Part shown: one piece after another, positions 1 through 64,000 of the stretch
How positions within the stretch are numbered: the stretch's first letter is position 1
How the letters are laid out: every line of letters starts with the position of its first letter
IMG/VR virus record: IMGVR_UViG_3300037483_000947
Length of the DNA stretch: 64,000 nt
From: a virus
Direction: 5' to 3' (one strand)
Translations under genes and position numbers: made by a program
Notes under the pieces: model-generated
What the model saw: only the letters and a program-made list of their open reading frames with translations
Databases searched by the model: none
What the model was told of the DNA's origin: nothing

Positions 1-650
1 AGTCCGCGGATCTGTTATATTCTTAAACTCTGCTAACGGTTTATCGAAACACTCCCCGTATAATGAACTGAATATTCCCACTATTCTGTGGATTTTCTTG
101 TAAGCAGCTAATCCGCCGATAACAATACTGTCAACTGTTCCGGGAATTATGAGCATAACCCCTGAAATATCAGCTTTTGCATAGTTTGCACCCCAGGCAT
201 CACGGAGTATAGCATTTTCCGTATCCGTAACACTCTCAATCACATTTGGCTCAAGATACGCACCGCCAACCGCCTGTCTTAAATAAATCACTCCGCCAAC
301 CGTGTAAATAGCATTAAAACTTGTGAATCCGGGAGAAAAATTTCCTCCGGCAAAAACACTGGTTTCTATGTGCAGAGTCTTTGTTGCATCCGTATAGATA
401 AAATCTCCAACCCCAATATCAGCGCCTATTATAAGACCTCCTGCCTGCCCCGTAGGATCAACTAAATCGAATTTATCGCGGTATTCATCATCATCCAGCA
501 ACCCTCCCAGCATTACATATTCATCTACTACATAATTCAGCATTTTAATGAACTCTTCCGGCGTTATTATCTTATCAGTGAACTTCTGTAATCTTACCTT
601 GAAGGTTTCAAAAATGTAACCGGCCGCGTGCGTTCCTAATTTATTAGGCA
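1..650 (-). CDS. hypothetical virion-module protein (C-terminus cut by window edge)
   Basis: Open minus-strand frame from ATG 650-648 (AAGGAG 7 nt upstream) to the window edge. Starts MPNKLGTHAAGYIFETF. Not listed in the ORF track. Confidence 0.55.
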
Positions 651-666
651 TTTCAAACTCCTTTTA

Positions 667-1530
667 TTAAATAAGTTGAACCCCTGAAAGCAGTATTTCA
701 GTGGCTTTTTGGATTATTATTTCTTTCCAGCTCTCCGGTTCCTGAATATCGTCACCTGTAGCCAGCACAACATCTACCGGCTGAATAAGCATGTTGAACC
801 TTACAAGTGAACTCAGACTATTTGGCAGTAACCGCACTCCCTCATCCATTTCTACAAACTTTGGAGCAGCAGCCGAACCCGCGAAGCTGCTGTAAGCATC
901 ACCTATTGACTCCCCGTATAATTCTGCACCCAGTTCCGGCACATTCTGCTCTCCGGGCATAGTCCATACATTAAGCACTTTCTTGCAGTTTGATGGCCGT
1001 ATGAAATATCCATCCGCATCAATTTTGATAATTGCACTCAAAAAACCGCTGGTTATCAATGGAGCAGGAAATAAATCCTTAATCCTCAGCGTTGTATCCG
1101 TAAGCACTGCATCTACATGGGTAGCATGTAAAGCACAGTTATCCTCTATATCAACCATCAATACAAGGGCATTAGAAAAATCTGCATCCCCGAAGTCAAC
1201 AATCCCTGCGGACCCGTTAATAACAGCAGCTGTTATTATTCCTGCTGAGTAAGAATTTCCGGCATTTAAAGGTATCAGGCATCCGGATTCAGCCACTACC
1301 GTCTTTGCAATGCTCGAGGAAATTTTGATAAACTCAGGATACAGCTTCTTAAACCCGTCAATCCCCAGTAATTTCAGCATTTCGGTATAAATCTCTTTCC
1401 GTGCTCTGTTAATGCCCCTTACACGTTCTGCCGAGGTAAAACTGTTTCCGTCTGTGCCGGCAGCCGCAACTTCATCCCCGGCACCCTTTGAAACTTCTAT
1501 TGTTACATATTCCAGATAAGGCTGTGCCAT
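667..1530 (-). CDS. hypothetical structural-module protein
   Basis: 287-aa ORF packed downstream of the head genes. No motif recognised. Confidence 0.55.
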   Translation of the reverse strand: MAQPYLEYVTIEVSKGAGDEVAAAGTDGNSFTSAERVRGINRARKEIYTEMLKLLGIDGFKKLYPEFIKISSSIAKTVVAESGCLIPLNAGNSYSAGIITAAVINGSAGIVDFGDADFSNALVLMVDIEDNCALHATHVDAVLTDTTLRIKDLFPAPLITSGFLSAIIKIDADGYFIRPSNCKKVLNVWTMPGEQNVPELGAELYGESIGDAYSSFAGSAAAPKFVEMDEGVRLLPNSLSSLVRFNMLIQPVDVVLATGDDIQEPESWKEIIIQKATEILLSGVQLI

Positions 1531-1531
1531 T

Positions 1532-2116
1532 TTACATCCTCACCTTTCCGCTGATAACAGGCGTGTAATCACCCGGCCTGAGACTTAAAGCCAATCTTCT
1601 TACCTGATTTTCAATCTCTTTCTTCGATTCAAATTCAGGATTAACCTCTGAATACCGCGATAAATAGCCGTAAACCAATAGCATGTAAAACTCCTGACCT
1701 ATTACAGGATCAACAGTAGCAGAAATAAAAGTTGAATCAATAACCACTCCTGTGTCCTGCCCCGGCTTTAAATATCCGCGCACAATGATATTATCACCTG
1801 CATCCAGAAAATCCTCCGGTATCTCAATCGTCCAGCCTATCGGGTCAATAAAGTGCATCATCTCCTCAATATCCCCGTTATCGGTTCCCACCTTGTAGAT
1901 ACCATGTATCACAGGTGACAGGTCATATATATAAGTTCCTGCAACAACAGGAATAGTCTGAGTATGAGGTATTTTGAACCTGAGCATCCATTGCCTCTGC
2001 AGTTCACTCAAATCCTGATAAATAGCATTAAATCCCGGCACGATTTTCAACTGCATGTCTTTTAATCGTTCTAGGATAATTGTAGCATATTTCTTTGAAA
2101 TATCTCCTGCTGGCAT
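1532..2116 (-). CDS. hypothetical structural-module protein
   Basis: 194-aa ORF whose stop lies 1 nt from the next start. No motif recognised. Confidence 0.55.
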   Translation of the reverse strand: MPAGDISKKYATIILERLKDMQLKIVPGFNAIYQDLSELQRQWMLRFKIPHTQTIPVVAGTYIYDLSPVIHGIYKVGTDNGDIEEMMHFIDPIGWTIEIPEDFLDAGDNIIVRGYLKPGQDTGVVIDSTFISATVDPVIGQEFYMLLVYGYLSRYSEVNPEFESKKEIENQVRRLALSLRPGDYTPVISGKVRM

Positions 2117-2216
2117 TTTTTAATGTGAAAAGCCCCTGCACCTTCCCCGCACCGCCTCAAAAATTATTTCAGGCAGGCTGAGAGTCCTTAAACTCCGGAA
2201 AGGTGTAGGGGTTAAA

Positions 2217-2789
2217 TTAATAAATCGGCTCTATTGGCAATGGCTTCAACATTTTCTCTGCCTGAGAGCCACTTGACCACTTATCTGTGTGGTTCTTCTT
2301 CTCATTTATCACATCATTTGTAGGCGAATATAAACCTATCTCTAAGTCATTCCCCACAAAGTTTGCGCCGCTGTCCGCCTGATTATGGATCTTTAGCCTC
2401 ATCTGCCTGCCGTAAGCACTGAATGTAAGTGTTTTAGCACCCGCTACGGGCGAGGAAGCGCCTATAACAAGCTGTGTATCTGCATCTACAATCAGGTTAT
2501 CACCCATCTTAATCTGTGGTATAACCTTGATGCTGTCCGTAGCAGCAGCATTGAAATAGTAACTCATGCTCACGGTCCCGCCGTCCCAGCGTGAGTGCTT
2601 TGTTGTCCAGGCAGTGTAATTATCCGCTGAAGAATCAAAATTTGTGAAGATTGTATACAATCCTCCAAATCCGCCTTCAACATCATCCAGTTCGGTCCAG
2701 CTCGCAGTAGTTACCGATAAAGGCACTGTGAAAGCCAGTGACAATACAAGAAACATAGCTAATATTGTCGGTAATATGAATTTTTTCAC
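2217..2789 (-). CDS. secreted hypothetical protein (N-terminal signal peptide)
   Basis: N-terminus MKKFILPTILAMFLVLSLAFTVPLSVTTASW has the n/h/c regions of a Sec signal. Lies inside the head-gene block. Confidence 0.55.
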   Translation of the reverse strand: MKKFILPTILAMFLVLSLAFTVPLSVTTASWTELDDVEGGFGGLYTIFTNFDSSADNYTAWTTKHSRWDGGTVSMSYYFNAAATDSIKVIPQIKMGDNLIVDADTQLVIGASSPVAGAKTLTFSAYGRQMRLKIHNQADSGANFVGNDLEIGLYSPTNDVINEKKNHTDKWSSGSQAEKMLKPLPIEPIY

Positions 2790-2856
2790 GAAATTTCTCC
2801 TTAAATGTTATAAAAAAATTTTACTTCAAGTCACTTCACCCCTGTAATCCCAGGCT

Positions 2857-3507
2857 TTACGCCGGTGGTACACTCTGAGCTTTCTCAATCAGCTCGAACA
2901 AATGAACCGCGTTCACCTCTTTCTTCGCCTTAGCCTTGTATCTGTCGGCAAATCCGTATTTTTCTCCGTATTCTATAAATTTTGCCTTCAAATCCTGTGC
3001 GCTGAGTTCCTGTAAAGAGTCAATCGTAAGCACATCCGTTGCATGAGAAGAAGCATCCTCCGAACCACTTGCAGGTTTTTCCTTCTTATCCGCTGACAGA
3101 CTTAAAATCCTGTCGCAAGCGCCTTCAATGTTTTCCAGAAGCATGGAAACAATATCAGGGTCAACCATTTTGGCGTTTTCCAGCTTCTCTCTTAGCTTCT
3201 GAGGCATATTCAGAGGGTCTGTGGCAGCAGAGGGTCCAACGGAAACCTGCACATGAGCAGGGTCTTTCCTGGTTTCCAGGGCATTATCCGCTTTGTCATA
3301 CTTCAGCATCCCGTTTTTGAAGTGGTCTGTGGATTCAATAAACTTCTTATCTTCCGGTTTGATGTAAAATACGCCGACTGCAACCTTGCCTCCATCTTCT
3401 TCAAGATATGCAGGCTGAGGCCTGAAAATCCTGACCTTACCATTATCATCTAACTGCGTTTCACCTGAGATACCCAGATGTGAAATGATTTTTATTCTTT
3501 CGTCCAT
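2857..3507 (-). CDS. hypothetical protein
   Basis: ORF 2857-3573 trimmed to the internal ATG at 3507 (MDERIKIISHLG). The upstream 22 codons look non-coding. Confidence 0.45.
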   Translation of the reverse strand: MDERIKIISHLGISGETQLDDNGKVRIFRPQPAYLEEDGGKVAVGVFYIKPEDKKFIESTDHFKNGMLKYDKADNALETRKDPAHVQVSVGPSAATDPLNMPQKLREKLENAKMVDPDIVSMLLENIEGACDRILSLSADKKEKPASGSEDASSHATDVLTIDSLQELSAQDLKAKFIEYGEKYGFADRYKAKAKKEVNAVHLFELIEKAQSVPPA

Positions 3508-3582
3508 GACTATATTTTTAAAGTGTATAAAAACAGTTTGCTCCGCCCCGGCATTACACCCGGGACGAAACAAAACCTTTAA

Positions 3583-4920
3583 TTAAATTCTCTGGTCGTT
3601 AGCATACAGTAATCCCCAGTAACTCGTGTTAAGCTGGTGAATTATATAGCTTTCAACTATCCTGTATTCATGCTTTTTCTTCGTCTCATCATTAGCCTGA
3701 ATGTTCTGGCGCAGGTATTCTTTGTATTTGTATTTGTATCTGAGCAAAGGAAGGGTCAATGCCATTGCCTGCGGTTTATCGTGGTTACTCCAGATCTCGT
3801 CAAACAGGTAATGATTATGAAGGTCGAGCTTTATTGAACCCCATTCAACTCTCTGGACTCCCGGAATACCGTAAGTATCATTTCCTTCAATCATAATCCC
3901 CGGCTTATCTCTCTTGGCAAGCGTAATCTGGGTTATAAGCGCCTGGTTGCACATTACAAACCATGTCTTGTTTTTGTTCTCGATTCGGGAATTATCCAGC
4001 GCCTTGCACCAATCATCCAGTTTTACCAGATCCCAGGTATCATATCCAATCTTTGCAGGTGATGTACCTCCGTAAATAGAAGTCCATAACCCCTTCATGT
4101 TGCTGTTCATAGTAGCCGTTGTGCCCAGAATAGTTGTCGGTGATACCCACTGGGGACCGTTAAAGAGGAATGAAGCCTCCCTGACCTTATTAAAATACCC
4201 CTTATGCTGTGTGGCTAACAGGTTTTCAGGTGTGCCCTGTATATACATCTTTTCAGTTGCAGCAATATCATCCACCTCATAAGGCCATCTTATATCCTGG
4301 AACTCGTTATCAATGGTCGAGGGGAACATTGCTATACCAGTTACAGATGCCGCACCTCTAGCGCTTCTCGGAGCCATTAAGAGGATTTTTGTCCCTGCAT
4401 CTACATTCGTGCCGCTTGCAATACCTATTTTAGAAGCGGTATTGGTTTCATAGTCATAAGGCCTGATTATAATCGTTGTAGTGTCGGTAGTAGCTTTCTT
4501 ATCGGTTACTACGCAGAATCCGGTATAGTTTGCGCCCGTCGGGAGGAACAGGAATCTTATCAATTCTCCCAAAACCAGGTGGTCTTTATCCGCAGCACTC
4601 AAAGTAATTGTTAATGCAGTGTCACCGGAAGCCTGAGAAGGAAACGTTGTGCCTAGCTCAATCACGTTCTTCTTGATTACCATGTCATAACCCTTGATAA
4701 TCGTGCTCTTAGCCTTCTCCATGTTGGTAAATGAACGTGTGAGTGCAATAGTAGGAATATCCAGCGATTCGTTGTAGTAGATTCTGTCACCGTAATCCAC
4801 CTCAACCAGCTGGTCGAAAGCCTTCGTATTCACCAGATGTGAATACGATATCAAACCCGCGTATTCAGGTCTGACCAAAGCTATCAGTAGTAATTTGAAT
4901 AGAAATGAAAATAATTTCAT
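3583..4920 (-). CDS. major capsid protein (candidate)
   Basis: 445 aa, immediately after the scaffold-like gene in the order TerS-TerL-portal-scaffold-X. AAAGGAG lies 11 nt upstream of the ATG. Called from position and size only. Confidence 0.6.
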   Translation of the reverse strand: MKLFSFLFKLLLIALVRPEYAGLISYSHLVNTKAFDQLVEVDYGDRIYYNESLDIPTIALTRSFTNMEKAKSTIIKGYDMVIKKNVIELGTTFPSQASGDTALTITLSAADKDHLVLGELIRFLFLPTGANYTGFCVVTDKKATTDTTTIIIRPYDYETNTASKIGIASGTNVDAGTKILLMAPRSARGAASVTGIAMFPSTIDNEFQDIRWPYEVDDIAATEKMYIQGTPENLLATQHKGYFNKVREASFLFNGPQWVSPTTILGTTATMNSNMKGLWTSIYGGTSPAKIGYDTWDLVKLDDWCKALDNSRIENKNKTWFVMCNQALITQITLAKRDKPGIMIEGNDTYGIPGVQRVEWGSIKLDLHNHYLFDEIWSNHDKPQAMALTLPLLRYKYKYKEYLRQNIQANDETKKKHEYRIVESYIIHQLNTSYWGLLYANDQRI

Positions 4921-4995
4921 GAGTGAAAACGCTCCTTTAATGTTATTAAATTCGATGCTTATAAGGGTTTATCCTTAAAAGGATTTATCCTTTAC

Positions 4996-5146
4996 GGACT
5001 CCCTTTGCGTCCTCTGCGTTTCACTACTGTGCTTACTCGCTCGGAGTGGGAAGTAGCTGCACCAATATGTTGCTCCTCGGAGAATTATTGATGTGTTTGG
5101 ACTATGTCTCTCTTGCGGTTCCTGAGATTCTTACTCACCCGGAGTG
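4996..5146. repeat. imperfect ~50-nt direct repeat pair in the scaffold/capsid intergenic region
   Basis: 4996-5050 and 5099-5146 share GGACT..GTCYCTYTGCGKTTC..CTTACTCRCYCGGAGTG. Confidence 0.6.
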
Positions 5147-5182
5147 TCCCGGAACCCCTCAAAATGCTATGATTAAAGAACT

Positions 5183-5195
5183 CCGCCACTGGCGG
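5183..5195 (-). terminator. short GC hairpin just after the scaffold stop
   Basis: CCGCC-act-GGCGG lies 1 nt downstream of the stop at 5197, followed on the minus strand by AGTTCTTTAATC. The stem is weak. Confidence 0.3.
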
Positions 5196-5196
5196 A

Positions 5197-6627
5197 TTAC
5201 GCATCTACGCCCAGCATATTGTAATCTTCGCGCACCATACCCGTCTTTTTGTGCATCTCCGCAACCCTTTTCTCTTCTTCGGTGCCTGATATGTGAGACG
5301 ATTCCACACCGCCTCCCTTTGGCATAAATACACCGTTCTTTTGACTTGATACCAGTTTTAGCATTTTCTTTTTAAGTGCACCCTCTTCGTTTTCTTTGGA
5401 TTTTGCCGGTTCTTTTGGCTTGACAGCCTCACCCGACAACTGGAATAAATGTTTACGTGTCCTGTAATAACCCTCTACCCTTAGCTTTGTTTCAGGATTC
5501 TTGCGCATGTAGGTGAAATATGAATCAGCCAGTGCAGCTACAACAACCGCCTTCTGTGCCAGCGCTTCATCATCTATCTTGTTATTATCAATATCCTTCA
5601 AAATCTTACCCGCATTTTCGCCCAAAACCATTTCAGGGATTGTGCTCTCTATTTCTGAAAATATAGAGGCATATATCAGGTTATCGGTTTGAACATCCAG
5701 CTCGCCCAGCGAAGTTTTATGTTTTTCAATCCGGTTTTCGAGTTTCTTCTTATCCTCCCTGGCTATCAGTTTCTTGGTTTTCAGTTCGTCTTTGGTATAA
5801 GTCTCATCACCAATTTTCACTGTATCATCATCATCCATGTCCTCCAGCTTGACCTCCAGTATCTTCTTAGTGGTTGCCAGTGCCTCTTCATCATTTTTCT
5901 TTGATTCCTCGACCTTTGTTACCCTATCTTCAAGAAAATCAGCCTGTCTCTTCAAATCACGCTGAATCTGCGCCAGCTTCTGCCCCTTCTCATTGCGGTC
6001 TTTCTCCTTTTCCTTATCCTTCATAAACTTAGCAACATCCTTTACCAGGTCTGATTCCTTGCGGTTTTTAACATACTCCTCATCCCAGCCGTATTCTTTG
6101 CTGATTTCCTTCACCGCAGCATCAAATTCTTCGGGTTTCAACATCTTATCACCAACCTTAACCTCTTTTTTCTCCCCGGCAGGTTTCTTCTCTTCTTCCT
6201 TCTCCGCAGGTTTTTCAGCAGGCTTCTCGTCATATTTAGCAAGAAAAGCGGATTTCTTCATCTTCTCACCGTTTATATCAACCTCATCATCCGCTTCCAG
6301 TCCCTCTACCAGCTTCTCTGCATCCGCTTTCGTCATGTTATCAATGTTAATCGGCTTATCATCTCCAGCAGGAAGCTCAGGTTCTTTCTTCGGGGGGTCT
6401 GCAGGTTTATCAGGTGACTTAACAGGTTCTTCCTTCGGTTTTATAATTGTTTGTCCATACATGTGTGCGAGTTTACTGAGGTCTTGACCCTCAATACCGG
6501 GCAATTCCTTGTATTCATAACCCTCTTCGGGTTTATTATCGGGTTTCTTCTCTTCTCCGGCTGCATATTTCACCGGGAAAAGAACCATTAAGAAAAGTCT
6601 GTATAAGAAGCTAAATAAACGAAACAT
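5197..6627 (-). CDS. scaffolding protein (candidate)
   Basis: 476 aa, extremely K/E-rich and predicted coiled-coil (KPAEKPAEKEEEKKPAGEKKE). Lies between portal and capsid candidates. Confidence 0.6.
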   Translation of the reverse strand: MFRLFSFLYRLFLMVLFPVKYAAGEEKKPDNKPEEGYEYKELPGIEGQDLSKLAHMYGQTIIKPKEEPVKSPDKPADPPKKEPELPAGDDKPINIDNMTKADAEKLVEGLEADDEVDINGEKMKKSAFLAKYDEKPAEKPAEKEEEKKPAGEKKEVKVGDKMLKPEEFDAAVKEISKEYGWDEEYVKNRKESDLVKDVAKFMKDKEKEKDRNEKGQKLAQIQRDLKRQADFLEDRVTKVEESKKNDEEALATTKKILEVKLEDMDDDDTVKIGDETYTKDELKTKKLIAREDKKKLENRIEKHKTSLGELDVQTDNLIYASIFSEIESTIPEMVLGENAGKILKDIDNNKIDDEALAQKAVVVAALADSYFTYMRKNPETKLRVEGYYRTRKHLFQLSGEAVKPKEPAKSKENEEGALKKKMLKLVSSQKNGVFMPKGGGVESSHISGTEEEKRVAEMHKKTGMVREDYNMLGVDA

Positions 6628-6690
6628 GTTTTTGTTGTTAAAGTTTTTGTTTAATATTGCAAATCTAAATAATAACTGTCACAATAACTC

Positions 6691-6701
6691 TATTTGGAAC
6701 C
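6691..6701 (-). promoter_or_regulatory. recurrent intergenic motif GGTTCCAAATA (minus-strand reading)
   Basis: One of five near-identical copies placed just after a stop and 30-70 nt before the next start. Confidence 0.4.
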
Positions 6702-6702
6702 G

Positions 6703-6981
6703 CTACTCTTTTACAGAAGGCATAATGTAGCAGTTCACTACATTCTCTTTTTTCCCCAGTTTACCTGCAAAGATCACATTGCGGTATCTTGTCAGCGGAG
6801 CGCCATACTCATCCGCAGCGCCGCTTAATTCTGCATTTACAGTAACAAGATTAACATTCGGGGACTCATCCGCATCTCTTTCCTCTTCGGTTTTGTTCGG
6901 GTCCAGCACTGTATCCGTAACCAGGGAATTGAATTTGTTTCCCTCCTTATCAACATAAATAATAAAATCTCCTGCCTTCAT
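6703..6981 (-). CDS. hypothetical protein
   Basis: 92-aa ORF between portal and scaffold. Confidence 0.5.
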   Translation of the reverse strand: MKAGDFIIYVDKEGNKFNSLVTDTVLDPNKTEEERDADESPNVNLVTVNAELSGAADEYGAPLTRYRNVIFAGKLGKKENVVNCYIMPSVKE

Positions 6982-7015
6982 TTTATTTTACCTTTCTTGT
7001 ATAATTTTTAAAATC

Positions 7016-9193
7016 TTATTGTTCTACTGCTTCCTGAACCGGCTTCTTAGCTCCGGCCTTTGCGGAGTTTCCGCCCTGCCCTGCTGATTTAATCTTCTGG
7101 CTCATCATCCACTGCTGTGCATATTGTTGAAATTCTGCCCAGAACTCCGGTCCCAGTGATTCGATAAATTGCAGCTTCTTCATTGCATCACGTTCAGAAG
7201 TGTATTTCTCAACCAGCATATCCTTATTGTCTGCCCAGTATCCGCCCTGATTTTCAAGGAATATCTCGAAGAACGTGGCACTGTCGGGATTACGTGCAAA
7301 TAACTGCGCCGCAAGTACCTTATCCTCATATTTAGTATCATCAATATCAAATGTCAGTGAAACATTAAATCCGAACCGCTGTATTTCACCATCCTGGTCT
7401 TTAAGGCTGTTGATATGGTAAATATCACCAGCTTCTACCTGTTCCGGCGTAAGCATTTCACCATCTGCGCCTCTCCATTTGCGCTCAATTTCAACCATGC
7501 TTCTCTCACTGAACTTCATAGCCGCCTGCTCCGGCGGTAAATTCGGATATGCTTTGCCCAAATATTGGTAAAACCGCGCACTCGGCCAGTGCGCTTCTAT
7601 CGGGATGTATTTCGGATCTTCTTTTTTGCCGTCTGTTATCTCTACCCACTCATCCTCACCAAACTCTTCCGCCAAAATCCTGTAAATATAACCGGATTCA
7701 AGCCCTACACCCAGTTCAATGCTCTGAACAATCGGCTGCAGAAGCGTAGCATTGGAATCTTTAAGCTCTTTTGCCAGCTTCCCGCTCATCTGCTCACTGG
7801 TTTTTGTTGGCAGCTGCCCCTGCAGTATCTCCTTGCGGATGCTATTACGTTTTAAAACTTGGTCAATAATCGTTATAAGCTCCGTTAAACTTGCACTTTC
7901 GTTAGGCCACTGAATAATATGAAGTAAATTGTCAAGTGTTACATTAGGTCCTATAGCATCCAAATCCACCGGCAGAATAGCTCCAATATCAATAAAATCC
8001 TGAACCGTATCTTTTCCCCATTCTTGATATAGGGTTTTGGCTATAAATCCCCTTATTGCCATTCTATGCCGCTCACTGTTTAATTTCACCGTGAGCACCA
8101 CATTTAACAGGTCATTAAGAACCACATTCTTGCCTATGCGGGAATTCCCGAATACCGATAAGTCGCTTTGTTCATCCTCATACGGGATAGTCTGAAATTG
8201 CCAGCCATCATCATCACGCGGGTCCGCATACTTATTCAGCCTGAAATCGCATAATCCCAAACTTGTATTATATATACCTGTAAAACAATAACTGTTCAGA
8301 GCCTGTAGCTGTGTTGGGGTTAAATTTCCCCTCTCATCCTGCTGAATTATACCCAGATTAATCGAATCGAGGTTAAATTGCTTCCACTCCGGCAAATATA
8401 CCGTCACAAACTGGTCATTGATGCTGGTTCGCGCTTCAACCATGCCATTGCTCATAATCGTATCCGCTTCGGTATCAGAAATAACCTTATCCGGGTCATA
8501 GCCCATACTCTGAAACATCAGCCTTGCCTGGTCAAGCGGTATTTTCTTGAAAGGAATTATAAAACGTGAGTTTACAGTTGACTTTTTGTCAGGGTACGGG
8601 TCAGGCAGAACACTGAGCGGATGGAAATAATCAATACTTATATCGCCTATATCATCAAGCCCCTTAATTCTGTAAGGATTGTAATAAGGCCGTGTGTATG
8701 CTTTGTTATATCTGAGCATATAACGAATAACCGGAATCCTTACCAATTCCCACAACCTTTTACGCCTTTCCCACTTTTCAAGGAATTTACCTACTGCCCA
8801 TTCCAGCCGGTCATTGCGGGGATTCGTATCGTGCATCGGCTTTAAAACTTTCTTTGCCTTTGTAAACTCAGCTACATAACCCCTCTCCATTTCTCCTACA
8901 CGGTTATCAGAGAAATATATAATGTTCCCCTTGCGTTTCTGCACCTGAAACTTGCGGAGGTCAAAATTCTGGATGTTCTGCTTAACAAATTCCTCCAATG
9001 CCCCATCTGTAAAACCAACAGGCATTTGATGCCCCTCTACGGATAACGCTATTTTATTGCAAATATCAACATAACCTGTTCGGGCCAGCTCTTCTTTGGA
9101 AAGGTCTATATAACTTTGAACGAAATCGGTGAGATGTTTCTTATCGTCAGTGTTTGAAAGTTTGAGTTTTCTATGGTCTTTGAATTGTTCCAC
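7016..9193 (-). CDS. portal protein (candidate)
   Basis: 725 aa, directly downstream of TerL. Size and position are typical of a portal. Apparent GTG start. Confidence 0.6.
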   Translation of the reverse strand: MEQFKDHRKLKLSNTDDKKHLTDFVQSYIDLSKEELARTGYVDICNKIALSVEGHQMPVGFTDGALEEFVKQNIQNFDLRKFQVQKRKGNIIYFSDNRVGEMERGYVAEFTKAKKVLKPMHDTNPRNDRLEWAVGKFLEKWERRKRLWELVRIPVIRYMLRYNKAYTRPYYNPYRIKGLDDIGDISIDYFHPLSVLPDPYPDKKSTVNSRFIIPFKKIPLDQARLMFQSMGYDPDKVISDTEADTIMSNGMVEARTSINDQFVTVYLPEWKQFNLDSINLGIIQQDERGNLTPTQLQALNSYCFTGIYNTSLGLCDFRLNKYADPRDDDGWQFQTIPYEDEQSDLSVFGNSRIGKNVVLNDLLNVVLTVKLNSERHRMAIRGFIAKTLYQEWGKDTVQDFIDIGAILPVDLDAIGPNVTLDNLLHIIQWPNESASLTELITIIDQVLKRNSIRKEILQGQLPTKTSEQMSGKLAKELKDSNATLLQPIVQSIELGVGLESGYIYRILAEEFGEDEWVEITDGKKEDPKYIPIEAHWPSARFYQYLGKAYPNLPPEQAAMKFSERSMVEIERKWRGADGEMLTPEQVEAGDIYHINSLKDQDGEIQRFGFNVSLTFDIDDTKYEDKVLAAQLFARNPDSATFFEIFLENQGGYWADNKDMLVEKYTSERDAMKKLQFIESLGPEFWAEFQQYAQQWMMSQKIKSAGQGGNSAKAGAKKPVQEAVEQ

Positions 9194-9228
9194 GGTGCAA
9201 AGGTAACTACACCGTGAGGATTAAACTT

Positions 9229-9239
9229 TATTTGGAACC
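9229..9239 (-). promoter_or_regulatory. recurrent intergenic motif GGTTCCAAATA
   Basis: Copy between the TerL stop (9261) and the portal start (9193). Confidence 0.4.
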
Positions 9240-9260
9240 GATGAGAATTAAAATTGGGGT

Positions 9261-11906
9261 TTATAATCCTCTCTGAAATTGCTCATCTATAATTTGTCTA
9301 ATTAATGCCTTATCCTGCTTCGGGTAGGGGATTGTAAAACTTGTTACAAGCTGCTTAGACGCATCTATACAATTATGAACTAAAATCCCATTAGCATAAT
9401 ATTCGTGGTCATCCTCCACTTCCATATTATAAACTTTCTGTTTTCCTGCGTAATTCACCTCTACATTTGTGAGAACACGTTCTCGCATTATATCTTGTTT
9501 TAAATTCTTTGCCACAAATTTCACAGACTTTGGATTTTTTATTTGACCCAGTCTTTGTATAAAACTTATTCCGGCAACTGATAGAACAAAAACTATTCTT
9601 CCCGCCATGTTTATCAAGTCCCGTTTCATATTCTTCACCACAATTTGAACAAAACTTCCTGACTGTTTTTCTTTCACCAAATTTCTGTTTTTTTGCATGT
9701 TCTCGGTGCCAAGCACGTCCCTCCTCTGACCTATGCCACTCCTTTGACATTTCCTGTAACTTTTTAATATGTTCCCGCCTCCATTGTCTGGTATCTTCAG
9801 AAATATTTTCTTTATGATGCTCTTTGTGCCACCATAGGTCCAAACACTCAAGATTCTCAATAGCATTATTAAGTGTATTGTGGTCTTTATGATGGATTTG
9901 ATGGCCGAATGGAATTTCACCATTATAAAATTTCCAAATATCTCTGTGGAGGTATCTTTTGCCTTTTTTGTAATGGGTTGATGAACACCTGTAGTATTTT
10001 CTGTAGGTCCTGACGGGCGAATTAGGGTATCTTCTGTAAACAATTCCCTGAAATTCAACTGCTTCAGGTTTCCCATGCTTATATTCAGCAGGCATTTATA
10101 ATATTCCTTTCTATTTACTACTAAAAGAATATCCCCTCGCCGAAGTTTAGAAATTGGTACAAACTCATTATTCGCCGCTTCGTAAACTCCATGATTTGAG
10201 GTGGAGGTTATTTTGATAATTTCACCACCACTAAAATACATAAGCATTTCATAAGTATCAATAGCTCTATCCGTCAATCCTGCATTTAATACCCTTTTAA
10301 AACCTCGACGGGTTAAAACATATTCGCCCTTTTTCACTTTTTCTATACCTTTTTCACCGTTTAGTGTAAATATCTTTGTGCCAGCAATAAAACAATGGTC
10401 TATCCCGATTTTCTCGTCAAAATCCTCTTCCATTATAAGACTGTGAACCAGCTTTGGCACAGTTTCCCAGAACCAATAGCACTTCGATACACTGATGAAA
10501 AGCGTTGGCTCTCTCAGCCATAGCCCGTTATTATCTTTTTGCCAATTCAGTTCACTCTTCATCTGCCGGTTGCACCATATTCTGTATGTTGCATCTTCCT
10601 TCTTCTGCTTTATAGCCCGCACAAAAGTAATATTTAATCCCTCAACTTCCCTGCCATCATCAAGTTTTGTGGTTGAATTGCAGATTTGACTAAATATATC
10701 CACTACCTTTTTACCGCCGCCATAGGCTTTTGCGGGTTCCGCGAACATATCTACATCACACACTACTGTGAAATTCTTATATCCCCTCGAAAAACAGAAG
10801 TTTTTGAAAGCCTTTGCCCGGTCTAACAGTTCCATCTTGGGGTCATTTATTACAAATTCATCAGTAATGTATTTCCTGCGCTTGTTATCCATTGATCCAT
10901 AATGAAAAACCATCCAGTTCCCGTAATCTATTGACCCCAGCACCTTTATCACTTCCGGGATCTCACGTTTATCCGCATCATGCACTTCCTTGTTAAGCAT
11001 ACCAAAGAACAGTTCATCGCTGATTTTAGGAAATTCACCGCACAATTCCCAGATTGCAGTATTGTCAGGCTTGTAAATCTTTCCTTTCCATTCAAATGTG
11101 TGGTCCTCCTGTGAGTGCTCTTTCACAATTTCACAGTGCTTGCGTATCATATCCTCAACCCATTCAATGCCAACTCCGCCCGGAATAACCTCTCTGCCCT
11201 CTTTGATGTTCGGATGGTCAAAAGCACTGATTGTAATTCTGTTGATTCTGGGGTTATTCTCAGCCTCATCCCACAATTCCTTAAATTCACACAGATTTGT
11301 CCGGGGATTCGTTATTGCCAGTAAGCGTGAGTTCTCACCGCTCATGTGCCCGTTTACAGCCTTCCAGATAGCTTTGTGCACACCGCTTGCCTCGTCTATG
11401 ATGTCCAGTATCATCGGGCCGTGATATCCGCTGAAACGCACAGCCGATTGCTCCTCTTTCCCCACCTGCACAGTTATACCGGTTGCAAACCATTTCTTGC
11501 CATCAAGGATAAGGTCTGTCTGATTCAACTTAGCCTCCGGTGTGCCTGCGGAGTCTATCAAGGGGCGCTTGGAGTTCTTAACCATGTTTGTTATCTCACC
11601 CCAGAGTAAATCCTCTACCTGCTTGTTTGTCGGAGCAGTAGTTAGGACACGCGAGTTTACATTGGGAAATAAAAAAGCAAGTCCTATTGCGGCTGCACAA
11701 TAAGTCTTGCCTACGTTAAAACTCGCTTTTACCAGCGTTATTTTATATTTCCAGACTGATTCAACTATTTCCTTTTGTTTATCCCAGAGATTAACCCCAA
11801 TAGCATTTTCAATAAAATACAGCGGGTCCTGAAGCGTTCTGACAGCTGTTTCTACCTCTTTATCTGATAAAATCTCATTTCCTGATTGCTTTTCCGTTGT
11901 TGGCAT
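9261..11906 (-). CDS. terL: terminase large subunit, intein-containing precursor
   Basis: Walker A SFNVGKT, Walker B MILDIIDEASG, C-terminal nuclease-like region. The frame is continuous through a 341-codon intein at ...GIDH|C...HN|CIDASKQL. Confidence 0.85.
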   Translation of the reverse strand: MPTTEKQSGNEILSDKEVETAVRTLQDPLYFIENAIGVNLWDKQKEIVESVWKYKITLVKASFNVGKTYCAAAIGLAFLFPNVNSRVLTTAPTNKQVEDLLWGEITNMVKNSKRPLIDSAGTPEAKLNQTDLILDGKKWFATGITVQVGKEEQSAVRFSGYHGPMILDIIDEASGVHKAIWKAVNGHMSGENSRLLAITNPRTNLCEFKELWDEAENNPRINRITISAFDHPNIKEGREVIPGGVGIEWVEDMIRKHCEIVKEHSQEDHTFEWKGKIYKPDNTAIWELCGEFPKISDELFFGMLNKEVHDADKREIPEVIKVLGSIDYGNWMVFHYGSMDNKRRKYITDEFVINDPKMELLDRAKAFKNFCFSRGYKNFTVVCDVDMFAEPAKAYGGGKKVVDIFSQICNSTTKLDDGREVEGLNITFVRAIKQKKEDATYRIWCNRQMKSELNWQKDNNGLWLREPTLFISVSKCYWFWETVPKLVHSLIMEEDFDEKIGIDHCFIAGTKIFTLNGEKGIEKVKKGEYVLTRRGFKRVLNAGLTDRAIDTYEMLMYFSGGEIIKITSTSNHGVYEAANNEFVPISKLRRGDILLVVNRKEYYKCLLNISMGNLKQLNFRELFTEDTLIRPSGPTENTTGVHQPITKKAKDTSTEIFGNFIMVKFHSAIKSIIKTTIHLIMLLRILSVWTYGGTKSIIKKIFLKIPDNGGGNILKSYRKCQRSGIGQRRDVLGTENMQKNRNLVKEKQSGSFVQIVVKNMKRDLINMAGRIVFVLSVAGISFIQRLGQIKNPKSVKFVAKNLKQDIMRERVLTNVEVNYAGKQKVYNMEVEDDHEYYANGILVHNCIDASKQLVTSFTIPYPKQDKALIRQIIDEQFQRGL
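9372..10394 (-). mobile_element. class-1 intein in terL
   Basis: Starts CFIAGTKIFTLNG (block A), has TSNH (block B), ends VYNMEVEDDHEYYANGILVHN with +1 Cys (blocks F/G). Boundaries read codon by codon. Confidence 0.85.
9427..10095 (-). CDS. HNH homing endonuclease nested in the intein, out of frame with it
   Basis: Own ATG, with TAA immediately upstream in that frame and AAAGGA nearby. HNH core HQIHHKDHNTLNNAIENLECLDLWWHKEHH plus FCSNCG..FCSISC and CEICG..CSHKC ribbons. Frame offset from terL: 1811 nt, i.e. 2 mod 3. Confidence 0.85.
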   Translation of the reverse strand: MPAEYKHGKPEAVEFQGIVYRRYPNSPVRTYRKYYRCSSTHYKKGKRYLHRDIWKFYNGEIPFGHQIHHKDHNTLNNAIENLECLDLWWHKEHHKENISEDTRQWRREHIKKLQEMSKEWHRSEEGRAWHREHAKKQKFGERKTVRKFCSNCGEEYETGLDKHGGKNSFCSISCRNKFYTKTGSNKKSKVCEICGKEFKTRYNARTCSHKCRGELRRKTESL

Positions 11907-12432
11907 GTTTTACTAATTCAAGAATAGTGGTAAACTGCCCCTCGTGCTTATGCTCATGCTTCTCTACCAGCATCCCCTTGATTCGGGCAGCTAAGTCAAG
12001 AGCGGATAATTTGGAGTGTAGTTTAAATTTAACATTCGTCCCCTCTTTGCCTTTAACCATCTGCACCGATTCAACTGCCATCGCCTGATCAAGTGTCAAA
12101 TCCTTAAATTCTTTCAGTGCAACACCATCCGGCCCAACATTACAGTAATCCCTGATATCAGAGCGGATGAGGCTCCTAACCTGCCTGACTATCTCATCTT
12201 CCTCTATTTCCAGCTTCTTATCTACCCGTGCCAGCAGTTCCCTGATTTTCTCCTGAACCTTAGCTTTACTTAGCAACCGCGATGCTGTGACCTCAGCCGA
12301 TTTTGGACTGTAACCGGCCTCAATAGCAGCTTTCTTACCATTGAATTTCTGCTTAATCCACTCTTTGCAAAACAATAGCTGTTTTGGTGACAGTTTACTG
12401 CCTATAATCTTATTTCCGTTCTCAAATCCCAT
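11875..12432 (-). CDS. terS: terminase small subunit
   Basis: LSPKQLLFCKEWI..GKKAAIEAGYSPKSAEVTASRLL matches my recollection of the Terminase_2 helix-turn-helix signature. Overlaps the terL start. Confidence 0.75.
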   Translation of the reverse strand: MGFENGNKIIGSKLSPKQLLFCKEWIKQKFNGKKAAIEAGYSPKSAEVTASRLLSKAKVQEKIRELLARVDKKLEIEEDEIVRQVRSLIRSDIRDYCNVGPDGVALKEFKDLTLDQAMAVESVQMVKGKEGTNVKFKLHSKLSALDLAARIKGMLVEKHEHKHEGQFTTILELVKHANNGKAIRK

Positions 12433-12679
12433 AGAATCTTCTTTCTCCGTGAGCCAAATTGCATTTTGTTACTTCTAATTGTTCTAACCACTTATCAACA
12501 ACATCTAATGTCCATGTTGAATAGTTTTTGGGGTCATATATTGCAGCTTTGCTATTTGCAATTTCATAAAATATACCTCTAAACTTCTGCTCAGTCTGTA
12601 GCTTTCCCAATAGTTTCACAGCCCCCACACCCAGCAGAGGCAAAGCAACTAATGATTTTATAAATGTTCTACGTTCCAA
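12422..12679 (-). CDS. small protein with twin-arginine (Tat)-like signal
   Basis: N-terminus MERRTFIKSLVALPLLGVGAV fits S/T-R-R-x-F-L-K followed by an h-region. Confidence 0.45.
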   Translation of the reverse strand: MERRTFIKSLVALPLLGVGAVKLLGKLQTEQKFRGIFYEIANSKAAIYDPKNYSTWTLDVVDKWLEQLEVTKCNLAHGERRFYGI

Positions 12680-12705
12680 TTTTGTTTTTACTCAATTCCC
12701 ATAAG

Positions 12706-12778
12706 CGGGGTACAAGGGAGTCGAACCCTTAACCTTCGGAGTGACAGTCCAATGTGCTACCATCTGCACCTCTACCCC
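12706..12778 (-). tRNA. tRNA-Asp (anticodon GTC)
   Basis: Hand-folded cloverleaf. Acceptor GGGGTAG/GTACCCC (7-66 mismatch), D arm GTGC-AGATGGTA-GCAC. Anticodon arm TTGGA-CTGTCAC-TCCGA, variable loop AGGTT, T arm AAGGG-TTCGACT-CCCTT. Discriminator G; no encoded CCA. Confidence 0.8.
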
Positions 12779-12793
12779 ATATTATTAAAATAT

Positions 12794-12988
12794 TCATTCC
12801 TGCTTTTTTAATTCATCCCGCAAATCATAGATTTCCTTCGGGAGAAGCGGCACATCTAATGATTCAATTTTGCCAGTCTCTTTATTCACTAAAACCCTCC
12901 GAACTGTGCGATGCCTCTCTGCATCAATAATCAACTCATTTACTGCAGTTAATAAACTTATTCCCATTATAATCCTATCGCTTTCCAT
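12794..12988 (-). CDS. hypothetical protein
   Basis: 64-aa ORF in the co-directional array. Confidence 0.4.
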   Translation of the reverse strand: MESDRIIMGISLLTAVNELIIDAERHRTVRRVLVNKETGKIESLDVPLLPKEIYDLRDELKKQE

Positions 12989-13251
12989 CTATACTCCTCC
13001 ATACGTTTATTTAATTCATCCTGCCTATTATATTCATTCAATGCCATTATTGCCTTACCTGAATAAAACTTTTGTTTTTCCAGGTTAACGTTCCCAAATC
13101 TTACTGCAATATACATTTTTATAGCATTTTTTAATACTGGAAGATGGATATGCTCAAACTCCATGACATTTAATTCCGCATTAAACCTTGCTACTCCAAC
13201 ACCATCAACTAAACTTAAAAATTCTATTTTCATTATAATCTCAACTCCCAT
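12967..13251 (-). CDS. hypothetical protein
   Basis: ORF trimmed to the ATG at 13251, which forms a TAATG overlap with the upstream stop. Confidence 0.4.
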   Translation of the reverse strand: MGVEIIMKIEFLSLVDGVGVARFNAELNVMEFEHIHLPVLKNAIKMYIAVRFGNVNLEKQKFYSGKAIMALNEYNRQDELNKRMEEYRWKAIGL

Positions 13252-13511
13252 TAATTTTCTCCCCTGCAGAACCTTGCTCTCCACAAATCAAAGGTATCTA
13301 TTTCAGGTTTAACTTCCTCAAACTTAGCTTTTACAAATTCATCAACCACGTTCTTTGGCCAATAAACCGTTTGGCATCCAGGGCAAAACGGAGGATTACT
13401 TAATGAGTAATCTTTTGATAAATCAAGAACAGAATATGCAACGTCCTCGCATGTGCAATTCTTCTTAAAATCTTCAATATCCCGTTTTTTAATAAATTCA
13501 GCTATTTTCAT
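13251..13511 (-). CDS. hypothetical protein
   Basis: 86-aa ORF with Cys pairs (CTCED..CPGC). Confidence 0.45.
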   Translation of the reverse strand: MKIAEFIKKRDIEDFKKNCTCEDVAYSVLDLSKDYSLSNPPFCPGCQTVYWPKNVVDEFVKAKFEEVKPEIDTFDLWRARFCRGEN

Positions 13512-13756
13512 TAGTTCACCATCTTCGGCCTCAGGTGCCGATTCATTAACTTTTTGTATTTCTCCACCAGCGGTTCATATACTAAAGGTTCTTCACCCTT
13601 CTCAAAATCTATGTGGGGATATTTAACTTTCAATAATTTCAGTAAATCCTTTTCCTCTTCTTCCCACTTCTTTTTAAGTGCACCTTCAAGCATTTCGTTT
13701 TGAGTCCCCAGCATACCCTTCCATATCTTCACGTTCTTCCACTGCAAAAATCTCAT
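13511..13756 (-). CDS. hypothetical protein (start uncertain)
   Basis: 81-aa maximal ORF that overlaps the GroES 3' end. Internal ATGs at 13714 and 13693 are alternative starts. Confidence 0.4.
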   Translation of the reverse strand: MRFLQWKNVKIWKGMLGTQNEMLEGALKKKWEEEEKDLLKLLKVKYPHIDFEKGEEPLVYEPLVEKYKKLMNRHLRPKMVN

Positions 13757-14027
13757 GTTCCGGCATAATCAGTAAATTCTCATCATCAACCCTTATCTCG
13801 GTTCCGGCATACTTGCCATATATCACAATATCACCGACCTTAACACTAAGCGGAGTTAAGTCTCCGTGGTCTGTCAGAGTCCCTGTGCCAACAGCAATCA
13901 CTTCACCCTTCTCTGCCTTTGCCATTTGTTCCTGAGCATCTACAGGCAGTATTATCCCGCCCTTTGTAACTTCTTCAGGTTTAATAGGTCTTATTAATAT
14001 CCTGTTATATAATGGTTTAACACTCAT
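13686..14027 (-). CDS. groES: co-chaperonin GroES homologue
   Basis: From the ATG at 14027: MSVKPLYNRILIRPIKPEEVTKGGIILP..KGEVIAVGTG..VKVGDIVIYGKYAGTEI..LLIMPEHEIFAV. This is the canonical Cpn10 pattern. Confidence 0.8.
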   Translation of the reverse strand: MSVKPLYNRILIRPIKPEEVTKGGIILPVDAQEQMAKAEKGEVIAVGTGTLTDHGDLTPLSVKVGDIVIYGKYAGTEIRVDDENLLIMPEHEIFAVEEREDMEGYAGDSKRNA

Positions 14028-14206
14028 AGGTTTTTCTCCTCTTTTAACTTCCATTCTTTCCCACAATGTAAACAAACAGGGGGATTAGTTTCGGAAATAG
14101 GCTCACAAATATCTTTAGCCTTAGTTGCATAGTGAACCAACTCCCCGCAATCACAATCCGCAATAAAAGTAATTACTTTAGAAAATTCCAGATTTGTATT
14201 ATTCAT
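14024..14206 (-). CDS. small zinc-ribbon-like protein
   Basis: 60 aa with CDCG...CLHCG. ATGA overlap with the groES start. Confidence 0.45.
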   Translation of the reverse strand: MNNTNLEFSKVITFIADCDCGELVHYATKAKDICEPISETNPPVCLHCGKEWKLKEEKNL

Positions 14207-14213
14207 TTTATTA

Positions 14214-14597
14214 TTAATTTACTGTTTGATTTCCCCTTGATAATATCTGCCTTCCATAACCCTTCTCAATCGTTTCATCAATAAACTTACCAATCTCCAT
14301 TTTTGTCTGCACATTCGTAGCAAAGTCCTTCAGCTCATCAACATACGCAATGTCATACCCGAATAAGCTCCGCAGGAATTGCCGGATAATCCTGAGTTTC
14401 TTTCTGTGCCATGGTTTCAGCTGCTTACCCTCGCCGGTATGCTCATTGTGGATTTTATCCACAGTATCAATGTAATTTGATATATTCTTCTCCAGCCTGC
14501 CCCAGTCCTGCATAATCTCACGGAAGAAATCCTCTTCTCCCTGGTTGAAGAACCAAATCTGGATGTATTTCTTATCCTTAAAAAACTCTACTCGCAT
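14214..14597 (-). CDS. hypothetical protein
   Basis: 127-aa ORF. Its first 10 codons (MRVEFFKDKK) are duplicated 346 nt upstream. Confidence 0.5.
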   Translation of the reverse strand: MRVEFFKDKKYIQIWFFNQGEEDFFREIMQDWGRLEKNISNYIDTVDKIHNEHTGEGKQLKPWHRKKLRIIRQFLRSLFGYDIAYVDELKDFATNVQTKMEIGKFIDETIEKGYGRQILSRGNQTVN

Positions 14598-14609
14598 ATC
14601 ATTTCCTTT
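14568..14609. repeat. 42-nt direct repeat, copy 1
   Basis: TTTCTTATCCTTAAAAAACTCTACTCGCATATCATTTCCTTT; 39/42 identical to 14914-14955. Confidence 0.85.
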
Positions 14610-14791
14610 TTAATTTCGTAATAAAATATCTTAGAGTTTTTAATATCACGGCTAAAAAACGTAAACATTATTTGCTTTTTACTCCCTAATTCTCTTAATG
14701 TTTTGTTGATATTATCATAATTTCCAAAACATTTGTTAAATATTTCTGTATTAGAGATATTGTCCTTTAACCGCGTAGATGGTTCTTCCAT
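14588..14791 (-). CDS. hypothetical protein inside repeat-flanked insert
   Basis: 67-aa ORF between the two 42-nt repeats. Confidence 0.4.
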   Translation of the reverse strand: MEEPSTRLKDNISNTEIFNKCFGNYDNINKTLRELGSKKQIMFTFFSRDIKNSKIFYYEIKKEMICE

Positions 14792-14913
14792 TCTTGTTTA
14801 AAATTTTTGTTTTTAAATTAAAACAACCACGCACCCGTGTGTCTTTGCTGGGATGCGTCAAATCCCTGTCCACGGCCACCGTTGTATGTACACCGACTGT
14901 TTTGTGCACCAAT

Positions 14914-14955
14914 TTTCTTATCCTTAAAAAATTCTACCCGCATGTCATTTCCTTT
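14914..14955. repeat. 42-nt direct repeat, copy 2
   Basis: TTTCTTATCCTTAAAAAATTCTACCCGCATGTCATTTCCTTT. It contains an ATG that opens a 41-codon ORF (14818-14943). Confidence 0.85.
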
Positions 14956-15877
14956 CTTCGAGCCATTTCTCAAACGCTTTTCGAGCAGTAATCTTTCTGT
15001 CAACATATTCATCGTGCCCGTAAATATATGCCCATGCTTCTACTCCAAATTCAATCATATCTTCTTTAGTAAAAAGCCTTCCGCCGCATTTATTTAACAT
15101 ATTTCTATATAACTCACAGGCAAGAATAATCTCTTTTTTAGTCATATTTGTCCTGAAAGCGAGCACCATTTCATTTGGCTCCTTACTAAGATTTTGAGTT
15201 ACCCGCACATCATCAGTAACCCATACATATTTACACTCTTCTTTCACATCAATCTGTGCCTCTCTGCGTAAATTTGCAAATTCCGCCACATCCACAACAT
15301 CTTTGCAATCAGGACAACAGTATTTCATCAGTGAAACCGGATACATACTCCACCCTTCACCCTCTCTTATTAACTTTTTCAACCCCTCATGTCGGCAGAC
15401 CTGGCTATTGACAGGCTCACACTTTATCTTCCCCTCGAGAACCTTTTTAATTTTTTCATTAGCTTTCATCTGTGCCTCTATCTCCTCAAACCACACTGGA
15501 GGCACCTTTCCACATTGTGCCTTATTAGCTTCCACATAGCTTACCATACAATCAAACGCTGATTGGTCGAGTTCTTCCAAGCAATCAGGACACTTATACT
15601 TTGGAGGATATCTGCAAATCATTGAAACTATATCTCCTCGTTCAATATTCATCCGTAATGTAGGATGCTCACACTTCACCTCCTCAAACCAATCAGGACT
15701 GTTTTCAACAAATTCCGCATTGATTTGCAATAGTTCCCTACTCTCTTTGTGCTCACCATAACAGAAATTTGGCCTTGGCATCGGCTTAGCAAAGTTAATA
15801 AAATCTGGATGGTAAGGCCAAATTTCTGTCCCTTTTTTTAAAAATGCTAAATCCTTCCGTAATTTATACTTTTTCAT
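14945..15877 (-). CDS. Cys-rich hypothetical protein
   Basis: 310 aa with internally repeated KYKCPDCLEE / KYCCPDCKDV motifs. Confidence 0.5.
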   Translation of the reverse strand: MKKYKLRKDLAFLKKGTEIWPYHPDFINFAKPMPRPNFCYGEHKESRELLQINAEFVENSPDWFEEVKCEHPTLRMNIERGDIVSMICRYPPKYKCPDCLEELDQSAFDCMVSYVEANKAQCGKVPPVWFEEIEAQMKANEKIKKVLEGKIKCEPVNSQVCRHEGLKKLIREGEGWSMYPVSLMKYCCPDCKDVVDVAEFANLRREAQIDVKEECKYVWVTDDVRVTQNLSKEPNEMVLAFRTNMTKKEIILACELYRNMLNKCGGRLFTKEDMIEFGVEAWAYIYGHDEYVDRKITARKAFEKWLEERK

Positions 15878-16401
15878 CTTATTGGTTTTTCTTTGTAAAT
15901 TGTTTTATTATTGATTTTCCATACATTCCAGGCACTCACAGCTATCATCCTGTGCTTAGGCACTATTACTGCCACTACCCAGAGTCCAAACATCCTGCAG
16001 CGCTTCTTAATAGCTCCCTTATCCTGCTCACTGAGCGCCAGTGACTTGTAAAAATCACTGTGAAATTCACCTATAACCGTTATACCACTTGCAACCTCTG
16101 CCCATGTGCATTTCGTAAAAGGCTTCAGTAACACCGAGAAGAACCCTGGCTTGTAAAAATTTGGCTTCCGTGACCTGTTCCGGCACTGCACAAGCCTCAC
16201 CACCTTAATCCCTCTCTCATCACGGTAACCCAGTATAAGCCCCCCAATCTCCTTTGTATCATCAAAATACTCAATTTCAGCCCTTTTAACCTTATTAAGT
16301 ATCCCTGGCACACTCTCCAGACTTACTTCCTTAGACCTGACCTGATTATCTGCAAATATCTTTTTACTCTCTACTTCTGCCATTGAATCTAATTTAACCA
16401 T
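15874..16401 (-). CDS. JAB/MPN-like domain protein (HxD variant)
   Basis: EIGGLILG, then GEFHSDFYKSLALSEQD. This keeps the JAMM spacing H-x-[H->D]-x7-S-x2-D. Start set at the ATG at 16401. Confidence 0.45.
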   Translation of the reverse strand: MVKLDSMAEVESKKIFADNQVRSKEVSLESVPGILNKVKRAEIEYFDDTKEIGGLILGYRDERGIKVVRLVQCRNRSRKPNFYKPGFFSVLLKPFTKCTWAEVASGITVIGEFHSDFYKSLALSEQDKGAIKKRCRMFGLWVVAVIVPKHRMIAVSAWNVWKINNKTIYKEKPIR

Positions 16402-16975
16402 TCTCCTTCGTATTTTTCCTATTTGGAACCTGCGGGAACAGAATTGCTCTTTCAACCTCAATCACTCCACGCCTGAACATACCGCCGTAAAACTTTTTAA
16501 TCTTTACATTAGTTGATAAATGATACTTATCAGCCAGTATCTTCTCCAACAGCTTGTCATTAAACCGCTTGCACTTTTCAAGTTCCATCCCGGAGGTATA
16601 ATCACTCCACCATTTATATTCAAGGTCGTCCACAAGTATATCCAGCATAGTTATATTTGTTCTTGCTTCAAGCGTTGCCGGAGAGGTTATTATCACCTGC
16701 TCACCTTCCGGAGTTTTTATTCCGCCAATCGGCTGCCAGCATCGCCTGAAGAGCTGATACCCATGCCAGTCCCACTCGGTATCCTGCGTTTCCGCTATGA
16801 ACTGCAAAAACCACAACTTAAACTTCGATTTATTCCCCTTATAACACAATACTACACGCGGGGTTTTAAGAGGTAATTGATCCTCCACTTCCAACGGATT
16901 CCCCTGGGGACCGTAAACAAACCCATCCTCCACCCCAAACCCGGGGAAATCAATTAACGGTATGCTTTTCCTCAT
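16394..16975 (-). CDS. hypothetical protein
   Basis: 193-aa ORF in the array. Confidence 0.5.
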   Translation of the reverse strand: MRKSIPLIDFPGFGVEDGFVYGPQGNPLEVEDQLPLKTPRVVLCYKGNKSKFKLWFLQFIAETQDTEWDWHGYQLFRRCWQPIGGIKTPEGEQVIITSPATLEARTNITMLDILVDDLEYKWWSDYTSGMELEKCKRFNDKLLEKILADKYHLSTNVKIKKFYGGMFRRGVIEVERAILFPQVPNRKNTKENG

Positions 16976-17623
16976 CTATTCTGATAATTTTATTGGTTCA
17001 TCCTCATTTAATTTGACTGAAAAGACCATATTGGTTCCTTCACCTTTTGAACCCATATCAAAAACCTCTATATCACAAGGTGAAATAGCATCAGGAAATT
17101 TGGGAATTTTAATAACGTAAACCCCTTCGTGCATTCTTATATGGATAAATTCTTCAAATGAAAATGGTGGTATAACTGGTGGTAACTTCCATATTTCAAT
17201 TGAAATCTCTCTTAACTTTTCCATTATATACTCCGCCAGTGGCTTAACTATAATTAGCTCACACGGGTAATCTACCGGACGCATTTCCTCCTTCTCTACC
17301 TTTTTTTTGAGGGGTTTTATTCTCATCCCTTTTAGCCATTCATTAACTTTTTCCCCCAAGCTAAAATAATCAGTGAAACTCTTCGCCCCGCAAAAAGCAC
17401 ATGATGATTGAACAGGAAGCCTATATTTTAAAATACTTTTCTCATGTTCCCAATCCTCTGGTGGAGTTTCTTTCGCTTTTATAAAGCGCTTAGTAGCATC
17501 GTCAATATCCTTCATTCTTTGTTCAAGAATCTGCTCAAACCATATAAAAAACGGAACTATGCCTATCGGCGGTCTTTTTTTGTGGATTCTTTTATATTCT
17601 GCCCTTGTTAATTTATTGCCCAT
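16976..17623 (-). CDS. hypothetical protein
   Basis: 215-aa ORF in the array. Confidence 0.5.
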   Translation of the reverse strand: MGNKLTRAEYKRIHKKRPPIGIVPFFIWFEQILEQRMKDIDDATKRFIKAKETPPEDWEHEKSILKYRLPVQSSCAFCGAKSFTDYFSLGEKVNEWLKGMRIKPLKKKVEKEEMRPVDYPCELIIVKPLAEYIMEKLREISIEIWKLPPVIPPFSFEEFIHIRMHEGVYVIKIPKFPDAISPCDIEVFDMGSKGEGTNMVFSVKLNEDEPIKLSE

Positions 17624-18026
17624 TTCCCCTCTCCTTCATTAAAATTTTGATATACATTTTTATATCATCAAGGCATCCCTCGCTAAAAACACACCCATGC
17701 AGTGTGCATAAGCAATATTGCCTCCAGTTTGAGTACCATTGTATCTTACCCAGTAGGTCATGCCCTGATTTGCTGTAAATCTCCACATCTACAGTCTTTT
17801 TATTCGGCTTCTGTATCTCAACAAATATCATCCATTTACTTTCAGGTTTCTTTAAAGGTTCTATCAACTCTATCTCTGACATTTTCACTACCCTGAAAAA
17901 TTTGCCCTTTTTATCATTCAATTCTACAAGATTTATTAATCTATTACCTGTTAGATACTCCATACCCTGATATTTCACCTTCACACCAGCCGATAGGTTA
18001 TCCTCATTTAATTTTATTGTACCCAT
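17613..18026 (-). CDS. hypothetical protein
   Basis: 137-aa ORF in the array. Confidence 0.5.
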   Translation of the reverse strand: MGTIKLNEDNLSAGVKVKYQGMEYLTGNRLINLVELNDKKGKFFRVVKMSEIELIEPLKKPESKWMIFVEIQKPNKKTVDVEIYSKSGHDLLGKIQWYSNWRQYCLCTLHGCVFSEGCLDDIKMYIKILMKERGNGQ

Positions 18027-18072
18027 TATTTTCGTATTTAATTCGTAATTTTTAATCTGTTGAGTTCACGAA

Positions 18073-18090
18073 ATCCCGCTCCCGCGGGAT
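18073..18090. other. GC hairpin ATCCCGC-tccc-GCGGGAT
   Basis: 7-bp perfect stem in an intergenic gap. The T-run lies on the plus-strand side only, so a terminator role for the minus-strand operon is doubtful. Confidence 0.3.
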
Positions 18091-18110
18091 AGTTTTTAAT
18101 TTGAAATTTT

Positions 18111-18311
18111 TTAACCTGTAACCTGCAACTCTTTAAACTCCTCTTCCCCCATCAGCGCCTCCACCTCCTCACGGTCCAGCAGATAAGTCTCCATTGCCAG
18201 CTTCACCACCTGAGCATAAGGGAAATTCTTATTCTCGCCTGTATTTTTATCGAGTGTCTGAGCAAAACCCCTCATATACCCCCGCACCTGTGCTACTCTT
18301 GCTGCTTGCAT
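18111..18311 (-). CDS. hypothetical protein
   Basis: 66-aa ORF. Its C-terminus ELQVTG is encoded by an AACCTGTAACCTGCAAC word repeat. Confidence 0.4.
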   Translation of the reverse strand: MQAARVAQVRGYMRGFAQTLDKNTGENKNFPYAQVVKLAMETYLLDREEVEALMGEEEFKELQVTG

Positions 18312-18529
18312 TTATAAACCTTTTAACTTTATTAACTTTCTAGCCATTTAACCTGCAACTAATTTATTCTCATGCCGGGGATACACTTCAAAAACCCCAC
18401 AGCTATTTTACATAGATTTTTTTCCCCTCTGTTTGTTCATCCGATTGAAAACAAGGAGTATTAACAGAGGAACTCATTAAAGAACGAATGTAAGTTTTTC
18501 AGCATGAGAAAAATTTAACCCTGAAACTC

Positions 18530-18901
18530 TTATTTTTCTGTAAATTTAAAATAATACGCCTTTGCTCTGCCCTCGGCATACAGCGGATAATCTGTCATTA
18601 CCCCCAGCGTATCATAACAATCTGTTAACAATGAACCATCTACAAATATCTTATGCCTCACATCTATTGCCCAATACGCATACCAATCAGGCATAGCTTT
18701 CCCCTCCGGCCAGAAATAAACAGTAAATTCACCATATACCGCCTCATCCGTTTGAGAAATGTATCCGGGGAAAAGCCAGGAAACGGGGTAAGAACTCACT
18801 GTATCAGCAATAGGATTCACTGTTGATACAACACTGTCCGTAATATTAAACTCTATCGGATAACCCGGCTGTAAGAGTAGTAGTAATATTAGTGTTTTCA
18901 T
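18530..18901 (-). CDS. hypothetical protein with N-terminal hydrophobic leader
   Basis: 123 aa, starting MKTLILLLLLQPGYP. Confidence 0.45.
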   Translation of the reverse strand: MKTLILLLLLQPGYPIEFNITDSVVSTVNPIADTVSSYPVSWLFPGYISQTDEAVYGEFTVYFWPEGKAMPDWYAYWAIDVRHKIFVDGSLLTDCYDTLGVMTDYPLYAEGRAKAYYFKFTEK

Positions 18902-18959
18902 TGTATTATATTAATTTATTAGTTATATTGTATGGACAGATTAAACATTTAAAAAGATT

Positions 18960-19502
18960 ATGGGCAGCATTGTAAGCATCCAAAAAATATCGGCTCAAAA
19001 AATCGGCATAACTTATGAATCTTATCTCGAAAAACTCTCCAAAGGTTTGAAGTGGTGTATGAAATGCAGAACATGGAAAACAAGAGATAATTTTAGTATT
19101 GATAAAAGCAGGGGAGATGGATTGAACGCCTCTTGCTTTAGTTGCCGTAGAGTAAAAATTAAAACTTATGGTCGGGGGACTCGAACCTCTTCCTGGAAAG
19201 GTAAGACAATGCCCCAATCCGCAAAAGATAAAATGTCTATTGCACATCAAGGAGAAAAAAATCACAGATGGAAAGGCGGGGTTAAAAGTTATAAAGCAAA
19301 TAAAAATCAAATCCTTGCACGTAGAAAAGTAAACCATGAAATTGAAGCAGGAAGAATCCCATCCCCCAAGACCCTCAAATGTAATGATTGCGACAATAAA
19401 GCAAAGGAATATCACCATATAAAAGGTTATGAAAAAAAATATTGGCTCACAATCATACCTGTTTGTTTTAAGTGCCATAGAATTAGAGATAAATCTCTTT
19501 AA
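18960..19502 (+). CDS. HNH homing endonuclease with NUMOD3-like motif
   Basis: GKTMPQSAKDKMSIAHQGEKNHRWKGG (NUMOD3-like) and CNDCDNKAKEYHHIKGY..PVCFKCHRIRD (HNH/zinc). Only clear plus-strand gene in the early block. Confidence 0.8.
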   Translation: MGSIVSIQKISAQKIGITYESYLEKLSKGLKWCMKCRTWKTRDNFSIDKSRGDGLNASCFSCRRVKIKTYGRGTRTSSWKGKTMPQSAKDKMSIAHQGEKNHRWKGGVKSYKANKNQILARRKVNHEIEAGRIPSPKTLKCNDCDNKAKEYHHIKGYEKKYWLTIIPVCFKCHRIRDKSL

Positions 19503-19522
19503 CCGAGTAATTTTTGTTTTAC

Positions 19523-19984
19523 TCATGGCGAAATTATCTTTCTAATTTTAACAAATGCAATGTGCATTTGGTGTAACGTATTGGATTTCCTGCAGGCAGG
19601 ATGAACACAGTGAATTAATTTAATCTTATGAAATTCACTTGCTTGGCAAACTACTTTAACTGCTTCCTCTGCAATTTTCCCGAATGTTATTACTACACTC
19701 GGATTGAATTTTAATAATGTCCCGCAAATGTGAGTATAATCAGGCTTACAAATTGTTCTCGGATTATCCGCAATTTCCTTTGTGCATTCATCAAAAATCA
19801 TTTTATCAATCAAAGATTGTCCGAAAACCTGCGTAATCCTTCTGCCGGTTATACATCCCTGAAAAAGCAATGTCTTGCACCACCAGTTCCATCCTTTAGA
19901 ACCCAATCGCCAATTTATTGCAGCTTGTAACCTTGCAGGGTCTTTTACCCACATATTCTGCAAAAAAACTAATATTTTACTCAT
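19523..19984 (-). CDS. hypothetical protein
   Basis: 153-aa ORF. Confidence 0.5.
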   Translation of the reverse strand: MSKILVFLQNMWVKDPARLQAAINWRLGSKGWNWWCKTLLFQGCITGRRITQVFGQSLIDKMIFDECTKEIADNPRTICKPDYTHICGTLLKFNPSVVITFGKIAEEAVKVVCQASEFHKIKLIHCVHPACRKSNTLHQMHIAFVKIRKIISP

Positions 19985-20321
19985 TTTTCATTTCTAATTT
20001 AAATATTTTCCCTACCTGTGATTTATAATATTTGATTTTCTGAGGAGGCCACGCGGGCCTTAAAGTCGTAAGCAATAATGAATCACCACTAAAATTCTGA
20101 TATTGAAAAAATAACATCAGGTACTTACCTGGCTTTAGTTTATAATGCTGATACCCGTTCTCTTCATCAAAGTAAGCAGTATCGTAGTCCAGCATTTCTT
20201 TGGAAAGGTCTTTCAAGTTTACCTCCATCACCTGAATCAGTGTAAAATCCCTCTGCTCAGGATGATTAGGCAACTTGTAGTAATTATGAGAAAATTTAAT
20301 TTTATTGATTATCTCTGACAT
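19977..20321 (-). CDS. hypothetical protein
   Basis: 114-aa ORF, with AATTACGAATTACAA immediately 5' of the ATG. Confidence 0.5.
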   Translation of the reverse strand: MSEIINKIKFSHNYYKLPNHPEQRDFTLIQVMEVNLKDLSKEMLDYDTAYFDEENGYQHYKLKPGKYLMLFFQYQNFSGDSLLLTTLRPAWPPQKIKYYKSQVGKIFKLEMKNE

Positions 20322-20343
20322 TTGTAATTCGTAATTGCTTTTA

Positions 20344-20556
20344 TCACCTGCATTTATGCTTCCTGAACCCTTTCTTGCCTATATCAGACTGTTCCGTAAC
20401 CTTCACCTTGTCAAATCCATCCGCGTATCTTATCCCTGTAGCTTTGATTTCCGAAACATCAGCATCAAACGCCTCCCACCCGGAAGTAGTCTTGCCTGTA
20501 TCCGGAAAGAATATATCCACCCCGCAGCGGTTGCACTTTTTAAATTCAGTATTCAC
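20344..20556 (-). CDS. small zinc-ribbon-like protein
   Basis: 70 aa with CNRCG near the N-terminus. Confidence 0.4.
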   Translation of the reverse strand: MNTEFKKCNRCGVDIFFPDTGKTTSGWEAFDADVSEIKATGIRYADGFDKVKVTEQSDIGKKGFRKHKCR

Positions 20557-22289
20557 TTCCCCAGCATCTCCATCAGTATATGATTATATACCAGTTCAAT
20601 CTCCTGTTCCGATACCGCAAAAGTGGACAGGTAAAATTCAATCCTGTTCCTTAAAGTACCAGATGTTGTATTGTTTGCATTCTTTTTTGCCACTGAAATA
20701 TCTATCAGTTCTTTTACGTGTCCCAATGTAGTTTTTGAATTACTTCCTTCACCGGAATTTAATAAAAGTGCTTTCATCGCAATCTCCGAAGTAGATAATC
20801 CCACACCTCGTGCTTCAAGGTATTTCAGAACAATCTTAGCTCGTTCACTTAATTGCCCAATTTCACCTAACACCTTTTGTTTCGCCTCCGCCAGAAAATC
20901 CTTCTTGATCTTCTCCAAAGGAGCAACTTCATACACTTTCCCCTCTCCCGCAGGCATCCGCACTAATACTTGTTTCACAATCTCATCTACATCAACACCA
21001 GGCACTATTGCCGTATTTGAATTGGTTATAACCGGCATCTTCTGCCTCACCCGCTCCACAATCTCATCCTCATCTATCACCTGTGACGGCTTATTTTTCA
21101 AGGTAAATAATTCACTCGCGAGTTTGTTAATCTGATCCTGCATTTCCTCAATTTTTTTAAAGAAATCCGCTCTCATCTCACTTATTGTTTTCCGGAACCG
21201 CTTTACAGTCTCTTCAAAATTTATCTTCTCTTCCTTACCCTCTTCATTTTTTGTCAGTGCTATCTGAAACGGAGCAAGATTCTCAGGCGCATCTATTTCT
21301 GATACTTTCAATTTGCCCAATGCAATCTTCTTTGCCCGCACATCATCTAACCAGAACGGCTGAACATATACCTTTATAACCCTGTCGCGTGTGCAGTAAT
21401 AAAACTCGCCTGTCTTTAACTGCATAATCTCATCTGTTTTGGGCTTCGAGGTCTTTGGCAGTGGAATCTGGTCTATCGTGTGCTTAACTTCGTTTATTTC
21501 ACTCTGATACCCCAATAACCATGTGCTGATTTGCTTCAGGTAAGTTTTATCAACATTCGCTATATCCTGTGAATCTATCCATACATAATTCCCCGATGCC
21601 GCACCCTGGCGGATGAACTCTTCAATTACCAGTTTACAGGGATTCCCTCTTGCCTGTGGCAGAAACTTCCAGCTCTCAGGTATAACTATCACCACATCCT
21701 TGAAATTCTGCAATACTTCATCAGCAACAGAACGTATTATCAGACTCTGCACCTCGGTATCACGGCTGAACCGCTCCAAATCAATTATATTCAAACCATC
21801 AGTAAGTTCCAGCTTATTTGAAAAGGTTATTGATTGCAGTTTTGGCAGCACTATTTCAAGATACGCCTGCAGATTTGTCAGCATGGAGTGCTCGATGCCG
21901 CCTTCTTTCGATTTCAGCAGATTCTCATCTACCTTCTGTTTGAACTTAATTAATGAGTTTCCTCCGGTTTTCTTGCAGATATTAATGATCCGTGAACGGT
22001 CAAAACTGTTCAGCTTTTCCTTGATGGTTGATTCCACTAATCCCTGAACAAACTGCCAGTCGCTTCTATCCACAAAAAACGGCGGAATGATAGTCCCGTG
22101 CAGAAAACTCTTTTCACCTATTTTGGTCCTGAATACTATAGCCTTAGATTTTGAGTTCTTTATCAGTGTTTCCAGCGTAGTGGTCTTGCCCGCTTCCTGT
22201 GTAACACCTGTAACTATGAGATGTGCAGGGTCAATAAACACTTCTTTCCCTGTGCCCACCTCGTAACCAAGTTTTATTTTCTCTTTCAT
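20553..22289 (-). CDS. P-loop NTPase (HerA/FtsK/VirB4-like, tentative)
   Basis: Walker A GVTQEAGKTTT and Walker-B-like VVIVIPESWKF, with a coiled-coil and wHTH-like C-terminus. Start trimmed to the ATG at 22289. Confidence 0.5.
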   Translation of the reverse strand: MKEKIKLGYEVGTGKEVFIDPAHLIVTGVTQEAGKTTTLETLIKNSKSKAIVFRTKIGEKSFLHGTIIPPFFVDRSDWQFVQGLVESTIKEKLNSFDRSRIINICKKTGGNSLIKFKQKVDENLLKSKEGGIEHSMLTNLQAYLEIVLPKLQSITFSNKLELTDGLNIIDLERFSRDTEVQSLIIRSVADEVLQNFKDVVIVIPESWKFLPQARGNPCKLVIEEFIRQGAASGNYVWIDSQDIANVDKTYLKQISTWLLGYQSEINEVKHTIDQIPLPKTSKPKTDEIMQLKTGEFYYCTRDRVIKVYVQPFWLDDVRAKKIALGKLKVSEIDAPENLAPFQIALTKNEEGKEEKINFEETVKRFRKTISEMRADFFKKIEEMQDQINKLASELFTLKNKPSQVIDEDEIVERVRQKMPVITNSNTAIVPGVDVDEIVKQVLVRMPAGEGKVYEVAPLEKIKKDFLAEAKQKVLGEIGQLSERAKIVLKYLEARGVGLSTSEIAMKALLLNSGEGSNSKTTLGHVKELIDISVAKKNANNTTSGTLRNRIEFYLSTFAVSEQEIELVYNHILMEMLGK

Positions 22290-22312
22290 TGTTATAATTT
22301 TAATTTGATTAA

Positions 22313-24115
22313 TTATGCTGCTTTCTTTATCTTTTGTAATTTCAAATTCACTCCGTAGAGTGCCTCTATCCATTTTTTAGGAATCACCGGCACAACTGCA
22401 TTCCCTATAAACTTCTTACGATCAGCCTGTGTCCCGCATAGCACATAATTTCGGGGGAAACCTTGAATTCTCAGTAACTCCGGTATTTTCAGCATCCGCA
22501 TCTTAATATCAATTATCCCATGAGCAGCCATAAATAGTTTAATTTTAACGGTTGCCGGTGAATCTGTTTCATAAATCTCTATAGCAGCTTCACCCTTCTC
22601 GGTTGATACCAGATAAGGCGGTTTTTTATCCATTCTTGCTATCAAAGTAAAACACGGATCATCAACAGACTTACCTTTATCAGCATACTGCGGATTCAAA
22701 AGGTAATGATTGTGCCGGGATGCCAGAAGTGTTGGCGCCGGTTCGTTTATAGAACTTCCTTTATTGTTGAATTGGTCCTGCATTATAAAAGACTGCTCTG
22801 CTTTTACAAGATTGTATTTATTAACAGTCAGGATGCTGCCCAATGGTCGCTCCACAGAATCGTTCTTCTTCCCCTGTGTATTCATTATATCTATGAAAAA
22901 CTTCGGATGAATAATTGCTAACCTATCCTTTGTTGAAAGTGTAGAAGCAGGTTCATCTACACTTACAGTATTTTTGCCGTTACCGTGATATTTAATCAGA
23001 AATTCAGGAGAAACATACCCGTATTTATCTTTTGTCAGAAGCGTGGGTGAAGGCTCGTCCACCGAAGCCGTTTTACTTCTATGATTATAATTTATCAGAA
23101 ATTGCGCCTGAACAAGCCCGAATCTGTTGGCGGTTGTAACCGTGTTTGTCGGTCCCTTTACGCTCAAAACTCTTGTATAATCATTGCCGGAATTATACTG
23201 TTGCAAAAAGGCTTTTTTTACATTTACCATTGCATGATGGTCAACCGTTGTTACCGAACCAAGCGGGCTATTAACATCTTTATTGTGATGATTCGGGTCC
23301 CCCGTAAAATAGCGCGTTATAAAAGATTCATCCCCGTTAGCCACATATTTTACCAACCCCGCATAAATTCTTTCCTTCGTCTTTTCCGAAAGTTCTTTCT
23401 TCCGGGTAAAAATACTTGCTCCCTCATCCTTGAAATCCAACACATCTTTAACAGCTTTCCACTTCTTTAACCCAAACATATTGCCAGCACCTGGGGCAGA
23501 TTTACAATGAGTTACCACAGGCCATGCTACAGGACAACCTTCCTTTGAAAATAGTATAAACAACCTTCTTCGGGAAGTATAAGCACCGTAATCCGCAGCG
23601 TTCAAAATCCTGTATTCGTAGTTATATCCGTAAGATTTAATTTTCTTAACCCACCGCATATAACTCCTGCCTCTATCTCTGCTTTCCGGCTTACCATTTT
23701 CATCCAGTGCTCCCCATGCCATAAACTCTCTCACGTTTTCAATAAGTATGTAATCAGGCTTAACATGCTCGATATATCTGTATAAATGCTCTGCCAGCGT
23801 TCTTGAATCCGCATCCCGTGGTAATCCGCCTTTAGCATTACTGAAATTTGTGCACTCCAGAGAAGCCCACAAATAAGTAACGGTTTCGGTTGAATCTGTG
23901 AATTTCGGGAAACGATGAACATCGAAGGTCTTTATATCCTCTGTGAAGTGCACCACGTTCTTATGATTGCTCAGATGACTCTCAATAGCCACCGGATCAT
24001 GATTTATACACGCAATAACATCAGCTATTTTCTGCTTGTTACGCCGCGCTTTCTCGATGCCGGTAGTAGTCCCTCCCGCGCCGCAAAACAAATCTATTCC
24101 TTCAAATTTTAACAT
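22313..24115 (-). CDS. DNA (cytosine-5) methyltransferase with tandem TRD-like repeats
   Basis: Motif I DLFCGAGG, catalytic-Cys region ASLECTNFS, ILIENV, SRRRLFIL, RIQGFP, GNAVVP. 600 aa. Confidence 0.85.
   Translation of the reverse strand: MLKFEGIDLFCGAGGTTTGIEKARRNKQKIADVIACINHDPVAIESHLSNHKNVVHFTEDIKTFDVHRFPKFTDSTETVTYLWASLECTNFSNAKGGLPRDADSRTLAEHLYRYIEHVKPDYILIENVREFMAWGALDENGKPESRDRGRSYMRWVKKIKSYGYNYEYRILNAADYGAYTSRRRLFILFSKEGCPVAWPVVTHCKSAPGAGNMFGLKKWKAVKDVLDFKDEGASIFTRKKELSEKTKERIYAGLVKYVANGDESFITRYFTGDPNHHNKDVNSPLGSVTTVDHHAMVNVKKAFLQQYNSGNDYTRVLSVKGPTNTVTTANRFGLVQAQFLINYNHRSKTASVDEPSPTLLTKDKYGYVSPEFLIKYHGNGKNTVSVDEPASTLSTKDRLAIIHPKFFIDIMNTQGKKNDSVERPLGSILTVNKYNLVKAEQSFIMQDQFNNKGSSINEPAPTLLASRHNHYLLNPQYADKGKSVDDPCFTLIARMDKKPPYLVSTEKGEAAIEIYETDSPATVKIKLFMAAHGIIDIKMRMLKIPELLRIQGFPRNYVLCGTQADRKKFIGNAVVPVIPKKWIEALYGVNLKLQKIKKAA
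22607..23290 (-). repeat. seven tandem ~28-38-aa repeats inside the C5-MTase variable region
   Basis: Each unit contains P-x-x-[ST]-[VLI]-x-[TA]: SPLGSVTT, GPTNTVTT, EPSPTLLT, EPASTLST, RPLGSILT, EPAPTLLA, DPCFTLIA (aa 276-503). Confidence 0.75.
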
Positions 24116-24116
24116 A

Positions 24117-24731
24117 TTATTTATCGTATAATTCTATTTGATTTTTACTTGGTTTATATTTCTCTTTCACCTGGTCAATACTCACTTTCCTCCACACCGT
24201 TAAGGCTCTGAGATTAGTATACCCAGCAATAGTATAAATCCCTATAATACCTATCAATTTTAAGCGTTTTTTATGAATCGTTTCGTGGGGATGATACTGC
24301 GGAATCAACCTATGGAGCAGTATAACAACTCCTCCCTCTTCACAAACTCTTGCAGCTTCATTCATTACCTTCAGAATATTCACATATCCTAATCCATACA
24401 GCCTTTTTGCCTCTTCCTCTGAATACGGCGGATCCAGAAATACGAAATCATACATTTCGGTTTCCAGTGGTAACTTTTCGCAATTCGCAACCACATCAGG
24501 TTTTAATTCAGGCTTAATATCTACCGTGGTTCCGCCTTTATCTTTGTAACTACCCGAAAACAACCACAACCTTTTCTCTCCCCACCATTCCATTTCTTTG
24601 ATACGTTTTATTAATCCTCGCGGAAATGCACCCGCATAACCATTTTGAGACGGTCCTAGACACCAGATATCGCGGTAGTAATCCCACTTTGTCCCCTTGA
24701 ATTTGTCTGAATATTTCTTTTGTTCACTCAT
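24117..24731 (-). CDS. DNA methyltransferase, DPPY-motif (N6-A or N4-C)
   Basis: LFSGSY (FxGxG-like) precedes FLDPPY. Start trimmed to MSEQKKY at 24731. Confidence 0.55.
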   Translation of the reverse strand: MSEQKKYSDKFKGTKWDYYRDIWCLGPSQNGYAGAFPRGLIKRIKEMEWWGEKRLWLFSGSYKDKGGTTVDIKPELKPDVVANCEKLPLETEMYDFVFLDPPYSEEEAKRLYGLGYVNILKVMNEAARVCEEGGVVILLHRLIPQYHPHETIHKKRLKLIGIIGIYTIAGYTNLRALTVWRKVSIDQVKEKYKPSKNQIELYDK

Positions 24732-24780
24732 TTTAATCCATTTTTTAAATCCGAAATCCCAAATCACAATTCCGAAATCA

Positions 24781-26244
24781 TTAGAACGGTGTTTCCTCTC
24801 CACTGTGATACCGCATTTCCTTGCTTTCACTCATTGTTTCAAACCGCGCCGAGTGATGCTTGAACACCAGCCTGCACTCGCCTATCGGACCATTCCGCTG
24901 CTTACCTATTATGATTTCAGCCCTGCCCTTGAAATCTTCAAACTTAGGGTCGTCTTTGCTCATATACACTTCGGGCCTGTTTATGAATATCACCACATCC
25001 GCATCCTGCTCAATACTGCCTGAATCACGCAAATCACTCAGTATAGGTCTTTTTTCACCGCCTCTTTCTTCCACTTTCCGGTTAAGCTGTGAGAGCGCCA
25101 CTACCGGAATATCCAATTCCTTTGAGAGCTGTTTCAAACCCCGGGTAATCACTCCGTATTTTGTGGTTAATAGTTCCTTTGAATTATCTACCTCCATAAT
25201 CTGCAAATAATCCACTATTACCATTGCAATATCGTGTTCCATCTTCAGCTGCCTTGACTTAGCACAAATCTCAAATAATCCCAACGGTGAGGAATCATCT
25301 ATAAAAATCCTTGAATTTTTCAGCTTTATCATTGCCTCATCAATTGCTTCAAATTCCTTCTTCCCCAGTTTCCCTGTTTTGAATTTTGATATATCAACAT
25401 CCGCGTCCTGAGCTATAAACCGCATTGCGAGTTCGCGGTTACTCATTTCGATTGAAAAAATACCTATTGGAAGCTGATATACATTTATCCCCGCATTAGC
25501 AGCCACACTTAAAGCAAATGCTGTTTTCCCGTGTGATGGTCTTCCGGCTATAATCGTTAACTCTGACTTCTGAAATCCGCCTGTCAGCTCATCTAATTTA
25601 TTATATCCCGTAGGAACCGCTATTAACGTCTTATTTTCCGCCTTCTCGTGGATCAACAGCACCTCATCCATTGTCTTATCTGCTATTTCACCCAGCGCCT
25701 GCGGCCCCTTCTTGAACATCTTTGCGCCCAGCTTATATATCTCCCGCTGAATAGCCGAAATAATTTCCTCGAAACTTACAGAATCATCAAAACATTTATC
25801 ACGTAATTGACTTGTTAAACCTATCAAATCCCGCTTCCCGTAATACCCCATCATCTTTTCCAATGAGTAATTCACCGTTTCTGATGAAGTAAAATCTGAT
25901 GTTAATCCTGCCAGATAAGCAGGACCGCCCACAGCATCCAGTTCACCCTTGACTTTCAGTTCCTCGGTCAGAGTGATTAAATCCACCGGGTCACGGTTCG
26001 AGTGCAATTTCACTATTGCATGGTAAATAATCGCATTTTTAGCAGCATAGAAGAAATCCGGCGTAACATTCTTAGCCAGTGCAATATCAATAAGCGGGTT
26101 GCAAATAATCATCCCCCCCAGCACATTCACCTCAAGCTCCGGTGAGTGCGGAGGCACCTTGTGCAGAGCCAAATCCTGAGCGGAGCCGAAGGACATCACA
26201 TCCTTGATGTCATAACCGGACTTATCTGCTTTCCCTTTTTTCAT
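24781..26244 (-). CDS. dnaB: replicative DNA helicase DnaB
   Basis: AGRPSHGKTAFAL (Walker A), MVIVDYLQ (Walker B), LSQLNR..SDLRDSGSIEQDADVV, plus an N-terminal DnaB-type domain. Confidence 0.9.
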   Translation of the reverse strand: MKKGKADKSGYDIKDVMSFGSAQDLALHKVPPHSPELEVNVLGGMIICNPLIDIALAKNVTPDFFYAAKNAIIYHAIVKLHSNRDPVDLITLTEELKVKGELDAVGGPAYLAGLTSDFTSSETVNYSLEKMMGYYGKRDLIGLTSQLRDKCFDDSVSFEEIISAIQREIYKLGAKMFKKGPQALGEIADKTMDEVLLIHEKAENKTLIAVPTGYNKLDELTGGFQKSELTIIAGRPSHGKTAFALSVAANAGINVYQLPIGIFSIEMSNRELAMRFIAQDADVDISKFKTGKLGKKEFEAIDEAMIKLKNSRIFIDDSSPLGLFEICAKSRQLKMEHDIAMVIVDYLQIMEVDNSKELLTTKYGVITRGLKQLSKELDIPVVALSQLNRKVEERGGEKRPILSDLRDSGSIEQDADVVIFINRPEVYMSKDDPKFEDFKGRAEIIIGKQRNGPIGECRLVFKHHSARFETMSESKEMRYHSGEETPF

Positions 26245-26260
26245 TTATTAGAAATTGTGT

Positions 26261-26695
26261 TTAAAATTTATTATTTCTATCAAACATAATTATCGAACCA
26301 GCAACAGCAACGTTTAAGCACCTAGGCGTATTAATATGCACTGTTGCCTGACATAAATACTGTATTTCTTCGGGTAATCCCGTGTCCTCTGCGCCTAACA
26401 AATAAACTGCCCTTTCCGGATGAATAAAGTTTTTTAAATCTCTTGATTTTTCGGACTGTTCAATGCCGATTAATTTACAATCATAAGGTCTAAATTTTTC
26501 AAAATCTTGGTAAGTATCATATTGATATAGCGGAATATGTTTATAGGCACTTGTGGTATCGGAAGATTGTTTTTTATAGCGTTTTCCAATTACAAAAATG
26601 AATGAAGCTCCAAAATTATGAGCCGACCTCCAAAGCGTGCCTAAGTTCATTTTGTTTTTACCGTTGTAAATCCCTATCCCGAAATATCCTCTCAT
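26261..26695 (-). CDS. SPOUT (SpoU/TrmH/TrmL-like) RNA 2'-O-methyltransferase
   Basis: 144 aa with GIGIYNGKNKMNLGTLWRSAHNFGA..LLGAEDTGLP..INTPRCLNVAVAGSIIMFD. Confidence 0.75.
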   Translation of the reverse strand: MRGYFGIGIYNGKNKMNLGTLWRSAHNFGASFIFVIGKRYKKQSSDTTSAYKHIPLYQYDTYQDFEKFRPYDCKLIGIEQSEKSRDLKNFIHPERAVYLLGAEDTGLPEEIQYLCQATVHINTPRCLNVAVAGSIIMFDRNNKF

Positions 26696-26697
26696 TT

Positions 26698-27216
26698 TTA
26701 ATTTTTCTCCACTTTGATTAAACTTAACAGGTCTTTTATACTTTCTTCTAAGCTCTGAGTCTTACCCACTCTCTTAGAAATTTTTTTTAAAAAATTTTCT
26801 TCTTTATTCTTTGTATTATTAATTGTATTATTCTTATATAGAGTGGAGGGGGGTATTACGACATTTTTGTCATGGTAGGGTGACATTTTTGTCATGCTTA
26901 CCATGACATTTTTGTCACTACCGATATTCGTTAGGTAAATAAAGCGATAGTTTTTATCACCCCTTTCGGTAGAAATAAACCCTTGTTTTTCCAAACTTGA
27001 CACCCACCGCTGAATTGTGCGTATATCACGTTTATATAGGTTCGCGAAATACTCATTTTTTGCCCAGCAATATCCCTGCTTATTACAGAGTGCCGTAATT
27101 TCACCATAAAGGTGTTTAGCACCCATTGAGAGTTTCTCATGGTACCTTACCGAAGCAGGAGTAACACTCCAGAATCCGGGCTGAATATCCTCTAAACCCT
27201 CAGTTTTCTTTGGCAT
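26698..27216 (-). CDS. replication-initiator-like winged-helix protein (tentative)
   Basis: KLSMGAKHLYGEITALCNKQGYCWAKNEYFANLYKRDIRTIQRWVSSLEKQGFI is a DnaD/HTH_36-like pattern. Lies upstream of dnaB. Start uncertain (27216, 27228 or 27261). Confidence 0.4.
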   Translation of the reverse strand: MPKKTEGLEDIQPGFWSVTPASVRYHEKLSMGAKHLYGEITALCNKQGYCWAKNEYFANLYKRDIRTIQRWVSSLEKQGFISTERGDKNYRFIYLTNIGSDKNVMVSMTKMSPYHDKNVVIPPSTLYKNNTINNTKNKEENFLKKISKRVGKTQSLEESIKDLLSLIKVEKN

Positions 27217-27481
27217 CAGTAACTCCATCCACGGGTGCCGGAAGCGAATCCTCCTCATCACCGTTAAATTTCAATTGCCCGTTATTCCTGCTCTGTTGCA
27301 GCATTACAGACCGTTTTTTGCTCTGCAGCTTCTCAATCTTACGGTTAATTTTCAGTATATCATTTACCGCCTGGCACTTCATCCCCACAGGGACAGTCAC
27401 TCCATCACGATGAACTAATACCAGTTTCCCCGCCAGCATGGTCTGCAGTTGATTCTTTGTGTATAAAATTGGTTTTTCCAT
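27200..27481 (-). CDS. hypothetical protein
   Basis: 93-aa ORF. Confidence 0.4.
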   Translation of the reverse strand: MEKPILYTKNQLQTMLAGKLVLVHRDGVTVPVGMKCQAVNDILKINRKIEKLQSKKRSVMLQQSRNNGQLKFNGDEEDSLPAPVDGVTDAKEN

Positions 27482-27487
27482 ATTGCT

Positions 27488-27703
27488 TTAAAGTCTAAAT
27501 TTTTCTTCTGTTTCAAGCATTGTTTCTGCTTCTATTTTTGCTTGTTTGCTATTATAATCCCATTTATCATCTAGGTGCTGGGAGATTATTTCTGCCTTTT
27601 TAAGTAATTTTAAACAATTCTTTCTATTTAAAATAAAAGTTCGGGTAAACTTCAGTGCGAATTTTATATAATAAAAATCTTTATCTGTTAAAATTATCCC
27701 CAT
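27488..27703 (-). CDS. hypothetical protein
   Basis: 71-aa ORF. First gene after a 187-nt gap that carries word repeats. Confidence 0.4.
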   Translation of the reverse strand: MGIILTDKDFYYIKFALKFTRTFILNRKNCLKLLKKAEIISQHLDDKWDYNSKQAKIEAETMLETEEKFRL

Positions 27704-27890
27704 TTCTCTGCGCCCCTCTGTGGCTTAATAAAATTTTTAATTCGCGTAATTAGCGTGTTTTAAGCCCTTCCCCTACCATTTCCACCTTTTCTACCCTGAA
27801 CTCTCAACCTACCCCTGTTTCCTGCTTCCACAATTCATTCTGGAAAGGCACTGTGTCAGCACTCATTCTCTTTTGCTGGTGCTGAAGAGA

Positions 27891-28085
27891 TCACCCCTGC
27901 CTGTAATCCGGGTTAATTGGTTTATCGTGCTTCTTCCTCGATGCCTCCAGGCAATCAATAATGTCCGGTTCTTTGGGTGCTGCATCTATCTTTTTTTTAA
28001 GTTTACGAGTGCTTACAACATGACTTAATACAATAGCACCCGCAAGAATTGTTATCAACATGACAATTATGTCTAATGTGTTCAT
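27891..28085 (-). CDS. small membrane protein
   Basis: Trimmed to MNTLDIIVMLITILAGAIVLSHV (one TM segment). ATGA overlap with the upstream stop. Confidence 0.4.
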   Translation of the reverse strand: MNTLDIIVMLITILAGAIVLSHVVSTRKLKKKIDAAPKEPDIIDCLEASRKKHDKPINPDYRQG

Positions 28086-28315
28086 TTCTTCACCTCCACA
28101 AACTCTTTCCATGTGTACTGAGTACATTTGCAGAGAGCACACTGACCTCCGTTAACATCATGCGTCGGGTCTTTATCGTTAGCCAGATGCTCTAATTTTA
28201 AGTGCCCGCAATGACACCGCTCTGGAGCAGGTCCACTCTCTTTTTGCAGCTTGTAATCTTCTTCATTTGGCTCATCTATCCGTTCAAGATTCCCGTATAT
28301 TTTTGCCCAGCTCAT
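28082..28315 (-). CDS. Cys/His-rich small protein
   Basis: 77 aa with CHCGH...CALCKC. Confidence 0.45.
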   Translation of the reverse strand: MSWAKIYGNLERIDEPNEEDYKLQKESGPAPERCHCGHLKLEHLANDKDPTHDVNGGQCALCKCTQYTWKEFVEVKK

Positions 28316-28327
28316 ATTATTACTCCT

Positions 28328-28792
28328 TTAATTAATTATTGAAATTTCCACACCTGCTTTGACCTTATCCACTTCATACGGCAGGAACACCGGCAGAAGC
28401 TCATCAGCATTATCATCTGTAATCCAGCCGTATCTTACCATCAGGTCCTGCACCAGCTGTGCCGCATTGATGTAGTCAAACCTCCTGTTTGAATCCCTGA
28501 TGAAGCGGAATCCCACCTTCAACGGCTTCGGAAGCCTCATCACCATCCTATGCCAGTAACCTCCGTTAGCTTCCCACTGTAGTTCAGTTTTTTTGATGTA
28601 TTCCCGCACCTGCTTTGAATAAAGCATGGTTGACCTCCGCTGAAACTTTAATGCTTGAAACTCCGCCCCGGTCATGTGTGACTGCAGAGGCACACCTGCC
28701 GCAACCGTGATCCTTTTCTTTTTCACATCAACAATATCCTTCGAGTTCTTTAAACTCGGCACATTCCCATAGATTATTATCTTCTCAATCAT
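28328..28792 (-). CDS. RusA-like Holliday-junction resolvase (tentative)
   Basis: GNVPSLKNSK..., then RFDYINAAQLVQDLMVRYGWITDDN. This resembles the RusA D-x-D-N...DD pattern. Confidence 0.45.
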   Translation of the reverse strand: MIEKIIIYGNVPSLKNSKDIVDVKKKRITVAAGVPLQSHMTGAEFQALKFQRRSTMLYSKQVREYIKKTELQWEANGGYWHRMVMRLPKPLKVGFRFIRDSNRRFDYINAAQLVQDLMVRYGWITDDNADELLPVFLPYEVDKVKAGVEISIIN

Positions 28793-29007
28793 TGGTTCAT
28801 CCTTGCTATTTTTAAATGCACACCCATCATCATGTTAAAAAAATCCTGCTCAATTGTCATTTGTTTAATATATCCAATTGGGAATCCCCTGGATTTAAGT
28901 GCTTTTTTCTGTTGCTTATATTCCCAGTAAATATCCAATATTTCAGCATGGATACAACCATGTGTTCTTCTCTCTGCGTTCTCTGCGCCTTTGCGTGAAA
29001 TACTCAT
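28789..29007 (-). CDS. hypothetical protein
   Basis: Trimmed to MSISRKGAENAERR at 29007 (ATGA overlap). The N-terminus is encoded by a CTYTGCG triple repeat. Confidence 0.4.
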   Translation of the reverse strand: MSISRKGAENAERRTHGCIHAEILDIYWEYKQQKKALKSRGFPIGYIKQMTIEQDFFNMMMGVHLKIARMNQ

Positions 29008-29357
29008 TCTTCTATCTCTAGATTCGGTATTATTTTCAGAGCACCTTTTATTACCAGCACACCTATTGTCGTGATTAGCCACTGCATGATTCTTAACCGC
29101 ACATGATAAGTCCAATACCAGTTCTTTTCCTGAAACGATTTAATAACATTTATCTCAATAAGTTCAGTTTTACCCTCAGCACACCATTTTTCATATATCA
29201 TTACATCTTTCATATTCTCCGAATAGCAAATAACAACCTCCTCCAGCGTAAGCGATTCCCCCGATTTCAGTTTCTTACACAACAACTCATAAAGCCCTTT
29301 TTGTGCTATTGTCAGTTCTCTGAACTGGTTGCTTGTATTTAATTTCAGACTTTTCAT
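29004..29357 (-). CDS. hypothetical protein
   Basis: 117-aa ORF. Confidence 0.45.
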   Translation of the reverse strand: MKSLKLNTSNQFRELTIAQKGLYELLCKKLKSGESLTLEEVVICYSENMKDVMIYEKWCAEGKTELIEINVIKSFQEKNWYWTYHVRLRIMQWLITTIGVLVIKGALKIIPNLEIEE

Positions 29358-29653
29358 TCCGTCTCCGAATCCAACCCCTGTTTTCTTAATTCTTTAATAA
29401 TATTCATATCTTCACTACGGTTCTTTAAAATTTCAATAGTAGTGGCATCTGGTTTATACTTAGGGCGGGTTTTATCTTGAAAAGTTATATATTCTGTTCC
29501 ATCGGGTTCTACACGAATGATTGATTTGCCGTAAATCATTCTATCAACCAGTAACCTCGCAAAAAAGGCTGTTACCTCTGGATTCTCTGGATATAGCTTA
29601 CGCGCTAATTTTACCAGCTTGATTGATAATTTTTGTTTAATTTTTATCCACAT
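29354..29653 (-). CDS. hypothetical protein
   Basis: 99-aa ORF. Confidence 0.45.
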   Translation of the reverse strand: MWIKIKQKLSIKLVKLARKLYPENPEVTAFFARLLVDRMIYGKSIIRVEPDGTEYITFQDKTRPKYKPDATTIEILKNRSEDMNIIKELRKQGLDSETE

Positions 29654-29682
29654 TTTTCCGCAGCTTTTTTTTCTTCTTAAAA

Positions 29683-29787
29683 TTAATGTCTTGCTTTCTT
29701 AATTTCTTTCCTGCACATCAGCCGCATTATGAGACCCAGCAACAGCATCATTCCCACCCACACACCTATGATTAGTAAATATTTCAT
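29683..29787 (-). CDS. 34-aa single-pass membrane peptide (below ORF-track cutoff)
   Basis: MKYLLIIGVWVGMMLLLGLIMRLMCRKEIKKARH. Its ATG overlaps the upstream TGA (ATGA). Translated by hand. Confidence 0.35.
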   Translation of the reverse strand: MKYLLIIGVWVGMMLLLGLIMRLMCRKEIKKARH

Positions 29788-30008
29788 GCCGCCGCCTCAT
29801 TTTCAATAATTTTAGTTGTAACCATTTTTGACTCTGCATTAATACATAAATCAAAAAGATGTTTGTTCTCACATTCAAATCCTAAGTGCCTCCCGTTTGT
29901 AGATTCTATCCAAAAAGCAGTTGTAGCAGCACCACACGGGCATTTTGCTTTTTCAGGATCAAGCCGTAAGTGTTCTGGAGTATTTTTATAATCGGTTCTT
30001 ATTTTCAT
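29784..30008 (-). CDS. hypothetical protein
   Basis: 74-aa ORF with a CPCG motif. Confidence 0.45.
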   Translation of the reverse strand: MKIRTDYKNTPEHLRLDPEKAKCPCGAATTAFWIESTNGRHLGFECENKHLFDLCINAESKMVTTKIIENEAAA

Positions 30009-30943
30009 TGCTGTGCTCCCAGGCTTAAAACACTGTCAAGATAAGGGCACCCCTGTGAGTAAACATCGTAATCCACTGGCAAACCACATAGTTCAAGAAG
30101 ATGTGCCTGTTCTTCCTCTGTTATTTCACCCCAAAAATCTACAAGTTTTCTCCCGCCAAATACTCCTAAATAAAATCTTTTATCCCTCTCCGCAGCTTTT
30201 TTAACCTTCTCCTTTTCCGCTATCACCGTTTCTTTCCCGCCGGATGTTATTGAAACTCCCGTCACACCTGATTTAGGATCATTAACCAAATTCTCAATAT
30301 CTTTTACGAATCTCACTGCCCCTTTCTTAACCTTCTTATTTTTCATTACCTCCTTCACCAGCTCCATTTGCCCATTTTCCTCCGTGCTCTCTGTGGCTGG
30401 TTTTTCTTTCTTCTTATCATCCATCTCCCCATCCTGAGCGTAGTCGAAGGACTCCTGCCCCTCATTCGCCGCTCTCTCACCATTGATATACTTCTCCGCC
30501 TCTGCAGTGAGCCTTAACAGCGCCGTAGTACAGCCCTCCGGCAGTAACTGTTCTGTTATAGCCTCTTCGGGAGTGTTTTCGCTGTATGATTGACTCGCTT
30601 TATACGGCGTGTTCAGCTGCAAAGGTGAGTTTGATTCCAGCAGTGTCATATTCGCGTTCATTGTAGCGCCCATCACTTCATTCTCCCCGGCGTATGCAAA
30701 ACTTACACCCCTCACAGTAATCCTGTCCTCAAAATTCTCCTGCTGTTCACAGATTTCACGGACATAACAGGCCAGATTCTTCAGTGCTAACAGAAAACTC
30801 GGCGTAGGTGCCTCCAGCGATCTGAACTCAAATTCGTTCCAGTCACCGGCTTTGTTCTGCACCTCATACTTGAACTCAAACTTATCCTTGCCTGAGTCTG
30901 TTTTTTTGATTTTTATTTTAAGAAACCTCATGCTTTGCCTCAC
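30005..30943 (-). CDS. hypothetical protein
   Basis: 312-aa ORF. The acidic linker carries both the 18-nt repeat (FDYAQD) and a CTCTGTG doublet (KPATESTE). Confidence 0.5.
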   Translation of the reverse strand: MRQSMRFLKIKIKKTDSGKDKFEFKYEVQNKAGDWNEFEFRSLEAPTPSFLLALKNLACYVREICEQQENFEDRITVRGVSFAYAGENEVMGATMNANMTLLESNSPLQLNTPYKASQSYSENTPEEAITEQLLPEGCTTALLRLTAEAEKYINGERAANEGQESFDYAQDGEMDDKKKEKPATESTEENGQMELVKEVMKNKKVKKGAVRFVKDIENLVNDPKSGVTGVSITSGGKETVIAEKEKVKKAAERDKRFYLGVFGGRKLVDFWGEITEEEQAHLLELCGLPVDYDVYSQGCPYLDSVLSLGAQQ

Positions 30944-31223
30944 TTTCTTTTATGGACTCTCTTTTTTCTTCTCTGTCACAAACTGAACACCTAAACCTAT
31001 TTTTTACAGCTTCAGGAGGATAGCCGCGAACTGGTTCCCATTTATGCTCGGCATCATTCAGACACTCTGCCTGTTCACTGCTATATGTTCTGGAGATATA
31101 AATTGAGAAAGTAAAATTTTTATCACACGCCCCGCAATTTGCCTCATAAGTCGTATCTTCCTCATAGCACCCCTCTGGTGCCTCCATCATGTGCCCGCAA
31201 TAAGGACATTTTAATTCTTTCAT
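30918..31223 (-). CDS. zinc-finger protein
   Basis: CPYCGH..CGACD..CSVCD. Confidence 0.5.
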   Translation of the reverse strand: MKELKCPYCGHMMEAPEGCYEEDTTYEANCGACDKNFTFSIYISRTYSSEQAECLNDAEHKWEPVRGYPPEAVKNRFRCSVCDREEKRESIKESEAKHEVS

Positions 31224-31459
31224 TGTTTTTCTTCCTCCTCCTTTGGGAGTGCATTAACCGTGTTAATGCTGTTATTATTTCCTGAAAACTTATCCACAAA
31301 ATGCCCGGTTGCAAGTCTCAGTTTATGGATACATCTCCCATATTCAGCATCCGAAATTTCCTCAAATAATTCCGGAAACTTCTGGACACTGCATACCCGT
31401 TGTTTGAACACCGCCCCTTCAGGCAGATAGTCTATTTTAGTTTTTAATATAAATGGCAT
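31220..31459 (-). CDS. hypothetical protein
   Basis: 79-aa ORF. Confidence 0.45.
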   Translation of the reverse strand: MPFILKTKIDYLPEGAVFKQRVCSVQKFPELFEEISDAEYGRCIHKLRLATGHFVDKFSGNNNSINTVNALPKEEEEKQ

Positions 31460-31461
31460 TG

Positions 31462-31710
31462 TTAACTCTCCTTTATTTTTTCTGCTTTATTCCAGAAAAT
31501 TTTACTCTCTGCTTCTCTTAAATCACCTTTTGCTTTTCGTAACTTGACACTCGTAACTCGTAACTTCCATATCAGCCACACCGTAAGCAGAGGCCACAGC
31601 ACACAGAATATTATCACATTTATCGCCGCGTAACTTATTCCCAGCATCCCGCTCAACCACAACAGCCACAGCACACACACCTTGAAAACGTATATTAAAA
31701 TCTCTTCCAT
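31462..31710 (-). CDS. membrane protein
   Basis: 82 aa with two hydrophobic segments. Contains a GTTACGA x3 word repeat (KLRVTSVKLRK). Confidence 0.45.
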   Translation of the reverse strand: MEEILIYVFKVCVLWLLWLSGMLGISYAAINVIIFCVLWPLLTVWLIWKLRVTSVKLRKAKGDLREAESKIFWNKAEKIKES

Positions 31711-31724
31711 GTTATTCTCCTATT

Positions 31725-32078
31725 TTAAAATAATTTTTCTGTATATCTAAACCCTTGAAAACCCTTCATTTTTATGGGTTTTAATTTTACAATCGGGGCG
31801 GTTATAATTACCCATAATTTTGAAGTTCTAATAGACCCGTCAAAACAAGTAATAGGTTTTTTAATTTCTTTATATCCTGCTATATTTCCTCTGAATCTGA
31901 TTGACCCATTAATAAGAATGAAAAAATAAAGAACTTCATATTTGGGTTTACCGTTAATACTGAATATCCAATAAGCATCTGGGTCATTATTTAATTTCAT
32001 TAAATCTTTCTCGAACTCATTGCTCCAATAAGTTGAGGATGGTAATGTTTTTATTATTCCAATAGGTCTTTCAACCAT
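31725..32078 (-). CDS. hypothetical protein
   Basis: 117-aa ORF. Confidence 0.45.
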   Translation of the reverse strand: MVERPIGIIKTLPSSTYWSNEFEKDLMKLNNDPDAYWIFSINGKPKYEVLYFFILINGSIRFRGNIAGYKEIKKPITCFDGSIRTSKLWVIITAPIVKLKPIKMKGFQGFRYTEKLF

Positions 32079-32298
32079 TCATTTGTGATTCTTTATAGTG
32101 TTTTACTATCTCCGTAATTCTCTTATCATGTGTTTCAAATCCAAAAATCACCCCCGAATTGTTATCAATTAAACCAACATTTTTCAACACCCATTCGGCA
32201 AAATATCTAAGTTCGGGACAGCTAATTTCATGTTGAGTTTTCCCAATTAAACCTCCCCTTGATAATCCGCAGTATTTACAAGTATATTTTTTTGTCAT
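32071..32298 (-). CDS. hypothetical protein
   Basis: 75-aa ORF with CKYCG. Confidence 0.45.
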   Translation of the reverse strand: MTKKYTCKYCGLSRGGLIGKTQHEISCPELRYFAEWVLKNVGLIDNNSGVIFGFETHDKRITEIVKHYKESQMNG

Positions 32299-32399
32299 TC
32301 TCGTGTGTTATTTAGTTGCCTGCCCGGTTCGTGAAGGTAATGCTTATCAACCCTTCGCATTTTCTTTGGAGGAAAGTGCTTTCCCCAGGCAGGCATATT

Positions 32400-33461
32400 T
32401 TAAAACGGTAAATCATCTTTCAGTGCTTTTCTCTTGATTCCATATTCCTCATTTACTTTATCCACCAGCACTTTCGGCAGGGCCAGAATTCTGGGTTTTA
32501 ATTCCAACGCCTTTGCTTCCAGCGCCTCCACCGTTGAACATTGCCCGAATTTTATTATAATCTTCAAATACTCGGTTCCCTGTTCCTTGGTTGCACCTAC
32601 TATATCAGTTGCATGATTTTCCTGCTCTGTGCCCTCTGTGGCTGGTTTCTCCTCGGTCTTTATATCTGCTGGACTCCATTCCGCCTCCGGCAATGCCTTA
32701 TAACTATCATCCAGTTCAAGCCCGCCTGAGAGCCTCTTAAACGCTTCCTGATGTGTTTCAAGCAGGTTACTTTTCTCAGCCTCATCTATATGCCACACGG
32801 GATAACTCATATTCGCGCCTACCACCCACTCAACCTTTAGACTAAACGGTATCCCTATTAACTGTCCCGATGCAAAGAATTTCCAGAAGAACTCACTTGC
32901 TGCCCTTGCAGAATGATTTGAGAATAAATAACAATCCCAGTTCATCACCTTGTATTCGGGTCCCGTATTGGGATTCGCTACCCATGCCTTAAACCAGATA
33001 TCCCACATACACAGCTTCGGGTTAGTCACATCCTTACCAGTCTTTTTATCTTTTACGGTCTGTGCTAATCTCTTGCAAACACAATCTGTGAGTTCACCTT
33101 CGCCAAAACTCTCTTCATGGAACACACCCGCCTCATCCCGCAGTTGTAAGGTTTCAGGGATATGATGCAGGCACTCCTGCCCGTTGCACTCACGCACCTT
33201 GAAATGATTCCCCTCTTTGCTCGTTCCCCACTTATCTTTAATGATTTTACCGAAATCCATCAGGCTATTTGTCGGGAAGTACACAATCAGTTCTTTAGGC
33301 TCTTCACCATACACCGCCTGAAGTTCCGGGAAATCATCAATCATAAAATGAGGCACTGATTGAGGATTGCCCCGCTCATTTCTGTAACCGGATGTTATTT
33401 TCCCGCGCTGATCTGTTGGTATATTCAACGGCACATGCTCTGGTTTCATATTCCATCTCAT
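32400..33461 (-). CDS. hypothetical protein (recombination/replication module)
   Basis: 353-aa ORF. No family assigned with confidence. Linker KPATEGTEQEN is encoded by a CTCTGTG doublet. Confidence 0.5.
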   Translation of the reverse strand: MRWNMKPEHVPLNIPTDQRGKITSGYRNERGNPQSVPHFMIDDFPELQAVYGEEPKELIVYFPTNSLMDFGKIIKDKWGTSKEGNHFKVRECNGQECLHHIPETLQLRDEAGVFHEESFGEGELTDCVCKRLAQTVKDKKTGKDVTNPKLCMWDIWFKAWVANPNTGPEYKVMNWDCYLFSNHSARAASEFFWKFFASGQLIGIPFSLKVEWVVGANMSYPVWHIDEAEKSNLLETHQEAFKRLSGGLELDDSYKALPEAEWSPADIKTEEKPATEGTEQENHATDIVGATKEQGTEYLKIIIKFGQCSTVEALEAKALELKPRILALPKVLVDKVNEEYGIKRKALKDDLPF

Positions 33462-33463
33462 TG

Positions 33464-33754
33464 TTATTCTCTCTTCCAGTTAAGTTTTTCGGGATTATTG
33501 CATATATTTGTTATCGCACTAATGACTTCTTCCTTTGTTAAATGAATCTCATCTCCCAAAACAATATCCGATACATGACCTATTACTTCTCCAAATCTAT
33601 TCACAGATCCGTCAGGATATAAATGTGCCCAGCTACAGTTAAATTCTTTAAAATCTTTAAGAGTTGTAATCGCCCCATCAGGATAACCAGTAAGTATCAT
33701 ATTCCCCGTATCATATTTTTCCATTTTCCCCGTTAATGTAATTTTATATATCAT
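33464..33754 (-). CDS. hypothetical protein
   Basis: 96-aa ORF. Confidence 0.45.
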   Translation of the reverse strand: MIYKITLTGKMEKYDTGNMILTGYPDGAITTLKDFKEFNCSWAHLYPDGSVNRFGEVIGHVSDIVLGDEIHLTKEEVISAITNICNNPEKLNWKRE

Positions 33755-33937
33755 AATACTTTACTATCATCTATTTTATTTTTTAAAAGTTTAAACTACT
33801 CAGGGACTTGGCAGGGAATTTCACACCTGCACTCCAGCCGCAAAATCTACTGGCAGATAGTCTCGGAGCCTCAATTGCGGTTTATATCTCCGAGATTCAA
33901 GCTATCCTGTGTCTTATTTCACCACAAGCCCCTGATG

Positions 33938-34063
33938 TTAAAAATATACGGGGTCAAGTGAGCAACCACAGCACATCTCGCACTGCTCACCCCAGTCATT
34001 TGTTTTTTGAAAATGCCCGCATCTTTTGCACTCCTGTAATTTATGTGTCCAAAGTTCTGTCAT
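33938..34063 (-). CDS. 41-aa Cys-rich peptide (below ORF-track cutoff)
   Basis: MTELWTHKLQECKRCGHFQKTNDWGEQCEMCCGCSLDPVYF. ATG lies 18 nt after the upstream stop. Translated by hand. Confidence 0.35.
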   Translation of the reverse strand: MTELWTHKLQECKRCGHFQKTNDWGEQCEMCCGCSLDPVYF

Positions 34064-34081
34064 TTTTATTGGGTAACTATA

Positions 34082-34282
34082 TCAGTTAGGACAATTATAT
34101 TTTACAAAATGTTTAAACGCCGTATATTCAGAGGGTTCAAGCATTACAGCGAAACCCTCTCCGCTATAATAATTTCCTTCTTTATTCTTCTCGTGAAAAC
34201 ATCTGTCATTAATATTTTGAAGAATTAGGCATAAAACATCATATTCTTTTTGCGTAATATTTAAAGTTATTTTTTTGCCCAA
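34082..34282 (-). CDS. hypothetical protein
   Basis: 66-aa ORF. Confidence 0.4.
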   Translation of the reverse strand: MGKKITLNITQKEYDVLCLILQNINDRCFHEKNKEGNYYSGEGFAVMLEPSEYTAFKHFVKYNCPN

Positions 34283-34311
34283 AGTGTTATATGGTTACCT
34301 TTTATTCTTAA

Positions 34312-34851
34312 TTAGTGTTGGTGGTTTGTTTTGATACAATCTTCAAATGTATCCTCTGGAGACAATATTACTGTGTAAAAAACAGGATTCCCTTTTGTTA
34401 AAAACACACTCCCGGAGGGGAATCCTCTTGGTGGTTCGTCTCCTATCGGCTGTTCAGAAAATCTATAATCAGATATAATTTCTCCACACAATTCACATTT
34501 TTGGATTAAAGAATTATCCATATCTTTAACTATATGCCTAATAAAATGTTGTTTAGGTTGAGATAATCTATCTTCCATATTTTCAGGGACAAGTAATTTT
34601 CTAATTTGCTCATTCCTTTTTTTGCGTGATTTTTTTAACTCTTTTGCATATTTTTCATCAATTGGAGCAATGCAAACAGGTTCAAAAGCTCCCGTTGAAT
34701 GTCCAAATTTATCCTCAAGCATTATTCCCCATAGACTTGATGCAATATCCATCATATTGCCATATCCTATTTTTTCGCCGAGTTCTTTAACTGCCTGAAT
34801 TTCGGCAGTCCAATCAGCTTCCCAGTCTTTAATAGGTAATGTTGTTCCCAT
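34312..34851 (-). CDS. hypothetical protein
   Basis: 179-aa ORF. Confidence 0.5.
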   Translation of the reverse strand: MGTTLPIKDWEADWTAEIQAVKELGEKIGYGNMMDIASSLWGIMLEDKFGHSTGAFEPVCIAPIDEKYAKELKKSRKKRNEQIRKLLVPENMEDRLSQPKQHFIRHIVKDMDNSLIQKCELCGEIISDYRFSEQPIGDEPPRGFPSGSVFLTKGNPVFYTVILSPEDTFEDCIKTNHQH

Positions 34852-34886
34852 TTGTTTTATCCTTCTTGGTTAATTTTCGTTGTTAA

Positions 34887-35246
34887 TTAGTGTGCAAATT
34901 TCAACATTAGTTTTGCACTGCTGCTCCTCAGAGTCCTCAGCTCAAATACACTCTCATATTTCGGATGGTCTTTCAAAAACTTCCGCGCATACAGACAGGT
35001 AAAAGCATCATTTATCCTGAAATCCGTAGTTTTTTCCACCTCTACACTGCTCCACCACCGGATTCTCCCGCACACTTGCTTCGCCGATATCCGCACATCC
35101 TCCAGTTTCTTCCCCGCCTCCAGCTGCTTACTTATCCACTGCTCCGCGAACCTGCAGAACACCTTATACACTTCGGGATTAGCCTTGTCAAACTCCTCAA
35201 AAGCCTCCTCGATGGATTTACCGTTTATTTCTTCAAAATCTGCCAT
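34887..35246 (-). CDS. hypothetical protein
   Basis: 119-aa ORF. Confidence 0.5.
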   Translation of the reverse strand: MADFEEINGKSIEEAFEEFDKANPEVYKVFCRFAEQWISKQLEAGKKLEDVRISAKQVCGRIRWWSSVEVEKTTDFRINDAFTCLYARKFLKDHPKYESVFELRTLRSSSAKLMLKFAH

Positions 35247-35575
35247 TAGGACTTGTCAATTTCGTTTGTGATAATTTTTAAGAATATTTTTAAAAGTTTA
35301 TCGTTAGGTATTTGAGCCTTGCTATTTCTGCGTTTGCAGTTAGAAACATAGTTTAATGCAAACTTAAAAGCCTGTTTCTTCCTTAATTGAAAACAAAGGT
35401 CAGCCATATCGTGCCAAAAGGTATGGTAAAATCTTATTTTCGCCTGCCATTTCCCGTAACGCTTCAAATTTGCAAGAGTTAGAGGTATTCTATCGGTTTT
35501 AAATTTTGTTTTTAACTCCGTCTTTTTACCCCTGCATAATTTCAATTCCTTCAAATTAATTTTCATTGTTTTCAT
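35246..35575 (-). CDS. hypothetical protein
   Basis: 109-aa basic ORF. Confidence 0.45.
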   Translation of the reverse strand: MKTMKINLKELKLCRGKKTELKTKFKTDRIPLTLANLKRYGKWQAKIRFYHTFWHDMADLCFQLRKKQAFKFALNYVSNCKRRNSKAQIPNDKLLKIFLKIITNEIDKS

Positions 35576-35700
35576 TGTATTTTTTTAATTCAAAAATATT
35601 TTAACGCAATACCGCCATCTTATCATATACACCATTGCATTCTCATATCGTAAGTAGATTTCGCAGTAGTAACAGAAAAGTAAATTTGTTTCCTGGTTCA

Positions 35701-35934
35701 TCACTTCGTTACTCTAAAATTTTTAAAATCAGCAAATCTATTCTCACTATTCTTGGAATCAAGGGCCTCATTTAGACACGAATTGAACATACCCCTATCC
35801 TGGAAATACAAATAATCTCCATACGCGCGAGTTTCCTGATGCCAACGGTGATTTTTATATTTCATGTCTTTAAATTTTTCATTCAAGTATTGCCGAAACC
35901 GCTTAATCACTACACGTTTTATCTTTCCCATCAC
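35701..35934 (-). CDS. hypothetical protein
   Basis: 77-aa ORF with AGGAGG upstream. Confidence 0.45.
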   Translation of the reverse strand: MMGKIKRVVIKRFRQYLNEKFKDMKYKNHRWHQETRAYGDYLYFQDRGMFNSCLNEALDSKNSENRFADFKNFRVTK

Positions 35935-36692
35935 ACCACCTCCTGCAATCCATAACCTGTAACCTGCAACCTATCCTTCTTCACCCAGACCTTAAAGTTC
36001 TCATCCAGCTTAAATTCCCTGCCGTCAACCGGCGTAACACTCTTCACTTCACCGAAATAAAACCCTTCAATAACATGCCGCGCACCGTTACGGAACAAAT
36101 AGAACTCATCCCCTATGTGCAGAGCATATAAGTGTATGGGGACAAACTGGCTCACCTTGTGGCAATTATAAGACTTCTTTGCGACAAACTTGCCCTTTTT
36201 TACGCCGTTTTCAACATAATCCGTATTATGTAAACTCGGCTGAAGCTGGTCGTAGCCTGCCCAGATAATCTTGCGGTTATTTAGTTCCAGCTTAACTTTT
36301 CGGGGTGTTCCCGATAAATAATGCCTGTCCTTGCCGCCCCTGTAAATAGCAGGTTGTATAACTCCGCTGTTGGAGATGAATAGAATTAATCTGTCCGGAT
36401 ATAAGCAAAGATGAGGAAATTGAAGGTTTTTAGGATTGTTGATGCGGCCAAACTCACCGCAGCGGATACATTTGGAAACCATGTGGTCCTCCTTTGAGGT
36501 AACTTTACATAATTGTTGATTGTGAATTTCCCGACTTTTCACATATTTGTCCCAACTATGCTGTAAGAGGGCTACCTCTGGAACTAATGGTCTCTGTAAA
36601 TATTGACTAAATAATATTATAGCAATTACTATGCTAAGATATTTCCTGCGACTTTCATAATTATATATTATTTCTCGATTTATATTATGCAA
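35931..36692 (-). CDS. hypothetical protein, first gene of the early minus-strand block
   Basis: 253-aa ORF with an N-terminal hydrophobic segment. The C-terminus RLQVTGYGLQEVV is encoded by AACCTG word repeats. Confidence 0.45.
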   Translation of the reverse strand: MHNINREIIYNYESRRKYLSIVIAIILFSQYLQRPLVPEVALLQHSWDKYVKSREIHNQQLCKVTSKEDHMVSKCIRCGEFGRINNPKNLQFPHLCLYPDRLILFISNSGVIQPAIYRGGKDRHYLSGTPRKVKLELNNRKIIWAGYDQLQPSLHNTDYVENGVKKGKFVAKKSYNCHKVSQFVPIHLYALHIGDEFYLFRNGARHVIEGFYFGEVKSVTPVDGREFKLDENFKVWVKKDRLQVTGYGLQEVV

Positions 36693-36769
36693 AGGTGTTA
36701 ACTAATTGTTTATTCTATAAATAAAATGTTAAGAATTAATAATGAAAAGAGTTGGATTTGTTGAAATAA

Positions 36770-36911
36770 ATGTCCCGTTGGTTTGGCGTAAGGGAACAAT
36801 CTTGTGGTACAGTTGCCTGTATTTGGAGATGTGTTGACCTCCCAACGGGGCATAAAACTCGCTTGTCGTGATGTCTGTTATGATTAATTGATTTCTCATG
36901 TCCCTTACGCC
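36770..36911. promoter_or_regulatory. two interleaved inverted-repeat pairs in a divergent non-coding region
   Basis: A 36770-36781 ATGTCCCGTTGG pairs with A' 36842-36853 CCAACGGGGCAT (12 bp, one T/C position). B 36785-36795 GGCGTAAGGGA pairs with B' 36901-36911 TCCCTTACGCC (11 bp). Order is A-B-A'-B'. Confidence 0.6.
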
Positions 36912-37081
36912 TTATTTAATTTGATACAAATATACTGTATATCAGTTCCGAATTATTCTCACCGTTTCAGGGTATTCTCAAAAATCACGGCTTCACGGTG
37001 GCAAAATTTCAACTATTAAGAGCAGATATATATGTAGGGATGTCACGCTTATTCGTTTATATTATTAGAAAGGATAATCTC

Positions 37082-37306
37082 ATGGAAAAATATAATTATT
37101 TCGTAAAACTGAGAATTTTAGCATTTATTGATAAACAACTTAAAGAAGAGAAAGTATTTCAGAAAATATTTGATGCAGTTGTTCCCTCTCATGTTGGAGA
37201 CAAAAGAATGGAAACGTGGAAAGGATTCCGTTGCATGGTTCAGTTTTCCAATCCTGTAAGAGCCAGAAAATCACTCCAGCGTATCCGAACGGAAAGAAAA
37301 CCATAA
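37082..37306 (+). CDS. hypothetical small protein (alternative GTG start at 36998)
   Basis: Plus-strand ORF between the early and late blocks. ATG at 37082 is preceded by AAAGGA. Confidence 0.4.
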   Translation: MEKYNYFVKLRILAFIDKQLKEEKVFQKIFDAVVPSHVGDKRMETWKGFRCMVQFSNPVRARKSLQRIRTERKP

Positions 37307-37604
37307 TTAAAAAACCCCGCTATTTCTAACGGGGCGGAAGTAAAAAATCAATCCGCCGTTGTTTATTGAGGCCTGTCCTATTTTTGATAGGTTAGATTGA
37401 TGTGTAATCCTTAGTGCAGTAAGGATGTCAGGGTTACGGCCTGACAATTACAAATATAATACATTTTTCCTGAAATTGTTCTCTGCACATAAAAAGTCCC
37501 GATGCTAACTCATACACCGGGACTCCATTGCGGGTAGTCTGCTTTGGGTAGCAGTTTTGAAAGGAACTTTCTTTTAATTAGTGAAAATTAGCGTAATTAG
37601 CGTG

Positions 37605-38492
37605 TTATTTATACAAATTCATAACATTGTTTATATAATACATCTGACTCTTATCCCGTAACCGGTTAGCCACCTCACCGCCGTTTGAACTGCCTGCAGC
37701 ATTAGTATTACCTTCATTTGTAACAATATTATTACCCGACCTTGCTATTCCTATCCCTGTATGCACAACATCGCCCCGGGAAGCGCCGTAAATAAAGAAT
37801 ATAAACGGGAATACCATATCATCCCAATCCGGATACTTAACCGCTATACCCTTCTTAATCCCCCACTGTCGGTCATAGGGAGTGTAACCTCCGCACTCAA
37901 ATAAATCCTTCATCCCCAGTAATTTCAATATAGTCCTAAACAGCCACTTCACGTAGTAACTGCACCATGGCGACCCCCCATTCTTCACCTCGCCGCAGCT
38001 TCCAATATCCTGATACTCGTTCACCCGCTTACCTGTGTTTGTAGTGCCCTTTTCTTTCACCCCAACCTCACCTTTAGCCAATTCAACCACCATCCTGCCC
38101 AGCTTCTTCCACAGAGGCTCTCCAGTCTCTTCCTTGGGCACTTCTACGGTGATTTCAGGGAGCTTCTGCTTATACCATGCACTGAGTTCCTCCACTCGTT
38201 CCAGAAACGCTCCCAGTGCGGGAGTAACTAATTTACCATTAATTTCAAACCACCAATCCTCTGCCGCTGGAAACTTCTGTTTTACCCACTCTACTGAGAT
38301 AACATCTACCAGCTTTGCCAGCAGGTTTTCCGTAACCGCACATGTAATATCACCATATTTTCCATCAGCCGTAAGCGTTTTGACTTTCCCGCCAACCAAA
38401 CATTTGTCATATCCCAGCTCGATTAACCTCTCCTGATATTCCCTCACCGCCGGTGAATCATCACCGTATTTTATGAAAGTGTATCGGTACAT
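37605..38492 (-). CDS. endolysin: PG_binding_1-like N-terminus plus CHAP/NlpC-P60-like cysteine peptidase
   Basis: GDDSPAVREYQERLIELGYD..ADGKYGDITCAVTENL (peptidoglycan-binding repeat). GGSPWCSYYVKW (Cys nucleophile context) and VVHTGIGIA..VTNEGNTN. Confidence 0.7.
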   Translation of the reverse strand: MYRYTFIKYGDDSPAVREYQERLIELGYDKCLVGGKVKTLTADGKYGDITCAVTENLLAKLVDVISVEWVKQKFPAAEDWWFEINGKLVTPALGAFLERVEELSAWYKQKLPEITVEVPKEETGEPLWKKLGRMVVELAKGEVGVKEKGTTNTGKRVNEYQDIGSCGEVKNGGSPWCSYYVKWLFRTILKLLGMKDLFECGGYTPYDRQWGIKKGIAVKYPDWDDMVFPFIFFIYGASRGDVVHTGIGIARSGNNIVTNEGNTNAAGSSNGGEVANRLRDKSQMYYINNVMNLYK

Positions 38493-38511
38493 TGATTTAT
38501 TTGTTTAAATT

Positions 38512-39024
38512 TTAAATTGCTTTAGAATATTTCTTTCTTCTGTTATTAGCCTGTTCTTTTTTCGTAGCCCATCTACAATTTTTTGGTTCATAATTACCAT
38601 CATTGTCTTTTCTCTCAATGCACATTCCTTTTGGTCTTTCACCCATATCGTCAAAGAAATTCTGGAATGAATTTAACCATCTATCACAAACCTCTATACC
38701 GCGACCTCCATAGTTCTTATAAGCTGGATTTTTAGGATTAGTGCAACGTTGGATTAATTGATTCCATGAACGATATTCAGGTGTTCCCCACATTCCATGT
38801 AATAAGTTATATTGATTATCCTTATTCGCGCAACTTCTACATCGCGTTGAATTTTTCGATTTTAAATTCCCTGCTTGTATTTCTTTCTCAGCTCCGCAGA
38901 CACACCGGACTAAATAAAATCTAACATGATGAGGATAAGTTTTATTTATCCTTTTATCAAACATCTTTCCCACTATTCGTGTGCCGAGGTCCTTAATAAC
39001 TGTAAAGTTTCCGTATTTATACAT
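38512..39024 (-). CDS. AP2-type DNA-binding / homing-endonuclease-associated protein (tentative)
   Basis: [62 protein letters not shown] recall this pattern from AP2-like domains of phage HNH endonucleases. Confidence 0.45.
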
Positions 39025-39029
39025 GATAT

Positions 39030-39326
39030 TTATTCCTTAATTATTCCCTCTTTGATTGCTCTTGCCTCAAACCGTTTAAAAGCACTCGAATCGTGAACAC
39101 TCGGGAAAGATGTAGGCTTGTGATTCAGTATTTTTTCCCAGCGTTCAAGCAGTGTTTCAAAAGGTTCTTTATCCTCCGCTGCTTTATCCCAGTGCGGCTC
39201 AGTTTGTCCGAACCAATCCAGAAATCTTTTTCTTACAGAAGCAAATCTATCCCGTAAACCCTGTAAATGGCGTTCTTCTTTTGTTGGAATTATTGTATCC
39301 ATATTTAAATTATTTGAAAATTTCAC
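39030..39326 (-). CDS. hypothetical protein
   Basis: 98-aa ORF. Confidence 0.45.
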
Positions 39327-39504
39327 GTAAAATAAACCAAATCACCCAAATCATAGCCATTACAAAAAGCCCTGCAGGGAAAATCAGTAAATTTCCCAGT
39401 GGAATATCATTATCATCCTGCTTCATAATCCATAGCCATATTACAAATACAATCACCGTAACAACAATAGGCACCCAAACCGAAAGCAAATTAAATTCTA
39501 TCAT
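39310..39504 (-). CDS. holin-like two-TM protein
   Basis: 64 aa with two hydrophobic helices (VWVPIVVTVIVFVIWLWI; LLIFPAGLFVMAMIWVIWFIL). Close to the endolysin. Confidence 0.5.
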   Translation of the reverse strand: MIEFNLLSVWVPIVVTVIVFVIWLWIMKQDDNDIPLGNLLIFPAGLFVMAMIWVIWFILREIFK

Positions 39505-39514
39505 TTTATCCCCC

Positions 39515-40336
39515 TCACCTTATCGGATAATATACAACTTCCTCTTTCAGCCGGAAATCTTTCAAATTTACATCGTATCCCGCTTTTACATCCACATTTA
39601 CAACACCAAAATTCAGCCCCGTTGTAGCACCGAATTCAAAATTATGCTCCTTCCATGTTATAGTTGAGGAATGCTCCAGATACGGTCCTGCACCCTTCCA
39701 TACCCGCCTGTTCTGAACCGGCGCCGGAGTATCTTCCAGCTTCTTTATTATTTCGTCTTTCAGATTGTTCGAGTTCATGCAATCCGTTACCCTGCGCTCA
39801 CTTATTTCAGCCGATTTTTGCCACAGCGTTACCTTATCATCTTTCAGCTTTATTTCCTGTTTCAATAGCCCGTTCTCTTCCGTCAGGTAATTATTCCGGT
39901 TTATCATCTTCGCTGTCTTTTTCACCTGGACACCGTTAAAAATGTAGTTCCGGGCATAAGACACTGAATCATACCTGGTCTCCGTATCAAACGCCTCCAG
40001 CGCCGCCTGAACCCCCTTAAACACGCTGTCAGGGTCGCTCACAGTTATCTCTTTATTTCGCTCGATGTAAACTGTTTTTATTACCACCCCCTGAGCTTTC
40101 AGTTCCGCGATCTCTGCATCCTGATTCCTTAATTCATTTCTCAGCACAAAGTTAGTGTCCGACCTCATTTTCATTGAATCCTGATATTTCGCAGCCTGTT
40201 CCTTTAACAAACTATCAGCCTGCAGATGAGTAAATTCCTGCTCGGGACAGAAGCATCCCTTGAAAGCACAAAAAAGCGTGATCCCCAGCAGCACCACCGC
40301 CACAAAGAACCACAGCTTGAAATTAAATTTTGTCAT
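39515..40336 (-). CDS. N-terminally anchored coiled-coil protein (spanin-like, tentative)
   Basis: TM segment LWFFVAVVLLGITLFCAF followed by a long charged helical region. Confidence 0.35.
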   Translation of the reverse strand: MTKFNFKLWFFVAVVLLGITLFCAFKGCFCPEQEFTHLQADSLLKEQAAKYQDSMKMRSDTNFVLRNELRNQDAEIAELKAQGVVIKTVYIERNKEITVSDPDSVFKGVQAALEAFDTETRYDSVSYARNYIFNGVQVKKTAKMINRNNYLTEENGLLKQEIKLKDDKVTLWQKSAEISERRVTDCMNSNNLKDEIIKKLEDTPAPVQNRRVWKGAGPYLEHSSTITWKEHNFEFGATTGLNFGVVNVDVKAGYDVNLKDFRLKEEVVYYPIR

Positions 40337-40444
40337 TCTTCAATCCCGATTCGCATCAGGACCCATTAAGTTTTGAAATTTTGTTTTAAATAAATCATAT
40401 CTCCATAATCTACATACACAGGAAAACCAAAATTTACTTCTCCG

Positions 40445-40561
40445 TCATTTTGAGGAACCACAACCATAGCAAGTTATTCCGCACATTGATGTAGTTTGTT
40501 TGTTAGGTTTCAATTTTCCTTCACCGTCACAAACAGGGCATTTTTGAGCTATATTGGTCAT
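40445..40561 (-). CDS. 38-aa DnaJ-type zinc-finger peptide (below ORF-track cutoff)
   Basis: MTNIAQKCPVCDGEGKLKPNKQTTSMCGITCYGCGSSK has CxxCxGxG and CxxCGS. Translated by hand. Confidence 0.35.
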   Translation of the reverse strand: MTNIAQKCPVCDGEGKLKPNKQTTSMCGITCYGCGSSK

Positions 40562-40683
40562 TTGTTAAAAAATGTTGATTTTTACGAATTTTCATATTAT
40601 ATTTACACATGAATATTCAATCTGCAGACATTTGGACACTGAAATAGATAATCTCAAAACACACTATTCAAAGTGTCCTTTTT

Positions 40684-41082
40684 TTATGGCTTCAGCTTTT
40701 CCGGATTTATATTCACACCTTCAATATTATCATTAGCAAGTTTTTTCAGCCACCTCGATACCCTTCTCCCCAATGTGTACCAGAAAACAAACACAGCCAG
40801 TATAACCGATATCAGACTCACTAACTGCATCTTCCACGGCCCGCCATTCAGGTCAGCCAGAAATATCCCCGCAGCTGCTGCAAATCCTATTGCCCAGTAA
40901 GGATAAAAACTGCTTCTCACAGTCCATACTCTGTTTTCATTTTCCCAGAAGAGTATTTTCAGAGCTTCCATCAGCAGGAATACCAGCACAAAAGAAATCC
41001 AGAAAAGCGGATTCCCGAAGATGTTTACGATAAGATATGAACCCAGCTGTTCAATAAAAGTTGATTCAACTGATTGTTCCAT
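40684..41082 (-). CDS. multi-pass membrane protein
   Basis: 132 aa with 3-4 hydrophobic segments. Confidence 0.5.
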   Translation of the reverse strand: MEQSVESTFIEQLGSYLIVNIFGNPLFWISFVLVFLLMEALKILFWENENRVWTVRSSFYPYWAIGFAAAAGIFLADLNGGPWKMQLVSLISVILAVFVFWYTLGRRVSRWLKKLANDNIEGVNINPEKLKP

Positions 41083-41094
41083 ATTATCCTCCTT

Positions 41095-41304
41095 TTAATT
41101 GTTAATTTCCAATTTATTCAGTTTCCGTTCCCGCGCCAGCTTATTATAAGTGCTCTTCGATATATATCCCTCAAATACGTAGTGCCTTCCGCCTCTGAAC
41201 CCCGCCCTGAGCGTAGTCGAAGGGTCATCTTCCAGTAAATCAGGCACAAAGGTTATCTTGCTCTTGATACTATGCCACACCTCAATCGAACCCTGCTTTT
41301 TCAT
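41095..41304 (-). CDS. hypothetical protein
   Basis: 69-aa ORF. Contains the 18-nt repeat in a different frame (PSTTLR). Confidence 0.45.
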   Translation of the reverse strand: MKKQGSIEVWHSIKSKITFVPDLLEDDPSTTLRAGFRGGRHYVFEGYISKSTYNKLARERKLNKLEINN

Positions 41305-41573
41305 TACTGACTGTCAACAGTTTTTACTTTCGGAGTCAGGTGATTTATTTCTAAGTTTTGATAATACAATTCCCTGAATCTTTCCCCGAAGCCGTTACAC
41401 GCCATGATACTAATAACAATAACCTGCATGTGCTGTTGAAACTGATTCAGGTTTTCCCTGTCAATTCGTTTCTGTTTTCTTAACGTAATTAAATAAGTAA
41501 ATAAAGCACCGCATAAAGCTGTTAAAAATGGCACTGCGATCTGTGCGATTACCTGAACCGTTTCTTTTTCCAT
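41304..41573 (-). CDS. membrane protein
   Basis: Trimmed to the ATG at 41573 (TAATG overlap). TM segment VIAQIAVPFLTALCGALFTYLI. Confidence 0.45.
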   Translation of the reverse strand: MEKETVQVIAQIAVPFLTALCGALFTYLITLRKQKRIDRENLNQFQQHMQVIVISIMACNGFGERFRELYYQNLEINHLTPKVKTVDSQ

Positions 41574-42157
41574 TATACCAAATATATTAATTTGCACACC
41601 AGCCACAGCGTTATTCCTATGTATGCTGATGCGTTAAAATCCTGCTCGTTAAATACATAAACCGCTTCCACCTCATTCGGCGGCACTTCCTTCGCAAACA
41701 TCCACCGACCCGAAAACCACCATCTTACAAGCCAATATGGATTAATTCGCCACTCACTCATCTTTTTGATTTCCTGCCTATTCTTCCGGTGCCAATAATA
41801 GCTGATCTCAAACACCATGAAGTAAAACAGACTCAGCCAGCTAAATCCTTCCACCGCTTGCACATACCAGGGGAAATTGCTGTACCAGAACCACCACAGT
41901 AAACTCATCATCACAAACGCAATACTACTGTGCAAAACCCTATAATTTACTACTGCATTTTTATACAGTGTTCCGGCAATCGTGATATCACCTTCTTCAA
42001 ATATCCACTGCCAGAACCTATGCACGGTAAATCTGCCGAGTTTCTGCATAATATCTTCATAGATCCCGCCATACCAGTCCGCATCAATCCGGGTATGAAT
42101 ATACCACACCACCCCTGCTGCCAAACATGCTATTGCAATATTTATTAAATTTGTCAT
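41573..42157 (-). CDS. multi-pass membrane protein
   Basis: 194 aa, Trp/aromatic-rich, with several hydrophobic segments. Confidence 0.5.
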   Translation of the reverse strand: MTNLINIAIACLAAGVVWYIHTRIDADWYGGIYEDIMQKLGRFTVHRFWQWIFEEGDITIAGTLYKNAVVNYRVLHSSIAFVMMSLLWWFWYSNFPWYVQAVEGFSWLSLFYFMVFEISYYWHRKNRQEIKKMSEWRINPYWLVRWWFSGRWMFAKEVPPNEVEAVYVFNEQDFNASAYIGITLWLVCKLIYLV

Positions 42158-44124
42158 GGTATTATTACCCTTTTAATATCTTCTGTCCTTTCGGGAAATC
42201 CATACCCCTCCTGATAAACATTCCAGTTTTCATCCAGAGAAAAAATCATCCTGCATACTATTCCATTCATGCTCCAAAACGAACCTGTAACATACAACCG
42301 ATTCCCGTTTTGAGTTTTTATCAAACATAAATTTCCGCATTCTAATGTATCAGCCGAATAAAAATCACCGTTAACAGCAACATATTCACCCGCCGCACCT
42401 GTTGTCAGCGTCATTTCTATTACTGATTGAGCAAGCCCTGTTATACCGATTCCGTTATTAATCGCACTAAACGTTGAGCCGTTATATTTACAAATTCCGT
42501 TAGAGGTTATCCCGCCGATTGTTGTAAATGAACCGCCGATAACAAGGTGGTTATTAAATACCTGCATTGTAAAAATATAGCCGTTAGGGCCTGCAACTGA
42601 ATCCCAAGCCGCTCCATTCCATTTGTACAATCCGTTTACACCGCCCACATATAATTCACTGTTGAAGTAACATAAGCTCCATATCCCGGTAGTCTTCGCC
42701 GATAAATCACCCATTGCGGTAAAATTTACTCCATTCCAGCCGTAAACTCTTGTACCGACAGATGTGCCGATAAGTAAGGTATCATTTGCAGCATTCATTA
42801 GATAACAATAACTCGCAATACCACCCGTTGACATTGTGTCCCATGCGCCATTGTAAAATTGTCCATTCTGATTCAGGGTCAAACTTGAATCCCCGTTAAA
42901 AGTAAAATCCCCACCGGCAAAAACACGGTTACTTAATAATGAATTGGCAGTTGTTTGTGTTGCAAAAATCTGCACAACTAATTTATCAATCCCCACATCC
43001 ATGCTGTTATCTTTCCATATCCCGCCTTGCCTGAAGATTTTATTTATATGCAGGATATTTTTAAATCCTCCCGCAGTATCCGTGTTTACCCCGGCGCTGT
43101 AAATGGTATCGCCAATAACCGCCATGCCGAGTTGATATGCCTCCTGATTCAATGTGTCTGATGGAGGATATAAATTGGGATTACGCATGGTTAAATTAAT
43201 TAACGGCGAGTAATACGAAGTTCCTTTGGCTGTCCCGTGTACCCATTTGGGAGCATAAGGATTTGTTGGCCGGAAGGTTGGTTTTAACCCAATTTGTAAA
43301 TGAGTTAAACCATAAGCAACGGAACCCGGATAAGTCCTGTCATGAAGCGTATCATTCCCGTTTGCTGTGTCATATAAAAAACTTCCTAACCCTTCGGAAC
43401 ACGGATAAGCCAAAGTGCTGTCTGTTCCGTCGTTCCAGTGTTTAATAATAATTCCGTAAATGCTCCCCTTAAAATAATTCCATGAGCCAATAGGGCCGGG
43501 CACAGCTGACTGATTCAAATTCATCATTCCGATACCAAAATTAGTTGCGGCGGTTGCGTCCGTCCATGTCCAGCCGGCATGATTAGCTGTTATACTATCG
43601 TCTTTCATTGCAACCAGTGTATGAGCAACATTATTAACCCAAACCCGATAACGATGAAAAACTCCTGTATCCGGCGTTACTGCAATTATACATTTTGCCG
43701 GATAGGGTGAGTTAAGCATGTAGAATCCGACGGCGTTTGTTCCCGTTCCCGGTTCATCATACCAAAGAACCCAGCCCGCATTTGGTGACTGGTAAAATTT
43801 ACCCATAATAAACTGCTGTCGAACAAATGTTTCATGGTAAATTTTCATAGTCCATTCTAAATATATACTGTCTGTGGTGGAATTTTTGAAGTTAGTCCAG
43901 TTTATATTCGATGTCATTGCATAATCATTCACACCATCAAAGGTCAGATAAGTCGGGCCGTTAAAAGCTGTAAACGGACGTGTACCGTCATTGGTATTTA
44001 AATCGGTATATACTGTTCCCGTATTCTTTACCTTCCCCCACCAGTCCCACTCCTCCCACTGTGTGCTCACATCCTGAGCGAAGCCGAAGGAGAGTAATAA
44101 TATTATAAAAATCTTTAATCTCAT
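42154..44124 (-). CDS. secreted LamG/ConA-like lectin plus beta-propeller-like repeat protein (tentative)
   Basis: Signal MRLKIFIILLLSFGFAQD. YLTFDGVNDYAMTS..GWVLWYD..YRVWVNN is Laminin_G_3-like. The C-terminal half has repeated GG.F...G....W.G..W units. Confidence 0.5.
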   Translation of the reverse strand: MRLKIFIILLLSFGFAQDVSTQWEEWDWWGKVKNTGTVYTDLNTNDGTRPFTAFNGPTYLTFDGVNDYAMTSNINWTNFKNSTTDSIYLEWTMKIYHETFVRQQFIMGKFYQSPNAGWVLWYDEPGTGTNAVGFYMLNSPYPAKCIIAVTPDTGVFHRYRVWVNNVAHTLVAMKDDSITANHAGWTWTDATAATNFGIGMMNLNQSAVPGPIGSWNYFKGSIYGIIIKHWNDGTDSTLAYPCSEGLGSFLYDTANGNDTLHDRTYPGSVAYGLTHLQIGLKPTFRPTNPYAPKWVHGTAKGTSYYSPLINLTMRNPNLYPPSDTLNQEAYQLGMAVIGDTIYSAGVNTDTAGGFKNILHINKIFRQGGIWKDNSMDVGIDKLVVQIFATQTTANSLLSNRVFAGGDFTFNGDSSLTLNQNGQFYNGAWDTMSTGGIASYCYLMNAANDTLLIGTSVGTRVYGWNGVNFTAMGDLSAKTTGIWSLCYFNSELYVGGVNGLYKWNGAAWDSVAGPNGYIFTMQVFNNHLVIGGSFTTIGGITSNGICKYNGSTFSAINNGIGITGLAQSVIEMTLTTGAAGEYVAVNGDFYSADTLECGNLCLIKTQNGNRLYVTGSFWSMNGIVCRMIFSLDENWNVYQEGYGFPERTEDIKRVIIP

Positions 44125-44606
44125 TATTCGTTAAAAAACCTGTTTTTAATCCTCAGCGCCCTGGTTGCATCATAAACCGTGTTAAACATATCCCAGAAAA
44201 GGCCATCGGGGTAAGGGATAAATACCAGCACTTCTATGCTTTCCGTTGGGCCTAAAACCGCCGTGTAATAAACTGTATCATTTTGCGGAAGTGTCGTATC
44301 TATGCTCAGTTTCTTGAACCCTATCGCCGTGTAAGTGCTGTCCTTCGGTGGTTTATCAAACTTTGATACATGGTACACCCTCGCGCTGTCGGTGAGTGTG
44401 CTGTCCGGATTCCATACAGTAGCCCTGCACCATTTGTAAGAACCCCGCAGTGAACCCAGAAAAACATTAAAAGTGCTGTCCCCCTCCGTTAAATATTTCT
44501 CATAAGTGCCCCCCTGCTGCGCAAACGCTTCTGCGGCCATATACACTTCCACAGCCAGTAAAAGCATTAATATTAAAATTATTTTTCGCATTTTTTTCTC
44601 CTTCAA
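44124..44606 (-). CDS. secreted hypothetical protein
   Basis: MRKIILILMLLLAVEVYMAAEAFAQQ signal-like N-terminus. Confidence 0.5.
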   Translation of the reverse strand: MKEKKMRKIILILMLLLAVEVYMAAEAFAQQGGTYEKYLTEGDSTFNVFLGSLRGSYKWCRATVWNPDSTLTDSARVYHVSKFDKPPKDSTYTAIGFKKLSIDTTLPQNDTVYYTAVLGPTESIEVLVFIPYPDGLFWDMFNTVYDATRALRIKNRFFNE

Positions 44607-44646
44607 GAATTATATAAACTTACAATAACTTATCTCAAAAAACTTG

Positions 44647-44656
44647 TTTTGGAACC
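44647..44656 (-). promoter_or_regulatory. recurrent intergenic motif (GGTTCCAAAA variant)
   Basis: Copy between the giant-gene stop (44680) and the next start (44606). ACAATAACT lies nearby, as in the 6691 copy. Confidence 0.35.
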
Positions 44657-44679
44657 AACTCCCCGGAACTGCATGGCAT

Positions 44680-47600
44680 TTACTTAATCTTCTTCACCTT
44701 ATTCCAGGCATCCAGTGCCGCTTGTCTCTGAATTTTACGCTCTTCTTTGGTTATTTTCTTATCCCTGAATTGGCGCTCTATAACCGATTGCCGGTTGCTC
44801 AGTAATTCCAGAACCCGCATTTTATCAATTTTAAGGTCTTTTTCTTCCTGGTCTGATACCTTATACTGATAGAATTTCCCATCAATCTGCTTCAACCCGG
44901 ATTCCTCGAATACTTTGTTTATTTCGTATACTTTCTCCCGGAGTCCTATATATTTATCAAATTTTGAATATAAATCCAATGCTTCCTTTTGATGTTTCTC
45001 AGGAACCCCCCGCTTCTCACTCATTGTCTTTAGTAAATCCCTGTTTTCTTTAATTATACCATTATCATCTTCCTTTATACCCTCCTCAATGTCACGCTTA
45101 ATACTCTTGAATAGCTTACTGAAATCAAACTTTTTAATCACATTCTGTTTAACCTCCTCTATCCCAATCTGCTCAGGCACAAACCGCTCCTGAACCAGTA
45201 CATCTAAATCAATCTTTAAACTGTTTATTTCCTCCGCCAAACGCTCTTTTTCAGGATTCCCTTCTTTCAGTTCATTCTGTTTCCGCTGTAACTCCCTGAT
45301 ATACTTATCCAGCAGCATTCCCTCGAAACTTGTAGGAGTCTTTTCTTTCTCGTAGTCCTCAACCTCTTTTTTGAGTTTTCCAATTTCCTCATCAATTTCA
45401 GCCGATTTTTCTAACCGCTTCTCCTTTGTTAAACTGTCATCCCTCAGCGTTGCAGCTTTCTTTTGGTATAAATCACTTAATTTCCCGTTCCGCTTCTTGA
45501 TCTGATCATCTATGTTCTTTATCTGACTAACCGGATTAACCTTTAACCCAAAAATAGCGCTGGTTACAGCAGGCTCAATATCGAATACCCTCCCGTAATA
45601 ATCAGGCCGTTTTGTAATAGCGCTTCTCAATTTATCATATACATACCCGCCCCGGGTCATTCCCGGTATTTCAGGATACCAGGAGGGCATCCACATCTTA
45701 TAAATGTAGTCCATTGCTTTTAAATACTTCTCCCCGGGCTTATCCGCATCATTCCAGATGGTATGTCTGGTATAACGGTTGTAATTGGTTGCTATCTCGG
45801 CAGAGGTAGTGAAAACAGGATTCATCATTATATTGCCCAGCGTTTCAACTAAAAACGCGCCTGTAGGTGATTCCCCTGTTGTAGCAAGTGAATATCCCGA
45901 TATTGCGAGCTGGTAAATATCATTGTAAGGCATTATAAAGGTTAAATCCAGTAGCTGTATCTGTCCATCCCTGTCACGCCATGGTATCAGCATCCATTGC
46001 CCCAGCTTCATCCTGTCCGGTAAATCACGCTTTATATCCTCCCATTCATCATCTGTCATTCCCAGCGCCGCCAAAGCATACTGTGTAATAGCATAAAACA
46101 TCACAGGATACTTCCAGAAGCCTATAGGACGCGTTATAGAAGCCTCTATCATGCGCGGTATCGTTTTCCATGTCCATGTCACAAACGGCATACCGAAGAT
46201 GCTCTCACGGAAGCGCAGAAGCCATCTGGGAATATCATTGTAATCATACATCACCTTATTAGCCATTTTTATAGCATCTGAATCACTCTGCCCCTTCTCC
46301 TTTGAATGGAGAAATAATATCGTCTTAAACAGCACTTCATTACCCTGATACAGCCATCTTGCACCCTTGCCGACTCGCGTATCCACCAGCGTTGCTAATC
46401 CCAGCATTTTCAGAAACTTTCCGGTTCTGCTTAGATTTTTGAAGCCATCCCACCCGCCGGTCTCTCTATTGGCATATTCCTCGAAAATATCCAGAAACTT
46501 CTCTAATTCACCGGCTACATACGTCGAACCCCTTAAAAAATCCAGCTGTGCTGCATACTTGCCCTTACCCCGCATTTCCCTTATTGCCTCCGGTAAAAAC
46601 CGCATCTGGTCAAATATCGTTGTTCCATACATATCACACATTATAACCGCTGTGTAAAAGTTTCTGAACGCAGTAGGCGGATTCATCGGCACCTTCACCT
46701 GTTTCCACATCTGAGTTATCTGTTTCAGGAATTTCTCACTGTAATCCTGGCTACTCATTTCTGCAATCTCATCAAGATGTTTCCATACCTCCGGCTCTAC
46801 CCACATGCCTTTTAGCTTACCCAGCTTCTTATTATTCTTATCCACCGCTGTCCACCCCTCCACAGCGCTCTCAGAAGCCCATGCAGGGTTCTCTGCCACC
46901 GCCTCAAAGAACCTGCCTATTGAAATATCCTTGCCTTCAAGCAGAATTGATTTTGCCACCGGATATGCAGCCGTCAAAATCTCGCCCATTCTTACCCGCA
47001 CCCGAACCGGTATATCAGTCCTGTACATAGCAGATGTTAAATCCAGTCTTGTAGGCTTTATATATCCGTATTTTCTCAGCGTTCTCTCCTGCTCCTTGGT
47101 CAAATATACCCGCTTGAAATACCCCTCCTGCCCCTTTTTAAATGAATTTTTAACCTTCCTGTCCCTGATATCAATCTCATCCACCAGTTTCTTAACCTTT
47201 TGCTCAAACTTCGTTCTCGGCCTGAACTTTGGGTTTGCCCTGATTTCATCTACCAGAGGGTCAATTTCCTCTTCATTTTTGCCTTCTGCCTTTTTACTTT
47301 TGCCTATCAATCCCTGTAGTTCCGCCTCAAACTGCGCCTTTTCCGTTAATAGTTCATGGATTCTCTTTCTGGGAAGTTTGGTATTGTATGTTTCAACCGG
47401 CAGGACTTCGTACATCTCACCCAGTTTTTTCAGTTCTATTGTGAGCTTCTTTACCCGCTCAGCCCTTTGATTCAGGTCTTTCAGGTCTATACGAATAGAT
47501 GATTTCAGCCCGTTCTGCTCGTTAGGCTCGATGGTCAAATAACTACCCTGATTAACTCCGCCCCTTATTAACTGCTCCAATTTCCGCTGCTCAACAAATA

Positions 47601-50600
47601 AATACTTCTCTTTTGCCGCTATGTTACGGTAATACAGTGAATCACCTATTTCTTTAGCGAGCTGTTTATATCTTTGCACCCCAGCGTTCATCTCACTCCA
47701 TAATTCCTTGAAAGCCTCCTTATCGGGAATTGTGCCGAACTGGTCAGTCAGTTTCCGTATCAGTGCTATCTTATCAATGGATTTCTCGATTTTCCGCCGC
47801 ACGGGACCGCCTACAAACTTCTCGAAGAAATTATCCATCCCGCTTAACCCTATTCCCGCAGCCTTCAGAAGTTCATTAACCGTGCCTTCTCCTTTTTCAC
47901 TTTTCACTTCTGCGGTCTTTGCGCCCTTGCGTGAAAACACCTCTTCTGTTCTTTTCTCAAATTCTACAGCCTTTTCCTTTTCCTCTTTCTCCGCATCAGC
48001 CAGTTTTTTCACTGAAGCATTGTATAACTTCTCAGCCTGCTCATCACTCAGTACAAACGGTTTTTTGGTTGAATTACTGAATAATCCGTTAACAATAGTC
48101 TTAAACTCGGTTTTTGGAGTTGATTCAGGTCCTCCGGCTCTGTCTTTTCTGCCCTCGGTCTCAATCCTGCCTTCTCTGCTTAATACCGGATTATCCCTTA
48201 TAACCTTAGCTCCTATTTTCACCAGTTTATCAATGTTCTTATCAAACATCTTATCCGAAATAGTAAGGTTCTTCCGCACATTGAACCCCTCCGGCGGCGG
48301 AGGCACTCCATCCTTCTGAAACAGTATATTCGGATTCCCCGCGTCAAACGTGCCCCTGTTCCCCGTAGCAGATTTAATTTGGGTGGGATGAAATGCTATA
48401 TAACTATCCTCAGCATTATTTTTTATAAACTCCTGATATTGTTTTTCGGCAATATTCCTCTCTTTTGAGGGCAAGTTCATATTCATCCGCTTTTCATTAA
48501 GAACATCGCTACCGGAAACCTCACCAGTATTTTTATAAACCATGCCATCAAACCCTTTACTTTCAATAAGTTCTCTTAAATTTTTAGTCCATTGCCCTGC
48601 ATTTTGGGAACGTGCATATTTTAATTCAGTTTCTGTGAATAATCCCGTTTCTTTTAATCCCCAAGCTACATTATCTCCATCAAACCAACCAACATCTTCT
48701 ATTCTTAATGGTTTATTTATCTTTAAATATACCGGAAATATTCTTTGGTTAGTTTTACCTTCAACTCTGTTGTTCATATAAGCATATCTATCATTTGCTT
48801 GCCCCATAGTGCCAAAATGAATGCCAATATCATTCATTCGCCTTTTAAATCTATTAAAATCTACCGTAGCGGAAGTATAATGATACACCACCAGCGGTTT
48901 CCCTTCCGCATCCACCACTTTACTTACCTCTGTGCTCTCTGTGGCATCCTTCTTCTCCCAGTCCCCAAACCACTTCTTAAACTCCGGTGTATATATCTGC
49001 CTGCTTCTCTGCTCCTCTGTGGTTAGTTTAGCTTTCTGAAACATCGCCTGACCCTTATACAGCACATCCGCCTTCATCTCCGGCGTTATTGTAAGTGAGT
49101 GGATAGGCTTATATTCATCTGTATTGATATCCGGATGATTCTCTTTCATCCATTTTGTGAAAGTACCCTGAAAATTAGAATCTCTGTAATCGTCTTGATA
49201 CGTTTGATGATATTTATTAAACATATCATCGGACATCTCCTTTGTTTTTACCTCTCCATCTTCAACCTTTCCTCCCCATTTTTTCACATATTTATTCACA
49301 AAGTTCGGAAGCATTTCATCATAAAATACTTGCATCCCTTCACCGCCAATCGCCAGATTCTCACCTTCAAATACACCGTCAATCTCATCTTTTGCTATAT
49401 CTTCCCTGATTTGTTTCGCTATCCGTTTACCAACAACATCTTCTAGGTCAACCGTTTTACCTGCTATATGGGTAGTCCCTTCAAGTGGTATTATTTCATC
49501 GAAACTCTTAACCCCCTTCTTCTGACCCTGCACATTAACCTTATCGTCAGCATTTTTAAACCAAATAAGTTTATCAATATTCTGCCTCAATGCTTCATTA
49601 TAGCGGTCAATCTGGTCTTTCCCTAATGTCCATCCCACAGCATCATACCCTTCCTCCGCCGCTTTACGGATGAGGTTCTTCAGTACAAACTCATGCCACG
49701 TCTTTTTCATCGGCGCATTAGGAACACGTTCAGCCCCTATTTTACTTCTTACCCATAATCTAAATTCTGCACGAGTGTGATTTTCAACAGGCCATAAATA
49801 TTCAGTGCCATCAACAAATGCTTGGTAAAACTTGTCTCCTGTTTTTTCGACAATATCTATTGTAAATTTATCTTCTGCAGGTAATCCGTATCCGGCTTTC
49901 CGCCCCGTTTGGTGCAACTGGCTTTGCACCTCCTCAATAAATAACATTTTTTTACCATCAGTTAAAATTCTGTCATTCCCTCTGCCATGTGCAATTATTC
50001 CCTTTTCATGGTAGTGAGGCTCTTCATACTCAATTTCCGCCACCTTAAACAACCACTCCCTGTAATTCTCACCCCCCGGCAACTGCCATTGTGAGAATTT
50101 GGTTTCTTGATTTGGAGTAGTCTTTAACTCATCAATTTGGTCACGTAACGAATCTCTTATATCCCTTAATTCTTCCTCCTTTTCAAAATCTTTATCAGAC
50201 CTTTTATTTTTAGGAGAATTTACCCAATGATTCACATCGCTAGCCGCTTTTTCCCACTGTTTTTCTAGTCCAGCAAGATTATTTTCCCCCAGCACCTTCT
50301 CTTCCACTACCAGCTTATTATTCGCAATAAACTCCATCAGCTCATTCTTTGCGACCTTTGCGTCTTTGCGTGAACCCATCCACTCTTCCAGTCCCATCCA
50401 CTTTATCTCATCCTCTTTCACGCCGTTATTACGCAGTGTTTTCAGCACTTGCTCCGGCGATGAGTTATTACTTACCTTATCACCAGCAACCCGCTCCAAC
50501 TGACTGTAAAACGGCTCCGCAAATTGGCCCCTTGAAAAGGGGACACCCTGAGCGTAGTCGAAGGGTCTCAGATTTAGGCTTCTTCCCGCATTTATCGCAT

Positions 50601-53600
50601 TCATCATTAACTTTTCATCAGCAGTTATCCCGGTTCCTTCAACTATGTCCCGCGCCGCCATTTTAGTGAACTCACCCAGCGTCATCCTCCGCACAGGCTT
50701 CGCAGGGGTCCCAAATATACCGTTAAACCATTCCTGAATATAATTCCACAGCTCTCTCAGCCAACTTTGTTTCTTTGCATATAACTTATCCTCTGTCTCA
50801 ATCATCCCGCTTATGATATCAGCGCCGTCATAACCTATCAAATGAGCCAATCCCTCATTCAGTGCTTTTTCGCTGTAATCACCGTATAATGGTTTTCCAA
50901 ACTCCTGTTCAGGGTATTTAATCAAAATTTGCTCCATCATAGCTTCATCTTCGCTCATCAGTTTTAACCCCGCTTTGTAAAAACCAACGTGCTCTGATTT
51001 AATCCACCCCAGCCAGCCGTGCCCGAACTCATGCACAGGCGTATCTTCTGTTGCCTTATCCGCATTCAAGTGAGCAATCTTTGTATCCATATCAAAGAAA
51101 CCTCTGGGTGAATCATCCTCGGTAATTGATTTATACCCCTTTTTATTCAGCACCTTCACAATTTCAGCATTTTCATTTACCTGCCATTTTACACCCTTGT
51201 CCTTCATATTTCTGTTAATTCGCTTTGAAACAGCATGTAAATAATCAGCGCCGACACGCTTGTAGTTTATTCCCCTGTCGGTTTGAGCAAACAACTTCAT
51301 CTGGTCATCACCAAACTCCGGTTCAGCCGGTTTAACCCCTGCCAATTCCTGCTGCACATTATAAATTTCACGCCTAACCTCACTTAACCGCCTTGACACA
51401 TTATCATACTCACTCATTTCATCCATCTTCCATTCAGCCGTCTCAAGCCTCTTCTGGAGGCGGATTTCCTCCTCCTGCAATGCTTTCAGATAAACATTCC
51501 TGTTTGTGGTAAACTCTTCTTTTTGCTGAAGAATATTAGGATTTGTAGGTGAGAAAATGCCTTTGTTTCCCGTAGCAGATTTGATTTGTGTCGGCTCAAA
51601 TGTGATATAAGATTTATTTGAACCTGTAAGCCCTTTAATTCGTTCAAGTTGCACAATTCCATCGAAGCCAGCGTTTTTAATATTTGTTACTAAAAACATA
51701 CCTGAACGATTGAGATAAAACCATGGTTCATCAGGCGAATCAGAAAGTAAAGCCTCTTCCTGAGCTTCGTTTAATTTTATATTTTTACTCTTTAAATAAT
51801 TAATAAATTTTTTTGCTGATATTTTCTTGATACCCAAATCAGTTATATCTAAAGGATTTTTGATGTTTAAATAAACAGGAAGAAGTTGTGGTTTTTGCCC
51901 CCATTCAGGTAATCCGGCAAAAAGTGTTGCATAATCAGCAGAACTAAAGTAATTCAATCCTTTTTTAAATATATCATTATAAAAATCTCCTGTCCCATGA
52001 TACACCACCAGCGGTTTCCCTTCCGCATCCACTACCTTACTTGCGTTTTCAGGGTCATTCTGCCAATCACCAAACCAATCCTTAAAATTCTTTGTGTGAA
52101 TCTGCTTCCGGCTTTTTTCAATATCCTTCTGCATCATAATATTGCCTTCGGGTCCCAATCCCTCAACATCCGTAGCAATACCGCCTGTTTCAATATCCTC
52201 GCCTTTCTGAATAGCATACAGCGTTCTCAGCTTCCGGTTCAGTATATCCTTTCTCTTCGTATCAACTATCGAATCACTGAAATATATCAAATGCACTTCA
52301 CCCGGTGACTTAGTGTTCCTCCTCGAAAACCGACCCTTTAACTGGTCAAATACATCACCGGCATAGTCAGGTGAAGCCACATATACACTTCTGGGAGCAT
52401 CACCAACCACATCATCCAGATTAATCCCAATACCCCCTGTTTTAGTGGTCATTACCAAAACTTTTATATCACCCGCCTGAAAATCATCAATTCCTTCCAT
52501 CGTTCTCTTTTCCTTGCTCCCGTAAGCCCTGCCGAATTTTATACCCGCCTCGGTAAGTTTCCTCTCAATTATCGGGATAAATGCTTCAACATTACCGCCT
52601 ATCGAACTCAATACACTCTCACTGTAGAAACTGCCGACTATCACAACCTGTTTCCCCGCTTCCAAATCCTTCACCGTTTGCTGGAAAACATACTCCGCTT
52701 TCAATGGCTCGGTTAAATGCCACAGCTCATCCTTCCGCTTTGAACCGTAAGCCATCATAATACCCTTACCCTCTTCACGCGAAATCCTGCCGTATTTTAC
52801 CTGCTTCTTTATCCAATCAATTTTCTGCTGGTAAAACTCATCAATCATTGTTTGTTTGGTCAGTGTATCAGCATCCAGTCCAAGATTCTTTTCCTTGATC
52901 TCACCATAAAACGGATACTCACGCCTTATCATAGCGCCGTTCTTTATGGCCTCATTTCTCAGCTTCAGCACATTGTCAACAACCATATCCGGAGTTATAC
53001 CCGGTTTCATAGCTGACACATACCGCGTTCTGGCTCCAAAAAAATCTTTTTGTTCAACTATATTGAAACCCAGTTCATTAGTTATTTCATGCAGGGGTCT
53101 GTCGGTTATATCAGCAAGGTAGTAAGCTGCCTGTGTAACCTGATCCATCGGAGTAGCAGTAGCATACAGGTATCTCTCAGTTTTAACTTTTCTCGCTGCA
53201 TCACTCTTACCGGAGTCAATATTTTTCAGGTTATGCGATTCATCAAATATTGCAAGAGCATACTGTCCTGTGCCTATTTTTTTATCCCGGAGTTCGGTAT
53301 AACTTCCTACCTCGAAATCGGATAAAGCAATATTAGTGCGCCTTGCCTCCGGCACAAAACTCTCTTTTATAACTCTTGTGGATTCTGTTACGATCAGTAT
53401 TTTCCCGCCGGTCTGCTTTTTCACCTGGTCAGCTATAACAAGCTCTTCACGGGTTTTACCTACTCCCGTGCCGTCGGCTAATAGAAATGCTTTTTTGAGA
53501 TATGTGAGAAATCTTTGAAGTGCTAAATTGATTCCGTAGCGCTGATGCTCGTCAACATCATATTTACCCTTTACAACATGTTCCTTCGTAATTTCGGGTA

Positions 53601-56600
53601 GATTTTCCGTGTTTGCATAACGGAGTGGAGGTCGCCCTCTTCCGCCCTCTCCTCTATCTGCTGGAGAAACGGCTGGTCTGCCAGAAACTCGTTCTCCTTC
53701 AGAGGCGGGAAGCCCCCCTTCAGTTTGTCCAGTTCTTCCTTCGTAGGTGGAGAGAATGTATCCTTCACGGAACTTTTCGGGGTCGAATTTTTCAATGAGT
53801 TTTTCATCGTCTAAACTGTTTAACACCGGCAGACTTACATCTGTTCCGGCTTTGAAGTTTTTATATGAGTGTTTTAAATACGGCAGAAGCTGAGGCAATC
53901 CGTCGTCAATAAGCCTCTCTGCTACCTGCTGTATTCTGAAATTACCTAGCTTAATATAATTAAATGTCAGATGATCCGCAAGTATCTGTAAGTTTTCAGG
54001 CTCAATACCCTCGGTTTCATCCTTCTGGAAGAGGATATTCGGGTTACTCGCATCAAATGTTCCCACGTTCCCCGTAGCAGATTTAATCTGCGTCGGCTCA
54101 AGGGCTATATAAATATTTCCAACGTTTTCGGTATTGTATAATATAAGTCCATCATTATTATTTTTTATGGCTTCTTCAATATCGGCAGCTATATCAGGAA
54201 CAGCATAATACTCCTTATCATAATCTTTAACGAAAGGTCTTTTTATCTTTAAATAAACAGGCATAATATTAGGAGAACCTACACTTTTAGAATATAAAGA
54301 AGCTATTTCTGGGTCATCCGTAAAGAAGAATTGTAATTTATTTTTATCAAATTCTGTAAAATTTTTCCCTGTCCCATGATACACCACCAGCGGTTTCCCG
54401 TTCTCATCCACAACTTTACTGTCCCCAAACCACTTCTTAAATGGAGAGGATTCAGTTAGTTCCTTTTGGAACATCACGTTCCCTTCAGTGCCTTTATCAC
54501 CAATTCCACTTTTCCTGATCGCCTCCTGCTTCAACCTGTCAATTTCATCCAGCACCTTCTGCTTCTCATCATCTGTTTCCGCAAACTGAACTTTTTTCGG
54601 CTCCACAGTTGGACCGCCGAATAATCCTATTTCACTCTCACCTGCCTGCTTATATTTGCCCTCCTGCTTCTGCAGTTCATCACGTTCCTGCTCAATAGCA
54701 ATAATCTCATTCCTCACAGGCTCCAGAACCCTGTTTATATCCTCATTAGTGTAGCCTTTCTCTTTTTGCTTACCTACAAGTTCATTTCTCCGTGATTTTA
54801 ATTCCGCTTCCTTTTCTTTCAGCTCCGCAGCCAATTGATTCAATCTGCGCTTGTATTCACGCTCTGCGGTTGTGAGTTCTGCTGTCTGGGGAAGATTCAG
54901 TGGTTTGGTCCTGTCATACTCAGGATTCTCAACAATGTCAGTAATTTTATCAATAAACCCTGATTTCAGTTTAAACTTCTGGTAGTTCTTCTCATCCATC
55001 AGATAATCAAACATCTCATTTTCATGTGAATCCGTGATTTTCCTGCTTATTCTCTGCCTCACAGCGCCTACCCAGCTCGCAACTGTGCCCAGCCGTTCCT
55101 GTGTATCCTTATCCTCTGCCTTTGCCATTGCTACCAATGACTGAAATGTTTTGCCCTTTGGATTCAGGTATGAAAGTTCGATTATGTAGGTAGCATTGTT
55201 GCCGTATAAATCCTTCGCCTTCTGCCTGATTTCAGTAGTGCTTTCAATACCTTCTCTGATTTTCCTGAAATACAAAGCATTATCGGTTACTTTCTGCACC
55301 GCCCCTTGGTTTGATTCCTGTGCTATCTTTTTTGCCTGTTCAAATGTAACACCGTCTGTTTCCCTGATGAACTGTGTAGGAATTGTCTTAAAATCATCAT
55401 TAGCCTTGGCAAGTGACTCAAACGCTGCTAACCGGCTGTGTCCCGCCAACAGTTCAAATGTGCCATTTTTACGCTCATAAACCAGAATAGGAGGCATGGA
55501 TGAACGCACAAACTTACCTTCCTTCTCTTCATTCAATATCCGGTTATAAGTCTGCTCGCTGTATTCCTCACCCTGCCTGCCCTGATAATTCTTCAAGTCC
55601 TTTGTTATCGCACTCAACTCGACCTCACCAAATGCTTCAGTCTTTTTCACTTTTTCACCTTGTGAGACACTTTTCTTCTCTTTTACCGTAGTCTCTTTAA
55701 TTTCCTCACTTTTTTCCGTCTCACCTTTCAGTTCAGGATAATCTTTCAGTATATTCTCTGGCACAGTTTTGCCCTCTTTTTGTGCCTTCTTAATCAGTAC
55801 TATTTGTTCACTTCCAGCAAACTCGCTATCCCACGGAATTTTACTCTCTTTATCAGCCTTCTCAAACTCTGCTTTTGTCATTGAAACAGCGTAATCCATC
55901 CGGGTCTTTTCAGGTTCTATCTCTTTTTGCTTTTTTACTTTTGCTTTTTTACTTTCTTCCCTTACTTCCCCAATATCTTCCTTACCATGTTGAATTTGTG
56001 TTTGTTGCTCAGTTTCGGCAGGTTTGGGTTTTTCTTCCTCTTCCAGTTGTAGATTCTTGCCGCTTTTCTCTTCGCCAGGTTCAACGGTAGTCCCTCCTCG
56101 TGGAATTTGTTCCTCATTCCCTCGTATTGTTTCGGCATTTTGCACCTCCTTTTTTAATTCGCTATCTGCGATTTTTCTAAAATCAGTTGCGTCTTTACTG
56201 TTTAAATCATCAACTTCTTTTACCCAGTCTTTCCCTTTATTAACTTGAATTTCATTGTAAATCTCATTCATGCCGTCAACCTTATCAACCTTCCATCCTT
56301 CACCGGTATCAATCAAACTTATTACAGTTGGGTTATCCGTTCCTTCATTTTTGGCTTCAAAATCCTTGAATTGTGCCTCTGGAGTTTTACCTTTATAAAA
56401 ACCTTTGCGGGACCGGGGAAGAATCTCATCTCTGAATTGTTCTAAAGTAGGTTTAACAATAATCTGCTTATTCCCGATTTCCTGCCCGCCTTCTTTATTC
56501 CGCCTCCATACAGCTTTTATGCCCCTTCTTTCCTGTTTAGGAGTAATTTCCGCACCCTCTGTGGTAGGTTTTTCCTCCGCGCCTTCGCGTTCTTTGCGTG

Positions 56601-58281
56601 AGGTTATCTTTTCCTTCCCTTTGGGGAGGACAGGAGGGGCTATTCCCAATTCCTCTTCCGCTTCCTCAACACCCTCAATCTCCACCTTCTCAGGCAGTTT
56701 CTCTGTGGTCTCTGTGGCTATTTTTTCACTCTCCACTGGTTTTTCGGTTTCAATAAACTTCTTAGTCTCATCCTTTATCGAGGTCAGTGTTTCCTTTATA
56801 CCTTCACTCTCCAAATCCACCAGCTTCTGTGCATATTTCTTTTCCTGTTTCGTAGCATTAGGATCATTCATTATCTTCATCCCTGCACTGCCCAGTCCGC
56901 TCATCAATAACCCTGTCAGGAAACCTACCTCACCGCCTTCCAGAACCCCCTCTTTTAAGTCCCTGGATGCGTCATATAGCTGTTTAGCAGTGAGGTTCTT
57001 GCCAAACTGCTGAAACATCTCCTGAGCGCCTTCCTCAAAGCCCTGTTTAAACGATTCCAGGATAATTTGTTTTATCGGAGTCTTTGCAAACCTGCCTAAC
57101 CGGTCAAGAAAACGTGCTATCGGTGCCGCTTCTGTAGCGCCCAGCAGGATACCAATTATCCCTGATTGCAGTGCCTTCTTCTCACTGCCTGATACATTGT
57201 AAGCATTTTCAAATTCCTGCCCCGCCTGCGTCATACCACCCAATAATGCTACACTTACGCTCGGAGGCAGGTTAGCGCCCTTTGTCAGAAATGCGCCTGC
57301 TATAAATCCTGCCGTGGAACCGAATCCCTGAAACATCTGCACTCCCAGCATATCACGCACATTAGGATTAATTTTTGATGCTTCTTCAAGATGCTTGGAA
57401 ATCCCAACCCCGGTTTTGTATAAAATATTATCTTCCGGACGCGTGCCTGTGATTTTATTGAGCGGATAAGATGATACGCCGCCGAAGAACTTCAGCGGGT
57501 CAGCTAGTAGTGTGTTGAAAAAAGCATGTCCGAATGTATTTATAAAATCAAAGGGAACAGGTGTGAACTTCTTCTTTTCTATTCCCATCTCGCGCCTGAC
57601 ATAACGGTTCTTTTCGAGTTCTGTGCCCTTTAATAAATCCTCTGCGCCGCTGATGGCTTCACGCTCTTCTGCCGGAGTGAATGGTCTCTTATCATCATAT
57701 ACCTGCGGTTTCTTAATCTCGGTTCTTCCGATTTCCCTCGGAGCATTAAGTTCATCTCCAAATCCCAGTTTCCCACGCACATTTCTGAGTTTGTCCAGTA
57801 TCCGCTTTGTAGCGGTTTCCGGTTCCTTTGTTGATTCAACTATCGGCACATCAGGAGCAAGGCCTGAAACATACTCTTTCGGCGCTTCCCGCGTGATGCC
57901 TTCTACACTTCTTGCTGTTTCCGGTTCCTCTGTTACACCTGTTAATAGTTTTTTAAGAGCAATAATCTTTGGCAGAGCACCTGTCTTTGCAGTTGAAAGT
58001 ATATCAGCAGTTGTTCCCTCACCTCTTAAAATCTTGCCGGGACGCTGTAAATTGCCTTCTTCTATGATGTCCTGCGGTGATTTCAAAGAAATGGGATTCG
58101 CACCAAGCAAATTCTTCAGCATCTGCAATGAGTCACTCTTAGGTTTTTGAATAACCTCTTCCTGTTTCTGCTGCTGTAATTTCTGCCGTGCCCGCTCCTT
58201 TAACAGGTCAGAGGTAACATTTAAGCGTTTAAAGACATTCTCACGCCTTAAACCTGAATATTTGTCTTTGGTATCCGCCAT
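44680..58281 (-). CDS. giant polyvalent protein (4533 aa): ParB-like + SNF2 helicase + HExxH peptidase + three ART-like modules
   Basis: Single uninterrupted ORF. Domain motifs are listed in the sub-features. All plus-strand ORFs inside it look like antisense shadows. Confidence 0.85.
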   Translation of the reverse strand: MADTKDKYSGLRRENVFKRLNVTSDLLKERARQKLQQQKQEEVIQKPKSDSLQMLKNLLGANPISLKSPQDIIEEGNLQRPGKILRGEGTTADILSTAKTGALPKIIALKKLLTGVTEEPETARSVEGITREAPKEYVSGLAPDVPIVESTKEPETATKRILDKLRNVRGKLGFGDELNAPREIGRTEIKKPQVYDDKRPFTPAEEREAISGAEDLLKGTELEKNRYVRREMGIEKKKFTPVPFDFINTFGHAFFNTLLADPLKFFGGVSSYPLNKITGTRPEDNILYKTGVGISKHLEEASKINPNVRDMLGVQMFQGFGSTAGFIAGAFLTKGANLPPSVSVALLGGMTQAGQEFENAYNVSGSEKKALQSGIIGILLGATEAAPIARFLDRLGRFAKTPIKQIILESFKQGFEEGAQEMFQQFGKNLTAKQLYDASRDLKEGVLEGGEVGFLTGLLMSGLGSAGMKIMNDPNATKQEKKYAQKLVDLESEGIKETLTSIKDETKKFIETEKPVESEKIATETTEKLPEKVEIEGVEEAEEELGIAPPVLPKGKEKITSRKEREGAEEKPTTEGAEITPKQERRGIKAVWRRNKEGGQEIGNKQIIVKPTLEQFRDEILPRSRKGFYKGKTPEAQFKDFEAKNEGTDNPTVISLIDTGEGWKVDKVDGMNEIYNEIQVNKGKDWVKEVDDLNSKDATDFRKIADSELKKEVQNAETIRGNEEQIPRGGTTVEPGEEKSGKNLQLEEEEKPKPAETEQQTQIQHGKEDIGEVREESKKAKVKKQKEIEPEKTRMDYAVSMTKAEFEKADKESKIPWDSEFAGSEQIVLIKKAQKEGKTVPENILKDYPELKGETEKSEEIKETTVKEKKSVSQGEKVKKTEAFGEVELSAITKDLKNYQGRQGEEYSEQTYNRILNEEKEGKFVRSSMPPILVYERKNGTFELLAGHSRLAAFESLAKANDDFKTIPTQFIRETDGVTFEQAKKIAQESNQGAVQKVTDNALYFRKIREGIESTTEIRQKAKDLYGNNATYIIELSYLNPKGKTFQSLVAMAKAEDKDTQERLGTVASWVGAVRQRISRKITDSHENEMFDYLMDEKNYQKFKLKSGFIDKITDIVENPEYDRTKPLNLPQTAELTTAEREYKRRLNQLAAELKEKEAELKSRRNELVGKQKEKGYTNEDINRVLEPVRNEIIAIEQERDELQKQEGKYKQAGESEIGLFGGPTVEPKKVQFAETDDEKQKVLDEIDRLKQEAIRKSGIGDKGTEGNVMFQKELTESSPFKKWFGDSKVVDENGKPLVVYHGTGKNFTEFDKNKLQFFFTDDPEIASLYSKSVGSPNIMPVYLKIKRPFVKDYDKEYYAVPDIAADIEEAIKNNNDGLILYNTENVGNIYIALEPTQIKSATGNVGTFDASNPNILFQKDETEGIEPENLQILADHLTFNYIKLGNFRIQQVAERLIDDGLPQLLPYLKHSYKNFKAGTDVSLPVLNSLDDEKLIEKFDPEKFREGYILSTYEGRTGQTEGGLPASEGERVSGRPAVSPADRGEGGRGRPPLRYANTENLPEITKEHVVKGKYDVDEHQRYGINLALQRFLTYLKKAFLLADGTGVGKTREELVIADQVKKQTGGKILIVTESTRVIKESFVPEARRTNIALSDFEVGSYTELRDKKIGTGQYALAIFDESHNLKNIDSGKSDAARKVKTERYLYATATPMDQVTQAAYYLADITDRPLHEITNELGFNIVEQKDFFGARTRYVSAMKPGITPDMVVDNVLKLRNEAIKNGAMIRREYPFYGEIKEKNLGLDADTLTKQTMIDEFYQQKIDWIKKQVKYGRISREEGKGIMMAYGSKRKDELWHLTEPLKAEYVFQQTVKDLEAGKQVVIVGSFYSESVLSSIGGNVEAFIPIIERKLTEAGIKFGRAYGSKEKRTMEGIDDFQAGDIKVLVMTTKTGGIGINLDDVVGDAPRSVYVASPDYAGDVFDQLKGRFSRRNTKSPGEVHLIYFSDSIVDTKRKDILNRKLRTLYAIQKGEDIETGGIATDVEGLGPEGNIMMQKDIEKSRKQIHTKNFKDWFGDWQNDPENASKVVDAEGKPLVVYHGTGDFYNDIFKKGLNYFSSADYATLFAGLPEWGQKPQLLPVYLNIKNPLDITDLGIKKISAKKFINYLKSKNIKLNEAQEEALLSDSPDEPWFYLNRSGMFLVTNIKNAGFDGIVQLERIKGLTGSNKSYITFEPTQIKSATGNKGIFSPTNPNILQQKEEFTTNRNVYLKALQEEEIRLQKRLETAEWKMDEMSEYDNVSRRLSEVRREIYNVQQELAGVKPAEPEFGDDQMKLFAQTDRGINYKRVGADYLHAVSKRINRNMKDKGVKWQVNENAEIVKVLNKKGYKSITEDDSPRGFFDMDTKIAHLNADKATEDTPVHEFGHGWLGWIKSEHVGFYKAGLKLMSEDEAMMEQILIKYPEQEFGKPLYGDYSEKALNEGLAHLIGYDGADIISGMIETEDKLYAKKQSWLRELWNYIQEWFNGIFGTPAKPVRRMTLGEFTKMAARDIVEGTGITADEKLMMNAINAGRSLNLRPFDYAQGVPFSRGQFAEPFYSQLERVAGDKVSNNSSPEQVLKTLRNNGVKEDEIKWMGLEEWMGSRKDAKVAKNELMEFIANNKLVVEEKVLGENNLAGLEKQWEKAASDVNHWVNSPKNKRSDKDFEKEEELRDIRDSLRDQIDELKTTPNQETKFSQWQLPGGENYREWLFKVAEIEYEEPHYHEKGIIAHGRGNDRILTDGKKMLFIEEVQSQLHQTGRKAGYGLPAEDKFTIDIVEKTGDKFYQAFVDGTEYLWPVENHTRAEFRLWVRSKIGAERVPNAPMKKTWHEFVLKNLIRKAAEEGYDAVGWTLGKDQIDRYNEALRQNIDKLIWFKNADDKVNVQGQKKGVKSFDEIIPLEGTTHIAGKTVDLEDVVGKRIAKQIREDIAKDEIDGVFEGENLAIGGEGMQVFYDEMLPNFVNKYVKKWGGKVEDGEVKTKEMSDDMFNKYHQTYQDDYRDSNFQGTFTKWMKENHPDINTDEYKPIHSLTITPEMKADVLYKGQAMFQKAKLTTEEQRSRQIYTPEFKKWFGDWEKKDATESTEVSKVVDAEGKPLVVYHYTSATVDFNRFKRRMNDIGIHFGTMGQANDRYAYMNNRVEGKTNQRIFPVYLKINKPLRIEDVGWFDGDNVAWGLKETGLFTETELKYARSQNAGQWTKNLRELIESKGFDGMVYKNTGEVSGSDVLNEKRMNMNLPSKERNIAEKQYQEFIKNNAEDSYIAFHPTQIKSATGNRGTFDAGNPNILFQKDGVPPPPEGFNVRKNLTISDKMFDKNIDKLVKIGAKVIRDNPVLSREGRIETEGRKDRAGGPESTPKTEFKTIVNGLFSNSTKKPFVLSDEQAEKLYNASVKKLADAEKEEKEKAVEFEKRTEEVFSRKGAKTAEVKSEKGEGTVNELLKAAGIGLSGMDNFFEKFVGGPVRRKIEKSIDKIALIRKLTDQFGTIPDKEAFKELWSEMNAGVQRYKQLAKEIGDSLYYRNIAAKEKYLFVEQRKLEQLIRGGVNQGSYLTIEPNEQNGLKSSIRIDLKDLNQRAERVKKLTIELKKLGEMYEVLPVETYNTKLPRKRIHELLTEKAQFEAELQGLIGKSKKAEGKNEEEIDPLVDEIRANPKFRPRTKFEQKVKKLVDEIDIRDRKVKNSFKKGQEGYFKRVYLTKEQERTLRKYGYIKPTRLDLTSAMYRTDIPVRVRVRMGEILTAAYPVAKSILLEGKDISIGRFFEAVAENPAWASESAVEGWTAVDKNNKKLGKLKGMWVEPEVWKHLDEIAEMSSQDYSEKFLKQITQMWKQVKVPMNPPTAFRNFYTAVIMCDMYGTTIFDQMRFLPEAIREMRGKGKYAAQLDFLRGSTYVAGELEKFLDIFEEYANRETGGWDGFKNLSRTGKFLKMLGLATLVDTRVGKGARWLYQGNEVLFKTILFLHSKEKGQSDSDAIKMANKVMYDYNDIPRWLLRFRESIFGMPFVTWTWKTIPRMIEASITRPIGFWKYPVMFYAITQYALAALGMTDDEWEDIKRDLPDRMKLGQWMLIPWRDRDGQIQLLDLTFIMPYNDIYQLAISGYSLATTGESPTGAFLVETLGNIMMNPVFTTSAEIATNYNRYTRHTIWNDADKPGEKYLKAMDYIYKMWMPSWYPEIPGMTRGGYVYDKLRSAITKRPDYYGRVFDIEPAVTSAIFGLKVNPVSQIKNIDDQIKKRNGKLSDLYQKKAATLRDDSLTKEKRLEKSAEIDEEIGKLKKEVEDYEKEKTPTSFEGMLLDKYIRELQRKQNELKEGNPEKERLAEEINSLKIDLDVLVQERFVPEQIGIEEVKQNVIKKFDFSKLFKSIKRDIEEGIKEDDNGIIKENRDLLKTMSEKRGVPEKHQKEALDLYSKFDKYIGLREKVYEINKVFEESGLKQIDGKFYQYKVSDQEEKDLKIDKMRVLELLSNRQSVIERQFRDKKITKEERKIQRQAALDAWNKVKKIK
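48312..48990 (-). other. ART-like module 3 of giant protein
   Basis: FKKWFGDWEKK..VVDAEGKPLVVYHYTS..FPVYLKINKPL..GFDGMVYKN..AFHPTQIKSATGNRGTFDAGNPNILFQKD. Confidence 0.55.
51019..51033 (-). other. HExxH zinc-metallopeptidase motif in giant protein
   Basis: TPVHEFGHGWLGW; the HEFGH codons were read directly. Confidence 0.5.
51520..52105 (-). other. ART-like module 2 of giant protein
   Basis: FKDWFGDWQND..VVDAEGKPLVVYHGTG..NYFSS..LPVYLNIKNPL..GFDGIVQLE..TFEPTQIKSATGNKGIFSPTNPNILQQKE. Confidence 0.55.
52285..53560 (-). other. SNF2/DEAD-like helicase module of giant protein
   Basis: LLADGTGVGKT (motif I), LAIFDESHNLKN (motif II), TKTGGIGINLDD, QLKGRFSRRN (motif VI-like). Confidence 0.7.
54022..54450 (-). 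other. ART-like module 1 of giant protein
   Basis: FKKWFGDSKVVDENGKPLVVYHGTG..FFFTD..MPVYLKIKRPF..ALEPTQIKSATGNVGTFDASNPNILFQKD. Confidence 0.55.
55360..55590 (-). other. ParB/sulfiredoxin-like nuclease module of giant protein
   Basis: PPILVYERKNGTFELLAGHSRLAAFESL is a ParB-type GxxR box context. Confidence 0.6.
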
Positions 58282-58293
58282 TAATTTGGATTC

Positions 58294-59781
58294 TTAATAA
58301 GGCCAGTTAATTTTAGAAACGAACTCATCTACCCGCTTGTAAGCATCTTCCAAAACATCACCCGGGATGTGGCCTTCTAAGCTGCCCATCCACGTATAAA
58401 CACCCTCCAGCACCGACATTGCATTCAGCTTTGCATCCTCACTTTTCTGCCTCTGCATCTGGCTCAGTGCATTATTGAATTCACCGTAAAACTTACCCAG
58501 CTCATCCACCATAAACTTTTGGTCGTCACCCAGATTCTTGTAAGTTTCCTCATCTATTCCTGAGCCTACGCTGGTTTCCGTTATTAGTTCATCCAATTCA
58601 CTTGGTGCATTTGCTATCAAATCAGCCAGTTCATCACTCACCTCTTCATCTAAATATGACCTGTAATCACTGATTCCTTTCAGTTCACCCGCTGTGAACT
58701 TTAATAAATCCTCTTTTGATAAACTCTTCAGCTTCTCCGGAGTCCACTTGCTGAAATCAGTATTCTTTGAACTGCCTGTATAACCTCGTCTCCCTGTAGG
58801 CGTGTAAACCCCTGTTTTATCTCTTTTATCTTTGTAGGAACTATAATCTTCCATCTCCTTTTTATTCAGTTCCGCCTTCTTCTCAATCACCCACTCGCCG
58901 TTCTGATAAACCCATTCACCGTGATAGGGATTACCTTCGGAGTCCTCAAATACTTTCCAGTTCTTTGTTGTTGGAGGCTTTTCCTTATTGGCATATTTAA
59001 CAGAATGAACGTTGAGGGGATTGTAAGGGTCAAAATAAACCACTTCACCGCTTTCTTTATCAACATAGGTTTCAAACTTTGTCTTTTCCGGTTCCTGAAG
59101 AAGCATTGACTGTAACTCTTTCCCGAATTGCTCTTCATATTGATTCCCCATTGAGCCTGATGAACGCAGCATAGGTCCGTATTTTAGTGCGAGGTTTTCA
59201 AGTATTTTATTGAAATCCGCAACCTCGCCTTCTTTACCTGCGTTTTGAGTGAAAAACTCTGTATCTTCGTCAGTGAATCCCGCCATTTTATAACGTGCCT
59301 GCTCCAGTTCCTCTTTTGTCATTGGCACCTGCTTCTTGCCGGTTTTGAACGCATTGGGATAATTTTTTAAAAACTCTTCCTTTTTCCCCAGCGTAGTCAA
59401 ATAATCGTCAAAAGTAACCTCTTTTGTGTATTCCTTGGTTTTCGGGTCTGTGTATCTGTCCATGTAATCAGTGTAATCACGTAATTCCTGGGGGATCTGT
59501 TCTTCGGGCAGCATATCGAAATAATCTACATTTGGCACAGAAATATCCTCTTCCCTGAACTCTGGAAGTTCCGCTCCTGTGGTTTGAGCTAATTTCTGGC
59601 GGAGTGTTCCAACCCGGTTCAAATCATCAAATTGCTGTTTATACTGTTTTAACTCATTTACAGCCTTTTCATAGTTATCATACCGGGTAATATCGGATAC
59701 ATTCCCCTGTAACTCGTTTATAGGACCCGCATACTTTGACCAGAAATCCTGTGACTCGCCCCTTGGTATTCTTATTGGCAT
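58294..59781 (-). CDS. hypothetical virion-module protein
   Basis: 495-aa acidic ORF directly upstream of the giant gene. Confidence 0.55.
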   Translation of the reverse strand: MPIRIPRGESQDFWSKYAGPINELQGNVSDITRYDNYEKAVNELKQYKQQFDDLNRVGTLRQKLAQTTGAELPEFREEDISVPNVDYFDMLPEEQIPQELRDYTDYMDRYTDPKTKEYTKEVTFDDYLTTLGKKEEFLKNYPNAFKTGKKQVPMTKEELEQARYKMAGFTDEDTEFFTQNAGKEGEVADFNKILENLALKYGPMLRSSGSMGNQYEEQFGKELQSMLLQEPEKTKFETYVDKESGEVVYFDPYNPLNVHSVKYANKEKPPTTKNWKVFEDSEGNPYHGEWVYQNGEWVIEKKAELNKKEMEDYSSYKDKRDKTGVYTPTGRRGYTGSSKNTDFSKWTPEKLKSLSKEDLLKFTAGELKGISDYRSYLDEEVSDELADLIANAPSELDELITETSVGSGIDEETYKNLGDDQKFMVDELGKFYGEFNNALSQMQRQKSEDAKLNAMSVLEGVYTWMGSLEGHIPGDVLEDAYKRVDEFVSKINWPY

Positions 59782-59807
59782 AGTTTCCTCAATTCGTGTA
59801 AATTCTT

Positions 59808-60551
59808 TTAGCGTATTCGGAACCGCTTTTTTAACCCTGCTTCGGGTAATAATTTGTCTGATAAACCTAGTTTGTCTAATAAACCCGAATAATCGTAATT
59901 CTCACCCTCACCCATACCCAGTAAATTACCGGTTGAGAGCATACTTTTCTCTGGACTCAAAAATCCGTAGTCACCGCCCATACCCATATTCCCATCGTTT
60001 CCCAGATTATCCATTCCGGTTGTTATCGGAGTGCCGTCAGTCCCTCCCATTCCCATCCCTGTTGCTTTCGGGTCCAGAAATCCCAGCGCTTTCCCAAAAC
60101 CCATTCCGAGGTTAGCCCCTTCAATAGCTCCCCCCATAAACCGGCTGAAACCGCCTTCAGGTTCTTCCACCCCTGCTTCCAACTCACCAATATTATCTTC
60201 TACCGAGGCATTGAGCGCCGCGGTTCTCGTATCAATAGCGCTTTTCTCACCGATATTGCCCTCTATCAAATCCTCTTCATTGCTGTAAATACTGCCAATA
60301 GGGTCCATTCCGCGTGATGTGAGTTTTGAGTTCAAAGCCCCGCGCCTGTCTGTTACCCTTCCGCTGAAAGTTCTGTCACTTTGCAGCTTCTCAGTCCCGG
60401 CTTGCTGCAGATTACGCGCAATCTGCGCCCTGAGCGCCTTTATGGCTGCCTGGCGCTGTTTATTCCGCTTCTCTTCCTCAGAGTCACCAAACAGGCTTGA
60501 AAACCCTTTAATCCCTGCTCCTATAAGCGCACTTGTTATAATAGGTTCCAT
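59808..60551 (-). CDS. Gly/Met-rich hypothetical protein
   Basis: 247 aa with GMGMGGTDGT..GNDGNMGMGGDYGF low-complexity tracts. Confidence 0.5.
   Translation of the reverse strand: MEPIITSALIGAGIKGFSSLFGDSEEEKRNKQRQAAIKALRAQIARNLQQAGTEKLQSDRTFSGRVTDRRGALNSKLTSRGMDPIGSIYSNEEDLIEGNIGEKSAIDTRTAALNASVEDNIGELEAGVEEPEGGFSRFMGGAIEGANLGMGFGKALGFLDPKATGMGMGGTDGTPITTGMDNLGNDGNMGMGGDYGFLSPEKSMLSTGNLLGMGEGENYDYSGLLDKLGLSDKLLPEAGLKKRFRIR
59814..59824 (-). promoter_or_regulatory. recurrent motif variant GGTTCCGAATA
   Basis: Lies in the last codons of 59808-60551, about 35 nt before the next start (59781). Confidence 0.35.
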
Positions 60552-60808
60552 TATACTTCCTCCTCCTTATTTGAAATTCCCACAGGGTCATATTTTTCTA
60601 GTTCTCCGGGGAAAAAATATTGTGTTCCACCGTCACCGTGAGCACAGCTAACCGTGTGCTGGCTAACTTTCCCGTCATCATCAATTCCAGTTATTACAAA
60701 GCCAATTACTATCATCGGCTTATCCGGCGTGGTTTTATGGCAAACCTTCTCATACTGCTTAAATTTTGTTATCAGTAGTATTGAATTTTCTATTTCGTTT
60801 CTGCCCAT
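60551..60808 (-). CDS. hypothetical protein
   Basis: 85-aa ORF with a TAATG overlap to the next gene. Confidence 0.45.
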   Translation of the reverse strand: MGRNEIENSILLITKFKQYEKVCHKTTPDKPMIVIGFVITGIDDDGKVSQHTVSCAHGDGGTQYFFPGELEKYDPVGISNKEEEV

Positions 60809-60879
60809 TTTCGTTATTTTTTAAAATACCCTGTTAAAGGTAGAATATTTTTTTAAACTCTGTATTATATTGCTCCACT

Positions 60880-61200
60880 ATGAAAAAATACATTAGCTTC
60901 TTTATTATTTTCATCATACTTGTTTCCGTTTTCGTTGCTTACTACTCTGCTGTTCCTGAATCTGCTTACGGTTATTGTTATAAAGCTGACCTCAAACTCC
61001 CCCCATCTTTCCGTTGTGTATATACCATTAAAGATGCTATTAGGGGACACCTTATACAAAATGCTCTTAAAAACAACCCCCTCAAAAAAACCATCAAAGT
61101 GTGGGATGATGATGAACTTATCACAATTATCCGCACCGGCAAAAACTCATATACTGTTACCGATAAGCTCGGTTCGTATTCAACTGAAGAAATAGACTGA
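60880..61200 (+). CDS. opposite-strand small membrane/secreted protein (moron-like)
   Basis: MKKYISFFIIFIILVSVFVAYYSAV leader. Only plus-strand gene in the late block. The overlapping ORFs 60865-61059, 60920-61195 and 60978-61220 are judged spurious. Confidence 0.5.
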   Translation: MKKYISFFIIFIILVSVFVAYYSAVPESAYGYCYKADLKLPPSFRCVYTIKDAIRGHLIQNALKNNPLKKTIKVWDDDELITIIRTGKNSYTVTDKLGSYSTEEID

Positions 61201-61204
61201 TTAT

Positions 61205-62227
61205 TTATTTCTTTGCCCATAACGGAAGTTTATTAATTAAATTTCTGAATAATTTATCCTGTTTTTTCTTAACCCCATATTTTAATGTTTGCCCCTCTGG
61301 CCCGGTGATATACTGAGCACCCCATGGAACAAATGGTTCCCTGTCCTGTGGTGATGGTTCAACTACATCAGGATGCGAGTGAATATTAAACCCCTCCGAA
61401 AAATCTTTCTCCCTGAAATCTGTCATGTTCCGCGTCTGGGGAATATCAACTGACCCCAATATTCCCTCTGAGAGCATTTCAGGCGTGGTATCTTCACCAA
61501 TCATCCAGTTAAATCCTGTATTAGGCGTATATTTGAATCCCGTTTCTCTTGTCATAACATCAGGGAGATTTTTATTTAAATAATTTAATCCTCCTACGGG
61601 CACACGGCCCAGCATTTTATTTAATATTTGTCTCTTTGTATTGCCTGTTAAACTTTGGTCTTTTGGATTTTTTACCGGCTGTAATTGCATATTTGTCAGG
61701 AAAAAATCTTTGAATAAATCGGAAGCATAAGTATTATTTGAAACTTTACCCTTTGAAATAGCGTCAAGATTTGCCTGCTCCTCTTCGTCAACAGGCACAA
61801 AATCGCTTCCGTAAAAGTTTCTCATCTTCCGCCGTTTTGAACTTTTATCCGTATAATTAGCTAAGATTGCAGGAATTTTATTTTCTTCAATCGTTTCGCC
61901 AAACATACGTTCGCCCTCACCCCCAGCTCCGCCCATGCCTTCTCTGCCCGGTTTCCCTTGAGCTTCACCCATTCTTCTTTTCAGTGTGCCCCAATTCAGT
62001 TTTTCGTTGATAGGCTGCTCATCTTCCAATCCATTTTCCAGTAACGGATTATGGAGATTTTCCATATAATCAACATCATTTAAAAAATCATCTCTTTCAC
62101 TGTTAAACTGGTCTTCTAACCTCCCAAGCAGGTTGCCAAATAACGGTTTCCGCTCCTCGCTAGGGTCCATCCCGGCATCAGCTTTGACCCTGCTTAATAA
62201 CTTCAATATTTCTTCGCGATTTCGCAT
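61205..62227 (-). CDS. hypothetical protein with C-terminal JAB/MPN-like motif
   Basis: SEGILGS, then about 25 aa, then NIHSHPDVVEPSPQD (61343-61381). This is H-x-H-x6-S-x2-D, one residue shorter than canonical JAMM. Confidence 0.4.
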   Translation of the reverse strand: MRNREEILKLLSRVKADAGMDPSEERKPLFGNLLGRLEDQFNSERDDFLNDVDYMENLHNPLLENGLEDEQPINEKLNWGTLKRRMGEAQGKPGREGMGGAGGEGERMFGETIEENKIPAILANYTDKSSKRRKMRNFYGSDFVPVDEEEQANLDAISKGKVSNNTYASDLFKDFFLTNMQLQPVKNPKDQSLTGNTKRQILNKMLGRVPVGGLNYLNKNLPDVMTRETGFKYTPNTGFNWMIGEDTTPEMLSEGILGSVDIPQTRNMTDFREKDFSEGFNIHSHPDVVEPSPQDREPFVPWGAQYITGPEGQTLKYGVKKKQDKLFRNLINKLPLWAKK

Positions 62228-62231
62228 TTTT

Positions 62232-63221
62232 TTAATTTACTTTTGCCCATTCTGTACCTGTCCAGCGCTTTAAGACCCCGCCGGTGGTTAAATTAGGTAT
62301 CTCAAATTCAACTCCCGAAATCCGAACTCTCCTTTGACCCCCTGGCACTTCCATTTCTGCACCAGATACCAGAACTCGTCTTTGATATTCAGGTACTTCA
62401 AATTCACCGCCGCTTATATAAACCCGTCTTGGAGCATCCGGAATTTCCATCTCACCGCCTGATATTTCCCCTCTTCGAGGTGCATTGGGAACCTCAAACT
62501 CGCTTCCGCTTATTTGTCCCCTTCTTGGTGCTGTTGGAACCTCTAACTCCGCTCCTGAAATTTCACCTCTCCTGTCATTCACAAGAGCATCAGGTACTTC
62601 AAATTCAGCCCCGCTTATTTGAGACCGCCTTGGAGGATTAGGCACCTCAAACTCACCCCCTGAAATTTGACCCCTTCTCGGAGCTGCCGGGACTTCTAAC
62701 TCCGCTCCGCTTATATAAGCACGGTTCTCTGGCGGAGTATAAGTAACCTGTAATTCAATACAGGAATATCTTAACTGTGGATTTGCATCACCACTGAAAA
62801 ATCCAAATGCCTGAAGTGCATTCGCTCCAACACCGTTTATATCGTCAACCGTCCATGCAATGCCTGTTTTTGGATTGTTTGCCCAATTATCACTTCTTAC
62901 CGTTAAGGTTGTATTTGGATTATGTGTCGAAGCATTGTAATAATTTCCTCCAACCTTTAGCCGTCCGGCACTCTGATTTGTTCCTGATGATACGTCCCTG
63001 TCATAATATCTAACTTGAACTGAAATCCCCGTTGAACCTGCCGGAATATTAAAAGAACTATATCCAAAAGTTAAATTTCCTGCCGTCGTGCCATGGTCAA
63101 GAACATCATTCGGCACGGTGTCAGGATAATCATCTACTGCTTGATAACGTGTTCCCGCAGAACCTGTCCATGTCCCCGATACAGCTTCATCGCTTGTAGG
63201 CGCTCTGTTTTGTATTGCCAC
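62232..63221 (-). CDS. fibre-like protein with nine tandem 16-aa repeats
   Basis: N-terminal ~165-aa globular part, then ISGxExEVPxxPRRxx repeated nine times. Confidence 0.55.
   Translation of the reverse strand: MAIQNRAPTSDEAVSGTWTGSAGTRYQAVDDYPDTVPNDVLDHGTTAGNLTFGYSSFNIPAGSTGISVQVRYYDRDVSSGTNQSAGRLKVGGNYYNASTHNPNTTLTVRSDNWANNPKTGIAWTVDDINGVGANALQAFGFFSGDANPQLRYSCIELQVTYTPPENRAYISGAELEVPAAPRRGQISGGEFEVPNPPRRSQISGAEFEVPDALVNDRRGEISGAELEVPTAPRRGQISGSEFEVPNAPRRGEISGGEMEIPDAPRRVYISGGEFEVPEYQRRVLVSGAEMEVPGGQRRVRISGVEFEIPNLTTGGVLKRWTGTEWAKVN
62274..62714 (-). repeat. 9 x 48-nt in-frame tandem repeat (one unit 57 nt)
   Basis: Units ISGAELEVPAAPRRGQ / ISGGEFEVPNPPRRSQ / ISGAEFEVPDALVNDRRGE / ... 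/ ISGVEFEIPNLTTGGV (aa 170-316). Confidence 0.8.
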
Positions 63222-63234
63222 ATCCTGTTACTCC

Positions 63235-63681
63235 CTACACCTGATTACTTACAAATCTTAGATATAAATCTGCATAATTGGTAATTGCATCAGCTTCCCC
63301 CGCCGATAAAGTGAATGAATCATCGGTAAATACATTACTTATATTTGTGACCACCTTTTCGTGAATCAGTGTTCCCGGCGTTCCTTCATTAACATAGCCT
63401 TGTCTTAATTGAACCGTAAGATCAACCTGCGCCCCTCCGGCAGCATCTTTAGCATATTTAAAACGGATTATATGCCCGGATGATGACTGGGGGTCCTCAG
63501 CTGTGCTTAATTTTGTTACATAAACATCACTCGAAGGTGCAACAGCAGAACGTATATAATCCGCATCACTGAACGGGTATCCCTCGTCAATCGTAGTGTA
63601 AATATTCGTAATTCCTCCGACTTGGTCAGTGTAACCGTCACTGTTATAAGTATCCACAGATGGGTTAGATTTTTGTGCCAT
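63235..63681 (-). CDS. hypothetical structural protein
   Basis: 148-aa ORF. Weak resemblance to the N-terminal part of 62232-63221. Confidence 0.5.
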   Translation of the reverse strand: MAQKSNPSVDTYNSDGYTDQVGGITNIYTTIDEGYPFSDADYIRSAVAPSSDVYVTKLSTAEDPQSSSGHIIRFKYAKDAAGGAQVDLTVQLRQGYVNEGTPGTLIHEKVVTNISNVFTDDSFTLSAGEADAITNYADLYLRFVSNQV

Positions 63682-63684
63682 GGC

Positions 63685-63828
63685 TTATTCTCCTATTTTA
63701 ACTTCATAAATGTTGTAGTTATGTGTCGGATTATCATCAATATGTTTTTTCATCCCTCCTTCAGTCTTAAACGCTAAGGGGCTTCCATACCCCGCCTTCC
63801 CAAAATCTTCAATTAAGATGTAAATCAT
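63685..63828 (-). CDS. 47-aa hypothetical peptide (below ORF-track cutoff)
   Basis: MIYILIEDFGKAGYGSPLAFKTEGGMKKHIDDNPTHNYNIYEVKIGE, with AAAGGA upstream. Translated by hand. Confidence 0.35.
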   Translation of the reverse strand: MIYILIEDFGKAGYGSPLAFKTEGGMKKHIDDNPTHNYNIYEVKIGE

Positions 63829-63839
63829 TTTATTCCTTT

Positions 63840-64000
63840 CTAGGAAATATCAAGCCACAAATCATGAACCTGTGGATTTTCCGGAGGTGTTACCCCCACT
63901 GTTAATTTTAAACCGTTAATTCTGAGTGCATTATCAATAACCCCGTCACCATCTTCATCAAAGCCCTTTTGCTGTTCCTCTAGTGCATCCATCCTCTCAC
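63840..64000 (-). CDS. C-terminal end of a structural (fibre-like) protein; N-terminus outside window
   Basis: Open frame from the window edge to TAG at 63842-63840: ...GVIDNALRINGLKLTVGVTPPENPQVHDLWLDIS. Confidence 0.45.
   Translation of the reverse strand, partial: ERMDALEEQQKGFDEDGDGVIDNALRINGLKLTVGVTPPENPQVHDLWLDIS

Follow-up and report, generated by a model that had tools for sequence, protein, structure and literature searches.

The terminase gene terL of a metagenome-derived virus carries, inside its nuclease motif, what is probably a composite selfish element, in which a class-1 intein is combined with an HNH homing endonuclease gene overprinted on its centre in another reading frame; we infer splicing, separate translation of the HNH protein and its cleavage specificity. 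The window analysed is a stretch of 64,000 nucleotides (IMG/VR record IMGVR_UViG_3300037483_000947), and terL and its intein are laid out in it as follows:

11875-12432, minus strand: terminase small subunit gene, directly upstream of terL (phrog_51, E=5e-31; Terminase_2)
9261-11906, minus strand: terL precursor ORF, a single ORF of 881 codons plus stop, comprising N-extein, intein and C-extein
10395-11906, minus strand: N-extein of terL, 504 codons, ending in ...EKIGIDH
9372-10394, minus strand: predicted class-1 intein, 341 codons, with Cys1, block B T65-S-N-H68, C-terminal H340-N341 and Cys at +1
10077-10394, minus strand: N-terminal splicing lobe of the intein, residues 1-106, modelled as a confident beta fold (pLDDT block means 80-89)
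9495-10076, minus strand: intein-frame linker, residues 107-300, predicted to be translated through; pLDDT 28-45, without domain match, only kept stop-free
9372-9494, minus strand: C-terminal splicing lobe of the intein, residues 301-341, including VYNMEVEDDHEYYANGILVHN (pLDDT 76-88; PT-HINT at 304-341)
9264-9371, minus strand: C-extein of terL, 36 codons, starting CIDASKQLV, inside the conserved DH-x-x-DA nuclease motif

The identification of the terL insert as a canonical class-1 intein is supported, being predicted from its motifs, its insertion point and its modelled lobes. By sequence, the intein runs from CFIAGTKI to ILVHN and is followed by C. The nucleophile at position 1 (Cys1 of CFIAGTKI) and both T65 and H68 of the block B TxxH motif are invariant in an alignment of related inteins, and nearly all nested relatives end in HN or SN, followed by C, S or T. 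The insertion is exact and in frame, with the junction IGIDH/CIDA in the window corresponding to IGIDH-P-IDA in the intein-less relatives P0002 and P0003. In BLAST, the spliced terL extein shares 42-56% identity with terL proteins of 533-556 aa that lack the intein, and the 881-aa terL product is identical in the JGI and Logan assemblies. When GenBank phages were searched at the DNA level with terL, the sole match covered 77 nt at the intein C-terminal junction, so that a close relative of the window terL was not available there.

The Pfam profile Intein_splicing matched residues 61-341, across the centre, at 36.1 bits with the isolated intein and 35.4 bits with the whole protein (cut-off 35.8), and the matches of Hint-type profiles were confined to the ends of the intein frame (Hint_2 at residues 1-34 and PT-HINT at 304-341, both below their cut-offs). 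In the AlphaFold2 model of the intein frame, block means of pLDDT were 76-89 for residues 1-106 and 301-341, and values were below 50 for residues 107-300. A big protein database queried with the intein frame returned 8 matches only, which were used as a shallow alignment; among them is P0234, a related mini-intein without HNH.

Three other types of insertion were considered for this locus. A group I intron with a homing endonuclease ORF was rejected because the host frame is open and the intein junctions are canonical; an Rfam search of 9000-10800 returned neither a group I intron nor any other RNA family at E<=1. A canonical bifunctional intein was rejected because HNH is readable only at offset 2 and the intein frame holds no domain in that stretch, and a fractured gene with a split intein was rejected for the window because terL is a single 881-codon ORF.

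The second gene of the element lies on the same strand, within the intein:

9427-10095, minus strand: HNH endonuclease ORF of 222 aa, ending in TAA and shifted by 2 nt (= -1) relative to terL
9814-9957, minus strand: HNH catalytic core, HNH residues 47-94, with invariant columns and an HNH_3 match at residues 47-85
9574-9651, minus strand: first zinc ribbon of the HNH protein (C149, C152 ... C170, C174), conserved
9463-9525, minus strand: second zinc ribbon of the HNH protein (C191, C194 ... C207, C211), conserved
9427-9494, minus strand: stretch modelled as structured in both frames, the last ~23 HNH codons (helix after the second zinc ribbon) over the first beta strands of the intein C-lobe
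10105-10109, minus strand: AAGGA, a possible, weak ribosome-binding site 9 nt upstream of the HNH ATG

The start codon of the HNH ORF is an ATG that immediately follows a TAA of the same frame, and the ORF ends at a stop of its own. In Pfam it matched HNH_3 (PF13392; E=3.9e-14, 52.4 bits, cut-off 24.8), with no Endonuclease_7 match at E<=1. Across the family alignment, H68, H69, N81 and H90 are invariant and D71, N76 and N77 are each found at at least 90%; the window copy retains all invariant catalytic and zinc-binding residues, and the AlphaFold2 model of its protein has a mean pLDDT of 92.8. A fold search of this model against the PDB gave no significant match (top: I-HmuI, 1u3e, E=0.8, TM about 0.2), and PDB sequences searched by profile gave no match either. 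The gene has no call in the public assembly and its protein is missing from a database of 5.8 billion proteins; its best match is 42-44% identical. An earlier note, made from the letters alone, had proposed a terL split at its nuclease motif by a 341-codon class-1 intein with a featureless centre, and an HNH ORF (10095 to 9427, offset by 2 nt) with its own ATG after a TAA, its own stop, an HNH core and two zinc ribbons. The ORF, junctions and intein-less homologs confirm the first of these, pLDDT supports the featureless centre, and the HNH_3 score and conserved Cys sets confirm the HNH gene; the profile-HMM check suggested there placed HNH_3 in the HNH frame and Hint-type profiles at the ends of the intein frame.

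The arrangement recurs widely. Six GenBank phage records have the same register, and the terL frame contains 0 stops in Clostridium phage phiCDHM19, Acinetobacter phage Highwayman, Tetrasphaera phage TJE1, human-gut phage scaffold MT838676 and Rhodobacteraceae phage LS06-2018-MD07. Frames in the corresponding region are broken in phi CD119, an earlier record of a phiCDHM19 relative. In IMG/VR, 70 of the 80 best loci are nested inside an ORF of 700-1100 codons, a share subject to bias, since the ranking was by similarity to a query alignment with nested copies at its head; the nested loci are always in the +1 register relative to HNH, never in +2 and never in frame. The same nested register was observed at 12 of the 13 best genome or MAG loci, and no in-frame HNH-intein fusion was found among the 80 best IMG/VR loci or 112 database homolog proteins. 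The register is constant over HNH divergence to about 35% identity, GC contents of 0.31-0.66 and viruses of several phyla. At two loci (L056 and L102) the HNH frame contains a stop and the terL frame is still open.

The distribution of the element is that of a mobile module. No extein similarity was detectable for 398 of 741 nested pairs, although their HNH proteins still align at about 39% and their splicing lobes at about 36%; this pairwise analysis left out about 15 of 61 loci, where the regex search for intein junctions failed or misassigned them. A related gut-phage group includes intein-less terL in 80 contigs at 99-100% extein identity, and its intein-less and intein alleles have identical flanks save for the +1 codon (GGA vs TGT). 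This presence/absence polymorphism belongs to the gut-phage group; the window's lineage has distant intein-less relatives only, the nearest with a terL of 56% identity. The closest extein relatives of the window terL have neither an intein nor an HNH homolog within 6 kb, and the same absence within 6 kb of terL was found in the syntenic intein-less relatives L094 and L095. The 213-aa gene that follows terL in L094 has no Pfam match and no tblastn similarity, and so does not qualify as a free-standing HNH. Elsewhere, free-standing HNH homologs directly adjoin terS, terL or portal genes, and Vibrio phage 1.238.A (L008) and the IMG/VR loci L048, L061 and L087 combine a split-intein terL with a free-standing HNH relative. 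These comparisons of sequence and synteny show that HNH and intein are present or absent jointly and have moved between unrelated terL lineages.

These observations suggest how the element may work. Ribosomes in the terL frame would pass through the HNH DNA and make a ~194-residue unstructured linker between the Hint lobes, and the intein would splice itself out to leave a TerL of 540 aa. The HNH protein would have its own translation, initiated internally on the shared mRNA, and would act as a homing endonuclease that cuts intein-less terL alleles at or near the DH/x-IDA site, with repair of the cut allele copying intein and HNH together. Because TerL is essential, a stop in its frame is lethal, which holds the frame open and has reshaped the codons and amino acids that HNH uses.

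HNH proteins adjoin terminase genes in some cos phages, and free-standing homologs of the window protein likewise lie directly beside terS, terL or portal genes, as might be expected of a terminase-associated accessory nuclease that is housed in the intein and is not a homing endonuclease. We regard this role as unlikely. Free-standing homing endonucleases typically sit beside their target gene, so the position is equally typical of them. Zinc-ribbon HNH nicking enzymes of 121-264 aa are encoded next to terminase genes (Xu and Gupta, PMC3592412), but the Pfam family here is HNH_3 and those enzymes were counted as shorter. The intein-less relatives of the window terL lack a nearby homolog, and HNH is therefore not required by the window's terminase lineage. 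Additionally, HNH and intein are gained or lost together at 99-100% extein identity, and the module is present in mutually unalignable terL families.

Slightly less probable again is that homing has ended in this virus, with an inactive HNH in the window's phage and an immobile mini-intein left with a long junk linker. Selection in the window lineage has no close relative against which to be measured (the best HNH match is 42-44% identical and the nearest intein-less terL only 56%), decaying copies exist elsewhere (L056, L102), and P0234 is a related mini-intein without HNH. Against such a relic, the window copy retains every invariant catalytic and zinc-binding residue, its ORF is untruncated and has a start and a stop of its own, and its model reaches a pLDDT of 92.8.

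In all nested copies HNH is exactly -1 to terL, and the unrelated Keitabear element described below shares this register, a regularity that would fit production of HNH by -1 ribosomal frameshifting as a TerL-N/IntN/HNH fusion with no free protein. This route is very improbable: a stop lies immediately before the HNH ATG in the window, most nested loci have their first HNH-frame ATG 0-5 codons from the upstream stop, inspection by eye of the window's HNH start found no canonical slippery heptamer in that stretch, and free-standing and fractured relatives have the same protein from its own start. The AAGGA upstream of the HNH ATG is at most compatible with independent initiation, since most genes of the window lack Shine-Dalgarno-like motifs; for the same reason, and for want of a convincing background at the loci concerned, the Shine-Dalgarno core of at least 4 nt at HNH starts in 36 of 61 nested loci was not counted as evidence. 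Sites found in a promoter and terminator scan were not enriched over shuffles.

The terL frame is stop-free across the whole HNH ORF. The most conservative chance null, permutation of the gene's own synonymous codons, gives an open frame with P=0.009 (mean 2.5 stops), and re-encoding the HNH protein with window codon usage gives P=0.0011 (mean 5.2 stops). Free-standing homologs re-encoded in the same way were open in 0 of 20,000 cases, with mean stops of 7.4-11.3, and among 223-codon stretches taken from the window's 19 remaining long ORFs, 0 of 801 were open in the same register (mean 16.3 stops, minimum 5). As natural controls, free-standing and fractured HNH homologs contain 4-14 stops in the corresponding frame, and all 69 distinct nested copies are open in the terL frame. 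Luck in an AT-rich gene, for which the 0.9% of the most conservative null might speak, is thus refuted by the natural controls as the source of the open frame. The shuffle proposed earlier accordingly found an open frame to be rare, and the chance of ~1e-5 estimated with it is too small against that null and about right against the natural controls.

The coding content of the nested copies points the same way. Met-[I/M/T/N/K] dipeptides, which force a stop in the other frame, number 0 in the 69 distinct nested copies (13,634 codons) and 12 in 2,822 codons of non-nested HNH copies, and NTA codons are depleted about 3.4-fold in nested copies. Such an absence of forced-stop dipeptides is sensible only if the other frame is really translated. 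It also bears on the possibility that two compensating frameshift errors in assembly or sequencing mask an ordinary in-frame HNH intein, which the metagenomic origin of the sequence and the broken frames of phi CD119 might suggest but which is effectively refuted by the missing dipeptides, by recurrence of the register in 6 GenBank, 70 IMG/VR and 12 genome or MAG loci from independent projects, by the same 881-aa product in the JGI and Logan assemblies, by the HNH ATG directly following a stop in its own frame and by in-frame fusions in 0 of 112 database homologs.

Selection for an open terL frame, as the earlier note had supposed, is supported, and the comparative data make the case much more strongly than the single-sequence argument did. 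Substitutions in the overlap at HNH codon positions 1/2/3 number 521/427/1219 across ten related loci, and those in the N-extein at terL-frame positions 1/2/3 number 736/513/5222; this codon-position test comes from the related gut-phage lineage, not the window's own. The substitution pattern, forbidden dipeptides and structure models show that the HNH frame is selected as protein and that the central terL frame is only kept stop-free. Dual coding in which both frames are structured would, according to the models, be confined to ~7 codons at one end of the overlap and ~23 at the other. The dual coding proposed earlier thus stands at these ends and fails for the remaining ~194 overlap codons, in which the terL frame is constrained merely not to stop.

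The nested HNH intein looks like a stable, long-lived and successful architecture, because its register is conserved and no in-frame derivative was found. The idea that it might be a snapshot of how composite inteins arise is not borne out, given a register conserved to ~35% HNH identity and no in-frame derivative among 80 loci and 112 proteins. The architecture sometimes decays to a fractured gene with a split intein (L008). A broader reading, which we hold tentatively and judge somewhat short of an even chance, is that overprinting is a stable adaptive design of a very large cross-phylum terminase intein family, in which the endonuclease has been deliberately uncoupled from the essential late protein that it parasitises, its sequence has been remodelled by the no-stop rule, and free-standing endonuclease genes and split-intein fractured terminases have been spawned repeatedly. 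If true, this would provide a natural series joining three arrangements previously described separately.

The family provides an unusually clean natural experiment on overlapping genes, with one frame selected as protein and the other only forbidden stops, and the dipeptides avoided and codons depleted give a measure of the cost of overlap. Standard gene callers miss nested homing endonuclease genes that lie out of frame, although the arrangement recurs in dozens of viral contigs. Free-standing, nested and split-intein copies of one endonuclease family at one terminase motif make models of how inteins, endonucleases and split inteins evolve testable. Possible uses include mini-intein scaffolds able to accommodate linkers of ~200 residues, naturally split inteins and new HNH nucleases for a conserved terminase sequence.

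The novelty implied by the earlier note was too high, as Gosselin et al. (bioRxiv 2025) described, from a few phages, inteins whose homing endonuclease is read in a different frame. Similar to the window, those are terL inteins whose endonuclease ORF shares the strand of the intein but is read in frame 3 relative to it, and is placed in the endonuclease-insertion region between the splicing blocks, where the host frame is open and unstructured. We confirmed that the Gordonia phage Keitabear element has the same register as the window. However, the nucleases of the described examples are Endonuclease VII-like (IPR004211), with an Endo VII-type core in Keitabear, whereas the window has HNH_3 and two zinc ribbons; in Keitabear, moreover, the intein reads CMTGDT...SHN/T rather than CFIAGT...VHN/C and occupies the ATPase motif VLVM/TRWHEDDL rather than the nuclease motif DH/C-IDA. 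Unlike the hosts in Gosselin et al. (2025), the window's family is found outside Actinobacteria. The window element is thus a known architecture with a different nuclease and insertion site, and what is new for the HNH_3 intein family is its presence in dozens of metagenomic viruses, its stop-avoidance imprint, its free-standing and fractured relatives and its polymorphism at 99-100% identity.

Compared with canonical in-frame HNH or LAGLIDADG inteins, the window element shares the insertion point in the Hint fold and the presumed homing logic, but the endonuclease is part of the intein polypeptide in those bifunctional inteins and a separate ORF in another frame here. I-HmuI (1u3e), the top but not significant fold-search match, is alike in joining an HNH_3-type core to extended DNA-binding modules, and the C-terminal double zinc ribbon of the window protein is without counterpart in it. 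Free-standing endonuclease genes with their own start and stop at the endonuclease-insertion point of an intein have been described in host genes of DNA metabolism, one terminase included (Dassa et al., 2009; PMC2677866). The arrangement is that of the window's HNH relatives L008, L048, L061 and L087; in the window, by contrast, the host gene is unbroken, with one ORF running through the endonuclease gene and a contiguous intein, and the endonucleases of Dassa et al. (2009) are GIY-YIG and Vsr-like, not HNH. The ShiLan insertion in a phage DNA methylase contains an out-of-frame 'hidden' HNH endonuclease (Arsenault et al., 2025; PMC11855218) and resembles the window in having an HNH gene overprinted on a stop-free host ORF and a sporadic, homing-like distribution. 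That insertion lacks splicing domains and is thought to be retained in the protein, whereas the window insert is flanked by canonical intein lobes.

The large terminase gene of the window (terL) is a single open reading frame interrupted by an intein, and an HNH endonuclease ORF lies within the intein in another frame:

9261-11906, minus strand: terL, a single ORF of 881 codons downstream of the small-terminase gene
10394->9372, minus strand: intein of 341 codons, starting CFIAGTKI, containing T65-S-N-H68 and ending ILVHN, followed by Cys
10095->9427, minus strand, offset by 2 nt: HNH ORF of 222 aa, its ATG immediately 3' of a TAA in its own frame

With residues 505-845 removed, the product aligns over its full length with terL proteins of 533-556 aa (42-56% identity, BLAST), which by homology identifies the 881-codon ORF as the large terminase. 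Intein-less relatives read IGIDH-P-IDA where the window, at exactly the same point, reads IGIDH/intein/CIDA (slashes mark junctions); in DNA letters, a synthetic intein-less terL site would read ...ATCGGGATAGACCAT-CCN-ATAGATGCG.... The earlier note had described this layout from sequence, and its coordinates, motifs and frame offset all proved correct when rechecked. Its assignment of the two frames was borne out by profile searches: the HNH frame, present in one copy in the window, matches HNH_3 (Pfam, E=3.9e-14), and the intein frame matches Hint-type profiles through its two ends only.

How improbable it is that the terL frame is open across the HNH gene by chance depends on the null chosen. 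Under the synonymous shuffling that the earlier note had proposed, with the gene's own synonymous codons permuted, the terL frame stayed open in 0.9% of trials; re-encoding the same HNH protein with the window's codon usage left it open in 0.11%. Both nulls err on the conservative side, since risky codons and dipeptides have already been weeded out of the HNH gene. When free-standing homologs were re-encoded using this phage's codon usage, 0/20,000 trials gave zero stops (means 7.4-11.3). Of 801 comparable 223-codon stretches from the window's other long ORFs, none was stop-free in that register; they had 16.3 stops on average and never fewer than 5. Chance is effectively excluded as an explanation of the open frame, as is an artefact as an explanation of the layout.

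The same arrangement recurs in other phages. When GenBank phages were searched by tblastn with the HNH protein as query, homologs turned up under 'terminase large subunit' annotations. The 2-nt offset, a canonical intein toward the C-terminal end of terL and a stop-free terL frame are shared by Clostridium phage phiCDHM19, Acinetobacter phage Highwayman, Tetrasphaera phage TJE1, the human-gut phage scaffold MT838676 and Rhodobacteraceae phage LS06-2018-MD07. The same frame of free-standing homologs contains 12 stops in Exiguobacterium phage vB_EauM-23, 14 in Acinetobacter phage BP10, 4 in Pseudomonas phage PAE1 and 12 in Escherichia phage Ec1-ASingh. A scan of IMG/VR returned more than 530 HNH relatives, and 70 of the best 80 loci are nested in an ORF of 700-1100 codons, always in this register, a proportion that the ranking skews toward nested copies while leaving the absolute number unaffected; no other offset and no in-frame fusion of the HNH was found among these 80. 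In a genome collection, 12 of the best 13 loci are nested. The labels of the MAGs with nested loci span several bacterial phyla, and one record is labelled a Thermoplasmatales archaeon. This last locus (L098; CP070724.1, a 2.3-Mb MAG chromosome record, 545192-552809) has the intein and HNH nested in a 732-codon ORF with the C-junction GVLVSN/SIDAIRY, and may belong to an archaeal provirus or result from a binning error. A 2006 record of Clostridium phage phi CD119 (L009; NC_007917.1 1-4971) has a truncated HNH frame and divides the terL annotation into two pieces and a 'hypothetical protein', probably because this older record contains sequence errors or a deletion; in its relative phiCDHM19, terL is intact, a single ORF of 799 codons with the HNH nested inside.

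Both frames have left marks on the overlap. In the overlap, ten related gut-phage loci show 521/427/1219 substitutions at HNH codon positions 1/2/3, so the periodicity follows the HNH frame; in their N-extein the counts at terL codon positions are 736/513/5222, following the terL frame. The terL frame is in turn visible in the HNH protein. Any Met-Ile, Met-Met, Met-Thr, Met-Asn or Met-Lys pair makes a TGA in the terL frame unavoidable, and such pairs occur zero times in 69 distinct nested HNH genes (13,634 codons); non-nested homologs have 12 in 2,822 codons, a rate that predicts ~58 in the nested set. NTA codons are ~3.4-fold rarer in nested HNH genes, and the next base is never A or G. The core interpretation, that selection keeps the frame open, is supported.

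The earlier note's suggestion of dual coding holds for part of the overlap. The AlphaFold2 model of the HNH frame has a mean pLDDT of 92.8; in that of the intein frame, residues 1-106 and 301-341 form confident beta lobes and residues 107-300 fall below a pLDDT of 50. As the HNH overlap covers intein codons 100-323, ~7 + 23 codons are predicted to be structured in both frames, and the other ~194 terL-frame codons are merely kept stop-free. Linker peptides of relatives show patchy likeness (e.g. IKTTIHLIMLLRILS) that falls over the HNH catalytic core, which we take to be a side effect of constraint acting in the HNH frame.

The distribution of the element is that of a mobile one. No HNH homolog lies within 6 kb of terL in the window's syntenic intein-less relatives. 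Among 39 nested loci with well-defined junctions, 398/741 pairs have no detectable extein similarity, and these still align in the HNH (~39%) and splicing lobes (~36%). Insertions fall at three adjacent positions of one conserved nuclease motif (DH/x-x-DA, DHx/x-DA and DA/x-RY). In a gut-phage group, the spliced extein as query recovered 80 contigs whose terL lacks an intein and is 99-100% identical to it; their DNA flanks equal those of the occupied allele save for the +1 codon, GGA (Gly) versus TGT (Cys); such presence/absence polymorphism is expected of an element that is homing actively, or was until recently. In two loci (L056 2655-3233 and L102 58-597) the HNH frame has a stop codon and the overlapping long ORF is still open, as expected of endonuclease decay after fixation, and the database protein P0234, also a terL, has a related mini-intein that lacks an HNH; these copies and P0234 are the stages expected of a homing cycle. 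That the HNH is a dead relic in the window's own lineage has a low probability.

Other relatives are free-standing or fractured. In 5 of the 10 non-nested loci from the best 80 in IMG/VR, a free-standing HNH gene directly follows an intein-less terL ending ...DNHSIDACRY.... Fractured terL genes occur in three loci (L048, L061 and L087) and in Vibrio phage 1.238.A (Schitoviridae), in the order N-terminal piece ending in an IntN half, HNH gene, and separate ORF of IntC plus C-extein. The Vibrio locus (L008; NC_055735.1 3303-8941) comprises:

1-2639: first terL ORF
2501-3235: HNH gene
3174-3491: second terL ORF

Both terL halves still read in the HNH gene's +1 register and are separated by 14 stops; from its sequence the arrangement looks like a nested ancestor that was later split. 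The HNH of this locus has a third zinc ribbon.

The best-supported mechanism is a class-1 intein, presumably splicing-competent, whose linker would be the coding DNA of a separate HNH homing endonuclease, translated apart from terL, while purifying selection on terL, an essential gene, keeps the terL frame free of stops. We infer the splicing, the separate translation and the cleavage specificity. Production of the HNH as a frameshift fusion has a low probability, and so does a role as an accessory packaging nuclease. AAGGA lies at -9 of the HNH start, a weak start signal, and most genes of this phage have no such motif: leaders are mostly A-rich, and a Shine-Dalgarno core of at least 5 nt precedes 5/25 long minus-strand ORF starts in the window versus 9% of random positions, which suggests that the host uses SD-independent initiation. 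Separately, TATGGTGATATA recurs ~12 nt upstream of many HNH ATGs (L012, L014, L034, L043, L054, L077 and other loci); it encodes Tyr-Gly-Asp-Ile at the N-lobe end in the intein frame, and the GGTGA within it complements the extended anti-Shine-Dalgarno sequence. A scan showed no enrichment of promoter-like sites, and no RNA family, group I introns included, matched at the locus.

Out-of-frame endonucleases in inteins have been described. Actinobacteriophage inteins, terL included, carry an endonuclease VII-like homing endonuclease 'in reading frame 3 relative to the intein', an arrangement called previously unreported (Gosselin, Arsenault and Gogarten, bioRxiv 2025). One of these phages, Gordonia phage Keitabear, was checked here and has the window's register, but its intein (CMTGDT...SHN/T) sits in the ATPase motif VLVM/TRWHEDDL and the nuclease has an Endo VII-type core. 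This unrelated ORF (L093; MN329677.1 514-2901) is at -1 versus terL, like every HNH_3-family copy. Free-standing homologs usually have fewer stops in the +1 than in the +2 frame, which may make that register easier to open. An out-of-frame HNH is also known from a methylase insertion without splicing domains (Arsenault et al., 2025; PMC11855218), and fractured genes with GIY-YIG or Vsr-like endonucleases were reported by Dassa et al. (2009; PMC2677866), who predicted the same ability for HNH types. A full-text literature search found no other papers on out-of-frame endonucleases in terminase inteins. Compared with the examples of Gosselin et al. (2025), the window's element differs in nuclease family, insertion site, hosts outside Actinobacteria and a far larger family; the kind is already known, and this element is a new case. 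An architecture so conserved and so widespread does not support the earlier note's further idea, a 'snapshot' of how composite inteins arise. As a phenomenon it is striking, and much can be learned from the comparative series, its functional side being read from sequence comparison.

Three further features of the window were recorded:

12705-12778, minus strand: tRNA-Asp (GTC), the sole tRNA in the window, just upstream of the terminase genes
~13686-14027, minus strand: Cpn10/GroES-like co-chaperonin gene, a short distance upstream of the small terminase gene
44680-58281, minus strand: single ORF of 4,533 codons, about one-fifth of the window, whose source contig measures about 69 kb

The position of the Cpn10/GroES-like gene is kept in both intein-less relatives (L094 2967-3230 and L095 4676-5044), and the 4,533-codon ORF matches solely PHROGs of unknown function (phrog_21376 and phrog_30335).

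Follow-up and report, generated by a model that had tools for sequence, protein, structure and literature searches.

What does a single phage protein of 4533 residues do, and does it travel with the virion? The question is raised by a 13.6-kb ORF that begins with ATG, runs through 4533 codons without a stop and fills 21% of the window, the latter term denoting the whole 64,000-nucleotide stretch of viral DNA that was analysed (IMG/VR record IMGVR_UViG_3300037483_000947). The initial annotation, made from the sequence without database searches, had described an uninterrupted ORF of about one-fifth of the window; this description holds, and we add that the gene lies on the minus strand (Table 1). 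The ORF is genuine and its codon usage is like that of the remainder of the phage: codon frequencies in the giant gene correlate with those of 13 other window ORFs (r = 0.958), and GC3 is 0.42 in both. The window itself is that of a phage, with TerL, DnaB and a methylase present. We propose here, with a probability of roughly 0.7, that in a short-tailed phage the gene product serves both as an internal-virion (ejection) protein and as a carrier for host-directed enzymes.

Table 1. Features of the giant gene and its immediate surroundings, in order of transcription (positions refer to the window)
Feature	Position	Strand	Residues	Remarks
247-aa gene	59808..60551	(-)		synteny: 220-aa gene of contig L001, located two genes upstream of that contig's homologue
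495-aa gene directly upstream of the giant gene	58294..59781	(-)		synteny
Giant ORF	44680..58281	(-)	4533 aa	~517 kDa, pI 6.6; probable giant polyvalent ejection-type protein
N-terminal leader, charged	57595..58281	(-)	1-229	phmmer
N-gly domain, Gly/Ala-rich, helical	56773..57459	(-)	275-503	common to N-terminal parts of phage polyvalent proteins
K/E-rich (33%) linker	55645..56721	(-)	521-879	predicted mostly disordered
ParB/Noc-like fold, then helical domain	54892..55644	(-)	880-1130	ELLAGHSRLAA at aa 943
ART-PolyVal module 1	54007..54492	(-)	1264-1425	
SF2 (SWI2/SNF2- or Strawberry-notch-like) ATPase	52156..53574	(-)	1570-2042	motifs I, II, III, V, VI
ART-PolyVal module 2	51514..52155	(-)	2043-2256	
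Candidate zincin-like metallopeptidase	50572..51249	(-)	2345-2570	motif only
X domain	49057..50574	(-)	2570-3075	conserved, ~450 aa; invariant His, Arg, Glu, Asp
ART-PolyVal module 3	48307..49056	(-)	3076-3325	
Linker and N-terminal extension of the C-terminal module	47332..48306	(-)	3326-3650	conserved from ~aa 3450
C-core, all-alpha, ~680 aa	45292..47331	(-)	3651-4330	homologues, AlphaFold2 model, HMMs
K/E-rich helical tail, coiled-coil-like	44683..45291	(-)	4331-4533	
Two downstream genes, 160 aa and 656 aa	42154..44606	(-)		conserved in contig L005, the closest relative

Conserved ends of the giant protein and the place of its gene

The initial annotation had set aside very large N- and C-terminal regions as unassigned and possibly new, and had counted about 1400 C-terminal residues lacking a recognisable motif. 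Neither view stands: the two ends are the most widely conserved parts of the giant protein, and the C-terminal stretch comprises 1208 residues (aa 3326-4533) that form a conserved module and not filler.

At the N-terminus, the leader returned no matches in a phmmer search against 171 related proteins. The domain behind it, termed N-gly, is matched in ~1300 representative clusters of large phage proteins at E<=1e-3 (413 at E<=1e-10), typically near the N-terminus of those proteins (median start residue ~143). These matches extend to gp47 of the Stx podophage phi24B (aa 357-459, E 7.7e-7) and, weakly, to Bcep22 gp75 (E 0.002). The Pfam content of 13 N-gly members spans LPD38, InPase, LPD1, LPD5, SLT, ART-PolyVal, RadC, methyltransferases and helicases, and in some relatives a lytic transglycosylase stands immediately ahead of N-gly. 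The domain is without match in Pfam, PHROGs and NCBIfam, including the LPD models that match its relatives, and its AlphaFold2 model, whose helices reach pLDDT 76-94, has no PDB fold match below E 1 in Foldseek. The Gly-rich region noted earlier is thus both real and a conserved domain, but its supposedly hydrophobic helices are not classical transmembrane helices, since just one 19-residue window in the region attains a Kyte-Doolittle value of 1.4. In the K/E-rich linker that follows, pLDDT is below 50 over most of the length, with short helices of up to ~80.

The other end, the C-core, occupies the C-terminal position in all of the homologues P0001-P0022. When its AlphaFold2 model (pLDDT 73.8) was compared with BFVD by Foldseek, it matched the "tail protein" of cyanophage A-4L at E 5e-6; this protein is A4L_26, that is, gp26 of phage A4, deposited as chain A of PDB 9K3A. 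A profile comparison by hhalign relates the two over 450 columns (probability 78.5%, E 1.7e-5). HMMs custom-built from 64 and 152 sequences gave the C-core E-values of 1.2e-11 against A4 gp26, 3.4e-6 against phi24B gp47 and 4.8e-7 against Bcep22 gp75, all calculated for databases of 2-8 sequences. All three links are remote, identity to gp26 being 16%, and against the PDB the model gave nothing below E 1 in Foldseek, though gp26 is present there as 9K3A_A. The giant protein has no Pfam LPD38 (PF18857) match at E<=0.1. In homologue P0057, LPD38 and the distal half of the C-core overlap, and in phi24B gp47 LPD38 directly follows the C-core match with a 16-residue overlap.

Of the 152 N-gly proteins, 45 have both ends, and these range in length from 1217 to 4306 aa; in at least 45 other proteins, N-gly and the C-core, in the same order, enclose very different inserts. 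This two-ended delivery scaffold is new here. Many relatives of the C-terminal module are just 1000-2000 aa long. In contig L005, similarity begins at giant aa 3535 and the preceding 183 nt hold stops in all frames; from this sequence the C-module there seems to start a separate ORF, and cargo and scaffold need not always be one chain.

Where the gene lies was judged in part from its surroundings. The 495-aa gene shares 27% identity over 322 aa with a 411-aa gene of contig L001, with which the giant's window is syntenic, and corresponds in position to genes of ~330-530 aa that precede the giant gene in L002, L007, MW202615, phi24B, Bcep22 and JC1; its product is a candidate partner ejection protein. 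On the downstream side, the 656-aa product, a candidate for a fibre or receptor-binding protein, shows weak beta-propeller repeat matches. None of the giant gene's neighbours has a recognisable structural-protein HMM match. TerL and an adjoining 725-aa ORF in portal position, the latter without an HMM match, lie at 7-12 kb in window coordinates, ~33 kb from the giant gene, and a weak SU10_adaptor match is found at 1532-2116.

The related contigs are more explicit. Relatives with a C-core gene carry SU10-type capsid and adaptor genes upstream of it, and one has a P22 gp10-like gene upstream and a tailspike head-binding gene downstream. In MW202615, a 65-kb circular podovirus, the C-core gene is the last on the strand bearing structure-type annotations, and the genes beyond it are metabolic and on the opposite strand. 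In every relative contig read, all podovirus-type, the C-core gene is the last of the structural block or the last before the fibre or tailspike genes. The placement beside virion genes that was proposed at the outset therefore comes via synteny with related contigs only, whereas the immediate neighbours are without HMM annotation and TerL is distant.

Position and homology together bear on whether the protein leaves the cell in which it is made. It might be produced late and left unpackaged, acting in the producing cell, for example to exclude superinfecting phages, shut off the host or modify DNA, with its place after the structural genes a matter of mere co-transcription. We consider this improbable: neighbours lacking structural HMM matches would suit it, as would the remark of Iyer et al. 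that competing elements may be the target of some polyvalent proteins (PMC5512222), yet cryo-EM has located one homologue of the C-core inside the capsid, further homologues are phi24B gp47, which is found in virions, and Bcep22 gp75, whose homologue JC1 gp69 is found in virions, and every relative read has the gene in this same place, closing the structural block. Two marks of podovirus ejection proteins of the A4 gp26 type are found in the giant: homology to a protein shown inside the capsid, and a gene placed, through synteny, behind the tail tube or nozzle genes where the structural operon ends. Because its rear end-piece is related to a capsid-carried, injected protein of short-tailed phages, the giant protein is most likely packaged and injected, with a putative role in host takeover and anti-defence. 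Packaging and injection had earlier been suggested from gene position; the homology of the C-core to A4 gp26, phi24B gp47 and Bcep22 gp75 makes that suggestion firmer than position alone.

Enzyme-like modules between the ends

Every motif listed by the initial annotation is present in the translation: ELLAGHSRLAA at aa 943, DGTGVGKT at 1603, DESH at 1680, GGIGINLDD at 1949 and HEFGH at 2417. The assignments drawn from them fared unequally. The three ART-like modules are confirmed by Pfam, in which ART-PolyVal (PF18760) scores 179.3 bits against a gathering threshold of 31.2, in three stretches. The copies share 54 invariant positions, though copies 2 and 3 are only 45-47% identical to copy 1, and in all three the His of the strand-1 motif VVYH(G/Y)T and the motif QIKSATGN are invariant. 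The active-site configuration of ART-PolyVal is H (strand 1), Y (strand 2) and D (strand 5), of which sequence alignment of the copies assigns the His, while placement of the Tyr and Asp requires a structure-based alignment. Each module is flanked by a conserved motif, N(I/V)(M/L)(F/M/Q)QK, that is new here.

The SNF2 helicase is partly confirmed, by a complete SF2 motif set read from the translation (motifs I, II, III, V and VI as DGTGVGKT, DESH, ATATP, TGGIGINLDD and QLKGRFSRR) and by the homologous region of P0155, which passes the Pfam profiles ResIII, AAA_34 and Helicase_C though not SNF2-rel_dom. The giant's own region, however, stays below the Pfam cutoffs for SNF2-rel_dom (19.4 vs 24.9), Helicase_C (20.5 vs 23.5), ResIII (19.5 vs 22.5) and AAA_34 (18.3 vs 27).

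For the ParB-like box, support is by fold only. When the AlphaFold2 model of aa 880-1130 (pLDDT 60-97) is searched against the PDB with Foldseek, ranks 1 to 4 all go to Noc/ParB structures, among them 7ol9 (Noc), 7bm8 (ParB) and 7bnr (ParB), with modest E-values of 1.5e-3 to 4.6e-3, probability 1.00 and TM-scores on the target of 0.32-0.44; SbnI ranks fifth, and all matches beyond the top four are above E 1. Sequence profiles, in contrast, lend nothing: ParB has no Pfam match at E<=1 in the giant protein or its homologues, the region has no match in NCBIfam, PDB profile or PDB phmmer searches, and hhalign against P1 DdrB gives a probability of 0.2%. A GxxR box (AGHSR or TGRHR) is kept in four homologues, and in P0173 and P0174 the ParB-like region is fused to an N6-adenine methyltransferase.

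The claim of a metallopeptidase fared less well. HEFGH is followed by ALNEGLAHL ~55 aa downstream, but the region has no Pfam or PDB-sequence match and is without similarity to the P1 DdrB peptidase, and its sole homologue, P0104, reads EEFSH at this point, the first His being absent. The adjoining X domain recurs in nine other polyvalent proteins and in P0175, and has no Pfam, PHROG or PDB-sequence match; this uncharacterised ~450-aa domain is new here.

How far these modules are still enzymes is the point at which a second alternative enters, namely that the protein is essentially a structural component of the ejectosome or channel and its enzyme-like inserts are decayed, inactive passengers. 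The sub-threshold helicase, the invisibility of the ParB and peptidase regions to HMMs and the loss of the first His in the peptidase homologue are what decay would leave. Set against these are the invariant positions of the three ARTs, including the strand-1 His and QIKSATGN, retained despite the divergence of the copies, helicase motifs that are intact, and the GxxR box kept in four homologues; moreover, ~9 kb of dead coding sequence is unlikely to be kept in a phage whose window alone is 64 kb. We accordingly give inert inserts little chance.

Modules also recur in the giant's order in independent proteins, P0155 having N-gly, the ParB-like region and the helicase, and P0038 having N-gly, the helicase, X and the C-core; independent proteins of 3000-4300 aa keep that order in single chains. 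A third alternative, very improbable, is that assembly or annotation created the 13.6-kb ORF artificially, through a chimera or through two or more genes fused by a sequencing error, and that the phage really makes a ~1000-aa ejection protein alongside separate effectors. The stops ahead of the L005 module and the many short C-module relatives would fit, but the reading frame is unbroken, composition and codon usage are alike across the thirds of the gene and match the remaining window, the module order is found in those independent chains, and the sequenced genomes of phi24B, Bcep22 and JC1 hold equivalent single ORFs of 2807-4602 aa.

A proposed route from capsid to host

The earlier reading of the gene as a polyvalent protein is sustained, with three ART-PolyVal modules, an SF2/SNF2-type ATPase and a predicted ParB/Noc-fold domain, that is, unrelated activities, in one phage-encoded polypeptide whose gene is placed by synteny at the end of the structural block. 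We envisage that during assembly the C-core would join the core stack above the portal, where A4 gp26 sits. On infection the protein would move through the tail in a largely unfolded state, either before the DNA or together with it, a passage to which long K/E-rich disordered linkers and loosely connected domains are suited, as proposed for the N4 virion RNA polymerase. N-gly may associate with the envelope or with the inner-membrane part of the ejection channel, and the cargo would refold in the cytoplasm. There the ARTs could ADP-ribosylate host proteins or nucleic acids, while the ParB-like NTPase/nuclease and the translocase would act on DNA, either to shield the incoming genome or to attack targets belonging to the host or to its defences. 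More speculatively, the HEFGH module or another protease might cut at the N(I/V)(M/L)(F/M/Q)QK motifs and so free the enzymes.

A bolder extension, which taken as a whole we hold to be tentative and rather doubtful, is that N-gly and the C-core constitute a reusable delivery chassis. Its ancestor would have been an ejection protein of ~1200 aa made of the two ends alone, between which almost any enzyme cargo could be inserted, up to more than 3000 aa; the ART-flanking motifs would be cargo cleavage sites, and the X domain a new enzyme family travelling with the HExxH peptidase. If true, this would amount to a natural protein-injection platform.

A likely role can now be assigned to one-fifth of the window. 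The prediction is that three ADP-ribosyltransferases, a DNA translocase and a ParB-type NTPase/nuclease are injected at the first moment of infection, and these predicted enzymes are therefore concrete candidates for tests of defence and counter-defence. The analysis also points to an N-terminal domain with ~1300 clusters that Pfam, PHROGs and NCBIfam leave unmatched. If the scaffold idea is true, the end modules would tell which phage giants are packaged and ejected, and could guide work on the passage of very large proteins through a short tail.

Comparison with known systems

The nearest counterparts in size are the "DarB-like antirestriction proteins" of the Lessievirus podophages, Bcep22 gp75 and JC1 gp69 (Gill et al. 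2011, as cited in PMC9144972), with 4602 and 4515 aa, respectively, against 4533 aa here. JC1 gp69 yielded 51 unique peptides from CsCl-purified virions (PMC9144972). Virion-borne podovirus polyvalent proteins of ~4500 aa are thus already on record, and the novelty that the initial annotation saw in the giant was therefore over-rated. In both phages the giant gene closes the virion morphogenesis module, takes up ~1/5 of the genome and is preceded by a virion protein of ~510-530 aa, corresponding to the 495-aa product in the window. The C-core is found at aa 4053-4290 of Bcep22 gp75, JC1 gp69 has an annotated LPD38 at the corresponding position (aa 4195-4401), and a SNF2/HepA-type ATPase is present in both. 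The cargo differs: in Bcep22 and JC1 it includes a lytic transglycosylase at the N-terminus, a dyad of adenine methyltransferase and helicase, and LPD3, whereas the giant bears instead the three ARTs, the ParB-fold domain, X and HEFGH. Neither a transglycosylase nor a methyltransferase was detected in the giant protein, which by Pfam and NCBIfam holds only the helicase half of the DarB-type adenine methyltransferase and SWI2/SNF2 dyad, and BLAST-level similarity is absent.

Another counterpart is phi24B gp47 (vb_24B_48, 2807 aa), a protein that proteomics detected in virions and for which encapsidation and a role in ejection have been proposed (bioRxiv 10.64898/2026.04.10.717836). It has N-gly at aa 357-459, the C-core at 2366-2505 and LPD38 at 2490-2695, with polyvalent cargo between the ends, and its gene is the last of the late block, after a 421-aa gene. 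Unlike the giant, it is 1700 aa shorter, passes the Pfam LPD38 model and carries LPD5, LPD1 and MuF_C as cargo, with no ART and no helicase.

A4 (A-4L) gp26 is the outer-layer protein of the pre-ejectosome as defined by cryo-EM, and lies in the core stack above the portal, where it also contacts DNA (PMC12002296). It is all-alpha, and its ~450 columns of remote homology to the C-core include the PFxxW...P...RP...F motif block; its gene is the last of the ejection-protein genes, directly before the fibre genes. In contrast to the giant, gp26 has 1114 aa and neither enzyme cargo nor N-gly, and ejection functions in A4 are divided among four proteins, gp26 to gp29.

The virion RNA polymerase of coliphage N4, gp50, has an N-terminal membrane domain and loosely connected domains (PMC13434306). 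It resembles the giant as a very large single chain (3500 aa) that is encapsidated in few copies and ejected through a short tail, and the prototype ART-PolyVal domain was described in the N4-like virion RNA polymerase of Roseovarius Plymouth podovirus 1 (PMC5512222). N4 differs in having two separate partner ejection proteins, gp51 and gp52, and Pfam, PHROG and NCBIfam searches of the giant turned up no RNA polymerase domain.

Finally, the polyvalent-protein class of Iyer, Burroughs, Anand, de Souza and Aravind 2017 (PMC5512222), which includes P1 DarB and DdrB, likewise combines ART, SWI2/SNF2 ATPase, ParB-type and HExxH domains in single phage proteins encoded near late genes and predicted to be injected. 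The giant departs from this class in a ParB-like domain that is not detectably DdrB-like and in a helicase unpaired with the usual adenine methylase and LPD36. The virion link named for polyvalent proteins is a MuF fusion (PMC5512222), whereas that of the giant is an ejection-protein scaffold. Three literatures, those of the polyvalent proteins of Iyer et al., of the "DarB-like" giants of Bcep22-like phages and phi24B, and of the A4 pre-ejectosome, are thereby joined in one two-ended family.

Integrity and genomic setting of the giant gene

The giant gene begins with an ATG at position 58281 and runs on the minus strand down to 44680. Translation of this stretch bore out the initial annotation of a single uninterrupted 13.6-kb ORF, with 4533 codons, no internal stops and a product of ~517 kDa and pI 6.6 (both computed), and every motif quoted in that annotation was located (at aa 943, 1603, 1680, 1949 and 2417). 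All large ORFs in the window share this strand, and neither GC content nor GC skew shifts along the window. Codon frequencies of the giant gene correlate with those of 13 other window ORFs at r = 0.958, pairwise correlations among its three thirds are r = 0.89-0.93, and GC3 is 0.42 both in the gene and in the 13-ORF comparison set. Nothing in the composition of the gene suggests a chimera, and an assembly chimera is also argued against by the recurrence of its module order in other proteins: the homologue P0155 carries the Gly/Ala-rich helical domain found near the giant's N-terminus (N-gly), the ParB-like region and the helicase in that order, and the homologue P0038 carries N-gly, the helicase, the domain here called X and the all-alpha C-terminal module (C-core).

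The start codon lies 12 nt past the stop of the upstream gene and is preceded only by A/T-rich sequence, with no Shine-Dalgarno sequence. The 73-nt gap after the ORF (within 44590-44680) holds an 11/12 sigma-70-like site, and the next gene has the Shine-Dalgarno-like sequence AAGGAG; promoter-like and terminator-like sites were no more frequent than expected by chance.

Neighbours of the giant gave no useful Pfam or PHROG matches even at E<=1. The window is, however, syntenic with L001, the contig of a relative: four ORFs at the left end, one with a weak SU10_adaptor match (E 0.078), correspond to the first genes of the L001 block, and two ORFs at the right end correspond to the pair of genes immediately preceding the L001 homologue. 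The structural block therefore leaves the window at its left end and re-enters at its right end. A 942-aa gene of L001 that lacks a counterpart in the window is probably located in the unseen part. The window was also considered as a complete circle, which was rejected because genes run off both ends (1-663 and 63400-64000).

Several other genes of the window deserve mention. The structural block starting with TerL extends beyond position 1, and the 881-aa TerL is itself interrupted by an intein (Intein_splicing, Hint_2 and PT-HINT matches at aa ~505-845). A large insertion is suggested in a 600-aa C5-cytosine DNA methyltransferase, since its matches fall into separate N- and C-terminal parts (best Pfam stretch aa 5-228, PHROGs aa 415-585); at its start it overlaps with the end of the 606-aa ORF before it. 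Two genes downstream of the giant, a 656-aa ORF with sub-threshold beta-propeller repeat matches (DUF5122, Rax2) and a 650-aa counterpart in the relative's contig L005 is a possible fibre or receptor-binding protein. A single tRNA gene, for tRNA-Asp (GTC), was found in the window.

Coordinates of modules of the giant protein and of other features of the window
Feature	Giant residues (aa)	Window position	Strand
N-gly domain	275-503
Lys/Glu-rich stretch	521-879
ART module 1	1264-1425
Sub-threshold helicase Pfam matches	1578-1958
ART module 2	2043-2256
X domain	2570-3075	49057-50574
ART module 3	3076-3325
ART-flanking motifs	1270, 1417, 2049, 2251, 3080, 3320	48307-54492
C-core	3651-4330
Left-end ORFs matching L001		3583-4920, 1532-2116 (weak SU10_adaptor match), 667-1530, 1-663
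Right-end ORFs matching L001		59808-60551, 58294-59781
TerL		9261-11906	minus
tRNA-Asp		12705-12778	minus
C5-cytosine methyltransferase		22313-24115	minus
656-aa ORF		42154-44124	minus
Sigma-70-like site		44638-44609	minus

Two conserved ends

Megablast of the giant gene against phages, phmmer against PDB and a search of NCBIfam all returned no match, and homologue searches were run region by region. The N- and C-terminal regions had been taken as unassigned and possibly new; family-wide searches instead identify them as the conserved, defining parts of the protein. An exhaustive HMMER search with aa 220-520 retrieved 1300 representative clusters at E<=1e-3, 413 of them reaching E<=1e-10, and among the best 150 matches the proteins range from 246 to 4481 aa, with the match near the N-terminus (median start residue 143). 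Of 13 of the largest N-gly proteins scanned with Pfam, five carry LPD38 and four InPase, alongside helicase domains, LPD1, LPD5, SLT, ART-PolyVal, RadC, LPD23 and methyltransferases. The domain itself is covered by no Pfam, PHROG or NCBIfam model, and tblastn with it against phage genomes gave no match. In an AlphaFold2 model of aa 230-1130, built from a 30-row alignment, N-gly is modelled as long helices (pLDDT reaching 94), and the Lys/Glu-rich stretch (Lys+Glu 33%) is mostly of low confidence. A fold search of N-gly against PDB yielded no significant neighbour; ExbB/TolQ and channel proteins appeared weakly at E>1, and this membrane-protein likeness was not relied upon. In some members a lytic transglycosylase directly precedes the N-gly region (homologue P0057, aa 30-128; JC1 gp69, aa 80-192), and the giant has none. 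T7 gp16 likewise bears a lytic transglycosylase at its N-terminus.

At the other end, aa 3330-4533 as a query retrieved 12 proteins, and a profile search with the C-terminal region 14, eight of them new; all matches lie at the C-terminal end of proteins 600-3400 aa long. The conserved core spans aa ~3650-4330, extending to ~3450-4533 in closer relatives, and the final 200 residues of the giant are Lys/Glu-rich helices. Two of the homologues, P0014 (3385 aa) and P0016 (3040 aa), additionally contain LPD1 and LPD5, hallmark domains of polyvalent proteins. In the relatives' contigs L002 and L007, the gene for this C-terminal module follows SU10-type capsid and adaptor genes and a gene of ~850-950 aa, and closes the structural block. 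In contig L004 it is flanked by a P22 gp10-like gene and a tailspike head-binding gene, a slot which is the place of the ejection proteins in P22. Tblastn with the C-terminal module against phage genomes found one record, the 65-kb circular podovirus MW202615, in which a 2166-aa homologue ends the strand bearing structure-type annotations, and the genes beyond it have opposite orientation and are metabolic. In the closest relative (L005:1-3291, 48-54% identity), similarity begins at giant aa 3535, and the 183 nt before that point, at the contig edge, have stops in all three forward frames; here the C-terminal module may constitute a separate, stand-alone gene of ~1000 aa.

Both ends occur together in 45 of the 152 collected N-gly proteins (1217 to 4306 aa), where C-core always lies in the C-terminal part and in most reaches the C-terminal end. 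The shortest of these two-ended proteins (P0124, P0091, P0148, P0170 and P0082) consist of barely more than the two ends.

Modules of the central region

Three ART-like modules had been recognized from the sequence alone, and both Pfam (three ART-PolyVal matches, 179 bits against a cutoff of 31.2) and self-comparison, which delimited them, agree; the PHROGs match in the giant is confined to these modules. Relative to copy 1, identity is 47% for copy 2 and 45% for copy 3, and the 54 positions invariant across all three include the QIKSATGN motif and the His of VVYH(G/Y)T. Against an expectation of 0.46 occurrences in 4533 aa, the motif (G)N(I/V)(M/L)(F/M/Q)QK is found six times, exactly at both edges of every module. 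Related ART modules in other proteins terminate in NPxI(L/R)(F/Y), and in the homologue P0127 ILFQE flanks the ART on either side; the flanking motif may be part of the fold or may mark a site of proteolytic processing.

For the proposed SNF2 helicase, the giant's own Pfam scores (SNF2-rel_dom, Helicase_C, ResIII, AAA_34) are sub-threshold, but motifs I, II (DESH), III, V and VI are readable in the translation, and in P0155 the homologous region scores above the Pfam cutoffs for ResIII, AAA_34 and Helicase_C and near that for the Strawberry-notch C-terminal domain. Because of these motifs and the P0155 matches, the region is predicted to be an SF2 ATPase of the SWI2/SNF2 / Strawberry-notch kind, which has been described in polyvalent proteins (Iyer et al., PMC5512222).

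For the ParB-like box, the sequence tests were all silent and only the fold search was supportive. Pfam found nothing in the giant region or its homologues even at E<=1, and a PDB profile search, phmmer queried with a homologue closer to the canonical form, and hhalign against P1 DdrB, the prototype of ParB domains in polyvalent proteins (PMC5512222), were negative. In the AlphaFold2 model, the region (pLDDT 60-97) starts as alpha+beta and continues as helices; Foldseek against PDB ranked B. subtilis Noc and Caulobacter and Myxococcus ParB first to fourth (E 1.5e-3 to 4.6e-3, probability 1.00) and SbnI, another ParB/Srx-like protein, fifth, with all remaining matches above E 1. We accept a ParB/Noc-like fold on the strength of this model; membership in the DdrB-like subfamily was rejected. 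In the metagenomic homologues P0173 and P0174 the ParB-like domain precedes an N6-adenine methyltransferase (NPPFG motif), and ParB-methylase fusions are of a known kind (PMC5512222).

The putative metallopeptidase stands as far as its motif: HEFGH is present, and a Glu-bearing ALNEGLAHL follows ~55 residues downstream, but beyond the motif the region has no HMM, PDB or P1 DdrB similarity, the BLAST alignment with DdrB being limited to the five-residue HExGH motif (E 3.8). The sole homologue of the region, P0104, has EEFSH in place of HEFGH, and a combined ParB, peptidase and X query returned only three proteins.

The X domain, conserved over ~450 aa, recurs in nine other N-gly proteins and in the homologue P0175. 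Its invariant His, Arg, Glu and Asp positions are suggestive of an enzyme; Pfam, PHROG and PDB sequences gave no match, and a PDB profile search was empty. An HExxH motif adjoins it both in the giant (HEFGH, before) and in P0175 (HETGH, after).

Relatives in virions and the proposed mode of action

The AlphaFold2 model of C-core is all-helical (mean pLDDT 73.8, pTM 0.65). Foldseek searches with it against PDB returned no match below E 1, whereas predicted viral structures (BFVD) gave 44 matches at E<=1e-3, nearly all of them to the C-terminal parts of phage proteins with polyvalent-type annotations (LPD38, ART-PolyVal, zeta toxin, RelA/SpoT, methylase, helicase). Also matched (E 5e-6) is A4L_26, a 1114-aa 'tail protein' from Anabaena phage A-4L; this is A4 gp26, PDB 9K3A chain A, which the PDB search did not recover, either because its conformation differs or because the searched library lacks 9K3A_A. 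Four proteins, gp26-gp29, make up the pentameric pre-ejectosome observed within the A4 capsid, with gp26 in an outer layer that also holds a DNA turn (PMC12002296). Hhalign of a 22-sequence C-core alignment with gp26 gave a probability of 78.5% (E 1.7e-5, 450 columns), and a C-core HMM from four jackhmmer rounds on the collected homologues matched gp26 at E 1.2e-11 in an 8-protein set, ~3e-7 when scaled to 177,635 PDB sequences; the block of highest conservation, PFxxW...P...RP...F, lies at the centre of the match. C-core is remotely related to a proven ejection protein.

The links to A4, phi24B and Bcep22 are all remote and come from purpose-built HMMs whose E-values refer to very small target sets: phi24B gp47 (2807 aa in its GenBank record) resembles the giant in both ends, with matches to N-gly at E 7.7e-7 (aa 357-459) and to C-core at E 3.4e-6 (aa 2366-2505), and in Bcep22 gp75 (4602 aa) the C-core match covers aa 4053-4290 (E 4.8e-7) while that to N-gly is weak (E 0.002). 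Since Pfam LPD38 (2490-2695) follows the C-core match in gp47, we read it as the distal portion of this C-terminal module that Pfam recognizes; LPD38 is listed as restricted to phage-type polyvalent proteins (Iyer et al., PMC5512222). The phi24B protein was detected by virion proteomics, is invisible in the reconstruction and has been proposed to be an encapsidated ejection protein (bioRxiv 10.64898/2026.04.10.717836). JC1 gp69, the homologue of Bcep22 gp75, comprises 4515 aa (22% of the genome) with LT, MTase, helicase, LPD3 and LPD38 domains, is encoded by the last gene of the morphogenesis module and yielded 51 unique peptides from purified virions (PMC9144972). In phi24B, JC1 and Bcep22, as in the window, the gene immediately upstream of the giant gene encodes about 420-530 aa; its 495-aa product in the window has no BLAST similarity to phi24B gp46/47 or Bcep22 gp74.

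The best-supported reading is that the giant is a packaged, ejected effector carrier. Homology and gene position are the observed part of this reading; packaging, ejection, processing and all activities we infer. Through C-core the protein would become part of the capsid core, its N-terminal domain would act at the envelope, and its middle would bring the ARTs, a translocase, a ParB-type NTPase/nuclease and further unassigned enzymes inside the cell. Leads of wider interest are the two-ended scaffold, the X domain and the ART-flanking motif.

In its mode of action, the giant would resemble the P1 Dar proteins and T4 Alt. The observations of the initial annotation are largely right and its polyvalent-protein reading is supported; the class in which it places the giant is already documented by Iyer et al. 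(2017, PMC5512222) and by Bcep22/JC1, phi24B and N4. Within that class its cargo is unusual, with three ARTs, no methylase and no transglycosylase.
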